Shown: positions 1-64,000 of the stretch, one piece after another
How the letters are laid out: each line of letters begins with the position of its first letter
Numbering within the stretch: position 1 is the stretch's first letter
NCBI GenBank assembly: GCA_905197045.1
Contig: CAJJXG010000003.1
Location: 30,146-94,145, forward strand
DNA: 64,000 nucleotides
Origin: an uncultured Bacillales bacterium
GTDB taxonomy: Bacteria; Bacillota_I; Bacilli_A; RFN20; CAG-826
Direction: 5' to 3'
The notes under the pieces: generated by a model
The model's input: the letters and a program-made list of their open reading frames with translations, nothing else
Told to the model about the DNA's origin: nothing
Databases searched by the model: none
Made by a program: the position numbers and the translations under genes

Positions 1-331
1 CTAAACAAATTAAAAAAGTAAGCGAATATACGATGATCCATTTTTTAGAAAATTTCGATTCATCGTAATACTCAGCAAGGCGATATTCGTAGATAAAAGC
101 GACCGTAAAGATTAAAACATAGATTAAAAAGCAGATAAGTAAAATATAAAACTGAGCTGAACCGTTAAATTCAACTAAGCCTAAGAAATTACCTAAACTT
201 GCAATAGGATTGGTGCTTACAAAAAGTGGCTCACGCGCATCGATTGCAAGCCCTGCAATTAAGACCATCACACAATAAAAATAGACGATACCAATTGCAA
301 TGAAATTTTTTCTCGTAAAATGTGTTTTCAT
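1..331 (-). CDS. Polytopic membrane protein, 3' end outside the window; last visible gene of the fibre-like operon
   Basis: ATG at 331-329, five nt after the sipW-like stop, with AAGGAG 8 nt upstream. The reverse frame stays open to base 1. Translation MKTHFTRKNFIAIGIVYFYCVMVLIAGLAIDAREPLF...FYILLICFLIYVLIFTVAFIY shows several hydrophobic helices. It is absent from the ORF track because it runs off the edge. Confidence 0.5.
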   Translation of the reverse strand, partial: MKTHFTRKNFIAIGIVYFYCVMVLIAGLAIDAREPLFVSTNPIASLGNFLGLVEFNGSAQFYILLICFLIYVLIFTVAFIYEYRLAEYYDESKFSKKWIIVYSLTFLICL

Positions 332-336
332 ATATT

Positions 337-1389
337 TTACTCCTTGTTGCCTCTTTTATCTTTGTCTAGTTTTGAAACTAGATTATTCCATTTTTCCTTG
401 ACTTTTGCAGAGATTTCTTTAATTTTTGAAGGTTTTTCATTCCCTTCACTCTTTGCTTTTTCTTTGTTAAGGTATGTTTCACCTTCTTCATTAATATTCA
501 TCTTTAAAACGATTTCAGGATTGTCTTTATAGTTAATTACTTCGTTATAATCGATTTTTATTTCTTCTTCAACTGGAAGAGAAGAAGAATAATCATATTT
601 AATAACGCTATCTAAATATTCAATTCGTGATTCAATGCTTTCTTCATATTTATTACGGTAATGATCAAACATAAGTAAGCAATAAACAACCGATAAAACC
701 GTAATTATTCCTGAATTAGATTGAAGGAAAACAATAAAAACGCCTAGTAAAGGAACTCTAGCATCGTTATATTTTCCAATGATTTTATCGTAAGTTAAGT
801 AGCCATTATATAGTCTATTTGTATCGCTTATGGCATTTGAATCGCCTCTAGTTACAAAAGTATTATCATCTCTAATTTCAATGATTCTATGAACGTAAAT
901 GACATCATCTTCCCCATAAAAAGCGACAACATCATATTGATTTATCTCTTCTACGCTTTGATATTTTGTGACGCCGATTATATCGTAAGTATCAAATTGA
1001 TTGTTGAGATTATATTCATCTAAGTAGTCATTAGCACTATTTCTTTCTGACATCGAGCCAGAGCTAATAACAATAAAACCCGAATCGCCAAAAAGAAGAT
1101 TGTTATTAAAAAAGCGAGAATATAAAGAAAAACCAAAAAAGGCTACTACTAAGCCCAAAAATGCATAACTTGTAATTCTTGAAGCGATGCGCTTTGTTTT
1201 TTCGCTTTTCTTTTTATTCTTTTCAATTCTTTCTTTATTATATTCAATTACTTCTTTATCAGCCTTGCCTTCTTTTATTTCATTAATATTAGAAAGATAA
1301 TAATGTCTAAAAAGAAAAGTGAAGACTAAACAAAAGCTCACTAAACAAATAATAGTTACAACAAGAGATAAGATTTCGACGTTATTCAT
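337..1389 (-). CDS. sipW: Signal peptidase I, ER/archaeal (S26B, SipW-like) type, with long N- and C-terminal extensions
   Basis: Catalytic boxes SSGSMSE (Ser), VIYVHRII (His) and TRGDSN (GDxN box) appear in the order seen in SipW/Sec11-type peptidases. TM segments flank the catalytic domain. The start overlaps the upstream paralogue's stop by 8 nt. Confidence 0.75.
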   Translation of the reverse strand: MNNVEILSLVVTIICLVSFCLVFTFLFRHYYLSNINEIKEGKADKEVIEYNKERIEKNKKKSEKTKRIASRITSYAFLGLVVAFFGFSLYSRFFNNNLLFGDSGFIVISSGSMSERNSANDYLDEYNLNNQFDTYDIIGVTKYQSVEEINQYDVVAFYGEDDVIYVHRIIEIRDDNTFVTRGDSNAISDTNRLYNGYLTYDKIIGKYNDARVPLLGVFIVFLQSNSGIITVLSVVYCLLMFDHYRNKYEESIESRIEYLDSVIKYDYSSSLPVEEEIKIDYNEVINYKDNPEIVLKMNINEEGETYLNKEKAKSEGNEKPSKIKEISAKVKEKWNNLVSKLDKDKRGNKE

Positions 1390-2089
1390 TATTTGTTGCT
1401 CCTATATATGATGGGGTGATGGTTAGATCGATTGGAAGTAAACCTTTGGCTTTTGCGGTAAAATCTTCTAAATATTCACCAATTTTTGAAATGTCGCCTT
1501 CCCATAAACCTGGGTTTTTATCATTAAATTTTGAGCCCCAAGCAAACTTATAAGTTAAGATCACTAAAGCACCTTTAAAATCATCATCATAAGTAATGCT
1601 ACCTTCAATATAAGAATTGTTTGTAGTTAAAGGGATTTTAGTTAAAGGATCCGAGGAAGTAGGCAAATTAAAACTAAAATCAGTTAAGCAATCTGCCACG
1701 ATATAGTTTTCCTTATCAAGTTCTTGATATTTACTAATTGATGTACTATTAAAAGAAGCTGTAATTTTAAAAGTATTAGCATCATTAATGGTTCTAGATG
1801 ATTCAAGTCTAAAATTAACAGTAAAAGATAAATCTTCCTTTCCATCATCTCCATTTGAAATATTAGTGCCACCATTTTCGACATTATCGAAAGCAATATT
1901 TAAATCGCTTTTTTGAATTTCAACAATTAAAGTTTTGTTTGTTAAATCGCCAACCGAAACAGTTACGCTTGTTTTATCATCAAGCGAACCATCGATGTTC
2001 CAAGTTGCAAAACCTACACCAACTAAAGAAAGTGCACTAAGAGCAATTACTCCATAAACTATGTATTTATTCTTTTTTCTATTTTTCAT
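1382..2089 (-). CDS. Exported protein with SipW-cognate-like signal, paralogue 6 of 6 (candidate fibre subunit)
   Basis: N-terminus MKNRKKNKYIVYGVIALSALSLVGVGFATWNIDG, followed by an alternating strand TSVTVSVGDL. C-terminal motif FAWGSKFNDKNPGLW, ending in DLTITPS. No lipobox Cys. Confidence 0.6.
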   Translation of the reverse strand: MKNRKKNKYIVYGVIALSALSLVGVGFATWNIDGSLDDKTSVTVSVGDLTNKTLIVEIQKSDLNIAFDNVENGGTNISNGDDGKEDLSFTVNFRLESSRTINDANTFKITASFNSTSISKYQELDKENYIVADCLTDFSFNLPTSSDPLTKIPLTTNNSYIEGSITYDDDFKGALVILTYKFAWGSKFNDKNPGLWEGDISKIGEYLEDFTAKAKGLLPIDLTITPSYIGATNNE

Positions 2090-2102
2090 ATTCCTTTACT
2101 TG

Positions 2103-2837
2103 TTAACTTCTACTTGGAGTAATAGTTAATTTAATCTCTGGATTACCACCATTAACATTTCCATAAGCAGTTTCAAAAGCTTTTAAAGTACTCATGATGC
2201 TTTCAGCATCAAATCCATCAGCACTCGTAATTGTGCACGGATTTTTTCCTGCAGGATTATTTCCTGCAAAAGCACTACCCCATTTAAAAGCAATAGTCGT
2301 TTCGATTGTTGCAACTGTAAATTCTGGGTTATAAGTAACATTGTTTGTAATATTTGAATTATTAACATCTGACATTGATCCAGCAGCTTCAGGTAAAGTA
2401 AATTCACAATTAGTTAAACAAGTTGTGTCAATATATTGAGGAGTTCCACCAATTGCAGTTTTTAAAGCATCTGCATCGCCGCTAAAATTATAACTTACCT
2501 TACAACCTTTATTTAAAGCGGTTTTACCTGTGATTGTATAAGTAAATGTGACATCCAAATTTTCGGTCGTTTCTTCACCGTTTGTTATAAAGTCACCTGA
2601 GCAACTATCCGCCTTTAAAGAATCAAATCTAATTGGATTAGCTAAATCGCTACCATTAATAATTTCTGCGGTTAAAGAAGCGTCATCAATTTCGCCAATT
2701 TCGACGCTAATTGTTGCGTTGACGCTTGTATTTGTAGGATTTTTAATTACCCAACTAGCAAAACCAATGCTAGCTAAACTAATAAAAGAAACTCCTAGCA
2801 AAATTGATATTAGTTTTTTATTACTTTTAATTTTCAT
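2103..2837 (-). CDS. Exported protein with SipW-cognate-like signal, paralogue 5 of 6
   Basis: N-terminus ...SLASIGFASWVIKNP, then ATISVEIGEID. C-terminal FKWGSAFAGNNPAGKNP and KLTITPS. Confidence 0.6.
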   Translation of the reverse strand: MKIKSNKKLISILLGVSFISLASIGFASWVIKNPTNTSVNATISVEIGEIDDASLTAEIINGSDLANPIRFDSLKADSCSGDFITNGEETTENLDVTFTYTITGKTALNKGCKVSYNFSGDADALKTAIGGTPQYIDTTCLTNCEFTLPEAAGSMSDVNNSNITNNVTYNPEFTVATIETTIAFKWGSAFAGNNPAGKNPCTITSADGFDAESIMSTLKAFETAYGNVNGGNPEIKLTITPSRS

Positions 2838-2839
2838 AA

Positions 2840-3637
2840 TTAGTTAGATTCTCCTTCACTTACTAAAGTGAGAGTAATGGTAATTTCTTTACCATTTAAA
2901 TTTTGATTCATTGTATCAATATCATTTCCATAAAGTTCTAGAACTGATAAGTAGTTATTTAAAGCAGTTTGAGTGTCTCCGTTAGTTTCTCGAGCTGTTT
3001 TATAATCCTCTTTATAGTCATTAACTTTTCCTTCATAGAAAGACTTTGGATCATCGCCATTAAAGAAACTACCAGGTTTAATTCCAAATTGAGACATATC
3101 AAAATTCTCAATTTTATAAAAAGAAGTTCCAAGAGCAGTAAATTTTTCTTTAGGTAATGCTATTGTTGGCTGAGTTATAGCAAAATATTCGTATTCTTTA
3201 TTTGATTCTCTACCAATGAGCTGTTCTGCATCACTTGAAGATGCTATAACTTTATTTTTATTATTTCTATCATCTTCTGCAGGCTCTTCATTGCTATCTC
3301 CAATAAATATACTAGATTGAATAGAAAGAGAATTGCTACTGCTACTATTAAAAACCGAATTATAAACATCGCTAGAAATAACGATATCGCTTGTTCCACC
3401 TAAAGTCACACTAGATTGACTTTCAACATTTAAAGTAGGATTAGACTCACTAGGCGTATAATCAATAACTTTAGAAAAATCGTAAGAAACATCAATATTT
3501 ACAGATAGATTTAAAGAATTATTTCCATCTCCTAAAGAAATAATCCATGTTGAAAAGCCAATACTTGCTAAAGAAAGTATTGTACAAGCAAAAATTCCTA
3601 ACGAAATATGTTTGATTTTCTTAGATTTATTAAGCAT
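2840..3637 (-). CDS. Exported protein with SipW-cognate-like signal, paralogue 4 of 6 (most divergent, Ser-rich)
   Basis: N-terminus ...SLASIGFSTWIISLG, then LNLSVNIDVS. The C-terminal motif is degenerate (GIKPGSFFNGDDPKSFY). Contains a Ser/Asn-rich low-complexity stretch SSSSNSLSIQSS. Confidence 0.55.
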   Translation of the reverse strand: MLNKSKKIKHISLGIFACTILSLASIGFSTWIISLGDGNNSLNLSVNIDVSYDFSKVIDYTPSESNPTLNVESQSSVTLGGTSDIVISSDVYNSVFNSSSSNSLSIQSSIFIGDSNEEPAEDDRNNKNKVIASSSDAEQLIGRESNKEYEYFAITQPTIALPKEKFTALGTSFYKIENFDMSQFGIKPGSFFNGDDPKSFYEGKVNDYKEDYKTARETNGDTQTALNNYLSVLELYGNDIDTMNQNLNGKEITITLTLVSEGESN

Positions 3638-3656
3638 AAAGTTTATTTATTCAATT

Positions 3657-4454
3657 TTAAGCGGATGCTTTAGGACTAAGTTCTAAACTAACTTCAATTT
3701 TCATTGTTTTACCAACAAATGCACCCTTCATTGCAGCTAGTTCAGTTTTTACTTGTTCTAATTTATTAACTTTTTGAACCGTTGTATCGGTTGATGGAAT
3801 TTTACTGTTATAAAATTCTGAAGGAGTTTGGCTACCATCACCAAATAAAGTGCCCCGTTTAAAAGTAAAAACATTTTGTTTAAACTTCATAAACGTATAA
3901 GCTGAGCCTTTATATTCAGTTTCTGTTTCAAAATAGGTATCAAGATTACTAGTAGTTATCTCTAAACCATAACCAGAGCCGCCAGATAAAGCTTTTCCAC
4001 CTACAAGATCAATATAGGAATATTCTTTTGCTGCTAACCCTAAAGCATTTCCTTCTGTTCTTGTATACGTTGGCCACTTAGCGTTATCAATAGTCAATTT
4101 TAAAGTTAATTTGCTAAATTCAAAACTATCATTTGAATAAACAAAATTGAATTCCTTTAAATTTATAGTCAAATCTTGAGTTTTTGAGTTATTGTTATCA
4201 AATCCGATAACTCTACCTTGGTCTAAACTTATTTCAGCACTTTCACAAAAAGTTAAACCAGTTTCATCATCAGCTTTAGCAATACTCACATATTGCGTGC
4301 TATCTTTTACAACATCAATATCAACAGAAACTTCAGCAGAAACGCTTGTTTGAGTTAAGCCAGTAAGCCAAGTTGCTAAACCAACAGAGCTTACCGCAAC
4401 TGTAGCAAGCGCTACGCCAAGAATAGTATATTTTTTAGTTTTATTGAGTTTCAT
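3657..4454 (-). CDS. Exported protein with SipW-cognate-like signal, paralogue 3 of 6
   Basis: N-terminus ...AVSSVGLATWLTGLT, then AEVSVDIDV. C-terminal FKRGTLFGDGSQTPSEFY. Confidence 0.6.
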   Translation of the reverse strand: MKLNKTKKYTILGVALATVAVSSVGLATWLTGLTQTSVSAEVSVDIDVVKDSTQYVSIAKADDETGLTFCESAEISLDQGRVIGFDNNNSKTQDLTINLKEFNFVYSNDSFEFSKLTLKLTIDNAKWPTYTRTEGNALGLAAKEYSYIDLVGGKALSGGSGYGLEITTSNLDTYFETETEYKGSAYTFMKFKQNVFTFKRGTLFGDGSQTPSEFYNSKIPSTDTTVQKVNKLEQVKTELAAMKGAFVGKTMKIEVSLELSPKASA

Positions 4455-4469
4455 AACTATTACCTGTAA

Positions 4470-5291
4470 CTATGCACTCACTTTTTTAATAGCTTCGACC
4501 TTAAGAGTAAGCTCTTTTAAATTGGTTTTCATTGCTCCTAGTTCTTTAGTAGCTTTTTGAGAAGCTTTAAACAAAACATCGAATTTATCTTTACCAAAAT
4601 ATGCGCCACCTTCTTCAAAATCTGCATCAGTATATAAAGAATTGTAGAAATTAACAGGGGATTTACCTTCTAATGCATCCTTGTCAAAAAATGTGCCCCA
4701 TTTGAAATTAAAATTATTCTTTTCACCTTTAATGGTGTATTCTTTAAATCCATCAGTATCAGGACCAGTGATTGTGAAATTTTCATCGGTCAAATCTAGA
4801 GTTACATCAGCAAATGAAACATAAGTCCAAGAGGAGCCTTTTCTTTTGCCGTGTTCACTAAATTCATTAGTTGTAACGGTGTTCCCTTGATTTAAATTAA
4901 CAGTACCAGCAGAATAAACAGGTAAAGAAATTTTTATTGCATCAGGTTTGCCAACAAAATCATCTGCACTCATGGTTAATTTTAATTCAGAAAACGTAAA
5001 ACCAAGATAATTTTCACCAGCAGTATTAATTTCACCTTGTTTTGCTTCAATTATTTTATAATCTCCACCATCACTTCCTGTTCCTGCAGCTTCAGCTAAT
5101 TTTATTCCTTTAGCAATTTTAGCTGATAAAAATACAGATTGATTAGTTGTATCATCAACAGTAGCAGTAACTTTTACATCTTCGCTAGTTTTTTGAACGC
5201 CAACAAGCCAGGTAGCAAAACCAACAGTGCAAACTGAAAGAATAGCTAAAGAACTTACACCTAAAGCGATGATTTTATTTCTTTTTTTCAT
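4470..5291 (-). CDS. Exported protein with SipW-cognate-like signal, paralogue 2 of 6
   Basis: N-terminus ...SVCTVGFATWLVGVQ, then VKVTATVDD. C-terminal FKWGTFFDKDALEGKSPVNFY. Confidence 0.6.
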   Translation of the reverse strand: MKKRNKIIALGVSSLAILSVCTVGFATWLVGVQKTSEDVKVTATVDDTTNQSVFLSAKIAKGIKLAEAAGTGSDGGDYKIIEAKQGEINTAGENYLGFTFSELKLTMSADDFVGKPDAIKISLPVYSAGTVNLNQGNTVTTNEFSEHGKRKGSSWTYVSFADVTLDLTDENFTITGPDTDGFKEYTIKGEKNNFNFKWGTFFDKDALEGKSPVNFYNSLYTDADFEEGGAYFGKDKFDVLFKASQKATKELGAMKTNLKELTLKVEAIKKVSA

Positions 5292-5325
5292 AAGAATACC
5301 CCAAATATAAATTATTTAATACGTT

Positions 5326-6144
5326 TTATTCACCAGTAACAGCAGAGAATAAAACATGGATATTTTTTCCATCAAATGCTTGGCTGAGCGCATCAAATTC
5401 GCCTTTAACAAGATTAATATCTTCTGTACTATTTTGAATTTGTTTACGAGCAAAATTACCTACCTCAACTTTCGAATATTCTCCAGTGTACAAATCATTA
5501 TAAAATTTGCTTGGAGTTTTTCCGTCAAAGAAGGAGCCCCATTTAAATAAAGTAATATTTAAACTCTCTGCGGTATATGTAATATCTCCTGTTTCACGAT
5601 CTGTTGCCATTGTAAAACCGTTATTAGAGCCATTGTCTGTAGGTAAAACATACTCAGAAGTAGCGATATCTAAATATGTGTAAGTTGCACCTTCCCTAAT
5701 ATTAGTTGCTTGACCAACTACTACATTATTATTTTTTGTGCCATCGTTAGGATCAGTATACGAAACGCCACCTTCTGCTCCTGGATTAAAACCAATAGTG
5801 ATTTTTGTAGGTCTTTCATTTTTAGGAACTCCACTACCTACTGTTAAGGTAACGTTAGCAGTAACTACAAAATCTGTAGCTTTTCCACTATCGATTGTTA
5901 TAAATTCGCCTTGAGAGCTTTCTTCGCTAATACTAACTGCTGCTTCAGTTAATTTAACCTCTAAAACAATATTATTCGTTCTAGCAGTATCAACAGTAAC
6001 ATTAGTTGTACCATCTACCTGAGTTGTAGTGGCACCAATAATCCAAGTAGCGAAACCTGTCGTTAAGAGTGCCACGCCACCAAAGATCAAAACGCCATTA
6101 ATAACGGCTTTTCTAAACGAAGAATTTTTTAATTTCTTTTTCAT
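5326..6144 (-). CDS. Exported protein with SipW-cognate-like signal, paralogue 1 of 6 (first gene of the operon)
   Basis: N-terminus ...ALLTTGFATWIIGAT, then TNVTVDTA. C-terminal FKWGSFFDGKTPSKFY. Confidence 0.6.
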   Translation of the reverse strand: MKKKLKNSSFRKAVINGVLIFGGVALLTTGFATWIIGATTTQVDGTTNVTVDTARTNNIVLEVKLTEAAVSISEESSQGEFITIDSGKATDFVVTANVTLTVGSGVPKNERPTKITIGFNPGAEGGVSYTDPNDGTKNNNVVVGQATNIREGATYTYLDIATSEYVLPTDNGSNNGFTMATDRETGDITYTAESLNITLFKWGSFFDGKTPSKFYNDLYTGEYSKVEVGNFARKQIQNSTEDINLVKGEFDALSQAFDGKNIHVLFSAVTGE

Positions 6145-6309
6145 CTGAATAATCCCTTCCTAGTTTGCGGCTAGTAATGAACTTTAGCAAATGCGAAATT
6201 GAAGAATGTTGACTTAATCGTCTAGTGAAAGCTTCCTTACACAAACTTTACCGGCAAGAATAGGAATTAATCCCTCTCACGCTTTTGCAACTTTACTAAA
6301 GTCTTTTTT

Positions 6310-6330
6310 ATATGTATCTATGATACATAT
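6310..6330. promoter_or_regulatory. Inverted repeat (9-bp perfect arms, 3-bp spacer) upstream of the six-paralogue operon; candidate operator
   Basis: atatgtatc-tat-gatacatat read directly from the sequence. It lies about 170 nt upstream of the first ATG (6144). Confidence 0.3.
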
Positions 6331-6605
6331 CTTATTGTCGAAAGACAAGATATCGAAGAGTATATTTTTTACATATTTCACAAAAAAGACGCAAAAGTGA
6401 ACTATTTTTTGATTATTTTATAGGAATTTTCTATTCAAAACTTCTCATTTTTGGCAGTTTTCTTCCATTTTTGCATTTTTGAAAACTTATTATTTTGTTA
6501 AAAACCGTCATTCGTAATTTGTTCAAAATATCTGTATTTAGAAACGAATAATAAATGAAACAAGCTTTATTGCAAGTAAAAAACTATCCTTAAATAAAGT
6601 TTTTC

Positions 6606-7067
6606 GGACATTATTGTGCAGCTGCGAATTTAGACAAGACGCCTGGAAAAGTTGTTTCGCTTAATGAATACCGTTGGAATATCGAATACATGTTTAGAAC
6701 GATGAAAACTAATTAAAATGCTCACCCACTTTTTGTGTATACTGAAGAACACATTAAAGGACATTTAAAGATTGTTTGTTTAAAATTAAATGTTTTAAGA
6801 TTGCTTCATTTAGATATGTATAAAGTTATAAGAAAAACTGAAGATATTGAAAAACTAGGTGATGAAGATCCGGATTATGAATGGCTTACTTTAAATAAAA
6901 TTTTAGATACTTTAAGAGACATGAACTTAATGGAATTAAACGTCGAAGAAGAGTTCTTTGTTCCTTCATTTACAAGAACAAAACTTAAAGAGGCATTAAG
7001 AAAAACTTATGAGATCGCATTAGCGAAATCATTAATAAGAGGAAAAATTCTCAAGAAATTTAAATAG
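6606..7067 (+). pseudogene. 3' remnant of an IS4/IS1634-like DDE transposase
   Basis: Translation GHYCAAANLDKTPGKVVSLNEYRWNIEYMFRTMKTN-stop contains the Y-x2-R-x3-E-x6-K signature. It continues as ...EEHIKGHLKIVCLKLNVLRLL..., a typical C-terminal tail. An internal stop is present and no N-terminal catalytic part is visible. Confidence 0.6.
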
Positions 7068-7098
7068 TTCGCTACAAAAATTTTAAAGCGACACAGTG

Positions 7099-7126
7099 AA
7101 AAAAGCGATGGTTATCGCTTTTTTTC
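7099..7126 (-). terminator. Rho-independent terminator downstream of the GH13 gene (bidirectional shape)
   Basis: aaaaagcgat-ggtt-atcgcttttttt: the stem is flanked by an A-run on one side and a T-run on the other. Confidence 0.6.
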
Positions 7127-7187
7127 ATTTTTAGATGTAAAAGTCAGCAAAGTATGCAAAACTGACTGATTTTAAAGTTAATGGGTG

Positions 7188-8936
7188 TTAAATATGTGCA
7201 CTAAGAAGGATAAAACCATAGGAATTTATGCTCTTTCCTTCGACTTTATTAGAAAGAACAATCTTGCTATCATCCTTTAAAAAGTTTGCTAAATTTAAAC
7301 TTTTATTAGAATTATTAATAATTAAAGTATACTTATCGTTTAAATAGATTCTTCTTAATATTAATAAGCCTTCATCACTATAACTTAGTTCCATCTCTCC
7401 TTTTTTAAAAGCATCTAGCTTTCTTAAAGCAAAGATCTTTTTCATTAAGGCAAATTCTTCACTATTAAATTCTTTTGAATCCCATTCCATACCTTTACGG
7501 TTAAAAGGATCATCTCCTCCTTCCATAAAGATTTCATCACCATAATAAACCATTGGTAAACCAATAAAAGAAATTAAAAATAATTCACTTAATAAATATA
7601 AATCCTTATTACCATTTAAATAACTATAAAAACGATGAGCATCATGACTATCAATGAGATTAAGAAGCATCTTATTTGTTGGAGTTTTATAGCGGATTAA
7701 TTCATTATTTAATCTTTCAACAAACTCTTTAGTAGAGATTGTTTTATCTGCAAAATAAGCTTTTAAGTTAAATAAGAAAGCATAATTCATTGATGAATCC
7801 CATTCATTAGAATTTAAAAAAGAATAAGCGTTATACCAACATTCTCCAATTATAAATATATCTTCTTTAATCTTTGTTAATTCTTTTTTAAATTCAATCC
7901 AAAAAGAATGAGGTATTTCATTTGAGACATCAAGTCGATAAGCATCAATATCGCATTCTTTTAAATAATACTTAGCAACTTCTAAAAAATAGTTTTTAGC
8001 TAAATCATTATTAAGATTTACTTTAGGCATCATAAAGCTTTCAGAAAAGCTCATATAATTAATTGGTTTTTGATATTTAACTTCATCTCCTTCAATCATG
8101 TAAAAATCAAAGTATTTAGAATGTTTACCATTTTTAATTACATCTTGAAAGAAAGGATGGAAAAAGGAAGTATGATTAAAAACAAGATCCATGCAAACTA
8201 AGATATCTAACTCATGAGCTTTTTTAACAAGTTCTTTAAAAGTTGATAAATCTCCTAAACGAGGATCAATTTCATAATAATCTAAAGTGTCGTATTTATG
8301 ATTAGAGTTAGCTTTAAAAATTGGGGTAAGATAGATTGCACCAATTCCAAGATCTTTTAAATACTCTAATTTGTCCTTTACTCCTTTTAAATCTCCTCCT
8401 AAAAAGATTGGATGATATTTCCCATCTTTAAATGCATATAAATCAGTTGAATCCCAGCTTCTTGTAACATAATCCTTATTTAATGAGTCTGAAGATTTTT
8501 TAAAGCTATCAACAAAGATTTGATAAAAGATTCTTCCTTCAAATTTAGAGTTAACTTTTACAATGTCATTAGAGTTTATAAAAGCATAACGAAAAGCACT
8601 AATTTGCGAGTAAGTATAATCATAACTTTTGCTTAGTCCTTCATCAGATAAATAATACTCTTTATCATCTTTATCAATAATATGAAAGATATAAGAAAAA
8701 GATGGGAAGTTATTAAAAAGCGTTGCTTCATAATAAAGAAAATCTGAGTCAGAGTATTTAATCTCCATCTTTTTCTTTTCTCTTTCTTTAATAAAGCGCA
8801 TTGCTGGATTAAATAAAACTTCCACAAGTTTAAAAGAATCTTCTTTACTTGCTCTTAAACGTAAAGAGAGAGTTTTTTCATCAAGAGGATAAGCATATTC
8901 AGAATCTATTCTATGTAACAAAGCTAATCTATTCAT
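7188..8936 (-). CDS. GH13 alpha-amylase family enzyme, neopullulanase / cyclomaltodextrinase / maltogenic amylase-like, cytoplasmic
   Basis: GH13 conserved regions are present: DLVFNHTS, DAYRLDVSNEIP, IIGECW, LIDSHDAHR. An N-terminal domain precedes the barrel. No signal peptide. Confidence 0.85.
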   Translation of the reverse strand: MNRLALLHRIDSEYAYPLDEKTLSLRLRASKEDSFKLVEVLFNPAMRFIKEREKKKMEIKYSDSDFLYYEATLFNNFPSFSYIFHIIDKDDKEYYLSDEGLSKSYDYTYSQISAFRYAFINSNDIVKVNSKFEGRIFYQIFVDSFKKSSDSLNKDYVTRSWDSTDLYAFKDGKYHPIFLGGDLKGVKDKLEYLKDLGIGAIYLTPIFKANSNHKYDTLDYYEIDPRLGDLSTFKELVKKAHELDILVCMDLVFNHTSFFHPFFQDVIKNGKHSKYFDFYMIEGDEVKYQKPINYMSFSESFMMPKVNLNNDLAKNYFLEVAKYYLKECDIDAYRLDVSNEIPHSFWIEFKKELTKIKEDIFIIGECWYNAYSFLNSNEWDSSMNYAFLFNLKAYFADKTISTKEFVERLNNELIRYKTPTNKMLLNLIDSHDAHRFYSYLNGNKDLYLLSELFLISFIGLPMVYYGDEIFMEGGDDPFNRKGMEWDSKEFNSEEFALMKKIFALRKLDAFKKGEMELSYSDEGLLILRRIYLNDKYTLIINNSNKSLNLANFLKDDSKIVLSNKVEGKSINSYGFILLSAHI

Positions 8937-9334
8937 ATATTCCCTTTCATCAAGTTAATATTATAAAAGAAGCTCTATATTAATTAATAGATAATCTTTT
9001 TAAACTTTTTAAAAATATTTTTTAATTTTACGAACTAAACTCCTTTATATTAGTGAAGGAGTATTAAGCTTTACTCTTTCACTTATTTTAGGAGGTGATG
9101 ATCTTCATTTAATTATTAGTTTTATTGCACTTTTATTCATCTTAAGTGTCTCTAACTTATGCATTTATTTTTAAATAAGAAAGTCTTTTTCTTTATTTAA
9201 CTAATTTCTTCTTACTAAGAAGAAATAGTCTTAGCTTAAGTTAATAGAAACAAAAAACTTCCCTATTTTATTAAAAATAGTGCAAAAATGGCATTAAATT
9301 TGCTTTTTTAAATTACGTTTGCTAGAATCTATTT

Positions 9335-9838
9335 ATGACAAGCAAAAGATTTTTAAGAAAAGTAAGTTTATCCGATTTGACTGAGTTATCCTTAATGCTC
9401 AAAGATTTTTGGGTTTCTCAACTTATTGAAGCAAGCGATGAAGATATATTAGAAGACATTAGAAGGATGCTTTCTCCTAAATGTTTTGGCTACCTTATTA
9501 TGCTTGATAATAATATTGCCGGCTTTACTTTTGTTAATGAAAAATATGGCTATACCAATAACATTGAATATCTTTATATTAAACCTGAATTTAGAAGAAA
9601 AGGTTTAGCTAGTTTTGCTTTAAAAAAGATTAAGGAAATAGTCCTTGCTAAAGGAAATCCACGTGTTCAAATTGAAGTTGCTCCAAATAATATTAGTGCT
9701 TTAAAGCTTTACTATAAGCAAGGCTTTACTTCAATTGACACTATTACTTTATCGACTTCTATCGCTGGAAAAACTAAAAAATTCACTTTCCAAAACATGG
9801 AATTTTTAGCTAATCCAAAAGAATCATTTAAAGAATAA
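9335..9838 (+). CDS. GNAT family N-acetyltransferase
   Basis: Acetyl-CoA binding motif A-like segment IKPEFRRKGLASFALKKI; 167 aa. Confidence 0.7.
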   Translation: MTSKRFLRKVSLSDLTELSLMLKDFWVSQLIEASDEDILEDIRRMLSPKCFGYLIMLDNNIAGFTFVNEKYGYTNNIEYLYIKPEFRRKGLASFALKKIKEIVLAKGNPRVQIEVAPNNISALKLYYKQGFTSIDTITLSTSIAGKTKKFTFQNMEFLANPKESFKE

Positions 9839-9918
9839 TTAATAGAGAGAACATCTATAAATTATCACTAATTATTTAGTTGCAATTTAAGAAAGTATAA
9901 TTAAAATATTCTTTCGGT

Positions 9919-11328
9919 ATGCAACTGAAGTCTATGGATTTAACTAGTGGATCAACCACTACTTTAATCAAAAAAGTAATATTATTTTCTTTGCCATTAA
10001 TGCTCGTCGGATGCCTCGAAATTTTATTTTCAACATTCGATTTAATAGTCATAGAAGGATATGAAGGTGAGTTAGCGGCTGCTGCTGTTGGAGCTAACGC
10101 TGCTTTAAACTCCCTTTTGACAAATGTTTTTATAGGCTTATCAGCTGGAGAAAACGTTATCATCGCTAAATATTATGGCGAAAACGATAAGGTTTCTGCT
10201 GAAAAAGCTTGCTATTCTGGGTTAATTTTAGCTTTTTTATCTGGAGTTATAGTAATGATTATCGGCTATTTTTTAGCTCCATCATTATTAAAACTTCAAA
10301 ATGTTGACGAATCATATTTTAATTTAGCGGTTGAGTATTTAAGAACTTATTTTTACGCTCTTCCTTTTATTAGCATTTATAATTTTGGTAGTGCAATCTT
10401 TAGAGGAACAGGTAATTCGAGAATGCCTCTTATATTTTTAGGCATTGCTGGCTTACTTCATATATCACTTAATTATCTTTTTGTTTACGCTTGTCATTTA
10501 TCAGTTGTTGGAACTGGATTAAGTAGTATATTTTCTTATCTAACAGCTTCTATACTTGTATTTATCTTCTTAAAGAAAAATAAGAACTTTATCGACTTTA
10601 AATTTAAAAAGATTCGTCTATATAAGAAAGAGACACTTGAGATATTAAAAGTTGGAATACCTAGCGGACTTCAAGGAATGATTTTTGCTGTTTCTAACAT
10701 GATACTTCAATCAACTGTCAATACTTGGGGCCCTCGCGTTGTTGAAGTTAATGCGGATTGTGAATCAATTGAAAACTTTTGCTACACTTCTATGTTTTCA
10801 ATTGCTCAAGGCGGCTCAGCTTTTATTAGTGCAAATTATGGAAAAGGCGAAACTAAAAACGTTAAAAAACTCATATTTATAATTGAAGGCGTCTGTATGG
10901 GTTTTGGCTTATTAATCGGTCTTTCGCTTTTGGCTTTACACACTCCTTTAATTGCTGCTTATACAGGTGGAAAAGCTGATTCAGAATTTTATTTATTATG
11001 TTTTGAAAGATTATCACTTCTTTTACCAACTTACTTTATATGTGGAGCCATGGATTCTTTCACTAATTTCTTACGTGGATTAAATAGAGCAATAATTCCA
11101 ATGATAATCTCAATCTTTTGGGCTTGTATTTTTAGACTTATTTGGAATTTCTTTATTTATTCTCCTGATCCAGAAAGTATCATGCACTCTACTCTTATTT
11201 TATATACTTGTTATCCAGTAAGTTGGTGCGCTTCTTTAATCAGTCAATTAGTTTATTATTTAATTGAACGCAAAAAAATCTATCGAGAAATCGAAAAGAA
11301 TAAAGTTGCTTTTCAAAATGCTCAATAG
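9919..11328 (+). CDS. MATE family efflux transporter
   Basis: About 12 TM helices. N-terminus DLTSGSTTTLIKKVILFSLPLML is typical of MATE/NorM-like pumps. 469 aa. Confidence 0.8.
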   Translation: MQLKSMDLTSGSTTTLIKKVILFSLPLMLVGCLEILFSTFDLIVIEGYEGELAAAAVGANAALNSLLTNVFIGLSAGENVIIAKYYGENDKVSAEKACYSGLILAFLSGVIVMIIGYFLAPSLLKLQNVDESYFNLAVEYLRTYFYALPFISIYNFGSAIFRGTGNSRMPLIFLGIAGLLHISLNYLFVYACHLSVVGTGLSSIFSYLTASILVFIFLKKNKNFIDFKFKKIRLYKKETLEILKVGIPSGLQGMIFAVSNMILQSTVNTWGPRVVEVNADCESIENFCYTSMFSIAQGGSAFISANYGKGETKNVKKLIFIIEGVCMGFGLLIGLSLLALHTPLIAAYTGGKADSEFYLLCFERLSLLLPTYFICGAMDSFTNFLRGLNRAIIPMIISIFWACIFRLIWNFFIYSPDPESIMHSTLILYTCYPVSWCASLISQLVYYLIERKKIYREIEKNKVAFQNAQ

Positions 11329-11339
11329 ATTTAATTAGA

Positions 11340-12053
11340 CTATTTAGTTATATCAAAATGTTGAAATGTAACTGAATCAGCGTAAGGTTTAATTTTGTTA
11401 TAGTCCTCTTTATTTTCAATTGTCCAGCACATTACAAGTTTAGTTTGTTTAACTTTTTGGTATTTTTCTTTTTCTAAAAGTTCCCACTCTAAGTCAACGC
11501 CCTCAAAGAAACATCTTAAGGCAAAAACCCAACTATTCTTTTTATCAACTAATAAGGATCTAATAAATCCACTATCTTTAAATGGATAAAGACATTGAGG
11601 ATAAAAAGAAATTAAAACAATGTTTCTTTTATCTTTTATTACCTTTAAAGCTTCTTTAACTTTTAAAGCAAGATCTTTATAGTTTTTAGTTTTAGAATAT
11701 GGTTTTAATTCAACAACAATAGGTACTCTTTCTTTTGTTAAATCAAAGACTTCTTCTAAAGTAGGAATTATCTCACCATTAAGTAACTTGAAGTTATTTT
11801 TAATCTCTTCTAGGGTAAGCTCTTCAATAATGCCTTCTTTACCAGTTGTTCTTAAAAGATTAGAGTCATGACATACAATAAGTTTATTGTCTTTTGTTAA
11901 ATGAACATCAAGTTCAAAAGCAAAGTTATGTTCGATTGCATTTTTAAAGGCATCAAGTCCGTTTTCAATATAAAACTTATTGTGATAGCCTCTATGAGCT
12001 ACTCCTTTTAAAATTAAAGGATTCACTCTATTAAGAATTTCCTCTTTTTTCAT
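11340..12053 (-). CDS. Glycerophosphodiester phosphodiesterase (GDPD family)
   Basis: Motifs VAHRGY...ENGLDAF and FELDVHLTKDNKLIVCHDSNL. Confidence 0.85.
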   Translation of the reverse strand: MKKEEILNRVNPLILKGVAHRGYHNKFYIENGLDAFKNAIEHNFAFELDVHLTKDNKLIVCHDSNLLRTTGKEGIIEELTLEEIKNNFKLLNGEIIPTLEEVFDLTKERVPIVVELKPYSKTKNYKDLALKVKEALKVIKDKRNIVLISFYPQCLYPFKDSGFIRSLLVDKKNSWVFALRCFFEGVDLEWELLEKEKYQKVKQTKLVMCWTIENKEDYNKIKPYADSVTFQHFDITK

Positions 12054-12055
12054 TA

Positions 12056-13501
12056 TCAGTCATCGCCTCCTATAGATTCTAATCCTTTTTTAAAATCTGT
12101 TTTTGTGGATTTAACATTTTTAACAAATAGGAAAACTACAAAAGAAACGCTTAGGCAAACTAAAGCATAAATTGGTAAGATTCCAAAATCAAAAGATGGA
12201 ACAAGAAGAATAGAACCTAATGCTACTGGAGTAATAGTTTGAGCAGCCATTGATGCAGCATAATAATAACCAGTAAAGCGACCAATCTTTTTAGAATTAC
12301 AGAGTTCAACAACCATTGGATAAGAATTAACATGGACTAAAGACATACCAAATCCTTTTATAAACCAAATAAAATAAAGGAATATTGGGAATTGTTTACT
12401 TCCTTCAGCAAATTCTAAAAGCGTAAAGCTCAAAATGGCCCAAACAATGTAAGATAAAAGGGTCAAGCCAAGACCACCAACTAGAGTCCGTTTTCTGCCA
12501 ATTTTTCCAGCAATTATTCCACCAATTGCAAACCCAATTACAGAACCGACTCCTCCAACAATTGTGTTAATCATGTTAGACATCGAAGAAGCTTCAAAAT
12601 AATAAATGGTGTAATTCCCCATAAATGTAGAAATACCATTATCACTCATAAACCAGAAGAATTCGGCGACAAGAATTAAAATAAGCATTATTTTATTACT
12701 TCTTGTTAAAGGTTTATCATCAAATACTTTTTCTTTAAGTTCAGATAATTCTTCTCCACGTTTCATTTCAGGAGCAATTTCTGCTTCAATCTTATTTTCC
12801 TTAATTTTAAAGAATAAGACGAGGCAAGAGATAATCATTAAAACTGAAGCGAGTAAGAATGGAATTTCAATTACCCAAATATTTCCAGCGGCCCATCCGC
12901 CTTCTTCGTTTTGATCTAAATAATCGGTTAAAACAAAGACAATACCAACAATTGTTGCAAATGCTCCACCGATATAACCCATGATATTTATAATGCCATT
13001 TGCTTTACTTCTTAATGGTTTTGGCGTCATATCAGGCATCAAGCTAACAGCTGGATTTCGATACATCATCATAAATATAACAACTATCGCCATCATCGAA
13101 ATAACTCCGGCTATATTGTTAAAGTGAAAAAAGACAGGAATAAAAGGAAAGGCTACCGCACAAACAAAAGTACCAACAAGAATATAAGGCATTCTTTTAC
13201 CAATTGGCGACTTTGTTTTATCAGATAAGGCCCCAAAAATAGGAAGAAGGATTAACGCTGCAAGATTATCAAGAGCCATGATAATTCCTACAAGATATTG
13301 GACTTCTTCTTCATTTGTGATATTTGGGAAAGCTCCCTTAAAAAGTTCTGTCAAAAACGTTGGACACCATGAATCATAAACTTGCCATAAAAGTAAGATA
13401 CCAAAGAAAGCAAAACCGATTATCGCTGTTCTTTTGATATTTAGTTTTAATTCAGGTTCATGACTTTGACTTATATTATTTTCCATAAACATCTCCTTCA
13501 A
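12056..13501 (-). CDS. MFS transporter, 12 TM
   Basis: Hydrophobic profile with two six-helix halves separated by a charged loop (KENKIEAEIAPEMKRGEELSELKEK). Sits tightly between the HAD and GDPD genes. Confidence 0.7.
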   Translation of the reverse strand: MKEMFMENNISQSHEPELKLNIKRTAIIGFAFFGILLLWQVYDSWCPTFLTELFKGAFPNITNEEEVQYLVGIIMALDNLAALILLPIFGALSDKTKSPIGKRMPYILVGTFVCAVAFPFIPVFFHFNNIAGVISMMAIVVIFMMMYRNPAVSLMPDMTPKPLRSKANGIINIMGYIGGAFATIVGIVFVLTDYLDQNEEGGWAAGNIWVIEIPFLLASVLMIISCLVLFFKIKENKIEAEIAPEMKRGEELSELKEKVFDDKPLTRSNKIMLILILVAEFFWFMSDNGISTFMGNYTIYYFEASSMSNMINTIVGGVGSVIGFAIGGIIAGKIGRKRTLVGGLGLTLLSYIVWAILSFTLLEFAEGSKQFPIFLYFIWFIKGFGMSLVHVNSYPMVVELCNSKKIGRFTGYYYAASMAAQTITPVALGSILLVPSFDFGILPIYALVCLSVSFVVFLFVKNVKSTKTDFKKGLESIGGDD

Positions 13502-13516
13502 TTTTTATGAAAATAG

Positions 13517-14167
13517 TTAACTTTTAAAGACTTTTTCAACTAAATTAGGTAGTTCTTGTAATGAATTTATTTTTAAAACACTTTCATCAACTTTCCCGAA
13601 TCCATAGGAAGCATGAATAAAATTAACGTTTGCTTTTTTGCTTTCAAGAAAATCTTTTTTAGTATCACCAACATAAATAACTTCTTGGTAGTTATATTTA
13701 TCTTTTACTAAAATAATATTTTCCCATTTCTCTAAGTTCGTATCTCCAGCACATACGTGTCCTTTGAAGTATTTATTAAAATTATATGCTTTAAGGTAGC
13801 CTTCAATATAACCTTTATCAGAATTTGAAATAATAAAAAGTGGATATTTATTCGACAAAACTTTAAGGATTTCTTCTTCGTGAGGATATAGTTTTCCTGG
13901 GTTATTTTGTAAATATAGAATTTCCTCATTTAAGCATAAAGCAAAATATTCAAGTCCTTTCTTTAACGAAACATCTTTAAAAGCTAATGGTGCCGTTTCT
14001 AAAGGAGTTAAACCCATAAAGGATTTTATTGTTTCAAAAGAAAAAGTATAATTTAGCTTATTTTCCTTCATGGCCTTATTCCAAGCTTCCATAATTTGAA
14101 TAAGAGCATCCCATAAAGTTCCATCTAAATCAAAGAAAATTGCTTTATCACTCTTTAATTTTTCCAT
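13517..14167 (-). CDS. HAD-superfamily phosphatase
   Basis: Motif I FFDLDGTLWD, motif II ISNS, motif IV VGDTKKD. Confidence 0.8.
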   Translation of the reverse strand: MEKLKSDKAIFFDLDGTLWDALIQIMEAWNKAMKENKLNYTFSFETIKSFMGLTPLETAPLAFKDVSLKKGLEYFALCLNEEILYLQNNPGKLYPHEEEILKVLSNKYPLFIISNSDKGYIEGYLKAYNFNKYFKGHVCAGDTNLEKWENIILVKDKYNYQEVIYVGDTKKDFLESKKANVNFIHASYGFGKVDESVLKINSLQELPNLVEKVFKS

Positions 14168-14247
14168 CGTTAATTCCTAAATAATTATACCACTCGTTTA
14201 TCTAAACTCTAAACAAGAGATTGTAAGTCTTTCTTTACAAAATCTGC

Positions 14248-15354
14248 TTAATCAAAAGTTTTACTTACTTTCACTAATAAATCGCGAATAGGCAAATGTT
14301 GTGGACAAATATTTTCACATTTACCGCATTTTATGCAATCTTTAGCTTTACCATGTTCCTTCGTGTGGAACACATAAAAATCTTTTGCATTAAGATCATT
14401 AAATTTGATGATGGAATTATAATCGCGGAATAAATCAGGAATTAGAATATGTTTTGGACATCCATCAACACAATATTTGCAACTTGTACAAGGAATTGTA
14501 GGTATAGATTTAAAAATCTTCACAACTTTTTTAAGAGCTTCTTTCTCTTTTTCGTTAAGTGGTTCAAATTCTTTCATAAAAGAAACATTATCGTTTAATT
14601 GTTCCATATTACTCATCCCACTTAAAACCATAAACACATTTGAGAAAGATGCGGCAAATCTAATAGCGTAGGAAGCATTGCTACCATTATGTAAATTTTC
14701 TAAAACTTTACTAGCCTCTTTTGGTAGATTTACTAAACTTCCGCCTTTAACAGGTTCCATTACAATAACTGGTTTATTATGTTTTAATGCAACTTCATAG
14801 CAAAGACGAGATTGGACAACAGGATCTTCGTAGTCTAAGTAGTTAAATTGAAGTTGGACAACTTCTACTTCAGGATGTTCTGTTAAAATCTTATCTAAAA
14901 ACTCAGCAGAATCATGAAAAGATATCCCAATGTGTTTAATTTTACCTTCTTCTTTTAACTTTTTAGCTACATCATAGGCGTGACATTTTTGATATTGATC
15001 ATAGTTGTTCTTTTGCTGGGCATGCATTAAATAGAAATCAAAATATTCTACTCCGCAAGCTTCAAGCTGTTTATTAAAAAGAGGAATAATATCTTCTTCT
15101 TTTGAAAAATAATTTGGTGAAAGCTTATTTGTTAAAACATAGTCTTCACGTTTATATCTTTTGGTAAGACATTCTCTAATGGCAATCTCACTTTGTTCGC
15201 TCAAATAGCCATGTGCCGTATCAAAATAATTAAATCCACTTGAAATAAAGTAATCGACCATTTTAGAAAATTCATCTAAATCAATTTTCTTGTCTTCACT
15301 AAGCGGAAGTCTCATAACGCCAAAGCCAAAGTTCTTTTTGATCTCTTTAAACAT
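14248..15354 (-). CDS. Aldo/keto reductase with a C-terminal 2x[4Fe-4S] ferredoxin-like domain
   Basis: AKR motifs FGVMRLP and FDTAHGY. C-terminal CTSCKYCVDGCP and CIKCGKCENICP. Start moved to MFKEIKK (15354) because GAGAGGTGA lies 5 nt upstream; the track ORF extends to 15369. Confidence 0.8.
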   Translation of the reverse strand: MFKEIKKNFGFGVMRLPLSEDKKIDLDEFSKMVDYFISSGFNYFDTAHGYLSEQSEIAIRECLTKRYKREDYVLTNKLSPNYFSKEEDIIPLFNKQLEACGVEYFDFYLMHAQQKNNYDQYQKCHAYDVAKKLKEEGKIKHIGISFHDSAEFLDKILTEHPEVEVVQLQFNYLDYEDPVVQSRLCYEVALKHNKPVIVMEPVKGGSLVNLPKEASKVLENLHNGSNASYAIRFAASFSNVFMVLSGMSNMEQLNDNVSFMKEFEPLNEKEKEALKKVVKIFKSIPTIPCTSCKYCVDGCPKHILIPDLFRDYNSIIKFNDLNAKDFYVFHTKEHGKAKDCIKCGKCENICPQHLPIRDLLVKVSKTFD

Positions 15355-15416
15355 ATAATCACCTCTCATATTTATCGTTTTTATTTGAGTTTTGCATACT
15401 TTTCAACAAAATTTAG

Positions 15417-16772
15417 CTATTTTATGATTATTTCTTTCTTGTTTATTTTATATTCTTCATACTCATTAAATTCATCGTGAGCAAATTTACTAAAGAGCAT
15501 TCTCATGGTCTTAGTAATGTTTTGAGTTTTAGGATCATCAACCCTTTCAAAAGGAGTGTTATAGCCAAAAAGAACAGGTACATCACAAGCATGAAAAGTT
15601 TCTACTCCTAATTTAGCACAATCTGGCGAAGTATATTGGTACTCATATTTATAAGCTTTACCTTGATAATTACTTAATATTTCAAGCATCGGATCAATAT
15701 AAAGTTTATGAGTTAAAGCTATACTAGCTCTATGTCTATATGTATCGCCCTTTTTCTTCTTAAGTTTTAGTCCAAAAAGTTTAACCATAAAAGGTAAAGC
15801 AAAATCAGGTGCTTTAAGGAGAAATAAATTCCCTTCGTTAATCACATTTCCGATTAAAAGTGGCTTATTATTTAAGGCAGCAAGTTTTTTAGGCTCATCT
15901 TTTAATAAAACGCCATCAATTGTTGGTGAAAAAGGACATCTTAATTCTCCTTTTCTGTAAGCATAATCAGCTAACTTCTTATTAGCACCCTTAATTTCTT
16001 GAGGGGTCAAAGAATATAATTTATCTAAATTCTTTTTATTAATTTTAAGATAAGAAAGGTATTTCTTTGCTAATTTTCTACTTTCTTTTGGAAAGAAAAA
16101 ATGCTCACTTACAGGAGACATAACAATTGCTTTATGAAACAAATTACTAATTTCAGGAATCGACATTAAAGCAATAATTGAAGACCCCCCTGCTGATTGA
16201 CCAAAAAGCGTAATATTATTCTCATCCCCGCCAAAACTAGCAATATTTTCTTTAATGAATTTTAATGCGGCCATTTGATCATATATACCATTATTTAAAT
16301 CAAAATCATCACTTATTGAATGAAGATTTAAATAACCATATACGTTAAGACGATAGTTAAAATTTACAATAATACAGCCAGTATCATTAGCAAAATCGGA
16401 AGAATCATATTCGATTTGCAGGGTTTTATCATTTTTTAAACCAGTTCCTCCGGTTGCATAACTTCCACCATAAATCCAGACCATAACAGGAATCTTCTCT
16501 TTTTCTTTAGCTATTTTTGGAACATAAATGTTTAAATATAAAGAATCTTGACTGTTAAAGCCAACACTAAAAGTGCCTTCTCTTTGAATTGGATTTGCTT
16601 TAGGCTTATCGGCCTTATAAATACCACTCCACTTTTCAACTTCTTGAGGTCTTTTAAAAGATAAATCACCAACTGGTGCTTTTACAAAAGGTACTCCTAA
16701 AAAGCGATAACCTCGTTCTTCTTCAATGCCTTCAATTAAGCCTTTGTTTGTTTCAACAATTTTCGAAATCAT
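15417..16772 (-). CDS. Carboxylesterase type B (para-nitrobenzyl-esterase-like)
   Basis: Nucleophile elbow FGQSAGGSS, the QDSLYLNIYVP box, and oxyanion IYGGSYATGG. Confidence 0.85.
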   Translation of the reverse strand: MISKIVETNKGLIEGIEEERGYRFLGVPFVKAPVGDLSFKRPQEVEKWSGIYKADKPKANPIQREGTFSVGFNSQDSLYLNIYVPKIAKEKEKIPVMVWIYGGSYATGGTGLKNDKTLQIEYDSSDFANDTGCIIVNFNYRLNVYGYLNLHSISDDFDLNNGIYDQMAALKFIKENIASFGGDENNITLFGQSAGGSSIIALMSIPEISNLFHKAIVMSPVSEHFFFPKESRKLAKKYLSYLKINKKNLDKLYSLTPQEIKGANKKLADYAYRKGELRCPFSPTIDGVLLKDEPKKLAALNNKPLLIGNVINEGNLFLLKAPDFALPFMVKLFGLKLKKKKGDTYRHRASIALTHKLYIDPMLEILSNYQGKAYKYEYQYTSPDCAKLGVETFHACDVPVLFGYNTPFERVDDPKTQNITKTMRMLFSKFAHDEFNEYEEYKINKKEIIIK

Positions 16773-16774
16773 AA

Positions 16775-17605
16775 TTAATTTTGATTTAGAATCTTAATAG
16801 CTTCACCAAGAAGAGTTACAAAATTATTTTCAGCTTTTTTAGCTTCTATCACAACTTCTTCATCAGTTATCTTTTTCTTTTCAATGCCGCATGCCATATT
16901 AGAAATAAAGGATATTGCAATTGTTTTTATGTTCATATGATTTGAAGCGACTGCTTCAATTGCTGTTGACATACCACAGGCATCAGCACCCATATTTCTA
17001 AAAGCTTTTATTAAAGCTTTCGTTTCAAATTGTGGACCTGGATATTGAATGAAAACACCTTTATGAATAGGTAATCCAATTTCATTTGCTTTTATAAATA
17101 CTTTATTAAGAAGAGTTTCATCATATGGATTCGACATATCAGGAAAACGAGTTCCGATTTGATTATCATTTTCCCCTCTTAATGGTGAAGGCATAAAACA
17201 ATCAATATGATCTTCTATAAGCATAAATTCGCCAGGTTTAAAATTAAAATTAATTCCGCCGGCTGCATTAGTTAAGATTAATTTTTCGATTCCTAAAACA
17301 CCCATTAAACGAATAGGACGAATAACCTCTTCTGCTTCAAAACCTTCATAATAATGAACGCGCCCTTGCATAAAAACGCAAGGTATTCCATCAAAATATC
17401 CAAAAATAAATCTACCTTGATGAGCAGGATTAGTTGAGACTGGTAAGCCTGGGATATCCTTATAGTAAATTGAAGCCTTTATGTCTACTCTATTAACAAA
17501 ACTTCCTAATCCAGTGCCTAAAACAATGCCTATTTTTGGTTTAAAATCAGTAATTTCTCTTACTTTTTTAACCATTTCGATGTAGTCATTATATTTTAAT
17601 TTCAT
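16775..17605 (-). CDS. punA: Purine nucleoside phosphorylase, trimeric PNP/MTAP family
   Basis: Motifs GTGLGSF, HQGRFIFG, GRVHYYEG, LTNAAGG, GPQFET, MSTAIEAV. Confidence 0.85.
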   Translation of the reverse strand: MKLKYNDYIEMVKKVREITDFKPKIGIVLGTGLGSFVNRVDIKASIYYKDIPGLPVSTNPAHQGRFIFGYFDGIPCVFMQGRVHYYEGFEAEEVIRPIRLMGVLGIEKLILTNAAGGINFNFKPGEFMLIEDHIDCFMPSPLRGENDNQIGTRFPDMSNPYDETLLNKVFIKANEIGLPIHKGVFIQYPGPQFETKALIKAFRNMGADACGMSTAIEAVASNHMNIKTIAISFISNMACGIEKKKITDEEVVIEAKKAENNFVTLLGEAIKILNQN

Positions 17606-17700
17606 CTCTATGTCCTCATTAATTCTTATGTGATTATTATATTAAATTTCGCCTATTCACTTAATCATTTTTTAGTGATTTTACGACAAATTTTATCTTT

Positions 17701-17735
17701 GAAAAATAAAAGCAACCGCATAAATTAGCGATTGC
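17701..17735 (-). terminator. Rho-independent terminator after the 966-aa gene
   Basis: On the minus strand: gcaatcgc-taatttat-gcggttgc followed by ttttattttt. Confidence 0.55.
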
Positions 17736-17764
17736 CTCTATTTACATTCAACCCCTTTTTGAAT

Positions 17765-20665
17765 TTAATAATTTTGTTCGTAAATCTTATTTAATTCATC
17801 CCCAGAATGCGCTGTAACATATGAGTTCATTTCATCAAGCGTGAACTCTTCGCCTAAGTTTACTAAATCTAATTTTGCACCAAGAGCAATAGTAAGAAGA
17901 ACATTAATGTTTAAACTAACATCAATACCACTTAAAGTACTAGTTTCTTTATCGTTATCTACAAAAACTTTAAGGTTCAAATCACTAAACATTTTCATTT
18001 TAGTTAATTCAGCTAAGTTAAGGCCAAAATTGAAATATGGTGTATCTGAAGAATCATTATAAGAGAAATCTTTTAAGAGATTTTCATAATGAATTATTGA
18101 ATCACTACTTCCAGAATCACTATTTCCTGAGCCAATTAAGCTCATCGCAAGATCATTAAACCCTAATATAGTTCGGCAAAGATAAGTAACTATATTATCA
18201 AGGAAATTGTCTAAATCTGCTTTAACATAGGTTTCATAAGTTTTTTCTTTTCCTAAAAATGGTAATGTATCGTATTGTTCAATTCTATGTATATAGAACA
18301 TTTCATCTTTCATATAGAAGCTAGCTCTTCTGTTTCTAACATTAAATTGATCCCAATAACCATTATTGACCCCAGAAATCGTAGGAACATTTGGAAATTC
18401 AATAGCAAGACTTACATTTCCTTTTTCATTTAAGATTTTAACATCAATTGGAATATCTTTATCAACTTTCGCTATTCCAAGATCTACATTAATATGAGCG
18501 GCGCCACTAAAATGATAATGGTTATAAATTGAAGTATTAATTCCAAGTCTAAGCAAAACAGCTAAACTATCAAACTCAATATAAGTATCAGATGGATCAA
18601 GTCTTGTCTTATCTAATGCATCATTATATTTATTAAGATTGATTTTAAAAGAGTAGACACTATCGCCATATTTAAAATCTTTAACTTCTAATGATTTCAA
18701 AATTTCAGATGGATTTTCGACTGTATTATCAAATTCGATAACTACTTTTAAAGTCGAGTCAATGCCAATTAAACCGCCTTTTAAGCCAAGTTCAAGAGAG
18801 TTAGAAGTAACATTTAAAGAGTCGATTAGTCCAATTTCAAATAATTTTCCATAATCTTTATTGTTTATTGCTTCCATTATAGGAAGAGAACCCATTGAAT
18901 TTAATAAATCGCCAAATAATTCATAGAAATGGTCATCTTTGTTATTTAAGATTTCACTTACCATACCAATAACATCAGTAAAGAAATTAGAAGAAAATCT
19001 TCCTTTTGTTACATCATTATAAGTAAATAAGATTTCATCGTAACTTCTCATATCAACTTTGATGTTATGATTATAAGTTGATGAATCGACTAAATTTAAT
19101 TCGCCATAGCCAAACTTATTATTAATATCAAATTGAAGACCACCATCAACGCTTAAATCTTGATTTGCGCTACTTGTATCATCAACACTACCTGTAAAAT
19201 CTAATCTAAATCTTGATTCGCGTGAAAGTCCTTCAAAAGCATTAACTAAGCCAAAAGCAGGATCAATAGCAACATATTCGTCCATATTAAAGCTAATTGG
19301 ACTATATTCTTTAGTTGTTAAATTAATATTTGCTTTATATCCATTTACATCTAAACCAGTAATAGAAATTCCTTTAAAAGCATGAGTATCAAAATTTAAA
19401 GCAATTTTAATATCTGTCGCATTAATGCCTAAAATAGTTAAATCTAGAGTAACGATTAAAGACTCTTCATGAGATTCAATTTTCTTAATAATATTATTGA
19501 TAGTACTTAAATTATCAATAATGCCTAATATATCGTTATTTTGAAGAATATCGTTCATTCCAGCCAAAGCTTCGTTTAAGTAATTGTCTTCAACTTTCTT
19601 TAAAATGTAATCAATCAATGCAAATATATTTTGATTCTCAACTTTAAATTTCAAGTTGTTATAGTTTACAAGTAAATTATCATCTTGCATTCCAAGTTTA
19701 AATGCATGAGTTCGATCGTGATTTTCTTCAATGACACTACCATTAAAAGATAAACGAGAAAGCTCAGTATCATAAGAAAGATCGCCATTAAATTTTATAT
19801 AAGGGTTATTTAAATTAGTAATGTTTACATCTAAATTAAATGTATTGTTTGTTTTATTAAATGCATTATAGATTCCGTTAATTAAATCAAAAGTAGGTGA
19901 AAAATCTTGATATTCTCCAATATCTGGTTCTGTAAAAGTTAAAGGAGCATCCAGTTCTTGATTAATATCAAAATCTAAATAGATATAAGTATTTTCAAAA
20001 TAGAATTTATTAGTTTTTACGCCGACAAAATTATAGTTTTCATCACTCTTAAAAACTAAATCGATATCTTCATTTAAAGAAAGTTTAAATAAATAGCCAC
20101 CATTTATTGCTTCAGGCTCCATCGAACTTAAATCATTCATTACTTTGTTTAAATCGAATTTAGTTAATTCTTCAGGTAAAGACAAATCAATTCCATAATT
20201 TGGAATCATGTTAACAAATTCGAGTAATGAACTAGTTTCTAAATATAATTTGGCTTTTTCATAATCCAAGAAAATCTTCCCGTTGAAATAGTTAATATCG
20301 CCATAGAAATTAACGCCATTAACTTTTACATCTAACCTACCTTCAAAACGAGTGTTGTTTAAATTTTCTGTATCAAGTCCTAAGGCTCCATCAACATTTA
20401 TATTTGCGGTTTTGTTATCAAATGTTACTTCTATTCCGCCATCAATTTCAGCTTCATCAAGAGTAATAAGACTATTTAATAATCTTTGAGCTGGAGATAG
20501 ATTTTGATTGCTATTCCCGCCATTATTGTCTTGACTGCCATTATTTGCTCCACTATTTGGAGTCTGATTTCCTCCGGAATAGTCGTAAAAAGAAGCAAAA
20601 GCGACCCCAGTTGATACAACTAGTGTACTAGCCCATAAAATTACTTGTTTAAAAATAGGTTTCAT
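17765..20665 (-). CDS. Large secreted protein of unknown function (966 aa)
   Basis: Signal peptide MKPIFKQVILWASTLVVSTGVAFA, then an N/G/S/Q-rich linker. The remainder is N/D-rich with an alternating beta-like pattern. I recognise no catalytic motif. Confidence 0.5.
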   Translation of the reverse strand: MKPIFKQVILWASTLVVSTGVAFASFYDYSGGNQTPNSGANNGSQDNNGGNSNQNLSPAQRLLNSLITLDEAEIDGGIEVTFDNKTANINVDGALGLDTENLNNTRFEGRLDVKVNGVNFYGDINYFNGKIFLDYEKAKLYLETSSLLEFVNMIPNYGIDLSLPEELTKFDLNKVMNDLSSMEPEAINGGYLFKLSLNEDIDLVFKSDENYNFVGVKTNKFYFENTYIYLDFDINQELDAPLTFTEPDIGEYQDFSPTFDLINGIYNAFNKTNNTFNLDVNITNLNNPYIKFNGDLSYDTELSRLSFNGSVIEENHDRTHAFKLGMQDDNLLVNYNNLKFKVENQNIFALIDYILKKVEDNYLNEALAGMNDILQNNDILGIIDNLSTINNIIKKIESHEESLIVTLDLTILGINATDIKIALNFDTHAFKGISITGLDVNGYKANINLTTKEYSPISFNMDEYVAIDPAFGLVNAFEGLSRESRFRLDFTGSVDDTSSANQDLSVDGGLQFDINNKFGYGELNLVDSSTYNHNIKVDMRSYDEILFTYNDVTKGRFSSNFFTDVIGMVSEILNNKDDHFYELFGDLLNSMGSLPIMEAINNKDYGKLFEIGLIDSLNVTSNSLELGLKGGLIGIDSTLKVVIEFDNTVENPSEILKSLEVKDFKYGDSVYSFKINLNKYNDALDKTRLDPSDTYIEFDSLAVLLRLGINTSIYNHYHFSGAAHINVDLGIAKVDKDIPIDVKILNEKGNVSLAIEFPNVPTISGVNNGYWDQFNVRNRRASFYMKDEMFYIHRIEQYDTLPFLGKEKTYETYVKADLDNFLDNIVTYLCRTILGFNDLAMSLIGSGNSDSGSSDSIIHYENLLKDFSYNDSSDTPYFNFGLNLAELTKMKMFSDLNLKVFVDNDKETSTLSGIDVSLNINVLLTIALGAKLDLVNLGEEFTLDEMNSYVTAHSGDELNKIYEQNY

Positions 20666-20676
20666 AGTTCTCTCCC

Positions 20677-21588
20677 TTAAAAGTAGATTTTTTCATCAAT
20701 ATTAGGAATTTTAGGCGCACTGTCTAAAATAGTATATTTTTCATTTAATGTGGCTTCTGTGAAGTTTTTTCCGAAAACCCAAACATAATATGCTTCAGAA
20801 ACATTCATTTCTAAAAGATTTAAATCTTTGTCAACATTGAATTCGACATGAACTTTTGTAAATTCTGGAGCATTATCCAAACTCGACATTTGAATCATTT
20901 GCTTTGAATAGCGAATAACACTAGTTAAAGGATCTAAATCAAGCGAAATAGTATATCCATTTTCATTTTCAGTTATTGTTGAAGTATCTAATGTTGTTTT
21001 AGAAGAAATTATGTAAATTACTGGTTGAGATAAATTTCTTCCCCATGCATCTTCATATTGCTCAACAGTGAATTCTTCTTTTGCTTCATATTGACCACTA
21101 ATACCATTAGAGTCATTCTCTATTTGTCCATTATATATATCTACTTTATCGCCTTCTTGATAAAATCTTTTGGCAACCTTAACAAATGTAGATTCAGAAA
21201 TGCTTTCATTAAAGAATTCATTATCACTTTTTATACTTCTACCATATGTAGTTTGAGTAACACCCATTGATTTAGCAGCCGAAGTAACACTACTTTCGGT
21301 ATATTTATTTAAAGAATACTTATATATAGAGATATTAGCTAAATCACTTGGCGAATAATCAAGTGGATTTTTAGGATTAGCTAAATAATCTTCATAAAGT
21401 TTTTTGTTATTATCAGCATACCCTTCTTCATTTAATCCAGAATAATCAATTCCTTTAGGTGATAATTCAAAGGCAAGCAAAAAACCAGTAGCTACACCTA
21501 CTGAAATTGCAAGTACTAGACCTATACAAGTTACAACAGTTCTTTTACTAGGTTTTTTAAATGTAATTTCTTTTTTACCAATCTTCAT
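20677..21588 (-). CDS. Membrane-anchored protein of unknown function (303 aa), co-transcribed with the 966-aa protein
   Basis: Single N-terminal TM (VVTCIGLVLAISVGVATGFLLAF) with an extracytoplasmic domain. The gap to the next gene is 11 nt. Confidence 0.5.
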   Translation of the reverse strand: MKIGKKEITFKKPSKRTVVTCIGLVLAISVGVATGFLLAFELSPKGIDYSGLNEEGYADNNKKLYEDYLANPKNPLDYSPSDLANISIYKYSLNKYTESSVTSAAKSMGVTQTTYGRSIKSDNEFFNESISESTFVKVAKRFYQEGDKVDIYNGQIENDSNGISGQYEAKEEFTVEQYEDAWGRNLSQPVIYIISSKTTLDTSTITENENGYTISLDLDPLTSVIRYSKQMIQMSSLDNAPEFTKVHVEFNVDKDLNLLEMNVSEAYYVWVFGKNFTEATLNEKYTILDSAPKIPNIDEKIYF

Positions 21589-21700
21589 AATAAAGTAGAC
21601 CTTTCGGCCTTATTAATTTAATCAACATTGCAAAAATAAATCACGATAAGTTAAAAGAATTTTAAAGAGAGTTTAATCTCTAACTCTCTTTTTAAGAGAA

Positions 21701-21729
21701 TTGACATATTTTTAACGATTATTTATGAT
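21701..21729 (+). promoter_or_regulatory. Sigma70-type promoter placing the TSS at or next to the ATG of the XRE gene (leaderless mRNA candidate)
   Basis: TTGACA (21701-21706), 17-nt spacer, TATGAT (21724-21729). The ATG is at 21736 and no SD is present. Confidence 0.5.
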
Positions 21730-21735
21730 ATTTTT

Positions 21736-22347
21736 ATGGAAGAAACGAAAGATATTAAAAAGATTGTAGCTAAAAACCTTGCAAATCTAAGGAAAAATAA
21801 AAAATTAACTCAAACTGAGTTAGCTGAACAGTTTGGATATAGTGATAAAGCTATTAGTAAATGGGAAAATGGTGACACTCTTCCAGATATTCAAACTCTT
21901 TACCAACTTTGTGAATTTTATAATGTTACTTTAGATTTTTTAGTTAACGAACAAGACTTTGAAGATAAAATTAAATACATCAATCACCTTAATAGAAAAG
22001 TAATTATCAATAACTCTATGATTGAACTTTTATATTGTTCTTTCGTTTGGATACTTGCTGTTATCATTTATATTTATCTATTAATTTTTACTGAATTTGA
22101 TTATTGGCAAATTTTCGTTTGGGCTCTTCCTGCAACTAGTCTTGTTATGCTACTTTTTTCAAAAGTTCGGAAACAAAAAATATATACTTTTGTTGTAAGA
22201 AGCTTGTTCTTTTGGACTTTAGTTATAGCTTGTTACATCCAATTTATTCAATTTAATATTTGGCCATTATTCTTTTTAATGATTCCAATTCAGGTTGCTT
22301 TGATTTTAACAATAGCAATTAACGATAAATTAAAAATTATAAAATAA
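21736..22347 (+). CDS. XRE-family HTH regulator fused to a C-terminal 4-TM domain
   Basis: HTH KLTQTELAEQFGYSDKAISKWENGDTLPDIQTLYQLCEFYNVTLDFL. The C-terminal half is hydrophobic. Confidence 0.8.
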   Translation: MEETKDIKKIVAKNLANLRKNKKLTQTELAEQFGYSDKAISKWENGDTLPDIQTLYQLCEFYNVTLDFLVNEQDFEDKIKYINHLNRKVIINNSMIELLYCSFVWILAVIIYIYLLIFTEFDYWQIFVWALPATSLVMLLFSKVRKQKIYTFVVRSLFFWTLVIACYIQFIQFNIWPLFFLMIPIQVALILTIAINDKLKIIK

Positions 22348-22371
22348 TGGCGCTACTTACATAACGCCATT
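22346..22371. terminator. Bidirectional terminator hairpin between convergent genes
   Basis: aatggcg-(12 nt)-cgccatt, flanked by A/T runs. Confidence 0.45.
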
Positions 22372-22399
22372 ATTAATTCGTTTTATTAATTATTATCTT

Positions 22400-23809
22400 T
22401 TATTTTTCTCTTTTACCAAATTTATATAGAGCATTCATTGCATTAACTGCTTGTTCAGCAGTTGGATAAGCAGGAATATTATGCTCTCTTAAAAGCTTAA
22501 TAGCTTCATGACATTCCTCTCCGCCTTGGCAAATCATTATAAATGGTTTATTAAGTTCTTTTGTTGACTCATAAACTTCTATAGCCGCTTTTGCTACTCC
22601 AATTACATCAGTAACAGCTGTTGGACAAATCGCACCAAGAACACCATCAACATTAGGATCTCTTAAAGCTTGTTGGAAAGCACCTTTATATTGAATTACT
22701 GTTGCAGTTCCTGAAATATCGACAGGATTTAAAGGTGAACCAAACATTGGCATATAAGCTCTAATTCTTTGAGCAAGCATTGGTGAAATTTCTTTTAATT
22801 CATGAAGAGGCATTCCAAGTCTTTCAAAATGATCACAGCTTAATAATCCTGCGCCTCCTCCATTTGTAATCATTACAACTTTGTCGCCTTTTAAAGGAGG
22901 CAAATAGCCTAAAGCTAAAGAAACATCAAGGAATTCTTGCCATGTTTCTACTCTTATTGCACCTGCATCTTTTATTACTTTGTCGTAATATTCATCACCA
23001 TTAGGGTTTTCACTAGCGGTATGAGCAAAAGCAGCTTTTACACCAATCTTACTTCCACCAACTTTTATAACAACAATAGGTTTATTAACTTTTTTACAAC
23101 TTGAAATAAAAGCTTCAGGAGAATCAAGGCCTTCAATATAAATGGCTAAACACTTTGTATGAGGATCTTCTCCTGCATATTCAATAAATTCAGAAAAATC
23201 TACATCAGCTTTATTACCTAATCCAACAAAGAAGGACATTCCAAAATGGTCAGCTTGACTTGTACCTAAAGCAGCAAGTAAATTGGCACCTGATTGAGAA
23301 ATCATTGCTATTGGTCCTTCAACAGGTAAATATGGGATAAAACCACAATTAAAGTGTTGATATGGTGAACCTAAACCTACTAAGTTAGGTCCAATAAATG
23401 GGAGTTTTGCTTCTCGACATGTGTTGACTATATCATTTTGTAATTTTTCTCTACCAATCTCTTTAAATGCGCTGGTTGCAACAACTAAAACTTTTGCTTT
23501 TATCGCAATTGCATCATTAACTATTTGAGTAACAAGGTGAGCAGGTACTGCAACAAAAACTAAATCAACACTTTCATTTATTTCTTTTAGTGTGTGATAA
23601 CATTTTAAACCTAAAATTTGATCAGCTCTTGGGTTAACTGGATATAATTTTCCTTTAAATCCCCATTTCATAAGTTCGTAAACAACTTTATAGCCGACTT
23701 TTGTTGGATATCTACTTGCACCGACAACAGCAATTGAAGAAGGATTCAAAGCATACTTTAAATTTTTAACTACATAATCTCTAGCTTCTAAAATTTTCAT
23801 ATCTTGCAC
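22400..23809 (-). CDS. CoA-binding protein, ADP-forming acetyl-CoA synthetase (ACD) alpha / SucD-like
   Basis: N-terminal CoA-binding Rossmann segment SIAVVGASRYPTKVGYKV, SucD-like flavodoxin domains, and a His loop KAAFAHTAS. No ATP-grasp (beta) partner is encoded nearby. Confidence 0.7.
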   Translation of the reverse strand: MQDMKILEARDYVVKNLKYALNPSSIAVVGASRYPTKVGYKVVYELMKWGFKGKLYPVNPRADQILGLKCYHTLKEINESVDLVFVAVPAHLVTQIVNDAIAIKAKVLVVATSAFKEIGREKLQNDIVNTCREAKLPFIGPNLVGLGSPYQHFNCGFIPYLPVEGPIAMISQSGANLLAALGTSQADHFGMSFFVGLGNKADVDFSEFIEYAGEDPHTKCLAIYIEGLDSPEAFISSCKKVNKPIVVIKVGGSKIGVKAAFAHTASENPNGDEYYDKVIKDAGAIRVETWQEFLDVSLALGYLPPLKGDKVVMITNGGGAGLLSCDHFERLGMPLHELKEISPMLAQRIRAYMPMFGSPLNPVDISGTATVIQYKGAFQQALRDPNVDGVLGAICPTAVTDVIGVAKAAIEVYESTKELNKPFIMICQGGEECHEAIKLLREHNIPAYPTAEQAVNAMNALYKFGKREK

Positions 23810-23812
23810 CTC

Positions 23813-24988
23813 CTATTCTTTGCTTCTATCAAGTAGGACATCATCTGTAAAAATACATTCTTCATAGAATCCATTTTTGTCATCAAGACGACATGTCCAT
23901 CTTCTAAATTGGCGTGGAGAATTTGCCTCTAATACTTCAATAACCTCGCCATAACTTAATATTTTTTCTCTAATTTTATCAATATCAGTTATGCCTTCGT
24001 ATGCTGAAAGGACAAAGTTATGATGGGCATCCGAGCAATCAAAAATGTTTTCAAAAGAAGGATCTTTTGCAAGTTCATCACAAATTTGTTCAACTCGATA
24101 AGTTGGAGTATTTTGGAAAAGAGAGACAACAAAGAAATGTAACTTCAATCCTAAACTTGCATAGTTAAAATAAATCATTGGAATTATTGTTTTTTGATCA
24201 TCGACAATTTTAGCTATATCAGTTCTCATTTCTTTAGCATCAAGTCCAGAAAGTTTTGCTAATACATCATAGTCGAACATGTTTACAATGCTGCCACAAT
24301 TATTAATAGCATCAATAATAGCAAAATCATATTTATCCATCTTCTTTTGAATTTTTAAAACATTCTTTAATTGTTCTTCACTCCAAAAATAATGACGGTA
24401 ATCTTCTTTACAATCAAACATGTTTACATGAGATTCTCTAACTAATCTTCTAATTGGTAAAATATGAACATATTCGACGCATCTATTAAATCTAAATTTA
24501 TCTAAAACACCATAAATAAGATTATCTAAATTTCTCATATGGTTTCCATTAAAATAATCAAAGTTTCCACCTTCTTCCATCATATAACCAGTGCAGATTT
24601 GATCATTGTCTTGGAACCATTTAGTTAAAGCTTCTCTTTCTTCTTTAGTGGTATCATCTTTTAACTTAACTAACCAATAATAAAGTCCAAATCCCATAAT
24701 TCCAACATAGGAATTTGATACAAGCATAAAAAGTTTCTCATCATACATTCTTTTTATACGTTTTGCGACTTCATCTTTATTTAGTCCAACTTTTTTTGCA
24801 ATATAAGCTAGATTAAATACTTCAGGATAGACTTGGTAAAAAGATTTAGCGATGTTAAAGGCAACAAATTCTTTAGCATCTTTTGCCACAACTCCTGGTT
24901 CTAAAAACGCACAACCTTTAGGGGCTATATTATAGTCTTTGAAATAAGCTTGTTGCTCATCCGTCCCTATTTTATATTGTTTTTCCAT
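23813..24988 (-). CDS. Protein with two tandem Lrp/AsnC-like (wHTH + RAM) modules, function unknown
   Basis: Two repeats of an HTH-like segment (LAYIAKKVGLNKDEVAKRIKRM; VLAKLSGLDAKEMRTDIAKI). Each is followed by a beta-alpha-beta RAM-like segment (GFGLYYWLVKLKDD...; LHFFVVSLFQNT...). The gap to the CoA-binding gene is 3 nt. Confidence 0.4.
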   Translation of the reverse strand: MEKQYKIGTDEQQAYFKDYNIAPKGCAFLEPGVVAKDAKEFVAFNIAKSFYQVYPEVFNLAYIAKKVGLNKDEVAKRIKRMYDEKLFMLVSNSYVGIMGFGLYYWLVKLKDDTTKEEREALTKWFQDNDQICTGYMMEEGGNFDYFNGNHMRNLDNLIYGVLDKFRFNRCVEYVHILPIRRLVRESHVNMFDCKEDYRHYFWSEEQLKNVLKIQKKMDKYDFAIIDAINNCGSIVNMFDYDVLAKLSGLDAKEMRTDIAKIVDDQKTIIPMIYFNYASLGLKLHFFVVSLFQNTPTYRVEQICDELAKDPSFENIFDCSDAHHNFVLSAYEGITDIDKIREKILSYGEVIEVLEANSPRQFRRWTCRLDDKNGFYEECIFTDDVLLDRSKE

Positions 24989-25345
24989 GTAATCTTTAAT
25001 CCTCCATTATTACTATTTGAAAAACTAATTTTAGGAATGGTTTTTACATTTCTAATTACTTTTATTGTAGCACTAGAAAATTAGTATGTTATCACTAAAA
25101 TTGTAAAATTTATTAAGTGAAAATTTAGAGATGAGTTTATTCTTCTTTTTTTCTTAAATAAAATTCGTAGAGGATTGGAGGCACAATAGAAAACACATAA
25201 AGGAAAGGAAGTAAAAAAAGATAAATTGAAGAAAAAATAGTCGATATTATTAAAGCGATTAAAGAAAAGATGAATAAAGATATCAAAAAAAATGATTTAA
25301 TTATATAAAGGCACTAAATTTTTATAAGCACTTTTTCGGTACAGA

Positions 25346-26005
25346 TTAATTAGACAGTAAATAAGCAATGCATTTTGCAACTCGCAATGGTTCATCTTGA
25401 AAATGATTACCTTTATTAAATTCAAATTTTGAATTAGAAATTTTAGATGAAATTCTATCAAAAATGATAAGCGAATTAGCCTCTACTTGAGACATTATTT
25501 TATTTTTTGTCTTCTTTTCTTTATCGCCTAAAGACATATAAAATGTTGAAATACTATGCAAAACCTCATTATATTTGATAAATTCAACAAAATTTGGATA
25601 CCATAAGCTCCCTGAAACTGAGCCTATTTTCAAAAAGGCGTCAGTGTTAAAAAGAGCATAAACTGCAAATAATCCAGCCATAGAATAGCCAACTAAGACA
25701 TTATAAATAGGTCTAATGTTTTCTTTTGTAGTCACTTCTTTAATTAATTTTAAAATAACTAACTCCAAGAAATCTTTAGCTTCTCCTTTAAAATCAGAGG
25801 CTCCTTTAAATATAGTAGAAGCTTTATATGGAGAAAGATTATTGTTCCATTCAAAACCATAAATAGTTAATAAAGAAAAGTCTTTATCAGTTAATAACTT
25901 TACTTTCTCTATAATTTGAGAAGCGTTATCTTCAAATGATGGGATAACAATTAATGGCGCTTCTTTACTTTCGCCTTCTTTAAATGAAAACTTATAACTA
26001 AACAT
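25346..26005 (-). CDS. Alpha/beta hydrolase (putative esterase family)
   Basis: Nucleophile elbow VGYSMAGLFA; C-terminal GNHF. Confidence 0.65.
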   Translation of the reverse strand: MFSYKFSFKEGESKEAPLIVIPSFEDNASQIIEKVKLLTDKDFSLLTIYGFEWNNNLSPYKASTIFKGASDFKGEAKDFLELVILKLIKEVTTKENIRPIYNVLVGYSMAGLFAVYALFNTDAFLKIGSVSGSLWYPNFVEFIKYNEVLHSISTFYMSLGDKEKKTKNKIMSQVEANSLIIFDRISSKISNSKFEFNKGNHFQDEPLRVAKCIAYLLSN

Positions 26006-26006
26006 G

Positions 26007-26813
26007 CTAGCCTAATAATACATCAAGAGCCATCATTAATAAAAAGCCAAAAACAAAAGCAATAATTCCATAATGATTTTTGCCTTCTCCGCTTACTGCC
26101 GTTGGAATTAAATCTTCAATTGTGACATAAATCATACATCCTGCCGCTAAAGCAAGAGCCCAAGGCATCAAAGGTTCAATAAAGTAAGCTAAAATTACTC
26201 CAAAAATGGCAAATATTGGTTCAACTGCTCCACTAAAAACGCCATAAGCAAAAGCTTTATTAGTAGAATGAGTTTCATCTTTAAAAGGAAGAGAGACAAT
26301 TGCTCCTTCAGGAACATTTTGAATAGCAATTCCTAAACTTAACATCATTGCTGAAGAAAGTTGAATCCAAAGATCTTGTCCTTCATTTAAACCAGCTAAA
26401 GCAACTCCAAAAATTACTCCAACAGATAATCCTTCAGGAATGTTATGAATTAAAACGGCTAAAAACATTTTTTGTTTTCTGTTTAATCGATTTGTTTTTA
26501 TGCCTTCTTCGTAATGATCTTGATTATGTATATGAGGAATTAAATGATCAATTGCTAAAAGTAAGCCCACTCCTAAAATAAAAGCAATGATAACAACAAG
26601 AATTGTTGGCATATACTCAGTTTTATATTCAAGAGCAGGTAAAATTAGACCAAAAATAGAGGCTGCAAACATTACTCCTGCTGCAAAACCATTAAAAATT
26701 TTATTTAAGTTAACTCCGATTCCTTTATTTTTAAATAAATATATTAACGCGGAGCCTAAAGTTGTTCCAATAAATGGAATAATTAAACCTAAAAATGTTA
26801 TAAAAATACTCAT
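26007..26813 (-). CDS. ZIP family divalent metal (zinc) transporter
   Basis: Signature HNIPEGLSVG, a second QNVPEG, 8 TM helices, and a His-rich loop HLIPHIHNQDH. Confidence 0.85.
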   Translation of the reverse strand: MSIFITFLGLIIPFIGTTLGSALIYLFKNKGIGVNLNKIFNGFAAGVMFAASIFGLILPALEYKTEYMPTILVVIIAFILGVGLLLAIDHLIPHIHNQDHYEEGIKTNRLNRKQKMFLAVLIHNIPEGLSVGVIFGVALAGLNEGQDLWIQLSSAMMLSLGIAIQNVPEGAIVSLPFKDETHSTNKAFAYGVFSGAVEPIFAIFGVILAYFIEPLMPWALALAAGCMIYVTIEDLIPTAVSGEGKNHYGIIAFVFGFLLMMALDVLLG

Positions 26814-26858
26814 GTGTTAATAATAGCAATACTTATGATTTATTAAAGAAATGTGCAA

Positions 26859-28520
26859 TTATTTTTGATTTTTTATGAATTCTTGATCTTCAAAAAAGGA
26901 TTGATATATGCGATAACCTCCAGCCAAGTGTTTGCACTTATAGCCTCTTTGAACAAGTATTCTTAAAGCAATATAACTTCTTAAAGCACTTTGACAGTTC
27001 AAATAAATATTTTTGTTTTTATCAATTAAATCAAGCTTGTCTCTTAATTCATCAAGAGGAATATTTATAAAATTAGGTATATGACCTTCTTTATATTCAT
27101 TTTCACTTCTAACATCAATGAAAAGGTTATTACTATCTTTTTGTAATGTTTCTATCTCTTCAAAATAAAATTGATCCACTAATCCATTTTTTAAATTTTC
27201 TGCTATAAAACCAATCATATTTATTGGATCTTTTGCTGAGCCAAAAGGTGGCGCATAGGAAAGTTCAGCATTAGCCAAATCATAAACTTTCATATTTCCT
27301 TTTATGGCCATCGCTAAAACATCAATTCTTTTATCAACGCCTTCTTCTCCAACAATTTGAGCGCCTAATATCTTATAATCAGTTTTATTAAAAAGAACTT
27401 TAATATTTAAAATCGAGGAACCTGGATAATATGACGCATGGTTTGTTGGACAAAGATAAATCTTTTCATAAGGAATTTTTTTATTAATTAATTGCTCTTC
27501 ATTAAATCCAGTAGAAGCTGCGCTTAAATTAAACAATTTTAAAATAGATGTACCTAAAGCTTTAATATCATTTTTCTTATTTAAAAGAAAATAACTTGCT
27601 AACTCTCTTCCTTCTCGATTTGCAAATCCAGCTAAAGGAATGCTTACTCGCGAATTGTCAATTAAAGAATCTAACGCAATTACATCGCCTAAAGCATAAA
27701 TATTATCATCGCTAGTTTTATAGTTTTCGTTAATTTTAATTGTTCCACGAATGTCTAAATCAAGATTAGCATTTTTTGCTAAAGCTGAATTTGGCTTTAC
27801 TCCAATTGCTTGAATTAATAAATCGGAAACAATCGTTTCATTTTCTAATTTAATAATAACTTTATCATCATCTTCATTTACTTTTTTAACCATTTTATTA
27901 AGGAGCAATTTGACACCATTTTTCCTTAATTCATGATGAATGAAAGAAGCCATCTCGCTATCAAGATTTGCTAATACATGGGATTTTCCTTCGATCAATG
28001 TTACTTTAATTCCAGCATGCACAAGATTTTCAGCTATTTCTAAACCGATAAAGCCACCACCAATTATAGTCGCCTTTTTAACGTTTAATTTATTAATAAT
28101 ATCTTTAATTTTTATACTATCTTCAACCGTTTTAAGCTCGTGCATTCTTCTAGAATTTTTCGTTAATTTTATCGCTTCACTTCCAGGAGCTAAAATTAAA
28201 CGATCGTAATTATCGTAAAATTCTTCACCATTTATTAAATTTTTAACTTTAATTCGCTTTTCTTCTTTTTCAATAAAAATAACTTCATGAGATACATAAA
28301 CATCAATATTAAAACGTGCCTTTAAACTTGCTGGAGTTTGTAATGTTAATTTACTCTTATCATCAATAACTGAAGAAATATAATAAGGTAAACCACAATT
28401 TGCATATGATACAAAATTTGTCTTTTCATAAATTATAATTTCAGCAAACTCATCCAATCTTCTTAATCGACAGGCAAATGATGCTCCGGCAGCAACGCCT
28501 CCCACAATGATATATCGCAT
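26859..28520 (-). CDS. CoA-disulfide reductase / NADH oxidase family flavoprotein with C-terminal rhodanese domain
   Basis: FAD fold IVGGVAAG, redox Cys SYANCGLPYY, NAD fold IIGGGFIGLE, and a C-terminal rhodanese loop NCQSALRS. Confidence 0.85.
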   Translation of the reverse strand: MRYIIVGGVAAGASFACRLRRLDEFAEIIIYEKTNFVSYANCGLPYYISSVIDDKSKLTLQTPASLKARFNIDVYVSHEVIFIEKEEKRIKVKNLINGEEFYDNYDRLILAPGSEAIKLTKNSRRMHELKTVEDSIKIKDIINKLNVKKATIIGGGFIGLEIAENLVHAGIKVTLIEGKSHVLANLDSEMASFIHHELRKNGVKLLLNKMVKKVNEDDDKVIIKLENETIVSDLLIQAIGVKPNSALAKNANLDLDIRGTIKINENYKTSDDNIYALGDVIALDSLIDNSRVSIPLAGFANREGRELASYFLLNKKNDIKALGTSILKLFNLSAASTGFNEEQLINKKIPYEKIYLCPTNHASYYPGSSILNIKVLFNKTDYKILGAQIVGEEGVDKRIDVLAMAIKGNMKVYDLANAELSYAPPFGSAKDPINMIGFIAENLKNGLVDQFYFEEIETLQKDSNNLFIDVRSENEYKEGHIPNFINIPLDELRDKLDLIDKNKNIYLNCQSALRSYIALRILVQRGYKCKHLAGGYRIYQSFFEDQEFIKNQK

Positions 28521-28682
28521 ATTTCCGCTCCTCTTTTTGTGATTTTATATTATCAAAAAGCCATTAAATAATCATAAATATGCATTTTAAACCATCAAAA
28601 TAACCTTAGTTATTTCCGTGTAAAAAATAAAAAATACTAGGTTTTTGCGGGCTTTTAACACATATTATTGGTATTTTAAAAA

Positions 28683-29765
28683 TCAATTTAAAGAAAAATC
28701 ATTTTTAACTGTAAGAATTAAATCCTTTAAATATTTATGAGTATTACTCATCGCTTCTTTTTCATCAACTTTTAAATCATCCATTATCGAATATAGATTT
28801 GTTTTATAACTCGTTTTATTTTGACCAGTTAAAATTATTACTTTATTTTTATCTGTTAAGTTTAAAATTTGGCCAACTATCTTTTTATGAAAAGATTGCT
28901 CATCGAAAGATCCTTCACCAGTAATAATAAAATCAAAATTATTCTTAATTTCATTATAGTTGATTAACGATAAAGCAAACTCACTTCCTTGGAAATATTC
29001 TGCTTTTAATAAATGTTTGAGAATAAAACTTATTCCTCCAGCTGCACCATCTCCAACTTCATCATTAAGATTTATTAAACTTTCCTTTAATAAGTTTTTA
29101 AAATGGATGAAGCATTCTTCTAAAATCAAAATATCATTATTACTTGCGCCTTTTTGTTTAGCAAAAACAAAATTAGCTCCATTTTTTCCAATTAAAGGAT
29201 TATCGACATCACTTATTAAGCTTATTTTGTAATTTAATTTTTCAAACGAATCAAAGTTTACTTTGTTAACATTTAAAATATCTTTAACTGAGTTAATTTT
29301 AACCTCTTTGTTTTCTTTATAAAATTTTACACCAAGCGCAATAAGCATACCAATTCCACAATCAGAGGTTGAACTTCCACCTAAGCCAATAAAAAGATTC
29401 TTAATATGAAAAGAATTTAATGTTTTTAACACTTCACCTATTCCATAGCTTAAACGAGTAAAAATATTGCCTTTTTCTTTATATGAATAGTTAATAACAT
29501 CTTTGCTTTCAAAATATGCATTATTATTCTCATCAAGCAAAATATTAATATTTATCTCTTCTTTTAAAGGAGAAAATGTTTTTATTTGAATTTTCTTGGA
29601 GCTTTTAATAGCATCTATAAAATCTAAAAATCCATCTCCACCATCAGAAATTGGTAGATAAGTCGACTCACTTAAAAAAGCAGATAAAAATTTTCCAAGT
29701 TCTTTAGATGAAGCATTTTTTGAACCTTTAAAACTATCAATTAATATCAAACATTTTTTACTCAT
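28683..29765 (-). CDS. Glycerate kinase
   Basis: N-terminal LIDSFKGS, GLGGSSTSDCG, and C-terminal ITGEGSFDEQS. Confidence 0.8.
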   Translation of the reverse strand: MSKKCLILIDSFKGSKNASSKELGKFLSAFLSESTYLPISDGGDGFLDFIDAIKSSKKIQIKTFSPLKEEININILLDENNNAYFESKDVINYSYKEKGNIFTRLSYGIGEVLKTLNSFHIKNLFIGLGGSSTSDCGIGMLIALGVKFYKENKEVKINSVKDILNVNKVNFDSFEKLNYKISLISDVDNPLIGKNGANFVFAKQKGASNNDILILEECFIHFKNLLKESLINLNDEVGDGAAGGISFILKHLLKAEYFQGSEFALSLINYNEIKNNFDFIITGEGSFDEQSFHKKIVGQILNLTDKNKVIILTGQNKTSYKTNLYSIMDDLKVDEKEAMSNTHKYLKDLILTVKNDFSLN

Positions 29766-30212
29766 TTATAATTTCTTTTTTAAAAATAACTCGCAGGCTT
29801 GATCAAATGGTGTTTCTTCAAAAAATAGACTTCCATTATCAATATAGCCAAGTCTTCGATATAAAAATTGTGCTTTTTCATCGACTTGAGTCGACAATAA
29901 AACCATTTTATAGCTTTCTTTTCTCATTAAATCTTCAAACTCTTTTAAAGCTTTTGTTCCATAGCCTTTATTTTGCATATCATTTTTAATTATTAAATGT
30001 TCGATAAAAGGAAGTTTCTCCCAAAGAATTGTAAAAAGTAAAATTCCTACCATCTCTTCTTTTTCATCAACTATAAGATAACCATATCTGCCATTTACTT
30101 TATTTAAAAATTGTATTTCGTTAATTCTAGGTAATAATTCATGAACAAATTTATAATCTTTTTCTTTGAGTAATCTAAGCATTCTTTTCTCCATCTTTTT
30201 TAAAGTAATCAT
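29766..30212 (-). CDS. GNAT family N-acetyltransferase
   Basis: Motif A IKNDMQNKGYGTKALKEF, then FLYRRLGY. Confidence 0.75.
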   Translation of the reverse strand: MITLKKMEKRMLRLLKEKDYKFVHELLPRINEIQFLNKVNGRYGYLIVDEKEEMVGILLFTILWEKLPFIEHLIIKNDMQNKGYGTKALKEFEDLMRKESYKMVLLSTQVDEKAQFLYRRLGYIDNGSLFFEETPFDQACELFLKKKL

Positions 30213-30408
30213 ATTTTAACACAATCATACATTCAAACTCTTAGAATTTTTTTCTATTTTCGACCAAAAAAATAGAGATTTGCGAGGTTTTTCATAATTT
30301 TTAAATAGATTATGTCCAAAATTAAATTATACCTTCGAAGGAAAATGCCTTAATTTTCTCTTTTTACATTTAAACTTCTAAACTTTTTTAATATGTTATA
30401 ATAAGTTT

Positions 30409-31236
30409 ATGAAGAAGAAAAAAATATTACTACTGCTCCCATTATTAGCACCTCTTTTAATGTCAAATTCTGCTGGTCCTAATCAACAGCCATACATCTT
30501 TCTTAAGCAAACTTTTACAGCTGAGGAATATGATGTTATAGAAGATAGTAAACAAGTAAAATTCGAGATTAAGAACAATAGTAAATTTTTCTTGAGAGAC
30601 TTTTATCTTTCAGACATCAAAAATCCTGATGATAAAACTGCTTTTTATTATAGTCCAGGTAGTTATTCTTTTTATCATTATATTATTCCGCCTTATTCAA
30701 CAAGCTGTATCTATGCAAGTTATGAGGAACTCGAATTAATCGGCAATGAAACAATTACTCTAGAATACGCTGCTTATGATTATTCAAAAACGAATTCTAG
30801 CATTTCAAGTTTAAGTTATTGGTTTCTTTCTTATGATAGCGAAACAAATTTAAGTCAAATTGATATCAGAGGTAATTTAGATTTTAACGACGACTACTAC
30901 ATTTATACTGTCCTTTACTATATATATGATGAGAAAACATCTGGCTATGTTTACGATGAAGATTATTCAAATATATATGATGGCGGTAGTTTTAAAACTA
31001 CAATTGAACTTTATGGAAATTATGAAGGCTATAATGACAAGTTAATGAACTATGCTATCACCATGGAAAATCCTTCTTCTAATGGCTTAGGAATGTTCTT
31101 CCTTATTATAGGCGTAACAGTCTTTTTAGGTGCTGCTCTTATTATATTTATCATCTTATTTATACTTTTAATTTATAAAAATAGTTCAAATAAGCGAAAA
31201 AAGAAAAAACTTGAAACAAAAGATGAAGCAAACTAG
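30409..31236 (+). CDS. Secreted, C-terminally anchored Tyr-rich protein, unknown function
   Basis: Signal peptide MKKKKILLLLPLLAPLLMSNSA. C-terminal TM plus a KRKKKK tail. No LPXTG. Confidence 0.5.
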   Translation: MKKKKILLLLPLLAPLLMSNSAGPNQQPYIFLKQTFTAEEYDVIEDSKQVKFEIKNNSKFFLRDFYLSDIKNPDDKTAFYYSPGSYSFYHYIIPPYSTSCIYASYEELELIGNETITLEYAAYDYSKTNSSISSLSYWFLSYDSETNLSQIDIRGNLDFNDDYYIYTVLYYIYDEKTSGYVYDEDYSNIYDGGSFKTTIELYGNYEGYNDKLMNYAITMENPSSNGLGMFFLIIGVTVFLGAALIIFIILFILLIYKNSSNKRKKKKLETKDEAN

Positions 31237-31259
31237 AAGCTAAGCTTCTAGTTTTTTTA
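31231..31259 (+). terminator. Rho-independent terminator (hairpin includes the stop codon)
   Basis: aactagaagc-taa-gcttctagtt followed by ttttt. Confidence 0.6.
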
Positions 31260-31724
31260 TTATCTACTCTTTAAAAGCTTTCTAACGTTAATAAAAAATT
31301 CGATAAAGAAATAAAGTAAAAATAAAATTTCAAAAACTAAATAAGAAATTAAAATATCGCTTCCTGTTATAACTAGATAATTGTTTAATAAAGTTCCTAT
31401 AATGTAAGACAAAAAATTAGCTGGAATTGTTAAAAAAGATTTTTTAATGCTATTAAATATCAAATAAAGAAAAGCGCCTTCAATAAATGTAACAATTATT
31501 TCGCCCATTATTAAGAATACGTGTGAATAATCTAAAGCTATATATATTAAATTAAATAATAAATTAGAAACTATATTTAATAATGTTACACATAATAAAG
31601 TTTTAACACTTCTTTTATTGCCAAATTCAAAATAGATTGGTGTCTCAATTAATAAAGTTAAAAATAAAGGATAAAGGAAATTTATTAAATTCATTACACC
31701 TCTAATTTTACACTTTTTTGACAA
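31260..31724 (-). CDS. Small polytopic membrane protein, unknown function
   Basis: 154 aa with 4-5 hydrophobic helices. Confidence 0.45.
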   Translation of the reverse strand: MSKKCKIRGVMNLINFLYPLFLTLLIETPIYFEFGNKRSVKTLLCVTLLNIVSNLLFNLIYIALDYSHVFLIMGEIIVTFIEGAFLYLIFNSIKKSFLTIPANFLSYIIGTLLNNYLVITGSDILISYLVFEILFLLYFFIEFFINVRKLLKSR

Positions 31725-31863
31725 TGTTAAAAGAAATTTGGCGCTCTTAAAGAATTAAAAACTCCTTTAAGATAAGTAAACTTATATCTTTAGAAAGCTC
31801 ATTTAAAAAAGCGAGAACCAATACGTCCCCGCTTGATTTTATAGATTTTTAAAATCGTTTCAA

Positions 31864-33027
31864 TTAATACTTATAAACTTCTATTTCAAGATCAGACATT
31901 GGATAAGAACAGCATGGGTGAAAATAGCCAAACTTCTTATCGATGTCAGCTTGCTTATTAAGTTTTGTAGTTTGAATTTCGCCTTTTAAAATCTTACTAC
32001 GACAGAAACCACATCCACCTAAATGACATTTTGAACGAATCAAAACATCGTTTCTTTCAAGAGCATTTAAAACAGTTTCTGATTGTTTTGCTTTTAAATT
32101 AAAGACTTGATCTTCCATATGAACTACAAGATTAAATGTTTTATCGCCTAAAGCTAAAGTTTCAGGTGACTTCTCAAGTCTAATATGCTTATTATCGAGA
32201 TTGAGTTTTTTAAATTCACCTTTTAAGAAATCAAACATTGCATTTGGTCCTGAAACAAATACACTATATGGCTTATCACTTGGTGCATATTTTTTAATAA
32301 TTTCTGAAGTGATGTAACCTTTTTTGCAACCTTCAATAGTTTCATTACAAACTACATAAACAACTTTTACCTTATCAGTTGCTTTAGTTAAAGCATCTAA
32401 TTCATCTTTTAAAATTACATCGCTTAAAGAGTTAACTCCATAAAGAATAGTAAGATTAAATTTTTCAATTCCATCTTTAATTGCATTAGCCATCGAGATA
32501 AATGGAGTAATTCCAACACCTCCTGCAATAGCAATTACATCTTTTTCATCACGAATTGATGAATAAGTTAAAAATCCACCAGGTTCAGAAGCGAATAATT
32601 TATCACCAACTTTGGCTTTATCTAGGAAATAGCTAGATAAATATCCGCCTTCTTTTCTTTTAATTGTAATTCGATAAACTCCTTTTAAAGCTTCGCTTGG
32701 AGAAGAAGAAATTGCATAAGCTCTTGATACAATATTATTTTCTACATTGACGAATAAAGATACATAACTTCCTGATTTAAAGTAAGCTAATTTTTTAGTT
32801 TCACCATCTGGAACAAGATAAAAACTTTTAGTGTCTTTATTTTCTTCAACAATTTTATCAATTCTTAAATATTGTTTATGTGGATGATAATAGTTAGCAA
32901 GTTCATTAATTCTATATGATTTATATTCTTTAACTTTTGAATTATCAATGGCTTCTAAACGATTCTTCTTTAAATTTTTAAATTTTAACATGTCGCTTAA
33001 GCCAAAAAATGAAACCTTTACCTTCAT
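31864..33027 (-). CDS. Ferredoxin-NAD(P) reductase-like flavoprotein with C-terminal plant-type [2Fe-2S] domain
   Basis: FAD motif RAYAISSSP, NAD motif AGGVGITP, and Cys cluster CHLGGCGFCRSK...HPCCS. Confidence 0.75.
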   Translation of the reverse strand: MKVKVSFFGLSDMLKFKNLKKNRLEAIDNSKVKEYKSYRINELANYYHPHKQYLRIDKIVEENKDTKSFYLVPDGETKKLAYFKSGSYVSLFVNVENNIVSRAYAISSSPSEALKGVYRITIKRKEGGYLSSYFLDKAKVGDKLFASEPGGFLTYSSIRDEKDVIAIAGGVGITPFISMANAIKDGIEKFNLTILYGVNSLSDVILKDELDALTKATDKVKVVYVVCNETIEGCKKGYITSEIIKKYAPSDKPYSVFVSGPNAMFDFLKGEFKKLNLDNKHIRLEKSPETLALGDKTFNLVVHMEDQVFNLKAKQSETVLNALERNDVLIRSKCHLGGCGFCRSKILKGEIQTTKLNKQADIDKKFGYFHPCCSYPMSDLEIEVYKY

Positions 33028-33028
33028 T

Positions 33029-34564
33029 TTATTTATCCTCCTTCATATCACCAAGAGTAAGTTTTGCTGCTAAGTCTCCAGAAAGATAAGCTGAGTTATA
33101 ACCCGAACTTCTCATAGCGTGTCCCCCAGCAAAGCGCAAACCTTTTAATATTTTTTCATCATACATTGTGGTTAATCTTGGCATCATATTATCTAAACCG
33201 CTTGTTAAATAACCATAAATTGTTCCATCTGGAGTTGAGGTGTAATGGCAATAAGTTAAAGGTGTTGCAATTTCTATCTCTTCAATTGCATCTGAAATTT
33301 TACATCCAGTAGATTCTTCAAAACGTTTAATAAATCCTTTAGCGATTTCTTCTTTTAAATCAAAGTAATTCTTTTCATCAACAACCTTATCAAAAATATC
33401 GCTGAAGTAAAGAGAGGTCATATACATAATGGTTGTACCTTTAGGAGAAGCATTTTCTAAGGCATTATTTAAAACAACAGTAACTTGAGAATAGTTATTG
33501 ATGTCTTTCATCGCATCAAAAGCTTCTCTAGAATTTAAACTATCGTAAATAAAATAACTATATGAATTTAACCTAAGTTCTTCTTTAGTTTTGTTAAGCC
33601 CTAAAAAGATAGAAAGCCCTCTTCCAGAAAGTTCTCTAAAACTAGAAAGTTTTAATTGCTCTTCAGGAATTTGACTCTTATCTTTAATCATTTGTCCATA
33701 AACAGCTTCAGGTGAAGCATTTGATATGATATGTTTTGTCAAAATCTTTTTACCACTATCTAAAATTGCTCCATAAACTTCACCATTTTCAACAAGAACT
33801 TCTTTTACGCCATCACCAAAATAAACATCTCCGCCACTATGTTTAATTTCTTCAATTAATGTAGCGCTTATTTCGTGTGATCTTTCAACTGGTACTTGAG
33901 CTTTTAAAGTTATATAAAGATAGACCATAATACAATAATGGACAAAACCTAATCTATCAGTTGATGTACCAAGATATGACCAATAAGTTGTAATAATCTC
34001 TTGAGCCTTTTTAGGCATTTTAATCGCCTTTAAAACTGTATCCACATCATAAACAGCAACTCTCATGAAATTAGGATATTTCTTCATTAAAACTTTACTA
34101 TCTGGTTTACCATGAGACTCATTTAAATATCTCATTGCATCAGAGATTTCTTTTCCTAATTCAAAAAATGTTGTTACAGATTTTCTCGATCCTGGAACAT
34201 ACTCTTCCATCTTGTTAATAAAGTTTTCGACACCAAAAGGCATCTCATAACTTTCTTTTGTTTTAGAATTAATTACTTTAAAAGCTTCAGGTACATCAAC
34301 AAAGTGTAATTTATCTAAAACACCAAGTTCTTCAAACAAAGTATATAAATTGCCATGTCTATCCTTATGACCAAAATCACAAAGTTCATGTAAGGAAGCT
34401 TCAAAATAAAATCTTCCTCTCATAAAGCCAGTAGCAAATCCGCCTGGTAAAATATGTCTTTCAACAAGCAATACTTTTTTGTTAGATTTTGCTAAACGTA
34501 ATGCAGCTGTTAATCCTCCATTACCAGCTCCAATTACTAAAGCATCATAACGCTTTTCTTCCAT
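33029..34564 (-). CDS. Phytoene-desaturase (CrtI)-family FAD-dependent oxidoreductase
   Basis: N-terminal dinucleotide fold YDALVIGAGNGGLTAALRLA...VLLVERHILPGG. 511 aa. Stop and start are adjacent to the reductase gene. Confidence 0.7.
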   Translation of the reverse strand: MEEKRYDALVIGAGNGGLTAALRLAKSNKKVLLVERHILPGGFATGFMRGRFYFEASLHELCDFGHKDRHGNLYTLFEELGVLDKLHFVDVPEAFKVINSKTKESYEMPFGVENFINKMEEYVPGSRKSVTTFFELGKEISDAMRYLNESHGKPDSKVLMKKYPNFMRVAVYDVDTVLKAIKMPKKAQEIITTYWSYLGTSTDRLGFVHYCIMVYLYITLKAQVPVERSHEISATLIEEIKHSGGDVYFGDGVKEVLVENGEVYGAILDSGKKILTKHIISNASPEAVYGQMIKDKSQIPEEQLKLSSFRELSGRGLSIFLGLNKTKEELRLNSYSYFIYDSLNSREAFDAMKDINNYSQVTVVLNNALENASPKGTTIMYMTSLYFSDIFDKVVDEKNYFDLKEEIAKGFIKRFEESTGCKISDAIEEIEIATPLTYCHYTSTPDGTIYGYLTSGLDNMMPRLTTMYDEKILKGLRFAGGHAMRSSGYNSAYLSGDLAAKLTLGDMKEDK

Positions 34565-34935
34565 AAATTAGTTAGCCTCCTAACATGATTTCTAATCGAT
34601 ATTATTCTACCAATTAATAAAGTGAATTGCTTATAAAATACGCTAATAATCAAATTTTTTACCAGTTATTTACCCTACTATAGAAAGAATGAATACTCTG
34701 GTGCGTCGAAGCTTTTCTGATTTAAAACCAATAGTCAAAATAGTCTATTACTAAGCTTATTGAATATATAAATCATAATTTATTACTTACTTTTCACTTA
34801 ATAAGTACTAGAAAATAACTAATAAACTACTAAAAGTGTTTTTTAGCATTTATTTCAACATGTTAATACTATCTTGATTTCAAAGGTAGCCATAAGCGAA
34901 AATAAATAAAGATAAATTTAAAGGAAAAAATAAAA

Positions 34936-35385
34936 ATGAATTATAAGATTATAAACATTAAAGATCACGAAGAATATAAAGACAAAGCTGCTTCTTTTTT
35001 CGCTTCTAAATGGAACATTGAAGAAAGCGAGTATTTAAAAAGTATTGAAGAAAGTTTTACTTCTACTACTTATCCAATGTGGTATTTAGCAATTGAAAAC
35101 GGAACTATTATAGGTGGCGTTGGTGTAATAGAAAATGACTTCCACGAAAGAAAAGATTTATCACCTAATGTTTGTGCTCTATATGTAGAAGAGAATAGAA
35201 GGAATTTAGGAATTGCAGGTGCACTTTTAAATTACGCAATTAATGATATGAAACAAAAAGGAATTACAACATTATATTTAATAACTGACCACACTTCTTT
35301 TTATGAAAGATATAACTGGGAGTACCTTTTAGATGTTAAATGTGATGGTGGAGAAATCTCCAGAATGTATATCCATAAGGAGTAA
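34936..35385 (+). CDS. GNAT family N-acetyltransferase
   Basis: Motif A VEENRRNLGIAGALLNYAI, then FYERYNW. Confidence 0.75.
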   Translation: MNYKIINIKDHEEYKDKAASFFASKWNIEESEYLKSIEESFTSTTYPMWYLAIENGTIIGGVGVIENDFHERKDLSPNVCALYVEENRRNLGIAGALLNYAINDMKQKGITTLYLITDHTSFYERYNWEYLLDVKCDGGEISRMYIHKE

Positions 35386-35386
35386 A

Positions 35387-37006
35387 CTAAAGATATCTTT
35401 TATAAAACTCTTCTTTGGAAATCTTTTTCAATCCATTTTCTTTATCTAATTCATAGATATCATCAAAAACCTGATAAACAAAATTTCGATCATGAGAAAC
35501 TGCAATAAGTACGCCATTATATTCTTTAATCGAATTTATAAACGCTTTATTTGATAGCGGAGAAATATTTCTTGTAGGCTCATCAAGAAGCATAACATTA
35601 TCTTTTTCTAAAATTAATTTGGCAAAGAAAATCTTAGCTTTTTCGCCTCCACTTAATGAAGAAATACTTCTATTCATCTCTTCGTATGTAAGTTTTAAAG
35701 ATCCTAAATAAGTTTGAATTTTAGTTAAATCTTCCTTGTTAGATACATTTAATGTTTTTGATAAATAATCAAGAGGAGATAAATAATTTAAAAGCTCGTC
35801 CTCATAATTTTGTGACATATACCCAACCTTAAAAGAAGTGTTCTTCTTAAGTTCATGATAAATTAAGCGTAACAATGTTGTTTTTCCGACACCATTTTCA
35901 CCAATTAAAGCTACTTTTTTAGCACCTTTTATATATAAAGAAATTTGTTTGTCTATTAAAGTAATTTCGCTATTAACTTTTAACGAGTCAATATTTAAGT
36001 CTAAAACTTCTTTATTTGCATCAACCAAATAGTTAATTTTCGAGTTTGAAGATCCGCTTCTGCCTTTATCAAGATTGTCAAATTTAAGGTTAATTGCATC
36101 TTCAACTTCATATTTTTGAGTTAAATTTTCCTTTTCTTTTATGTAGCGCTTTTCCATTGATTTAATAGAATGCATCTTATCTTTTAAATTTTTAGCCACA
36201 CTTGGCGCTTGGCGAGAAACTGAGTTTAATGCGTAATTTACACTTTGATATACACGATTATATTTTTCGATTTTCTTTTCGAAATTTTCTTTATCCTTAT
36301 TAAACTCTCTAATGTTTTTATCTAAAAAATCTTCGCGAGTTTGATAATAGTCATCGTATGACAAGTTTTTAACACTAACTCGCGCTTCACTTTTACTTTT
36401 AAGTGATTCAATATGGACAATTCTATTAGCGCAACATGATAAGAAATGCTCATCATGTGAAATAAATATAACTGGTATATCTAAATTTATAATCAGTTCC
36501 TCTAATAAATTTAAAGATAAAAGATCCAAGTCATTACTTGGTTCATCTAGTAGTAATACGGTAGGTTCTTTCATAAGTTCAATAAGTAAAAACAGTTTAA
36601 TTCGTTCTCCGCCACTTAAATTACCTACTAGTAAACTACTAGATAACAACTTTTCCTCATCTAAATTGAATTTATCGATATAAAAATAGTACTTTTTATA
36701 ATCTAAAAGCGAGTAATCGATTTTTTCGTTAAGTAGTTCATAAACCGACTTTTCTAGTAATTCTTTTTCAACCATTTGAGGAAGATAGCCGATTTTTTCG
36801 TTTTTAATATTGATAGTTCCTTTAATTTCTAAATATTTAGAAGCTTCTTCTTGATTATAAATCGCTTTTAAAAGAGAAGATTTGCCGTTTCCTTCTTCCC
36901 CAATTATTCCTATTTTGTCTTTTTTATTTACAGTTAAAGAAAAATCTTTAATTAAAACTCTTAAATCTTTTTTTAATATTAATGATAAATTTGAAATTAT
37001 AAGCAT
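35387..37006 (-). CDS. ABC-F family ATPase (two NBDs, no TMD); candidate ribosome-associated or ARE-type protein
   Basis: Walker A GEEGNGKSS and GENGVGKTT, signatures LSGGERIK and LSGGEKAK. A charged inter-domain linker of about 90 aa separates the NBDs. Confidence 0.8.
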   Translation of the reverse strand: MLIISNLSLILKKDLRVLIKDFSLTVNKKDKIGIIGEEGNGKSSLLKAIYNQEEASKYLEIKGTINIKNEKIGYLPQMVEKELLEKSVYELLNEKIDYSLLDYKKYYFYIDKFNLDEEKLLSSSLLVGNLSGGERIKLFLLIELMKEPTVLLLDEPSNDLDLLSLNLLEELIINLDIPVIFISHDEHFLSCCANRIVHIESLKSKSEARVSVKNLSYDDYYQTREDFLDKNIREFNKDKENFEKKIEKYNRVYQSVNYALNSVSRQAPSVAKNLKDKMHSIKSMEKRYIKEKENLTQKYEVEDAINLKFDNLDKGRSGSSNSKINYLVDANKEVLDLNIDSLKVNSEITLIDKQISLYIKGAKKVALIGENGVGKTTLLRLIYHELKKNTSFKVGYMSQNYEDELLNYLSPLDYLSKTLNVSNKEDLTKIQTYLGSLKLTYEEMNRSISSLSGGEKAKIFFAKLILEKDNVMLLDEPTRNISPLSNKAFINSIKEYNGVLIAVSHDRNFVYQVFDDIYELDKENGLKKISKEEFYKRYL

Positions 37007-37130
37007 TTTAAAACTCCTTTTTTTATATAAGTCTAGTTAATTAATATGCTTAAATTCTCAAATTCATCACCTTCTTTCTTTAAAATCATAATCTAAGAGA
37101 ATTATTAATTAAAGTAAAAATCAATTTAGC

Positions 37131-37390
37131 CGACATCTTTAAAGAACATAACGTTGCTTCTAGCTTCCATAAATTCATTTTTAAGATAAAAGTTATATGT
37201 AGGATAGTTTCTTTCAGTAGTTAGAATAATTGTTGAAACTCCATTTCTTTAACACCGACATTTACACCGACATTTACACCGACATCAATCTTGCTTAGGA
37301 CTTTTTCATTAAAAGGAATAGTAAGCCAAAATATAGTTATCTTGAATACTAAAAATATCTTTGCCATAGTGCTCAACTAGAAAAACGCAA
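37131..37390 (-). pseudogene. Decayed GNAT-like gene fragment
   Basis: Reverse frames give ...NGVSTIILTTERNYPTYNFYLKNEFMEARSNVMFFKDVG-stop (a GNAT C-terminus-like sequence) and, in another frame, HYGKDIFSIQDNYILAYYSF-stop. The frames are not contiguous. Confidence 0.35.
37253..37288. repeat. 12-bp tandem repeat, about 3 copies (caccgacattta)
   Basis: caccgacattta caccgacattta caccgacatcaa read directly from the sequence. Confidence 0.9.
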
Positions 37391-37393
37391 TCT

Positions 37394-37540
37394 ATAAAAA
37401 ATCACGATTTCTAAAATAAATATCACTAATTTTGATACTATTCTCTGTATCAAAATGTTAGTTAAAAGATGTCTTTTTTTCATCGCTTTAATACAAAATG
37501 ACACCCCTACTAGATAAACGAAACCCCTTAATAAATGCCA
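37394..37540 (+). repeat. Island-associated repeat, copy A (full unit: hairpin-containing left part plus right part)
   Basis: The left part ataaaaaatcacgatttct..attttgatac-tattctct-gtatcaaaatgttagt matches copies at 41900 and 51391. The right part atcgctttaatacaaaatgacacccctacta matches 46896. Confidence 0.8.
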
Positions 37541-37692
37541 AATGCCACTTCTTTGTCTATATTTGAAGTTGTTTAATTATCGAGTATAAATCCATTTAAT
37601 AATGTCAGGAGTTTATATAGCTTGTCCAATTATCTAAAAAAGTCATCCAGCTAAAAAAACCAGGTGACTATTTTCTTATTATTAATTACGAA

Positions 37693-39423
37693 TTATATAT
37701 TAAAATTTGCTGATTCTTTTTGCAAACTTACCATTTTTGTAAATTGACCATTTTTCTTGATTAATTCTTGTGGATTACCTTCTTCTGCAACTTTTCCTTC
37801 ATTCAAAACAATTACTTTATCAGCATTTTCAATAGTCCTCATCCTATGAGCAATAACAATAACAGTTTTACCTTTTGTAGCATTAGAGATAGCTTCTTGA
37901 ACTATCGTCTCATTTTCAGCATCTAATGATGCAGTTGCTTCATCAAGTAACACTATAGGAGCATCTTTTAATAAAGCTCTAGCTATACTGATTCTTTGTC
38001 TTTCTCCGCCGCTTAATTCAGCACCATTTTCTCCTATATATGTGTTATAACCATCAGGTAGTTTAGATACAAATTCATCACAATTTGCTTTTTTAGCTGC
38101 TTCGATAACTTCCTCATTTGTCGCATCTTTTTTACCAATACGGATATTTTCCATTATTGTATTGTTAAACAAATTCACATCTTGGAAGACTATAGAATAG
38201 TTTTTTAAAAGACATTCTGGATCAATATTTTTAATTACTTCTCCTCCAAGTTTAATAGTTCCATCATCAACATCCCAAAATCTAGAACAAAGTTTTGATA
38301 TAGTTGATTTCCCGCATCCACTTGGACCAACAAGCGCAGTTACTTCACCTTGTTTAGCAGTAAAGGAAACACCATTAATTACACTTTCATCCTTGTCATA
38401 TCCAAATTTCACATCTTCGAAAGTAATATCATAATTGTTAGGCTTAAAATCATCTTTGCCAGTTTGAATTGGGCAATTATAAAATTCATTCATTCTTTCT
38501 ATATTCAAAAAAGTAGAGTTTATTGCCGCTAAATTTTGAAGTGCTATTGCCATAGGTTCATAAAATCTAGAAACGAGGAGTAAGAACATAAAGAAAATCA
38601 TCATATCAAGCGAACCGTCAATAAGAAGAATTGAACATACTAAAGCTGTTGTAGCAATGCCAAATTTCAGAATCATCTGAGCAGTTACCACGAATAAAGC
38701 TACGCCTAATTCTGACTGAATATGAAATTTCTCCACTAATCTAACATTTGTTTTAATTTTTTTCATATATTCTTTTTCTGAATTAGTAGCTTTTAAATCT
38801 TTTATAGTCTCAATGCACTCTTGAACATTATTTTGAAGCTCTAAATCAGCTTTGTCTTTCTTCCTATTAAAATAGTTTTGTGCTTTTCTAGAAGCAAACA
38901 CAATGAGTATAGATACCGGAACTACCCATAAAGAGGCAAGACCCATCCTCCAATCAGTAATAAATATAGGAATCATTACTATAATCGTCGAAAGCATTGA
39001 ACCATAAAAATTTGGCATAAAATGCGAAAAACTTTGCTCAATTGCAGTCGCATCATTCATAATAACGTGAGTCATATCAGTCAAATCTTTATGTGAAAAG
39101 AACGATAAAGGTAATTTTCTTAATCTTTCGGCTAAAGCTATTCTTCTTTTACCACTTTCCTTATAAGTAAGGAAATAAGAACAGTGATATTGAATATAGT
39201 AAATTAATCCTAACGCAACGATTATTCCTAAAGATCCAAAAATAAACAAATAATAATGATTAGCCGGAATTCCTTCCCCTAGAAGATCGTCTACTAAAAT
39301 GTATAAAAGCCATACTGGTATCATCAAAGCAATATTGCTTAATACGTTCATTAATAGAGTTTTTATAAAATCTTTTGCACCCTGTTCGGTCAAAGCAAAT
39401 TTATGCATGAGATATTTAAGCAT
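37693..39423 (-). CDS. ABC exporter, fused TMD-NBD (half of a heterodimer)
   Basis: 6 TM helices, Walker A GPSGCGKST, signature LSGGERQR, Walker B VLLDEATASLD. Start set at MLKYLMHKF (39423), preceded by GGAGGG; the track ORF extends to 39483. Confidence 0.85.
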   Translation of the reverse strand: MLKYLMHKFALTEQGAKDFIKTLLMNVLSNIALMIPVWLLYILVDDLLGEGIPANHYYLFIFGSLGIIVALGLIYYIQYHCSYFLTYKESGKRRIALAERLRKLPLSFFSHKDLTDMTHVIMNDATAIEQSFSHFMPNFYGSMLSTIIVMIPIFITDWRMGLASLWVVPVSILIVFASRKAQNYFNRKKDKADLELQNNVQECIETIKDLKATNSEKEYMKKIKTNVRLVEKFHIQSELGVALFVVTAQMILKFGIATTALVCSILLIDGSLDMMIFFMFLLLVSRFYEPMAIALQNLAAINSTFLNIERMNEFYNCPIQTGKDDFKPNNYDITFEDVKFGYDKDESVINGVSFTAKQGEVTALVGPSGCGKSTISKLCSRFWDVDDGTIKLGGEVIKNIDPECLLKNYSIVFQDVNLFNNTIMENIRIGKKDATNEEVIEAAKKANCDEFVSKLPDGYNTYIGENGAELSGGERQRISIARALLKDAPIVLLDEATASLDAENETIVQEAISNATKGKTVIVIAHRMRTIENADKVIVLNEGKVAEEGNPQELIKKNGQFTKMVSLQKESANFNI

Positions 39424-41188
39424 TTTTAACCCTCCATTTGATTGATTTTTGATAATCGTTCCACATTTTTGTATAAATTCCATCTTCTTTTAACAATGAA
39501 TCATGAGTTCCTTCTTCAACAATTTTTCCATCGTTAACAACAAGGATTTTGTCAGCATTTTTTATTGTTGATAACCTGTGGGCAATCATAATGACTGTTT
39601 TATTTTTGCTTAGATTTTGAAATGCTTTTTGAATTAAATACTCATTTTCAGGATCAGAAAAAGCTGTAGCTTCATCTAAAATAATAATTTTAGAATTTTT
39701 TAAAATTGCTCGCGCAAGAGATATTCTTTGCATTTCTCCGCCCGATAAATATGTTCCTTTAGCGCCAATAATAGTATTTAACCCATCAGGAAGTTTAGCA
39801 ATTATGTCATTGCATTGAGCGAGTTTTAAAGCTTCATTAACCTCTTCTAAAGTCGCATCTTTTTTACCCATTCTTACGTTTTCAAGAATAGTATTTTTTA
39901 AAAGTTTTGAATCCTGAAAAACATAACTAATTTCATTCATCAAATCTTCTTTTTTTATGTTTCTTATATCAACTCCACCGATAGAAATAGAGCCTTTTTC
40001 CACATCATAAAATCTATTAAGAAGACTAGCTATAGTACTTTTGCCTCCGCCACTAGGACCTACTAGAGCGGTAATCGAATTTTCTTTTGCAATAAAACTA
40101 ATATCATTTAATGCGTATTTTTCTTTATTTTTATATTTGAAAAAGACACTATCAAACTTCACTTCATCTCCATTTGGCTTTAAAGGATTAGAGGTTTCCT
40201 TTAATGGTTCAATAGATAGAACTGAATCTACTCTATTTAATGCATCTTCTACAATCATTGTATTTTCAGACATATACATAACTCTTAAAAGGGTTGTTGA
40301 TATAATCGGAGTAAAAACTATGTAGAAAATTAAATTTAAAATAAACGTTTGGTCGGTCGCCTTAACGCCAGACACAATAAGAGCCATTGCTATAAGAAAG
40401 GCAAAAACGGAATTCACGCATATTTCAAAAGCAATCATCGGACCTCTGCATCTCTTTGTATATGAAATGCAAAAGTTAGAGTAATTATCAATCGCCCCTT
40501 TAAATCTTTTAAAAGTATAAATTGATTGATTAAAAGTCTTAACAATAGGAATTCCTCTAACATACTCAACACCTTCATTGTTCATACTTTCCATAGCATT
40601 TTGATATTGAGCCATGTCATTTTTCATTTTTGGACCAACCATTTTAAACATGCATAAGAATCCAAGGATAATTGGAATTAAAGAAACAAGACCAAGCCTA
40701 TAATCAAATATAAATAATATAACTATAATAGCTAAAGGCATAAGAATGGCTTGAGCCATATCAGGAAGTTGATGGGCTAAATAAGTCTCAGTCGCACTAC
40801 TAGAATCTAAAATAATCTTTCTTAGCTTACCACTACCTTCCTCTTCTATTTCACCAACTGGTATCTTTGTAAGATGTTCTATTGCTTCTATTCTCATATT
40901 TCCAGCAATTCTAAAAGCTGCAATATGTGAACACATCAAAGCCCCAATATAAATAAGGATAGCAAGAATAGCAAATACGACAGCCATCCATCCATAAAAC
41001 ACCAAGTTAGTAGCTTTTGAAAAATCTGGTGCAACTTGCACTACATCACGAATAATAAAGTAAATATAAACAAATGGCATTATGGCAAAAACTCCACTAA
41101 TTGCCGATAAAATGAGCGATAAATATGTAAGGACTTTATGCTTGCCAGCATAATGCATTAAGCGTGGAAATGCTTTTTCTTTTTTCAT
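39416..41188 (-). CDS. ABC exporter, fused TMD-NBD (second half of the heterodimer)
   Basis: 6 TM helices, Walker A GPSGGGKST, signature LSGGEMQR, Walker B IILDEATAFSD. Confidence 0.85.
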   Translation of the reverse strand: MKKEKAFPRLMHYAGKHKVLTYLSLILSAISGVFAIMPFVYIYFIIRDVVQVAPDFSKATNLVFYGWMAVVFAILAILIYIGALMCSHIAAFRIAGNMRIEAIEHLTKIPVGEIEEEGSGKLRKIILDSSSATETYLAHQLPDMAQAILMPLAIIVILFIFDYRLGLVSLIPIILGFLCMFKMVGPKMKNDMAQYQNAMESMNNEGVEYVRGIPIVKTFNQSIYTFKRFKGAIDNYSNFCISYTKRCRGPMIAFEICVNSVFAFLIAMALIVSGVKATDQTFILNLIFYIVFTPIISTTLLRVMYMSENTMIVEDALNRVDSVLSIEPLKETSNPLKPNGDEVKFDSVFFKYKNKEKYALNDISFIAKENSITALVGPSGGGKSTIASLLNRFYDVEKGSISIGGVDIRNIKKEDLMNEISYVFQDSKLLKNTILENVRMGKKDATLEEVNEALKLAQCNDIIAKLPDGLNTIIGAKGTYLSGGEMQRISLARAILKNSKIIILDEATAFSDPENEYLIQKAFQNLSKNKTVIMIAHRLSTIKNADKILVVNDGKIVEEGTHDSLLKEDGIYTKMWNDYQKSIKWRVKNA

Positions 41189-41811
41189 AAGTTCTCCTTA
41201 AAATTTAAACCTAATAAAACAGACCATCCAGCTTGGTTAAAAGCATAAATTTCATCAGCGTATTTTAATGCTTCTTCCTTTTTCATATCATGGTGAACTA
41301 CTTCAAAAATACTTGCAAAAAATGACGTGCACAAAATATGTATCAAATCCTCACTTGGTTCTTTAACTTTTATATTTTTAGCTTTTAATTCATTAATGAA
41401 ACGATAAGTGTTTTCTACCTCTACATCTACTAAGCTATCAAGATAAAATTCGTATTTAGAGCCTCTACTTTTACAAATAATAATCTTAAATGCATCGTAA
41501 TGATCATAGATATAGTTTAAAAGAATATGTAACCCATTTTCTGTATAAGTTGTCATTTCATTCATTTGATTCTTTATTTCTTTTTTTGCAAAATCATTTT
41601 GAATTTGTTTAAAAGTTGCTAAAAGTTCTTCTGCTTCATTTCCAACGACTGCATCTAACATTTCAGCTTTATCTAAAAAACGATAATATAAAGATCCTGT
41701 TGTTAGCTTCGCTTTCTTAGCAATATTTCTCATTGAAGCATCAATGTATCCAAGAGATAAAAATTCTTCCTTAGCTGCTTTAAGAATCTCTTCCATTATT
41801 TCTTCATTCAT
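41185..41811 (-). CDS. TetR/AcrR family transcriptional regulator
   Basis: N-terminal HTH SMRNIAKKAKLTTGSLYYRF. The stop overlaps the ABC gene start (ATGA). Confidence 0.85.
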   Translation of the reverse strand: MNEEIMEEILKAAKEEFLSLGYIDASMRNIAKKAKLTTGSLYYRFLDKAEMLDAVVGNEAEELLATFKQIQNDFAKKEIKNQMNEMTTYTENGLHILLNYIYDHYDAFKIIICKSRGSKYEFYLDSLVDVEVENTYRFINELKAKNIKVKEPSEDLIHILCTSFFASIFEVVHHDMKKEEALKYADEIYAFNQAGWSVLLGLNFKENL

Positions 41812-41822
41812 TTAAATTCCTC

Positions 41823-41851
41823 CTATAACGGTGTTATTATAACACTGTTAT
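41823..41851. promoter_or_regulatory. 29-bp near-perfect palindrome, candidate TetR operator
   Basis: tataacggtgttat-t-ataacactgttata has 13 of 14 arm positions complementary, centred at 41837, starting 12 nt upstream of the tetR ATG. Confidence 0.5.
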
Positions 41852-41899
41852 AGATACGCAACAACAATTATGTTAGTTTTCGCTAACTAAAATGTTTTC

Positions 41900-41979
41900 A
41901 TAAAAAATGCCCGATTTCTCGAGCAAATATCGTTAATTTTGAAACATTTACTTTGTATCAAAATGTTAGTCATAAGATG
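41900..41979 (+). repeat. Island-associated repeat, copy B (left part only)
   Basis: ataaaaaatgcccgatttctcgagcaaatatcgttaattttgaaacatttactttgtatcaaaatgttagtcataagatg aligns with copies A and C. Confidence 0.8.
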
Positions 41980-42575
41980 AGTTCTTTAATGAAGTAGCAA
42001 GTTTTGATTTAAAACTTGCTACTTCAAAATATAACGATACTTCTAGTGATGGTTATCTTATTTCTTCATTTAATAAAGTTAATGGTGAATATGCTTTCCT
42101 ATACGAAACAAGATTTGATGATTCACCTGAAGTTTCAATGAAAGAAAACCCTCTTGAATATAAAATCGATATTAGGCTTGATGAAGAAACAAGTAAATAT
42201 ATATTAAATAACTATGAAGATGGGGTGCTTATTAATACTTCTTCTTTAGAAGAAAATGAAGCAATTAGTTATATAAAAGAATACGTTAACTCTTTTTATG
42301 ATAGTTACTTAATATATGATTCTTTATATCTAAAAGGAATCATTGATGAAGGAAAAGAAAATAACTTCCTTCCTAAATATTTCATAAATGAAGAAACTCA
42401 TGAAATTAAAGTAAGTTCTTCTCCTAGTGCTACTTATGAATTTAACTACGATCAGAATGGAGTTATCAAAAACGCTATATACGCTTCTTCAATAAAAGAA
42501 AGTAAAGAAAATCCAGATTCTCAAACAAGCAAAATATATAGTGAGTTAGAGTTTAAATATACATTAAATAGTTGA
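41976..42575 (+). pseudogene. 5'-truncated gene (C-terminal part of a secreted or lipoprotein-like protein)
   Basis: The frame of ORF 42138..42575 stays open upstream to 41976 (DEFFNEVASFDLKLATSKYNDTSSDGYLISSFNKVNGEYAFLYETRFDDSPEVS-MKENP...). It has no start codon, RBS or signal peptide, and it begins at the repeat boundary. Confidence 0.5.
41990..42026. other. Perfect 16-bp inverted repeat with a 5-nt loop
   Basis: tgaagtagcaagtttt-gattt-aaaacttgctacttca. It lies immediately right of repeat copy B and inside the truncated reading frame. Confidence 0.9.
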
Positions 42576-42732
42576 GATTTGCGGGGAAAACGGATAAAAA
42601 TGATAAATAATATAAAAATTGTTTATCTAAGAATAATAAAATAACTTTATAGAACAGAAAATATTTTCTTCAAGAAAAATATAAATCATAAATAAACAAC
42701 TATTTATTTATGAAAAGATTTAAATTCAAAAA

Positions 42733-45492
42733 TTAAGATATAAGATTCTCGTTAATGGAACTTAATCCCTTTAACTTTGGCATTTTGTAATTATACAAAT
42801 CTAAATCACTTAAATCCCGTATGTCTTCATCAAAAGAAAGAACATTCTTGAAAAAATCATATGAGTCAAGATTTTCTGGTAAAAGGTTATTTATGGTTTC
42901 AACAGAAACATTATTAACATAAATTTCCCCATTGAAATATACTTCACTTGGTTTATATTTATCTGCTTCTGAATATTCGCCAATCAATACAGTTTCACTA
43001 TATTTGCCATTTGTTCTCATGTCATACCTAACATTAACTAAGCAATTTTCAACTATTAAATTGTCCTCTGTAATATTATCGTCATTTAATGTTGTTATGC
43101 CAGCGACCGAAGAATTTCCTGATATTCTTGTAACGTTAACATACGAATTTTTAATTTGTCCAGATCTTGTTAAACTGCCGATAAAACCTGAAGCATTCCC
43201 TGTTGTTTCATCAATGTATTCAATATCACAGCTAATATTACCTTCAACGTAAGAGTTTTGAATATTACAGTAGCTTGCACACCCAGCAAATCCTCCAACA
43301 TAATTACTTTTATCACTGTCAAAGTTATGAAATTCGTACCTTTTTAACTTCATTTCAACATAAGAATTAGAAAAGGATGAATCGATATTGAGATCAAAAC
43401 TATAGCCTACGAAACCACCACATTTTCCATCATCAAAAATTCTATTAGCAGAAATTGAACCTATCGAAAAACTTTTTGTAATATCAGCGAAAGGTAACCT
43501 TCCGAAAAAACCACCGGCGCATATTCCCGAATAACCCTCGTTGTTCGTAGTCTTCGAAGCATACAAATAACCTGTGAAGTTGCAAGAATTAATTCTTGAG
43601 TGCTCACAATCGCCCGCGAAGCCACCGATATAATTCGAACCAAAACATGGTTCAATTTCTACCCAAATATTGGCGTTTGAAGAACATTTATTTAATTCAT
43701 TATAAATTGAATTATCAGTATAGCCGCCATAAAATGTTCCATAGCTTAATGCTTCTTCGTAGCCGCTATACATATCAAAAATTTCACCATTAACATTTAA
43801 ATTGAAACTACCGCTAGTTGATAAAGAATTAAATTGAGTACTAGCAACTCCTCCGAAAATTCCTCCTAAATAGCTCCAAAAAGCAAAAGAATCTTCTTCA
43901 GGCGATAAATTTTCACCAAAAGATACATCAATAGTACAATCAGTTAAGTTGATATTATTAAAAGTCCCAGTTGCATGTCCAGCTAATCCGCCAATAAGAA
44001 TTGATGAAAATTGTATACTTGAAAAATTATCAGGTTGATCAAAAACGAAATTATCGTAACTAGCATCAATAGTTATATTCTTTAGATTAAAATTTTCGAC
44101 ATACAAATTGTCTCCTGCAATACAAGAAAAAAGACCGACCGAAATATTATTAGTTTCACTAATATTTATATTTGATAAGGTATGTCCGTTACCAAATAAT
44201 CTGCCTGTAAAAGGATCATCTAAACTTCCGATTGGATTAATATCATATCCTGAAAAATCTAAATCTGAAGTAATTACATAATTTCCATCTAAATTTGACG
44301 CGATATTTAAAAATTCATCAGGAGTATTAATTGCTTTTCCTACTACTGGATAAAGATTTACATCACGTAAATCAATGTCCCATGGTTTTAGCATATTTCC
44401 TTCGGCATCAGTTAAGATATTTCCTTTATACGCCCATCCATAAAATAACTCACCATCAGGCAAAGTACTAGGAATCTCGAATTTCGTTTGGTCGCCCAAG
44501 CGTAATTTAATACTATCTAAACTGTCTAATTCTCCATCATTCATCCGTTCTTCTAAATAGAAATGTACATTGCTTTCAGCTTCAACCCATTTTCCTGTGA
44601 GTACAACGTCATCAATGCTATAGTACCAAGTCGAAGAAGTAGGTATTAAATCGTCATTTAAATACCACGCAACCTCTTTGCCATCTTTTCTTATATAAGG
44701 AAGTTCATAAGACCAACCATAATTAATAACTACAGGATCAAATTCTCCTATTTCAGGAAAATCAAAATTAACAGTGATTTTTTCTTTTGCCCATACAGCT
44801 TTTACCACAATATCCTCATAGTATTCCCAAGAAGTTGAACCATAAATTTCAACATCTCCGTAAAACCAGCCAACAAATACATAGCCTTCTCTAGTTGGAG
44901 TAGGGAGATCGCCTATACTTGCATAATGATGGACTTCTTTACTTTCGACATCGCAAGTTCCACCATTTGGATCAAAATAAATGATATTAACCATTTTTAG
45001 CCATTTTGCGGTAAGCGTCATATCTTGTTTTACTACATTGTCAAAGTTCCATTTTTCTTCGTTAAAATACCAGCCTTCTATATCGTAATCATCTTTATAA
45101 ACTGAAGGTACGCTAACTCTTTCTCCAAAAGGAACATAGTTATAAAAAGACGTATTTTCATCCAATGTATCAAAATAAACAGAATAAGCAAACTTCTCCC
45201 GTTTTGGAATTAAAATTGTATCTTTTTCAAGCAGCGCTGTATCATCAACAGTTTCCCCAGTTTCTTTGTCAATCCAATATTTAACTTTGTCTGTTCCGTT
45301 TTCAGGGTAATCCAAAAAGGCACTCTCTCCCATCATTATTTCAAAAGAATAATCATAACTATCAATACCAGTTTCGTAAGTTATTGTAATAAAACCATCT
45401 TCATTTGATTGGCTTCCTCCGCACGACACAATAAAGGAACTCAACAATAAACCAAATGATGTAATAAATAAAAATTTCCTCATATATTTCAC
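42733..45492 (-). CDS. Large surface lipoprotein with Listeria-Bacteroides (Flg_new) repeats and a GLUG-motif repeat region
   Basis: Lipobox LLSSFIVSCGG. Repeats of the type Y-x-[VI]-x-GW[YF] (DIEGWYFNEEKW, GYVFVGWFYGD, LFYGWAYKG). C-terminal repeated GG[FL][AV]G units (GGLAGH, GGFAGD, GGFVGY, GGFAGC). Confidence 0.7.
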   Translation of the reverse strand: MKYMRKFLFITSFGLLLSSFIVSCGGSQSNEDGFITITYETGIDSYDYSFEIMMGESAFLDYPENGTDKVKYWIDKETGETVDDTALLEKDTILIPKREKFAYSVYFDTLDENTSFYNYVPFGERVSVPSVYKDDYDIEGWYFNEEKWNFDNVVKQDMTLTAKWLKMVNIIYFDPNGGTCDVESKEVHHYASIGDLPTPTREGYVFVGWFYGDVEIYGSTSWEYYEDIVVKAVWAKEKITVNFDFPEIGEFDPVVINYGWSYELPYIRKDGKEVAWYLNDDLIPTSSTWYYSIDDVVLTGKWVEAESNVHFYLEERMNDGELDSLDSIKLRLGDQTKFEIPSTLPDGELFYGWAYKGNILTDAEGNMLKPWDIDLRDVNLYPVVGKAINTPDEFLNIASNLDGNYVITSDLDFSGYDINPIGSLDDPFTGRLFGNGHTLSNINISETNNISVGLFSCIAGDNLYVENFNLKNITIDASYDNFVFDQPDNFSSIQFSSILIGGLAGHATGTFNNINLTDCTIDVSFGENLSPEEDSFAFWSYLGGIFGGVASTQFNSLSTSGSFNLNVNGEIFDMYSGYEEALSYGTFYGGYTDNSIYNELNKCSSNANIWVEIEPCFGSNYIGGFAGDCEHSRINSCNFTGYLYASKTTNNEGYSGICAGGFFGRLPFADITKSFSIGSISANRIFDDGKCGGFVGYSFDLNIDSSFSNSYVEMKLKRYEFHNFDSDKSNYVGGFAGCASYCNIQNSYVEGNISCDIEYIDETTGNASGFIGSLTRSGQIKNSYVNVTRISGNSSVAGITTLNDDNITEDNLIVENCLVNVRYDMRTNGKYSETVLIGEYSEADKYKPSEVYFNGEIYVNNVSVETINNLLPENLDSYDFFKNVLSFDEDIRDLSDLDLYNYKMPKLKGLSSINENLIS

Positions 45493-46181
45493 CCCACAAG
45501 ATTTTACTACCCAATAATTATAATTTCAATTTTTCCTGCAAAATATTTATTAGTAAATATTGCGATATTTATCGTAATTATTGAATGGTCAGTTTAATAA
45601 TCATCTTTTATACGGTTTTCTATTATGCAAAAAACTGAATTAGTCTTATTCCATAACATTAAAAAGATTAAATTTTTGTCTTCTTCAAAAAAACATGATA
45701 TAAAAAATAAGTCTTATTAAATTCATTTAACTAAACATTTAATAATATCCGAAAGGTATATTTTATCTTGCCATTTATCTTGTCATTTCTAAGTCCACAA
45801 TCACTATAATATGACACTTTTCGATAAAAATTTTCCGAGTTATTTTATCGAGTTTTTCTTAAGTAATTACTTGATTAAATAACCACGCTGAATAAGCAGA
45901 AAGTTCAAAATTCTTTCAATAAAAATCTTTTAAATCTAGAATTTATTCAGATTTACTTATTATGAAATGTGTTGTCTGTTATGCAATTTATTTCGCAATT
46001 ATAGTTGCAATAATAAATACATTATTTTAATTATTCAAAATCTTAACAAAGAAATTTATCTCGAAATTTACTTAAAAAGAGAAAAAAATCATTAAAACGC
46101 ATTTTATTCGAAGGATTAAATATTCCGCTGTTATATTTGTCTTAAAATTATGATACTATTTTTACAGCAAAGGAGAAAATT

Positions 46182-46442
46182 ATGCCAAATATTAGACCTA
46201 TTTCAGATTTAAGAAACTATACTGATGTCTTAAAAGATATCTCAGTTGGCGAACCCGTTTTTTTAACTAAAAACGGAAGAGGACGTTATGCAATTGTAGA
46301 TATGGAAGATTACGAACAAACACAAGCTATATTAAAATTAATGAATGAACTTTCAATCGGAGAAAAATCCGGAGAAGACGAAGGATGGGTTGACTCTGAA
46401 ACTGCTGCAAAAATTCTCGGAATAAATAATGATAAAAATTAA
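46182..46442 (+). CDS. Type II antitoxin, Phd/YefM family
   Basis: N-terminus MPNIRPISDLRNYTDVLKDISVGEPVFLTKNGRGRYAIVDMEDYE. Overlaps the toxin gene by 14 nt. Confidence 0.75.
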   Translation: MPNIRPISDLRNYTDVLKDISVGEPVFLTKNGRGRYAIVDMEDYEQTQAILKLMNELSIGEKSGEDEGWVDSETAAKILGINNDKN

Positions 46443-46758
46443 CTACTCAAACAAAGCATTAAAAGATCTTAATGAAATCAAAACTTATTTAAGTTTTGAT
46501 TTACAAAACGAAATTGTTGCAATAAAAACTATTTCAAAGATTTATAAAAGAATACTTTTATTAGAAAATTTTCTAGAAATAGGTTCTCCTGTTAAATTCA
46601 ATTCGCGCTTTAAAACAAATTTTCGATATCTAATTTGTGATAAATACCTTATTTTTTATTACATAAAAAATGATAATGTTTGTGTAGTACGTGTTTTGCA
46701 CTCAAAACAAAACTATCTTCAAAAACTTTTTGATTTTGCCGATGATGAACTGAATTAA
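46429..46758 (+). CDS. Type II toxin, RelE/ParE family
   Basis: 109 aa. Pattern ...YRYLICDKYLIFYYIKNDNVCVVRVLHSKQNY is typical of ParE/RelE C-termini. Translationally coupled to the antitoxin. Confidence 0.7.
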   Translation: MIKINYSNKALKDLNEIKTYLSFDLQNEIVAIKTISKIYKRILLLENFLEIGSPVKFNSRFKTNFRYLICDKYLIFYYIKNDNVCVVRVLHSKQNYLQKLFDFADDELN

Positions 46759-46879
46759 AAAAATTAATAAGAATAATCATTCAATAAATTACATATAATC
46801 TTTTGCAGGTATAACCGAAGTAACCTTTGTCTTCCACAATAGTTAAAAATCCATAGCAACTGCTGCAGGTCCATTTTTA

Positions 46880-46972
46880 AAAACTGTCTTTGTGCTATCG
46901 CTTTAATACAAAACGATACCCCTACTAACGAAATGATACCCTTACTAGAAAAACGAGACCTTTAAAAATGCA
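46880..46972 (+). repeat. Island-associated repeat, copy D (right part only)
   Basis: aaaaactgtctttgtgctatcgctttaatacaaaacgatacccctactaacgaaatgatacccttactag aligns with 37463-37540 of copy A. Confidence 0.7.
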
Positions 46973-47032
46973 TATTTTATCGATGCTTTCGGAAAGAAAT
47001 CATCTTCAATCATTATTTCTAATTTGGTAACG

Positions 47033-47470
47033 CTAATACTTTCTTGCAGTCTCTAAATATTCTTCAACTAACATTCCAGGAATCAAAGGTTTAATTATTT
47101 CTTTGACAAGTAAATTGGATGAGACATATTTATTTCCAAGTAGATTCTTTAAATAATTCTTAAATAGATTAACAAAATCATTAATACAAGTTTCAAATTT
47201 ATCATAGCAATTTTCGCCAAACACAATTGGCGATGTATTATCAGGACATTCACACCATTTGTTATTCCATTTAGCAAACACTTGAGTATGCGTTTTATGA
47301 AAATCATTAGAAAGATATTCAAAAAATATATATTTACATTCAACATTATTTGTTTGGCACCATAAACGAATAAGCTCAGCAACATCGAAGCACCAACCGC
47401 AATTGTTCGCAACTACTTGATCAGGAGAGGAAAAAACATAGGGTTCACGGGGAAACCATCTATTTTTCAA
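47033..47470 (-). CDS. Small protein with transglutaminase-like Cys-His-Asp arrangement (tentative)
   Basis: NNCGWCFDVAELIRLW ... HKTHTQVFAKWNNKW ... CPDNT gives the order C, H, D expected for the transglutaminase-like cysteine-peptidase fold. No other evidence. Confidence 0.3.
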   Translation of the reverse strand: MKNRWFPREPYVFSSPDQVVANNCGWCFDVAELIRLWCQTNNVECKYIFFEYLSNDFHKTHTQVFAKWNNKWCECPDNTSPIVFGENCYDKFETCINDFVNLFKNYLKNLLGNKYVSSNLLVKEIIKPLIPGMLVEEYLETARKY

Positions 47471-47908
47471 AAACGTAATAATATTTTTGGATTAATCTTA
47501 ATATTTCTTAATAAATTTTAATATTTCATTGATTTTTAGTGTTTCGAATTAAAAAGATACAAAAATCAACAAACTATCTACTTATTCATTTTTATCTAAT
47601 GTTTACGTTGAAAACTACTCATCCTTAAATAGGCATTAAAAAATAATCATTTGGATAATCAAGAATATATAATCACCTTTATTCTCTATATTTAGATATC
47701 ATATTTATTGTAGTAAGTTTATTATTTTCGTAAAGTTTCGCAATAGCATCTTTAAATAAAAATAACAAAATAATCAAAATTTGCGGCTTTTTAATTATAA
47801 TTTAAGTAATTTTATGTAAAATCTTCATAAAATAAGAACGTATAAATACAAAATGATGAAATATATAGACATTAATAGAACTCAAAAATTGCACTATATA
47901 AACCCGCC

Positions 47909-49168
47909 TCAGATTTTTTCTAATCTATAAGGTAACATATCAATATTTATTTCGAAAAGTTTAACTTTTGATTTTGCTTCACTTGCAGTTAAAAGTCCAT
48001 AATCAGTAAACTCATTTAAAATCTTAAAAGCGCCTTGCTTAGTAATATCGTTTTTTATCCAAGAAGTAAAATCTTTATAAGTAAACTTGCCTTTTGAATT
48101 GACCATTATCTTCTTTAAATGTACTTTTTCGTTTTCTGTTAAAACAATATTTTTGTTTTTAAGTATTGTGTCTGCGTATTCAACATTTTTATAGCAATTA
48201 GTTTGATTGACTAAAATTTTAAAGATATAGATCAAAAAATAAGTTAAATCATTATTTGAGTCTCTCGTGTTTCTAAGAGCTTGATAATATTTGTTTTTTG
48301 TATCATCAATTGCTTCTGATAGAACAGGGACCATTAAAGAATTTGCTAATAAGCTTATCCAAAACGAAACCATTCTTGCTGTTCTCCCATTATAATCAAA
48401 GTAAGGATGAATATATACTATATAAAAATGAGCAATATTAGGCAAAACTACATTAGTCATACTATCGCCTTTAGATATTTCATTATTTACATACTCAAAA
48501 AGTGAGCCCATACAACTTTCGATTTTATCATGAGGACAACCGTTATAACTATCTACTTCAACTTCATCGTATCTATAGTACTCGCCTGACCTTAAGTTAT
48601 AATCATCTTCTAAACATCCTTCGCTAAGAATACAATATAGTTTAAATAAATTTTCTTTGTTAAATGTTGGCTTAGTCAAAACAAAATCAACTGCTTTAAC
48701 CATATTTTTTATAATATGATCATTTAGGTTTTGAGGTTGAATTTTTTCTCTTGTAAGTTCGTCAATCCTTTTTCTTGTTGAATTTACTGCCTCAATAGAC
48801 AATGTTCCTTCAATTTCAGAATAAATTCTAGAGCGTATTATTTCACTTTGATATCGAGTTGCAATCAAACTATTGTGCTTTTCGAAATCATGAGATATAG
48901 AATTTAAATAAAGTTGAAAATAGTCTAATAATTCTCTGCAATTAAAGTAAAATATGTTTTTTCCATCAAAAGTATTAAGTTTAATATCTTTTCGAAGTTG
49001 ATTAAAATTTATTGCTTCGTTTTTTTTATAAGTCAGAAAATTATTAAATTCTTCTACAGAAAAATTGAATCCATACCTTTGATTGTATAAGATGTCACTT
49101 TTCTCTAAATATTTTTCATGAATCATATAATTTAATAAAGATTCAAATTTTTCTAATTTGTCAACCAT
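47909..49168 (-). CDS. Fic family protein (Fic_N + Fic core + C-terminal wHTH-like region)
   Basis: Fic motif variant HPYFDYNGRTARM (canonical HPFx[DE]GNGRxxR). N-terminal SEIEGTLSIE segment. Confidence 0.8.
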   Translation of the reverse strand: MVDKLEKFESLLNYMIHEKYLEKSDILYNQRYGFNFSVEEFNNFLTYKKNEAINFNQLRKDIKLNTFDGKNIFYFNCRELLDYFQLYLNSISHDFEKHNSLIATRYQSEIIRSRIYSEIEGTLSIEAVNSTRKRIDELTREKIQPQNLNDHIIKNMVKAVDFVLTKPTFNKENLFKLYCILSEGCLEDDYNLRSGEYYRYDEVEVDSYNGCPHDKIESCMGSLFEYVNNEISKGDSMTNVVLPNIAHFYIVYIHPYFDYNGRTARMVSFWISLLANSLMVPVLSEAIDDTKNKYYQALRNTRDSNNDLTYFLIYIFKILVNQTNCYKNVEYADTILKNKNIVLTENEKVHLKKIMVNSKGKFTYKDFTSWIKNDITKQGAFKILNEFTDYGLLTASEAKSKVKLFEINIDMLPYRLEKI

Positions 49169-49193
49169 ATTGTAAACCTATTAATTTTCATTT

Positions 49194-49222
49194 ATTATAT
49201 AAGTTGTAAACAACATTGTAAA
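49194..49222 (-). promoter_or_regulatory. Sigma70-type promoter of the fic gene, embedded in three GTTTACAA direct repeats
   Basis: Minus strand: TTTACA (49222-49217), 17 nt spacer, TATAAT (49199-49194). GTTTACAA occurs at 49223-49216, 49211-49204 and 49177-49170, the last abutting the ATG. Confidence 0.5.
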
Positions 49223-49411
49223 CTAAATTATAAATTAATATTACTATTTAATATTCAACTAGCATTCCATATAAGCTATTATCTATATCCATAATCTCAG
49301 CCTTACCACTATTAATTTCCATAAATACTTCTCCAGCTATATAGAAGTTAGAGAAGATATCTTCTAATAATATGTAATAAGAAAATGCCGTTACATCAAA
49401 TTTATAAATTC

Positions 49412-50698
49412 TTATAAATAACTATAAAAATTATATTGATTTCTTGTTTCAACCTTACTGGTTGTTAAATGATTTACATAAAAATCATTTTCCAGAGCCG
49501 TTAAGTCCGCAAGCGTAAATTCGGCAGTAACTCTACCTATTTTTTCAATTAAATAATTATATAAGTTAGTGGCGGCATTAAAATCGCGGTCAATTGTTAC
49601 TTCGCAATACTCACAATTAAATTCTCGATTACTTAATTCTATTCGCGAATTATAAGCACCACAACATGAACAAGTTTTGGTACTAGGAAAAAATCTATCC
49701 GCCAACAGAAAATGTTTTCCTACCATATTACATTTTTCTTCCAACTTTTTTCTTAACATATAAAAAGAAACTTCGCTTATTGCTTTAGCTAAATGATGGT
49801 TTTTAAGTAGTCCTTTTACGTTTAAATCTTCCATACAAATATAATCAAAATTTTTAACAATTAGCGACGTCACTTTTTCAATAAAATCTTTTTTCATGTT
49901 GAAAACGCGTAAGTATTGTTTTTGTAAACGAAACGAAGCTTTTAAATAATTCTTAGACTTCTTAGTAGTGTCACCCTTGGTTCTTGGATGGACTTTTCTA
50001 TCAAGCTGTCTAGAAAATTTAATAAGCTTTTTACTTTCCTTTTTAATCAACTTTGGCATATGTAAATTAATTGGTACAGAAAGCGTTAAAGTTGATTTAA
50101 TGCCTAAATCAATTCCAACTGCTTTTTTAGTCAAATTTGCGAGTTTTGCTTTTGACTTCATTAATTCCTCTTCAGACATTTCAAAAGTAAAAGAAACAAA
50201 ATACAAGGAATAAATACGCGAAATTGTGCAAGATAAAATTTTAGCGTTATATTTTAATTTTTCTGTTAATTTAAGTGGTTTGTCAAGTAAAGGAATTTTT
50301 AAATATTGTTTATTTGAGTTAGGTTTTGTGAGAATTTTAATCTGATCGCCACCTATATAAAAACTTTCATGATTTGATTTCTTTTTAAAAGGAAGTTTAA
50401 TTGGCCTACCCTTTTTTCTATTTTTCCAAGCGTCTTTTATTGCTATATTTAAATTCAAAAAAGGTTGTTGAGTAGCATACTTTGTCACTTCATAAACAAA
50501 AGGAAATTGACTTGCTTTTAAAGCATTAAATTCCTTTTTTAAATCGTATCCATTTTTAAAAACACCTTCGCTAAGATTTTTGTTGTATTGTTCAGCGCCC
50601 CAATTATAAGCAAAGCGTTTACAGCCAAAACATTTTGCAAAGTACGTTTTTTGAAAATTATTCGGATTTAATTTCATTTTCTGCGAGATCTGTTTCAA
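49412..50698 (-). CDS. tnpB: TnpB (IS605/IS607 OrfB) RNA-guided endonuclease family protein, apparently intact
   Basis: RuvC triad context VGIDLGIKS (D), ICMEDLNVKG (E), DRDFNAATN (D). Zinc finger CSCCG...CEYCE. Overlaps tnpA by 41 nt. Confidence 0.85.
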   Translation of the reverse strand: MKQISQKMKLNPNNFQKTYFAKCFGCKRFAYNWGAEQYNKNLSEGVFKNGYDLKKEFNALKASQFPFVYEVTKYATQQPFLNLNIAIKDAWKNRKKGRPIKLPFKKKSNHESFYIGGDQIKILTKPNSNKQYLKIPLLDKPLKLTEKLKYNAKILSCTISRIYSLYFVSFTFEMSEEELMKSKAKLANLTKKAVGIDLGIKSTLTLSVPINLHMPKLIKKESKKLIKFSRQLDRKVHPRTKGDTTKKSKNYLKASFRLQKQYLRVFNMKKDFIEKVTSLIVKNFDYICMEDLNVKGLLKNHHLAKAISEVSFYMLRKKLEEKCNMVGKHFLLADRFFPSTKTCSCCGAYNSRIELSNREFNCEYCEVTIDRDFNAATNLYNYLIEKIGRVTAEFTLADLTALENDFYVNHLTTSKVETRNQYNFYSYL

Positions 50699-51329
50699 CT
50701 ACCTTCTCCAAGTCATTAATAAGTTTTTTATTCTTTTTGCTTCGACTACCATATAATCGTGCTGAAAAAACAGTAATTATTTCTAAAACATCTTTAGCCA
50801 ATTCTTCTTCAAATGATGGTGGTTCTTCGCCCTGATTAATTATGATAACTTCAACATTTTTTGCTTCACATATAGAAAACACTAATTCAGCTCCAAAACG
50901 TAAAAGCCTATCTTTATGTGTAAGAATTAATCTTTGAACTTGATTATCTAAAATTAAATCAATAAGTCTAGTAAGTCCTTTCTTATAATAATTCATTCCA
51001 GAGCCAATATCTTGTATAACTTCATATTTATAGCCATGTTTTGTGCAATAAAGCTCCAATAGTTGTACTTGTCTATTTAAATCTTGTTTTTGGTCGTGCG
51101 AAGAAACACGAGCATAAGCAATAGTTTTTAGATCATCTTTAGTGAAAATAATATTTCTATTAATATTTCTTAACGATTCTACTCTATAGCGTCTTGCTTT
51201 TCCTTTTGTAAGCTCATCTGGTTTTAATAGTCCTTTTTTATCCCAATTTCGAAGCGTTGTCGTCGTGACACCTAAAATTCTTGCCGCTTCACTTATGTTA
51301 ACTAATTTACTCATAATTAGTTTTAACAT
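50658..51329 (-). CDS. tnpA: IS607-family serine recombinase transposase (MerR-like HTH + resolvase catalytic domain)
   Basis: HTH VNISEAARILGVTTTTLRNWDKKGLLKP and catalytic YARVSSHDQKQDLNRQ. The true start may be MSKLVNI at 51314. Confidence 0.85.
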   Translation of the reverse strand: MLKLIMSKLVNISEAARILGVTTTTLRNWDKKGLLKPDELTKGKARRYRVESLRNINRNIIFTKDDLKTIAYARVSSHDQKQDLNRQVQLLELYCTKHGYKYEVIQDIGSGMNYYKKGLTRLIDLILDNQVQRLILTHKDRLLRFGAELVFSICEAKNVEVIIINQGEEPPSFEEELAKDVLEIITVFSARLYGSRSKKNKKLINDLEKVVETDLAENEIKSE

Positions 51330-51390
51330 AATTTATATAAAAATAAATAAATTTTTATAATTTTTTACAAAAAATATTTATCAGTTATTA

Positions 51391-51459
51391 ACCCAATTTC
51401 TCGGACAAATATCTTTCATTTTGAGACCATTGCTTTGTATCAAAATGTTAGTACAAATA
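51391..51459 (+). repeat. Island-associated repeat, copy C (left part), abutting the 3' end of tRNA-Leu
   Basis: acccaatttctcggacaaatatctttcattttgagaccattgctttgtatcaaaatgttagtacaaata aligns with copies A and B. Confidence 0.8.
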
Positions 51460-51548
51460 TGGTGGCGCAAAGAAGACTCGAACTTCCACGAACTTTTCAG
51501 TTCATCGGCTTCTGAGACCGATACGGCTACCGATTACGTCATTGCGCC
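51460..51548 (-). tRNA. tRNA-Leu (anticodon CAG), CCA encoded
   Basis: Reverse complement GGCGCAA-TG-ACG..GG..CGT-A-TCGGT-CTCAGAA-GCCGA-(long variable arm GAAC/GTTC)-GGAAG-TTCGAGT-CTTCT-TTGCGCC-ACCA. It has a 7-bp acceptor stem, a 7-nt anticodon loop with CAG, and a canonical T-loop. Confidence 0.85.
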
Positions 51549-51603
51549 ATTGCTAAAATTATGCCACTATCAAGTTAATTTTAAAATAACTATAATTTTA
51601 GAT

Positions 51604-52344
51604 ATGGATCAAAATGAATTAACTAAGATTAATGAACTTCAAAAATTAATCGACGAAGCTAAAAATATCGTTTTCTTTGGTGGCGCTGGAGTTTCAACAG
51701 AAAGCGGAATACCAGATTTTCGAAGCGAAAAAGGTTTATATAAACTCAAAAGTAAATATGATAAACCATATGAAGAAATGCTCTCGCACTCCTATTTCAT
51801 AAATCACGTCGATACTTTTTTTGAATTTTACCGTGAATTTATGATTAATCAAGATGCTTTACCTAATATAACTCACAAATATTTAGCAGATAAAGAAAAG
51901 AATGGCAAACATATCACGATAATTACTCAAAATATCGATGGACTTCATCAAAAAGCGGGTAGCAAAAATGTAGTCGAACTTCATGGCTCAATTCATAGAA
52001 ACTATTGCACTAATTGTGGTAGATTCTATAATCTTGATGAGTTTTTAAACCTTGCACCTAACGAACGCTGTCCTAAATGTAATGGAATCATTAAACCAGA
52101 TGTTGTTTTATATGAAGAACCATTAAATGATATGACAATTACTAAAGCTCTTATTGCTCTTCAAGAAGCTGATTTATTAATAATTGCTGGAACTTCATTA
52201 AATGTCTATCCTGCAAACGGATTAATTAGATACTTTTATGGAGATAATATTGTAATCATCAATAAAAGTGAATTACATATAGTACGTAAAGTAAAATTAA
52301 TTTTTAATGACAATATCGGTAGCGTATTTTCAAAACTAAAATAA
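51604..52344 (+). CDS. cobB: NAD-dependent protein deacylase, Sir2 family (CobB-like)
   Basis: GAGVSTESGIPDFRS, QNIDGLH, and Zn ribbon CTNCG...CPKCNG. Start moved to MDQNELTK (51604) because the upstream part of the track ORF overlaps the tRNA. Confidence 0.85.
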   Translation: MDQNELTKINELQKLIDEAKNIVFFGGAGVSTESGIPDFRSEKGLYKLKSKYDKPYEEMLSHSYFINHVDTFFEFYREFMINQDALPNITHKYLADKEKNGKHITIITQNIDGLHQKAGSKNVVELHGSIHRNYCTNCGRFYNLDEFLNLAPNERCPKCNGIIKPDVVLYEEPLNDMTITKALIALQEADLLIIAGTSLNVYPANGLIRYFYGDNIVIINKSELHIVRKVKLIFNDNIGSVFSKLK

Positions 52345-52564
52345 TCTTTATATAAATTAAAAAGGAATATTAGAGGGAAAATATTCTTTTTAATTTCACT
52401 TTTTCCATCTTTAAGTAAATAAATTACTTTTCATAATTTACTATCACCTCCTTTAAGGCTTTTTAGCCTTTCACTAATATAAAGGAGTTTATTTCATAAA
52501 ATTTAAAATAATTTTTAAAAAAATTAAAAAGATGAAAAATAATGAGGATTTGCAAGAAAATTAA

Positions 52565-52597
52565 GAAAAAATCCTGGGAATTATCCAGGAATTTTTC
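52565..52597 (-). terminator. Rho-independent terminator of the ABC importer operon
   Basis: Minus strand: aaaaattcctgg-ataattc-ccaggattttttctt. Confidence 0.65.
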
Positions 52598-52601
52598 TTA
52601 A

Positions 52602-53603
52602 TTATTTATCAAGTTTTAAGAATTCTCTTAATCTTTCAGTTTTTGGATTTTCGAATATCTCTTTTGGTGAACCACTTTCAACTACATAGCCATTTTCCAT
52701 AAAGACAACTTTATTAGAAACGTTTTTTGCAAAGTTCATTTCGTGAGTTACAACAATCATAGTCATACCTTTTTCAGCTAAACTTTTCATAACAGCTAAA
52801 ACTTCATCAACCATTTCCGGATCTAAAGCGCTAGTTGGTTCATCAAATAAAATAATTGAAGGGTTCATAGATAAAGTACGGGCAATCGCAACTCTTTGCT
52901 TTTGACCTCCACTTAACTCGGAAATTTTATAATTCATACGATCTTGCATATTAACACTTGTTAAATTTTTAATAGCAATCTCTTTGGCATCTTCATATTT
53001 TCTTTTTAAGACTTTAGTTTGAGCAAGGATACAATTATCTAAAACATTATAATTATTAAAAAGATTAAAGGATTGAAATACCATTCCGATATGAGTTCTA
53101 ATTTCATTAATCTCTTTTTGATTAATTGAAAAAGATGGAGAATTTTTAATCGCTTCTTCATAAGCTTCTTTATTGAAATAATCCTTTTTTAAAATTGGAT
53201 GTTTTCTAACTTCTTTAAACTCTTTTTGAGCTTTTTTACATTTTTCCTTAAATTCTTTGTTATTTTTATCTTCAATTAACTTATTTTTATAAATTGCATA
53301 ATTATCTTCTGTTTCAATAAGTCTTTCTTCATATTTTCTTAAATCTTCTTGATAAGATTTATAATCAACAAAATCATCTTTACACTTACTAACACTAAAA
53401 TAAATTTTATCTAAATAAGTTAACTTACCTCTTGTAGGTTCTTCTAAAAGATTTAAACATCTTAAAAAAGTTGATTTTCCACTACCGCTAGGTCCAATAA
53501 TTGATATAACATCTCCTTTATTAACCGATAAAGAGATATCTTTTAAAACCTGGGTTGGTCCAAAAAATTTAGCTAAGTTATCAATTTTTAATAAAGTTTC
53601 CAT
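52602..53603 (-). CDS. Polar amino-acid ABC transporter ATP-binding protein with a roughly 90-aa charged insertion
   Basis: Walker [11 protein letters not shown]-loop [10 protein letters not shown], signature [13 protein letters not shown], Walker [13 protein letters not shown]-loop VTHEM. It is 333 aa, against about 240-250 aa typical for this family. Confidence 0.85.
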
Positions 53604-53605
53604 CT

Positions 53606-55282
53606 TTAAAAGACCTCCTTTTTTCTAGCCCATCTAAATGGATTAAGTGAAAATTTAACTCCATCTAATTTCTTTTCAACAAGTTTTAAGGCTCCGCTTG
53701 CAATTAAAGTTAAAACAAGATAAACAAGAGCAAGTATGATATAAGCATCTAAAAAAGCAAATGTAGTTGAAGCAATATTCATCATTCGATAATAAAGTTC
53801 AGTAACTGCAATAACATTTAAAACTGAAGAATCTTTAATATTTACGATGAGTTCATTACCAATTGTTGGAAGAGCATTTTTTAAAGCTTGAGGCAAAATA
53901 ATTGTCATTGAGGTTCTTGTTGAAGACATACCTAAACTTCTAGCGCCTTCTACTTGACCAATATCGACTCCATTTAAGCCGCTTCTTACAATTTCACCCA
54001 TATAAGCCGCGGTATTTAAAGTAATAACAATTAAACCAGCAATAAACCAGCCATTAAAGAAATTAGCAATTTCTCCTCCAAATATAATATTTCCCCAGTT
54101 TAAACCAATCGCTTGACAACCATATTTAAAGATTAATGCCTGGACCATCATTGGTGTTCCTCTTAAAACGGTTGAATAAATATTAGCTACTCCTAATGTT
54201 CCTCTTTTAACCCATTTAAGCCAAACTTTGTCGCTTTCTTTAACTTTAATATTTTTGCCATAAGCTATAAAGATACCTAAAACAAGACCAACTCCAGTTC
54301 CAAAAACTGCAAGAATAATTGTGTCAAGAATACCAGCTCCAATTAAATCAGAATTATCTCTAATTAAAGTCCACATATTTTGATTAGAAGTTGTTTCTCC
54401 ACTCTCATCAGCTGAAGCACTTCTTTGAGCAGCTTCTCCCATCATGATTCCACGATCTTCATTACTCAATTTAGCAAGTGAAGCATTAATTTCTTCTCTT
54501 AATTCATCATTGCCTTTTTTAATGCCAATTGAAACCGATAAACCTTCCTTATCAACATCACTTATAAAACTTTGATCAACATATAAAATTCCTAAATTAT
54601 TAGGAGCAATATTAACCATTGCTTCACAAACTGGAAGTTCAGCAGGCATTGCAAAAGAAACACCTTGATCAACATCCATCGCTGCAAGAGGATAAGTATT
54701 TGCTGGGTCATTATGTTGAATAGATGAATTTATTGAAGAAAAATAAGTTTCAATAAGATCATCACCAACAACTCCTCTTTGACAAATCAAGCTTTCTCCT
54801 TCAAAAAGAGCTAATAAATCTTCATAAGATAAAGGATTTTCTTCCGAATTGCCTTCTGGGATATTTTCTTTTTGAATAAGAAAAGCAAGATTACTTGTTA
54901 AATAAGGATCAGTAAAATCAATTTGCTCTCTTCTTTCAGCTGTTGAACTCATTCCAGCCAAAACCATATTGATATTACCAGCATTTAAATCGGTGATAAG
55001 ACTATCCCAAACAGTTCGTTTAATAATGACTTCTTTACCTAAATCTTCACTTAAGTATTTTGCAATTTGAATATCATAACCATCTGCAAATTCATTTGTA
55101 CCATCAATTGGTAAAGTGTATTCACTTTCACTTCTTGTAGTCCAGTTAAAAGGTTGATATCCACATTCCATTCCAATAACTAAACGAGAGTTATCAACAG
55201 TTGCTTCTGAGCAACTTGATAAAAACGAAAGACTAAATAAGCTTATAAATAAAGCAAAAAGTCCACAAAACCTCTTTTTCAT
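53606..55282 (-). CDS. Fused lipoprotein substrate-binding domain + permease of an amino-acid ABC importer (probable lysine uptake)
   Basis: Start at [24 protein letters not shown] (lipobox), preceded by AAGGAG. SBP-like N-terminal half and a C-terminal 5-6 TM permease with GARSLGMS...IILPQAL. A lysine riboswitch lies upstream. Confidence 0.8.
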
Positions 55283-55299
55283 ATTTTTGTGCTCCTTAA

Positions 55300-55510
55300 A
55301 TAAAAAAGATTGCATCGCTCGATGCAATCTCAATAATTCAAGTTACACCGATAGCGCCACTAGATAAATTTCTAGGAGTCTATTGGAATATTCTTCCATA
55401 GCCCAATCAACTTCTATGCCTAGAAAGTTGTTTCGGCAGTTATACCTTTCGCTTGTTTCTTAGAATGCCTTCTCCACAAGTTACTCTTTTAAACTGCGCC
55501 TCTATCAATC
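55300..55510 (-). promoter_or_regulatory. Lysine riboswitch (L-box) with intrinsic terminator expression platform
   Basis: The minus strand reads GATAGAGGCGCAGTTTAAAAGAGTAACTTGTGGAGAAGGC...GAAAGG...CTGCCGAAAC...TTGGGCTATGG...CTAGTGGCGCTATC. From memory, this follows block by block the B. subtilis lysC leader: GATAGAGGTGCGAACTTCAAGAGTATGCCTTTGGAGAAAG...GAAAGG..CGCCGAAG..CTGGCCGTG. A terminator agattgcatcg-ag-cgatgcaatct plus T6 follows at 55330-55301. Confidence 0.7.
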
Positions 55511-55520
55511 TTCGGCTATT

Positions 55521-55548
55521 AGTGTAAACTAAAACCTCTTTCTGTCAA
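55521..55548 (-). promoter_or_regulatory. Candidate sigma70 promoter driving the L-box leader
   Basis: TTGACA (55548-55543), 16 nt spacer, TACACT (55526-55521), about 10 nt upstream of the riboswitch 5' end. Confidence 0.4.
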
Positions 55549-55799
55549 TACTTAAATTTACATTTTTTTGAAAAATTCGGAAAATTTTACATTTCGTTTA
55601 CATTTTTTACGACTTTTATCGTATTTTTTTGGGTTTATACTAATTTTTGTTAATTATCACAATATTAAAATTTCTTAATTTAAGCCATTTTTAATTGACG
55701 AAAATTAATTTGTTTTTACAATTAAATTGTTTTTAAGACCGAATTTTTCATTCGTCGTGAAGAAAAATGAAGGTAAATTTAGGGAGGATTTTTACCATG

Positions 55800-55807
55800 A
55801 AAAAAAA
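55800..55807 (+). repeat. Poly(A)8 tract immediately after an ATG with a good RBS; frameshift point of the first lipoprotein gene
   Basis: AGGGAGG-N9-ATG(55797)-AAAAAAAA-G. With 8 A the ATG frame stops after 27 codons. With 7 A it reads MKKRWLMGTSFLALSLLVGCG in frame with ORF 55816..57834. Confidence 0.85.
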
Positions 55808-55815
55808 GATGGCTC

Positions 55816-57834
55816 ATGGGAACGAGTTTTTTAGCCCTTTCCCTTTTAGTTGGTTGTGGGGAACCAACTGTTCCAGATAATACTGATCCAATTACGGATG
55901 ACACGGAGCAAAACGGAGATAATAATGAAGATGATACACCTTCTACTCCAGTTGAAGAAACTTATTCAATAACTATAGGAGAAACTAATGGTGTAGTGCT
56001 TGAATTAGATAAATACTCCGCAAAACCTGGAGATAAAGTAACAATTACAGTTCTTTCTGTTCCAGACGAAAAAATAATTAAAGGAATTTCGACAAACGTT
56101 AAAGGTGTCGATGTTTTATCATCTTCTTCTACAGAGTATTATTTCTTAATGGGTAAAGCAGATGTTACATTAACAGTTTCAATCGCTGATGCTCCTAAAG
56201 ATACTTACTCTTTAACAATTGAAAATGAAGTTAACGCTGAAATTGTTACCTTAATGGATTCTCAGCAAAATGAAATATTGCCTGAAGCAAATAATGTATA
56301 TCAATTAGCTCCTAATGAATCTTATACTTTAAGACTTAAATCTACTATTCTTATTTCAGTACGATTAAATGGTAAAGCCATAACTTCTCAAGAAGGCTAT
56401 TATATGTTTGCAATGCCTGCAAAAGATTCAACACTTACAATTAGTGAACTTCAAGCTCACTCCTTGACTTTAGATTATGATAAGGCTGCTCTTAGTGGAA
56501 TCTTTGTAATGAATAGTAATAATGATTATAAAGAAGTCCAATTAAACGCTATAGAAGAAGGTACTTCAATCCATGTTGAAATAACATTAAATGTTGGCTA
56601 TGAAATGACAGGTGCTTTTTTAAATGAAGAACCACTTGAAACACATGGCAATTCTATTGATTTTACCTTTCCTTATGAAGATTCAGTTTTAAAAATTGAA
56701 ACTGAACAATATGACGTTGACGGAGGTTTAGTAACTTTTGAAGCTGAGGAAGGCGCCAAAATTGAAATTGGTCAAGGAGTAAATAATGACAATTCTTTAG
56801 TCAGTATTTCTCAATATAATCCTTTATCAACAATCTTTAAAACAGGAACAAAATTATATTTAAAAGCTTACATTATGGATAATTGGAAGAGTGTTTGTGA
56901 ACTTGACGAAGTTACAGTAAACGGCTCACCAGTTACACTTGATGAACATGGAATCGCTGAATTTACTGTTGCAGATGGCGGAACAAAAATTGTCGCAACA
57001 ACTAAAAATATTGAATACGATTTACTCTATACTCCTACAGGAAAAGAAACATGTACATTCTTTGATGAAAATAATTTAGAAATTACAAAAGCGGTTCGTA
57101 ATCAAAAAGTTAAAGCAGTTTTCTATCCAAATAACGCCAATTTAGCTCTTTATTCTGTTAAAGAAAATGGCGAAATTGGTGATGGAACTATTGAAGGAAA
57201 TACATATACTTTTACCTTCACTCATTCTTCTAGCTTAACTTTAACAGCTGAATGGGCTGACATAACCAAAACATATAACATCTCATATTCAACTACACCG
57301 GCTTCGCTTAAAGATTTAGCCGATGTTAAATTCTATGATTGGAAAAATTTAAGAGTTTCAATTACGAGAGCTAATCCTTTAGATACAGTTTATATGGAAG
57401 TAGGAACTTTAGAAGATTATGTCTTCGATGGTGCGACATTAGATGGAAAAGAGCTCGAAAAAGTAACATCAGATGGCAAAGATTACTATGCATTTAAAAT
57501 GCCTAATAAAGATGCTAATTTAGAACTTGTTTTCTCAGAAGATTCTGGAACACATGATATTACATTTGATGATTCTAATGTTGGTGATCGCTATATAGAA
57601 GTTAGTGTCTATGATTCTTCCCTAACTTGGATAGGTGCAAAAATCGCCCGTGATGTTCCTACTGGTGAAACAATTTATATTGATATTTGGGTGCAAGGCG
57701 GAGCAACATTTAAACTTTTTGCAAATGGCACTGAAGTTACTGAAAGAGCAACTATATCACCAGATGGTTCGCCTTTGAATACATATAAATACGTAATGCC
57801 TAATGAGGATGTTACTTTTACCTTTGAATTTTAA
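55816..57834 (+). CDS. Surface lipoprotein built from about 8 tandem beta-sandwich-like repeats of roughly 80 aa; N-terminus disrupted or phase-variable
   Basis: Lipobox LLVGCG. Repeats start Y/HS[IL]T[IL] and end in F-x-MP-x-x-D-x-x-L (YYFLMGKADVTLTV, YMFAMPAKDSTLTI, YAFKMPNKDANLEL, YKYVMPNEDVTFTF). The annotated ATG at 55816 lacks an RBS and a basic n-region. Confidence 0.7.
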   Translation: MGTSFLALSLLVGCGEPTVPDNTDPITDDTEQNGDNNEDDTPSTPVEETYSITIGETNGVVLELDKYSAKPGDKVTITVLSVPDEKIIKGISTNVKGVDVLSSSSTEYYFLMGKADVTLTVSIADAPKDTYSLTIENEVNAEIVTLMDSQQNEILPEANNVYQLAPNESYTLRLKSTILISVRLNGKAITSQEGYYMFAMPAKDSTLTISELQAHSLTLDYDKAALSGIFVMNSNNDYKEVQLNAIEEGTSIHVEITLNVGYEMTGAFLNEEPLETHGNSIDFTFPYEDSVLKIETEQYDVDGGLVTFEAEEGAKIEIGQGVNNDNSLVSISQYNPLSTIFKTGTKLYLKAYIMDNWKSVCELDEVTVNGSPVTLDEHGIAEFTVADGGTKIVATTKNIEYDLLYTPTGKETCTFFDENNLEITKAVRNQKVKAVFYPNNANLALYSVKENGEIGDGTIEGNTYTFTFTHSSSLTLTAEWADITKTYNISYSTTPASLKDLADVKFYDWKNLRVSITRANPLDTVYMEVGTLEDYVFDGATLDGKELEKVTSDGKDYYAFKMPNKDANLELVFSEDSGTHDITFDDSNVGDRYIEVSVYDSSLTWIGAKIARDVPTGETIYIDIWVQGGATFKLFANGTEVTERATISPDGSPLNTYKYVMPNEDVTFTFEF

Positions 57835-57877
57835 AAATAAGTAAGATTTGCAGGCTTTTTGATAGAAAGGACATAAT

Positions 57878-59383
57878 ATGAAAAGAAAATATATATCATT
57901 ATTGGCGCTAAGTTTGGTTGCAGTTACAACAAGTTGCAACCAAACTCCATCTACTCCAGAGGATGATTCAAATAATACTGAAACTCCTATTACGCCAATT
58001 TCAATTAATAATGTACTTACTGAATTAAGAAAAGGATTTAGAACAACTGGCACATTTGAAATTACAGAAAGCTATTTTACCGATAACAATTATCAAGTTC
58101 CTGATGAAAAACTTGAAAGCAAAACTACTACTTATAAATTTGATTTAACTTATCAAGATAGTGAAGATTATACAGGATTAGATAGAAGATATTATGAAGT
58201 AATGACTGATACTAATGGTAAAAGTTATGATGGTTATTTGATGGGTGAAAATGCCTATAATCTTGATGGCTATGCTGCTTTAAAATATCTAGATTATAAC
58301 AATACTTTAAAAACAGATTTAGCTGTTGATCAAAACGGTGATTTAATTCCTTATGGAACAAATAATTTAATTAACCCATTTAGATTAATTCAACGAAATG
58401 ATCTTACTCAAACTAAAGATGGCTTTGTTTTAACAAATGAGAAAACAAACATTATCTTTGATGGATTATTTTCACTTCTTGATGGCTATCAAGATAACAT
58501 AAGTTATGATACTCGCGTATTTGACTTTACCGAATCAACTTTAAATGGGGCAAGTTTTGTTTCACGTAACATTGATTCAAAAATCAGCACCACTGTTCCA
58601 ACTGAAGGCGAACCATATCATCAAACATATGTTCGTTATAACTATAAAGTTGATATGGAGTTTAATGAAATTGGAACTGCTAATGCCTCTGATTTAATGA
58701 AAGTTGAAAGCGAAAAAGAAGAGAATGCCCCTCTTAAAAAAGCGATAGAAAATATGAGAACAAAAGACAAGTTAACAATGACTCGTCGAATTGTTCCTTA
58801 TATTGATGGCGAATATGTTGGAGAAGATACTTACCTAACAATTTATCAACTTGGTGGCCAAGTAGGAGGAGGAATCTATTCTCAAGCCTATACCTTACCA
58901 CCAGATCAAGCATATCAAACACCTCAAAAACCTACTGCTAGCGATTTCTTTTTAAGAATTAATACCGCTTCTGCTCCTATGAGAATCTATACCGTCAACG
59001 AAACAACCGGAGTATTTTCAAGAGGCGGTTATTCAAATCTTGATAATCGCTTCTATTATGAAGACGCTTGCTTAAATTTTAATTATCTTAACGCTAACAT
59101 TTTCACTTTAAATGAAGATGGTTCATATTCACCAAATGATGATAACCTTCCATATATAGTTCGTGATTTATTCATGTCAACTTTTGATACTTTTACTCCT
59201 ATTGATAGTGGTTATGTAACCGATGTAAAAGTGTATGTAAATGAAGATGAAACTTGTATTGATCGAATTGATGTTAATTATGAAGACCATGTTGGCTATT
59301 CAGGCTTATTTGAAATTACGTTCACTGATTTAGGAGCTTCAAAGACTCCATTTGATATTGTTATTGCAAATGAAGGAGAATAA
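57878..59383 (+). CDS. Lipoprotein, two-lobed family shared with 59389..60927 and 62851..64000
   Basis: Signal MKRKYISLLALSLVAVTTSC. Lobe-end motifs DMEFNEIGTANAS and FEITFTDLGASKTP. Confidence 0.65.
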   Translation: MKRKYISLLALSLVAVTTSCNQTPSTPEDDSNNTETPITPISINNVLTELRKGFRTTGTFEITESYFTDNNYQVPDEKLESKTTTYKFDLTYQDSEDYTGLDRRYYEVMTDTNGKSYDGYLMGENAYNLDGYAALKYLDYNNTLKTDLAVDQNGDLIPYGTNNLINPFRLIQRNDLTQTKDGFVLTNEKTNIIFDGLFSLLDGYQDNISYDTRVFDFTESTLNGASFVSRNIDSKISTTVPTEGEPYHQTYVRYNYKVDMEFNEIGTANASDLMKVESEKEENAPLKKAIENMRTKDKLTMTRRIVPYIDGEYVGEDTYLTIYQLGGQVGGGIYSQAYTLPPDQAYQTPQKPTASDFFLRINTASAPMRIYTVNETTGVFSRGGYSNLDNRFYYEDACLNFNYLNANIFTLNEDGSYSPNDDNLPYIVRDLFMSTFDTFTPIDSGYVTDVKVYVNEDETCIDRIDVNYEDHVGYSGLFEITFTDLGASKTPFDIVIANEGE

Positions 59384-59388
59384 CACTT

Positions 59389-60927
59389 ATGAAAAAAAGT
59401 TTATTATTAGTTTCTTTAATGGCCCTTCTTGGCTTAGCTGCTTGTTCCACAACTCCTGAAACAAACGATGATGATAAAAATAATCCTAGCGATGAAACAC
59501 CAAGTGAAGTAAGCGAAGTTGAAAATTTTGAAGACCCTGTTTTAAAAGACAATATGGAAAAACTTTTAATTGGTTTTTCAATGCAAGGCAACATCACACA
59601 ATCTCGTTATGAATATAATGAGGACGCTTTTGGTAATTATCTTATTGAAGGCGAACCACTTGAAACAAATCTTTACCATTCTAACTTTGCTTATAATGGC
59701 GGAGAAGAAAAAGCATTTTATAAATATTCTTATCGTGAAGTTGAAGGTGTCACTATTACTGCTGAAGGTCCTTATACCTATTTTGAAGATGAAAATGGTT
59801 ATGCTTATGAAGAAGTTATCGACTATACAAACGTTGTAAGAAGAAATTATAATTCTTCAATGGCTTCCACAAATGGCGGTTTAACTTTTGGCGATAATGG
59901 TTTTAACAATGTTTTTGGCTTATTGATTGAAGATGATTTTACTCTTGATGAATCAGTTAATGCTTTTACAAAATATGATTTAAATTTAGATAAAGCTGGA
60001 CTTATTGCTAGTACTCTTTTATATTCCTTAAATTCAGGGGCAACCGCTTTACCAACAGAAGCTTATATTCGTGCAGATAATGGAGTTTTTACGCAGTTTA
60101 ATATTGAATTAAGCCCTGTTTCTTCTTTAGATAGCATTACTGGAGATTCTAGTTTAATTACTAATTCAATCACCTTTTCTTTCTCTAATTTAGGAACAAA
60201 ACCTATTAGTCATCTTGTTGCTTATGAAGAAAATGAAGACTCTAAAAAAGTTAGCGATGCATTTAAAAAATTAGAGGATACTTCTTTCACTTTAAAAGTA
60301 AATGATTCTTATAAAACCGAAAATCAAATTGAAGGTACTTTCGGAGAAGGCGAAGAAGAGAAACACTATTATTTCACTGGTAAAGAAATCTACTATCACA
60401 AGGTTCAAGAAGGCGAAACAACTTCTTTTAATAAGGATCGTGATTTCTATTTAGCTCCTAAAGGAGATAGTGAAACAACTGGCGATATGCATTTATATCC
60501 ATATGCTTATGATGCTACTACTGACTCTTTTACTATTAGAGAAGGCGGTCTTCAATATGAAGATGGAACTTATGGCTATGCTCAAGGATTTTGCGGGGAT
60601 TATCTTTATGAAGACTATCTTCCTATAATTAGCGATGTTTCAGGAACTTTCTTTGAATATGATGAAGCAAGTAATAGCTATGTTTCAAAAGAAGATCAAG
60701 TTAGCTCATTAAATGATTGCTTCCTTTTAAGATACCCTCCATTTTACTCTGAAAGACAAGATTCTATTTATGAATATCGAATTAAACTAGATGATAATGG
60801 TAGTCTTTCATCAATTAGCGCTCGTTATGTTTTTAACGAATCATTGGATGGAATGATTTATACTGGCACATACACTCTTGATTTTAGTAATGTTGGCTCA
60901 ACCACTTTAGAAGGACTAATTGCTTAA
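59389..60927 (+). CDS. Lipoprotein, paralogue of 57878..59383
   Basis: Signal MKKSLLLVSLMALLGLAAC. Motifs TFSFSNLGTKPIS and YTLDFSNVGSTTLE at positions equivalent to the neighbouring gene. Confidence 0.65.
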   Translation: MKKSLLLVSLMALLGLAACSTTPETNDDDKNNPSDETPSEVSEVENFEDPVLKDNMEKLLIGFSMQGNITQSRYEYNEDAFGNYLIEGEPLETNLYHSNFAYNGGEEKAFYKYSYREVEGVTITAEGPYTYFEDENGYAYEEVIDYTNVVRRNYNSSMASTNGGLTFGDNGFNNVFGLLIEDDFTLDESVNAFTKYDLNLDKAGLIASTLLYSLNSGATALPTEAYIRADNGVFTQFNIELSPVSSLDSITGDSSLITNSITFSFSNLGTKPISHLVAYEENEDSKKVSDAFKKLEDTSFTLKVNDSYKTENQIEGTFGEGEEEKHYYFTGKEIYYHKVQEGETTSFNKDRDFYLAPKGDSETTGDMHLYPYAYDATTDSFTIREGGLQYEDGTYGYAQGFCGDYLYEDYLPIISDVSGTFFEYDEASNSYVSKEDQVSSLNDCFLLRYPPFYSERQDSIYEYRIKLDDNGSLSSISARYVFNESLDGMIYTGTYTLDFSNVGSTTLEGLIA

Positions 60928-60929
60928 TT

Positions 60930-62687
60930 ATGAAAAAAAGGTTTATTTTATTAGCCCTTCTTTCATCTTCATTCCTTCTTTCTTCTTGTTCTATTTCAGA
61001 AAGTGTTACCCCTCCTGATCCAGACAACAGTCAAAACGAAGAGATTATAGAACTTTCTTTTGAAATCAATATTGTTGGAAAAGGCAATGTGAGAGCATTT
61101 TTAAATGGTGCTGAAATCACTTCTTCTAATTTTAGCGACAAAGTTAAAGAAGGTGATACGATCACTGTTGATATAAAAGCTGAAACTGGTTATGTCTTTG
61201 AAAGTGCAAAATTAAACGATACTAATCTTACAAAAAGTGGGAATTATTATACTTTTGTTGTTCAAAAAGGGAAAAACATATTAAATGTAACTTTTAAAGA
61301 AGTAACTACTAACCAATCTGATTTTACTTATGAAGTAATTAATAATAATGAGGTTGCAATTACTTCATTTAAAAGCACTTCGGAAGTTATTCCTAATCCT
61401 TTAATTATTCCTGATGAAGTTTTAGTTGATGGAAAAACATATAAAGTAAGCGAAATTAGAGCTTCAGTATTTTTAAATCAAGATATTGAAGGAATAAAAC
61501 TTGGCGCAAATATAAAAAAGATCGATGATGAAGCTTTTAATGGTTTAAGATCTTTAAAAGAATTTTTAGTTGATGAAAATAATCTTTCTTTTACTTCTCT
61601 TGATGGAATTTTATATAGCAAAGATGAAACAACTTTAATAAAAATGCCAATTGCTTATAAAGAAAGGGATATTGTAATAAAAGAAGGCACTCAAAATATT
61701 CAAAACTATGCTTTTAATGATTGCTTAAACACAGAAAGTGTAACTTTACCAGAAGGATTAATTTCAATTGGAGATTATGCTTTTACTGATTCATCAAAGC
61801 TAGCTAGCATTAACTTTCCATCAACTTTAAAGTCGATTGGAGATTATGCTTTTAGAAATATTCACTCTTTAAAAGAGATAAATTTAAATGAAGGTTTAGA
61901 AAAGCTTGGAGATGGATCTTTTTATCAAACTTCTTTAGAAAAAGCTTCTTTTCCTTCTACTTTAAAAGAAATCCCTTTATATTCCTTCTATTTTTGTAGA
62001 AATTTAAAAACGGTTTCTTTTAAAGAAGGTTTAGAAAGTATTGGTGAACAAGCTTTTATCTCTACTTCAATCACAAGCTTAGATTTACCTAATTCACTCA
62101 AAACTATCTCACAAAGTGCTTTTGAACTTTGCTCTTCTTTAGAAAGTGTTAAGTTTAATGAAGGCTTAGAAACTATTGAAAGTTTTGCTTTTTCTAGAGC
62201 TAATAACATTAATTTAATTTCTCTTCCTTCAACTTTAAAAAATATTGGTTATAATCCTTTTTCTGGAATTGCTCGACTTGGTTATACAGATAATTTTAAA
62301 GTCTCAAGCAACAATCCATATTTTGAAATAATTGATAACGTTTTATTTACTAAAGGCGAAAATAAAAAGCTACTTTCTTATCCTTTTGGAAAAGAAGAGA
62401 CTGAATATCATGTTCCTAGTGGTACTACTTATTTATATGTCGATTCTTTTGCTTATCAAAATAATCTTTTAACTATTTATCTACCTACTTCTATTAAAGA
62501 CATAAATTCGGCTTTTAGAGTTATGTATTCTGAATTAAGTGATAAACCAAGTTTAACTGTCCATTATAAAGGAACAATTGAAGAATTTAAAAAGATTAAT
62601 CTTCATGGTGAACTTGGAAGTTGGCACGAAGAAACTGAAATCACTAATAATGAAATTATTTGTAGTGATGGAACTTTAAGACTTTAA
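60930..62687 (+). CDS. Lipoprotein with an N-terminal beta-sandwich repeat and BspA-type leucine-rich repeats (LRR_5)
   Basis: Signal MKKRFILLALLSSSFLLSSC. Repeated about 23-aa units [LI]P-x-[GS]L-x-SIG-x-x-AF-x-x-C/S-x-x-L-x-x-[IV] (for example LPEGLISIGDYAFTDSSKLASINFPSTLKSIGDYAFRN). Confidence 0.75.
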   Translation: MKKRFILLALLSSSFLLSSCSISESVTPPDPDNSQNEEIIELSFEINIVGKGNVRAFLNGAEITSSNFSDKVKEGDTITVDIKAETGYVFESAKLNDTNLTKSGNYYTFVVQKGKNILNVTFKEVTTNQSDFTYEVINNNEVAITSFKSTSEVIPNPLIIPDEVLVDGKTYKVSEIRASVFLNQDIEGIKLGANIKKIDDEAFNGLRSLKEFLVDENNLSFTSLDGILYSKDETTLIKMPIAYKERDIVIKEGTQNIQNYAFNDCLNTESVTLPEGLISIGDYAFTDSSKLASINFPSTLKSIGDYAFRNIHSLKEINLNEGLEKLGDGSFYQTSLEKASFPSTLKEIPLYSFYFCRNLKTVSFKEGLESIGEQAFISTSITSLDLPNSLKTISQSAFELCSSLESVKFNEGLETIESFAFSRANNINLISLPSTLKNIGYNPFSGIARLGYTDNFKVSSNNPYFEIIDNVLFTKGENKKLLSYPFGKEETEYHVPSGTTYLYVDSFAYQNNLLTIYLPTSIKDINSAFRVMYSELSDKPSLTVHYKGTIEEFKKINLHGELGSWHEETEITNNEIICSDGTLRL

Positions 62688-62694
62688 TACATTA

Positions 62695-62738
62695 ATGACC
62701 TTAAGAATTTACGTGCTTAAGGTCATTTTCTTATTTTT
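62695..62738 (+). terminator. Rho-independent terminator of the lipoprotein operon
   Basis: aatgaccttaag-(9 nt)-cttaaggtcatt followed by ttcttattttt. Confidence 0.65.
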
Positions 62739-62751
62739 AATTAATTTTTAG

Positions 62752-62795
62752 AAAAAAAGATGCTTCAAGACTAGTCTTTGGTGCTAGTCTTGAAG
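62752..62795 (-). terminator. Rho-independent terminator of the convergent minus-strand lipoprotein gene
   Basis: 13-bp stem gcttcaagactag/ctagtcttgaagc, followed on the minus strand by atcttttttt. Confidence 0.65.
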
Positions 62796-62850
62796 CTTAT
62801 ATAGGAAAATATACGAGATCTGCAAGGTTTTTAGAGAAATTATTCGCTTT

Positions 62851-64000
62851 TTAAACTTCAGGTTTCTCTTCTACGATTGGCGCAATATCGTATTGAACAA
62901 CAAAGTAATTACCATTTCCTCCAAAAGAAATTTCTACTGTCGAATCAACTCCTAAAACATTCATTTCTTTTATAAAAGCATATTCATAAGTATTACTTTC
63001 ATCGTAGATAAATCCTTCTTTAGTTACTGCTTGTGAGAAATAAACTAGTAAATCGTCATATTGAAGGTCAACATAATCACCTACATCATCAAGCGCGCAA
63101 ACAATCTGCATTGTTCTTGCTCCAGTTTTTTCATCTACCTCTGCATAATTAGGAGCAACATTAGTAACATTTCCGCCAAATGATACTTTTGGAGTTGGAA
63201 CAAGATTCATAATTTCACTTGGAATTGTGTTATTAGCCAAAGTAACATCATCTTCGGTTTTAAAATAATCTTCCCAAGTTTTAAGATCATCTGTTGTTGT
63301 TTTTATTGTAATTTCAGGAACTGTTGTTGTTCCAATCTTACTATATTCAACAGTTGTAATCGTTCCATAATTATCATCAGCAACAAAAGTAACATTATCT
63401 TCGCCAAATGTTATTTCTAAGTTACGAATTGATAAAGATGTAAATGGCGAGAAAACTTCTTCTTTTCCAAGCATTGTATAATATGGTAAATTTTCACTTG
63501 TTTTTAGAGTATATTTATTGTCTTTCTTGTCAAATAAAGCGGAACTTAAAGCAAAAGTTGGCAATAAATCATCCTTAATTTTTACGTCTTCTAAGTCACT
63601 ACTAAATGTATAGTATTCTTCTTTTATCTTTACACCACGTTGAATTGAAAATTCTTCGATATCGCCCCAGCCGATTTCACTTTTTTGAAGATAATAGTAT
63701 GCTTCATAAGCCTCAGCAGTACTCATATCGGCATTTGTAGCATAAAATTCTTGTAAGAAAGAATCTCCACCATCGCTATAACCTTTTGTTACGTCAACCG
63801 TTCTTCCAAAAAAGCTAGTATAATCTTCAGTTACAGAAACAGTATAATTTCCTTCTTTTAATTTGGACATCGCTTCATCAAAAGTTGCATCAGAAGCTGC
63901 TTCAACTGGTTTTGGTGCTTCAAAAACGGTGCTCCCGAACCCTTTAAACTCGCCAGTAAATGAAACGTCAGAGCGATACCATTCAAATTGAGGATCAGCA
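62851..64000 (-). CDS. Secreted or lipoprotein-family protein, 5' end outside the window (related to the 57878 and 59389 products)
   Basis: The reverse frame stays open beyond the track start (63870) to base 64000 (ADPQFEWYRSDVSFTGEFKGFGSTVFEAPKPVEAASDATFDEA-MSKLKEGNY...). Motif TVEYSKIGTTTVPE resembles the lobe-end motif of the neighbouring lipoproteins. Confidence 0.6.
   Translation of the reverse strand, partial: ADPQFEWYRSDVSFTGEFKGFGSTVFEAPKPVEAASDATFDEAMSKLKEGNYTVSVTEDYTSFFGRTVDVTKGYSDGGDSFLQEFYATNADMSTAEAYEAYYYLQKSEIGWGDIEEFSIQRGVKIKEEYYTFSSDLEDVKIKDDLLPTFALSSALFDKKDNKYTLKTSENLPYYTMLGKEEVFSPFTSLSIRNLEITFGEDNVTFVADDNYGTITTVEYSKIGTTTVPEITIKTTTDDLKTWEDYFKTEDDVTLANNTIPSEIMNLVPTPKVSFGGNVTNVAPNYAEVDEKTGARTMQIVCALDDVGDYVDLQYDDLLVYFSQAVTKEGFIYDESNTYEYAFIKEMNVLGVDSTVEISFGGNGNYFVVQYDIAPIVEEKPEV

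Follow-up and report, generated by a model that had tools for sequence, protein, structure and literature searches.

The window analysed here, a 64,000-nucleotide stretch of DNA whose source organism derives from a human gut metagenome, opens with eight minus-strand genes at positions 1-6144 (Table 1): six encode paralogous proteins of 235-273 aa (P1 to P6), the seventh a signal peptidase, and of the eighth only the start is present. From P1 to the eighth gene the intergenic gaps are 34, 15, 19, 2, 13, -8 and 5 nt, which bears out an earlier, sequence-only reading of eight co-directional genes spaced by -8 to 34 nt. They form only the 5' end of an operon of 12 genes, the six paralogues and six others, and that reading missed the downstream genes because the window ends there. 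About 20 related loci show what comes next: a membrane McrB-like GTPase (the full gene lies in the same genome at L024:9059-10888), a McrC-like protein, an ABC exporter and a large protein that is exposed, all of which any model of a simple secreted fibre must explain. The starts of the downstream genes overlap the preceding genes and, together with the short gaps, indicate a single transcription unit. The hairpin at 7098-7125 ends the alpha-amylase gene and therefore sets the operon's 5' limit.

Table 1. Features of the operon and its upstream flank in the window (positions in nucleotides)
Feature	Position	Strand	Remarks
P1	5326-6144	-	272 aa, first gene of the operon
P2	4470-5291	-	273 aa, junction VGFATW
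P3	3657-4454	-	265 aa, junction VGLATW
P4	2840-3637	-	265 aa, junction IGFSTW, most divergent paralogue
P5	2103-2837	-	244 aa, junction IGFASW
P6	1382-2089	-	235 aa, junction VGFATW
Sec11/SipW-type signal peptidase I, long form	337-1389	-	350 aa, 8-nt overlap with P6
Membrane McrB-like GTPase, first 110 codons (TM1-TM3)	1-331	-	remainder beyond window start
Hypervariable block, mature-coding parts of the six paralogues	1426-6035 (approx.)	-	blastn against L023
Non-coding leader with candidate promoters	6145-7097	-	upstream of P1
Candidate -35/-10 pairs in leader	6637-6610, 6575-6548, 6348-6320
110-codon ORF, apparent IS1634 transposase remnant	6735-7067	opposite strand	IS1634 match, E 0.005
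Hairpin terminator, 12-bp stem then T-run	7098-7125		closes upstream alpha-amylase gene
Alpha-amylase gene upstream of operon	7188-8936		Amylase Pfam matches, same gene in L024

Comparative genomics, which had been suggested as a follow-up, finds the operon conserved in small-genome uncultured gut Bacilli (Candidatus Onthovivens and relatives), a clade that is probably peptidoglycan-less; the window's organism is probably wall-less. The order of 2-7 paralogues, long peptidase, membrane GTPase and DUF2357/Zn-ribbon protein recurs in all of the roughly 20 related loci, counting every locus that extends far enough, and GTPase homologues directly follow the peptidase in 20 loci. This order is kept across genomes whose P1 proteins are just 27-42% identical. 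Upstream neighbours vary between loci, and between genera synteny covers the whole downstream order but not the upstream side; the same amylase-type gene stands upstream in the four same-species contigs that reach that far and in three other loci.

The paralogy of the six proteins is beyond chance (pairwise BLAST up to 74 bits), and a profile built from them retrieves 479 relatives, with E values down to 1e-74. They form a large family (1848 clusters at 50% identity) that is absent from annotated families and whose members are seen only in uncultured gut Bacilli. In all six, a K/R-rich n-region, long and basic in P1, and a hydrophobic stretch lead into G-[FL]-[AS]-[TS]-W, in which G30 and W34 are invariant; this signal and the alternating strands that follow the junction (VTVSV, ISVEI, VSVDIDV, VKVTATV) are present as the sequence-only reading described them. 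So is the absence of a lipobox, the Cys residues of P2 and P4 lying mid-helix and not being kept in orthologues. The common C-terminal box that it proposed, F-[KA]-[WR]-G-[ST]-x-F...P..FY, survives in its core (G203, F206 and P211 are invariant in the six) and not in its full form, P4 reading IKPGSFF and P5 and P6 lacking FY. In the AlphaFold2 model of P1, residues 54-272 form a globular domain with pLDDT around 90 and residues 1-53 fall below 50, including the 20 residues past the junction, which yet carry conserved motifs; the P6 model (mean pLDDT 68) has its secondary-structure elements in the same order as P1.

Of 88 paralogues from 22 other loci, 77 have the same junction and the remainder carry close variants such as AFSTW, GFSNY and GFATY; the P1 h-region ALLTTGFATW is invariant among 17 orthologues. 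We place the putative cleavage site within G-[FL]-[AS]-[TS]-W, between [AS] and [TS], where G at -3 and A/S at -1 agree with the signal-peptidase rule and the invariant W falls at P2'. An aromatic P2' residue is reported to make TasA dependent on SipW rather than LepB, and SipW-type enzymes are those reported to handle such a residue (PMC10269814). Elsewhere in the window, a 966-aa protein (17765-20665) has a related junction, VAFASFY, and the peptidase may therefore serve beyond this operon.

The Ser/His/GDxN boxes previously recognised in the peptidase are real: G-S112-M, H167-R168 and G182-D183-x-N185 are invariant in 18 orthologues, and by these residues the enzyme is judged catalytically intact. 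It aligns with human SEC11A/C across the His and GDxN boxes and matches the NCBIfam SipW model NF046067 (E 1.3e-14) and TIGR02228 (E 3.9e-13), both below their curated cut-offs. Hydropathy places TM segments at 9-27 (TM1), 72-90 (TM2) and 217-235 (TM3); a charged cytoplasmic loop separates TM1 from TM2, the catalytic domain lies between TM2 and TM3, and a charged tail of ~115 aa forms the C-terminus. TM1 is an extra N-terminal helix, conserved with 8 invariant residues across the 18 orthologues. Its place beside the paralogues, noted in the sequence-only reading, is supported, the pairing being kept in every related locus of sufficient length.

The GTPase (609 aa) combines four TM segments, an E/K-rich helix of just ~30 residues and an AAA_5 domain whose match is borderline, at or below the curated cut-off; Walker A (GLSGTGKS), Walker B (VLDE) and ANKDD (NxD then D) are invariant, and homology to FtsB, or an FtsB-like fusion, was not detected as such. 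By tblastn it is 35-38% identical (E 1e-50) to plasmid AAA ATPases adjoining DUF2357 proteins, and it matches the PADLOC candidate-defence model PDC-M26A (8e-36). PADLOC returned no match for the McrC-like protein, the peptidase, P1 or P6. The McrC-like protein passes the DUF2357 cut-off (27.8 bits vs 23.3) and has no invariant D..(D/E)xK, that is, no conserved nuclease motif, and no HEPN or other effector was found in the operon. Across genera the machinery is 54-74% identical. Synteny alone may account for the conservation of the downstream ABC genes, and the operon's last gene, whose product is exposed, occurs in two allelic forms.

Two further results are new. First, the six paralogue positions are, by best-match comparison, orthologous across genera: 33 of the 36 best matches between six-gene loci fall at the same operon position, every six-gene locus has its P1 orthologue at position 1, P2 finds its best match at position 2 in 6/6 of the others, and minimal two-gene operons retain a P1-type and usually a P5/P6-type gene. 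Such fixed positions are typical of ordered heteromeric assemblies and unlike the outcome of recent antigen amplification. Second, the mature-coding block is replaced by divergent alleles within one species. In blastn against L023, identity is 96.7% over 6761-6035 and 1426-1, with the leader at the same value, and between those flanks L023 offers only short patches of 67-91% identity. Within the species, paralogue alleles share 30-47% protein identity against 95-100% for five downstream genes, dN/dS is 0.25-1.3 in the cassette against 0.01-0.16 downstream, and strain L031 carries a mosaic cassette.

The sequence-only reading was aware of no characterised arrangement of this kind. That holds in part: multi-pilin loci with a peptidase are known in haloarchaea, and the association of McrBC with a signal peptidase has been named CoCoPALM; CoCoPALM itself has never been described. 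Bell et al. (2024) report NxD GTPases fused to a TM and coiled-coil region and linked to signal peptidases as likely pilus-assembly systems (PMC11090510), and the operon matches this class. It shares an NxD-clade McrB-like GTPase fused to a membrane and charged-helix N-terminal part, the adjacent DUF2357 McrC homologue and signal-peptidase-family gene in one operon, and a McrC homologue without the conserved nuclease motif, reportedly frequent in that branch (PMC11090510). The published account, however, runs to two sentences, without substrates, gene lists or experiments; its defining FtsB-like fusion was not detected as such, the GTPase here having four TM helices and the short charged helix; and the 2-7 paralogous substrates, junction motif, hypervariable cassette, downstream ABC exporter and large exposed protein are all absent from it.

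With B. subtilis tapA-sipW-tasA and B. cereus sipW-tasA-calY the operon shares a dedicated Sec11/SipW-type peptidase beside at least two secreted substrates, paralogous or cognate and of similar size, and an aromatic just past the cleavage site. In contrast, the mature proteins have neither homology nor a fold match, SipW is about 190 aa (NCBIfam profile length 189) whereas the peptidase here has 350 aa, an extra TM helix and cytoplasmic tails, and a GTPase, a McrC-like gene and an ABC module are present in a host that is probably wall-less. Also comparable are the haloarchaeal Tat-fimbriae (Tafi) loci, with several paralogous strand-donating pilins and their own signal peptidase (PMC12337348): the pilins TafA/C/E, the signal peptidase TafD, the anchor TafF, and TafG (PMC11821415, PMC12337348). 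One Tafi locus holds major, minor, tip and anchor subunits and builds a surface pilus by strand donation, and the number of pilin paralogues differs between species. Tafi, however, is archaeal and mostly Tat-secreted, whereas our paralogues lack the RR motif, and no NTPase is described in its locus. P3 gave a weak, non-significant N-terminal match to the NCBIfam TafE model (E 0.012, 15 bits where the cut-off is 155), and Foldseek recovers no TafE-like beta-sandwich.

Type IV pili and T2SS/Com pseudopili follow the same logic with unrelated components: tandem major and minor subunits that share a conserved hydrophobic segment at the N-terminus, a dedicated peptidase, a cytoplasmic hexameric NTPase acting via a membrane platform, and strain-variable pilin alleles. 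Their prepilin peptidase is aspartyl and their ATPase PilB/GspE, whereas here the enzyme is of the Ser/His type and the NTPase an AAA+ McrB-type GTPase; the hydrophobic segment of our paralogues precedes the conserved G-F junction instead of following it, which makes it a Sec signal and rules out class III. McrBC type IV restriction systems and CoCoNuTs share the adjacent AAA_5 GTPase and DUF2357 genes, and plasmid CoCoNuT-type proteins the GTPase domain at the identities given above. In the operon described here, by contrast, four TM helices replace the DNA- or RNA-binding N-terminal domain, no conserved PD-(D/E)xK or HEPN nuclease is present, and the module is embedded among exported-protein genes.

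We suggest, with a probability of roughly 0.45, that the operon encodes a heteromeric surface appendage, antigenically variable, processed by the peptidase and assisted by the GTPase. The six paralogues would be exported by Sec and cut by the operon's own peptidase at the junction, baring a strand-prone N-terminal extension of ~20 residues (T-W-[IV]-[IV]-G ... V-x-V-D-T). The six distinct subunits, each of fixed and ancient operon position, would form a pilus- or fibre-like appendage held on the membrane, with specialised base, shaft and tip subunits. A machine on the cytoplasmic side would control or power its assembly or turnover, the candidate being a hexamer of the NxD-type McrB-like GTPase, with its 4 TM segments and coiled coil, together with the McrC-like partner, probably docking on the extra TM helix and charged cytoplasmic tails of the peptidase. 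Because the structure would be exposed, its mature parts would diversify and recombine between strains. The polymerisation of the paralogues, the role of the GTPase and the physical coupling of the parts are what we infer from this arrangement. Against it stand the lack of any fold match among known strand-donating pilins, the AAA_5 and SipW model scores at or below their cut-offs, the undetected FtsB-like fusion, and the fact that McrBC-type modules are normally defence systems, with the GTPase matching a PADLOC candidate-defence model.

A variable surface coat, namely a heteromeric membrane-proximal complex or S-layer-like lattice of peptidase-processed paralogues shielding a wall-less cell, with the GTPase pair and the ABC exporter serving coat turnover or another envelope task, would suit the hypervariability and raised dN/dS, as any exposed coat would; it would be useful to the cell, the last gene's product is likewise exposed and allelic, and the predicted domains appear compact and confident with no obvious need of a partner. 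We consider this unlikely, if a serious contender: a coat has no obvious need for a dedicated peptidase or for six paralogues that are ancient and specific in position, it leaves unexplained why a membrane AAA+ GTPase is so tightly coupled, and the conserved, unmodelled N-terminal extension is better accounted for by contact between subunits.

It is improbable that the McrB/McrC-like pair is instead a CoCoNuT-like anti-phage core, with the paralogues as phage sensors or decoys whose engagement would be signalled across the membrane to the GTPase. The nearest annotated relatives of the GTPase domain do lie in plasmid CoCoNuT-type operons, with DUF2357 or nuclease, TerY-P-like kinase/phosphatase and restriction genes, the PADLOC match points the same way, and phage-host arms races typically involve exposed proteins that are hypervariable. 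The nuclease motif and any effector are lacking, however, as are PADLOC matches beyond the GTPase, the machinery is highly conserved (97-99% identical within species), and the constant amylase-type neighbour is unlike mobile defence islands. Slightly less probable still is a housekeeping explanation in which the peptidase is the general signal peptidase I, the paralogues abundant monomeric antigens, secreted or anchored, and the downstream genes inherited synteny. Secretion enzymes are few in many reduced Bacilli, the 64-kb window shows no LepB-type gene, and the VAFASFY protein would be another client; yet synteny is confined to the downstream side, genes are linked by overlapping start and stop codons, and the invariant 10-residue P1 h-region and conserved extra peptidase TM indicate a specific partnership.

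The sequence-only reading had proposed a homologue of the TasA, BsaA and AbpA fibres. In the six, Peptidase_M73, TIGR04088, TIGR04089 and TIGR04090 have no match at E<=1, nor at E<=0.01 in 149 diverse relatives; hhalign of the family profile against TasA (its sequence first verified against PDB 8AUR) gives a probability of 1.7% and aligns the signal peptides alone; and a Foldseek search with the P1 and P6 models against the PDB, of which TasA is part, has no match at E<0.01, neither to a known strand-donating pilin (TasA, AbpA, TafE) nor to any other entry. By these searches and models the operon is unrelated to the TasA biofilm fibre, and donor-strand self-assembly outside the cell after SipW cleavage, with no motor, is highly improbable: a SipW-type peptidase does adjoin substrates similar in size to TasA (261 aa), and hhalign sets G-F-A-T-W over the TasA G-G-G-T-W, but likeness ends with the signal peptide, the TasA register would put I, V, L or N, unsuitable for cleavage, at -1, and the strictly linked GTPase and McrC-like genes would go unexplained.

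If the appendage reading is right, these gut Bacilli would carry a surface structure that is probably strain-variable and of a kind not yet studied.

The first 6144 nt of the window hold the 5' part of a feature that is real, conserved and uncharacterised: six tandem paralogues of 235-273 aa (P1 to P6, in operon order), a signal peptidase of the Sec11/SipW type, and a membrane protein, here called gene 8, that runs past the window edge. The eight-gene minus-strand layout described by the sequence-only reading is borne out by the ORFs and by the intergenic gaps, which in order from P1 to gene 8 measure 34, 15, 19, 2, 13, -8 and 5 nt. Upstream, an alpha-amylase gene is closed by a hairpin terminator (7098-7125), after which comes a leader of ~950 nt. 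Between the amylase gene and the operon sits a 110-codon ORF on the opposite strand (6735-7067, +), which the ENA contig of the window's genome (L024) also annotates as a gene; it has a weak match to IS1634 transposases over their C-terminal end (E 0.005) and is probably an IS remnant beside a hypervariable cassette.

Coordinates of the operon genes in the window and, for the last gene, on two contigs of the same species
Feature	Coordinates	Strand	Type
P1	5326-6144	minus	ORF
P2	4470-5291	minus	ORF
P3	3657-4454	minus	ORF
P4	2840-3637	minus	ORF
P5	2103-2837	minus	ORF
P6	1382-2089	minus	ORF
Peptidase, 350 aa	337-1389	minus	ORF
Gene 8	from 331, past window edge	minus	ORF
Last operon gene (~830-aa anchored extracellular protein)	L023:12135-14624, L031:13792-15053

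Each locus that reaches far enough has two, three, six or seven paralogues and then one constant gene set: the peptidase (337-374 aa), the gene 8 membrane protein (601-636 aa), which is an McrB-like GTPase, and a protein of 451-486 aa (gene 9, McrC-like), whose DUF2357 gene lies directly 3' of the GTPase gene in all loci. Three further co-directional genes downstream encode an ABC ATPase, a 12TM_1 permease and an N-terminally anchored extracellular protein of ~830 aa, and some of them start inside the preceding gene. The 5' neighbours of the operon vary between genera. Two related loci carry an extra gene between those for the peptidase and the GTPase (L014:13154-15823, L020:13154-15808); its product, an exported protein of ~885 aa rich in N, S and T, has no match in Pfam, NCBIfam or PADLOC.

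P2-P6 are 21-30% identical to P1 over their whole length, and the alignment of the six is invariant at M1, G17, G30, W34, Y157, G203, F206 and P211. Among the features said to be shared by all six, the junction G-[FL]-[AS]-[TS]-W and the quoted strands behind it stand, and the C-terminal box is only partly common, because P4, P5 and P6 deviate. A profile of P1-P6 retrieves 479 unnamed proteins, and when all 1.84 billion cluster representatives are scanned, 1848 clusters (50% identity) pass E<=0.001, the best 150 of which are all 230-345 aa. Ten residues, A-L-L-T-T-G-F-A-T-W, are invariant among P1 orthologues, the remaining protein being 26-47% identical. All 22 genomic loci recovered with P1 orthologues belong to MAGs of uncultured gut Bacilli or 'Mollicutes' from human, chicken, sheep and horse, under names that include Candidatus Onthovivens and Clostridium sp. 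CAG:568; the window's own contig is from a human gut metagenome. Onthovivens we take to belong to the GTDB order RFN20, family CAG-826, names that also co-occur with it in one paper.

We suggest that this operon encodes a peptidase-processed, GTPase-assisted heteromeric surface appendage, a mechanism to which, taken whole, we assign a probability of about 0.45. The paralogues would leave the cell by Sec export and would be cleaved by the dedicated peptidase at G-[FL]-[AS]|[TS]-W. There G at -3 and A/S at -1 suit the cleavage rule, and an aromatic P2' residue is reported to call for SipW, not LepB (PMC10269814). These first two steps we infer strongly, from sequence. Cleavage would then bare an N-terminal extension that is conserved among P1 orthologues yet unmodelled by AlphaFold2, six specialised subunits may join in order into a surface appendage, and a hexamer of the membrane McrB-like GTPase, with its McrC-like activator, may control or power the process; we infer these later steps from gene linkage and from parallels with TasA, Tafi and type IV filaments. 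Of polymerisation by donor-strand exchange, the N-terminal extension is the one indirect hint.

Variation within the window's species points to the cell surface. Over 6761-6035, which covers the leader and the first ~36 codons of P1 to T-W-I-I-G, the same-species contig L023 is 96.7% identical to the window in DNA, and identity is just as high over 1426-1 (the peptidase and gene 8, preceded by the final 15 codons of P6), whereas between 6035 and 1426 only short patches are shared. Protein comparison of five contigs of the species gives 95-100% identity for the five downstream genes and sorts the six paralogues into two deeply divergent types with 30-47% identity. One contig of the species, L031, is a mosaic, with P1-P2 of the window's type (78-81%) and P3-P6 of the other (76-83%). 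Comparison within a single type gives dN/dS values of 0.25-1.3 for the paralogues and 0.01-0.16 for the machinery. The last operon gene likewise has two forms (829 and 844 aa), which are 60-62% identical to one another, against 92-99% among copies of one form, and which assort independently of the paralogue cassette types. This cassette pattern is characteristic of exposed structures that are selected by immunity or by phages, and the recombination is anchored in the conserved signal-peptide and flanking sequences. A non-filamentous variable coat would also be an exposed structure, and we regard it as unlikely, though as the best placed of the rival explanations.

For the heteromeric appendage, we note that when P1-P6 are compared with six other six-gene loci 33 of the 36 best matches keep to their operon position, and that two-gene operons retain a P1-type and usually a P5/P6-type paralogue. 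Since best matches hold the same position, the paralogues are old and specialised; positional orthology of this kind is the expectation for ordered parts of one assembly.

Gene 8 begins with four TM helices (its N-terminal 165 residues), then has a helix of ~30 residues rich in E and K, a linker rich in G and S, and an AAA_5 domain (20.7-22.5 bits, cut-off 22). Its Walker A (GLSGTGKS) and Walker B (VLDE) are invariant, and so, in 17 orthologues, is T-A-N449-K-D451-D, 59 residues past Walker B. An N-K-D with a further D behind it is the 'NxD' variant, by which the CoCoNuT-related branch of McrB GTPases is defined (PMC11090510), and by tblastn the GTPase domain shares 35-38% identity (E 1e-50) with plasmid-borne CoCoNuT-type AAA ATPases beside DUF2357 proteins. 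Those plasmid relatives belong to CoCoNuT-type operons lacking signal peptidases. A profile search of the PDB with the GTPase gives a weak match to McrB (E 0.56), and single-sequence PDB searches with the GTPase and the McrC-like protein returned nothing useful. Gene 9 matches DUF2357, the McrC N-terminal domain, at 25.9-27.8 bits, above the cut-off of 23.3, and ends in a Zn ribbon, CPxCG...CxxC. On one metagenomic contig (L026:6329-7589) the gene call for the McrC-like protein covers just 187 aa at the C-terminal end, Zn ribbon included; the copy may be disrupted, or assembly or gene calling may be at fault.

Kinship with McrBC also raises the reading of the locus as a defence or sensor system, which we consider improbable. 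In type IV restriction by McrBC, McrC carries a PD-(D/E)xK nuclease; past the DUF2357 region of gene 9, in contrast, 16 orthologues show no invariant acidic/Lys triad, and Pfam finds no nuclease. Similarly, where McrB has an N-terminal nucleic-acid-binding domain, gene 8 has its four TM helices. An active restriction enzyme is ruled out by the absent nuclease motif, and identity with the whole PADLOC system PDC-M26 by the fact that the GTPase alone matches.

Bell et al. (eLife 2024; PMC11090510) mention a clade with NxD GTPases fused to an FtsB-like TM and coiled-coil domain, which they named CoCoPALM and left to a later paper; we found no such follow-up in the literature. The locus shares with that clade its NxD McrB-like GTPase, the adjacent DUF2357 McrC homologue and the signal-peptidase-family gene, which stands immediately 5' of the GTPase gene in 20 of the 20 loci reaching that far. 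Its membrane part consists of four TM helices and a short charged helix, in which FtsB homology was not detected: gene 8 has no FtsB/DivIC match in Pfam, and its sole weak profile matches are to ATP synthase subunit b (E 0.58), likewise a TM and a long helix. With these reservations about the membrane part and FtsB, the locus fits the CoCoPALM description and is best filed as a variant of that barely described class. A homologue search with the GTPase alignment returned close orthologues only, and therefore revealed no distant CoCoPALM loci.

The peptidase is related to SipW as a divergent long form and is no equivalog of it: it falls below the NCBIfam cut-offs both for SipW (NF046067, E 1.3e-14, 54.2 bits, cut-off 190) and for archaeal-type signal peptidase I (TIGR02228, E 3.9e-13, 49.6 bits, cut-off 51.85). 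It has the catalytic Ser/His/Asp of Sec11/SipW-type signal peptidase I (MEROPS S26B), and human SEC11A/C can be aligned to it across the His and GDxN boxes. As the catalytic boxes, G111-S112-M113 (SGSM), H167-R168 (VHR) and G182-D183-x-N185 (GDxN), are invariant in 18 orthologues, the enzyme should be active. From the N-terminus it runs through an additional TM helix, eight of whose residues are invariant, then a charged loop, the usual anchor, the catalytic domain and a third TM, to a charged tail of ~115 aa. A 966-aa secreted protein elsewhere in the window (17765-20665, -) has a signal peptide that ends ...STGVAFASFYDYSGG, a junction resembling both the paralogues' G-F-A-T-W and TasA's ...TWA|AF; it has no NCBIfam match and may be a further substrate. 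That the peptidase is a housekeeping enzyme with unrelated neighbours is slightly less probable again than a defence role.

The weakest explanation, the true TasA homologue of the sequence-only reading, is very improbable: the locus is not of the TasA family, and HMM, profile and fold searches rule out homology to TasA, AbpA, BsaA and TafE. Pfam and NCBIfam give no significant family for P1-P6 or for 149 diverse relatives; the anticipated Peptidase_M73 (TasA/camelysin) and SipW-cognate models (TIGR04088, and also TIGR04089 and TIGR04090) are absent at E<=1 for the six and at E<=0.01 for the relatives. The TafE model NF052522 touches only the N-terminus of P3 (15.3 bits, cut-off 155). Aligned by hhalign with TasA (query identical to PDB 8AUR across residues 28-261), the family profile pairs signal peptides only, GFATW over GGGTW, at 1.7% probability, and a profile search of PDB sequences found nothing. 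AlphaFold2 predicts for P1 a confident globular domain (residues 54-272, pLDDT about 90), largely beta, its C-terminal part holding two helical segments and a last strand, with residues 1-53 unmodelled; P6 repeats the order of elements at lower confidence. The proposed jelly-roll found no support, Foldseek matching neither model to the PDB (best E 0.07 for P1 and 0.01 for P6) and recovering no relative of the TafE beta-sandwich type; against BFVD it gave no viral structural relatives.

Two other identities were rejected. A type IV pilin reading of the G-F junction fails since the hydrophobic segment is on the wrong side: the class III signal is a short basic leader, G|F and then a hydrophobic helix with E5, cut by an aspartyl prepilin peptidase, whereas here the segment precedes the junction, there is no E at +5, and the sole peptidase in the operon is a Ser/His enzyme. 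Nor are the paralogues lipoproteins, as a lipobox is not conserved. The statement that other surface proteins in the window are mostly lipoproteins does fit the lipobox-like signals (e.g. ...LGLAAC, ...VAVTTSC) that open several large ORFs (57878-62687, +; 42733-45492, -; 53606-55333, -). A lysine riboswitch (55344-55512, -; 82.6 bits) lies 5' of the last of these, and a tRNA-Leu(CAG) (51460-51548, -) is overlapped by a mechanical ORF (51421-52344, +).

As far as the literature we found goes, the substrate family, the junction motif, the positional orthology and the within-species cassette replacement are new. The substrate family (about 1850 clusters at 50% identity, with neither a Pfam/NCBIfam model nor a PDB-like fold) merits definition as a family, and the locus offers a concrete, fully delimited case of the McrBC/signal-peptidase (CoCoPALM) association, with candidate substrates, junction motif and accessory genes identified, that opens the role of a nuclease-less McrB-type GTPase in the envelope to direct test. 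The fullest form of the appendage reading is doubtful: a new filament class, in which a heteromeric pilus of two to seven ordered subunits with an unseen fold would be freed from signal anchors by a specialised Sec11-type peptidase, assembled or retracted by an McrB-type GTPase hexamer embedded in the membrane, with an McrC-like activator devoid of nuclease motif, and displayed as a major strain-variable antigen of abundant gut Bacilli. If true, a restriction-enzyme motor would have been re-used in envelope assembly. The hosts are common in human and animal guts and have never been cultured, and the operon is large and kept across genera; since these Bacilli are uncultured and probably wall-less, almost nothing is known of their surface. 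Exposed parts that differ so radically between strains are marked out as a foremost target of pressure from host antibodies or phages, and the cassette is a candidate adhesin or serotyping locus.
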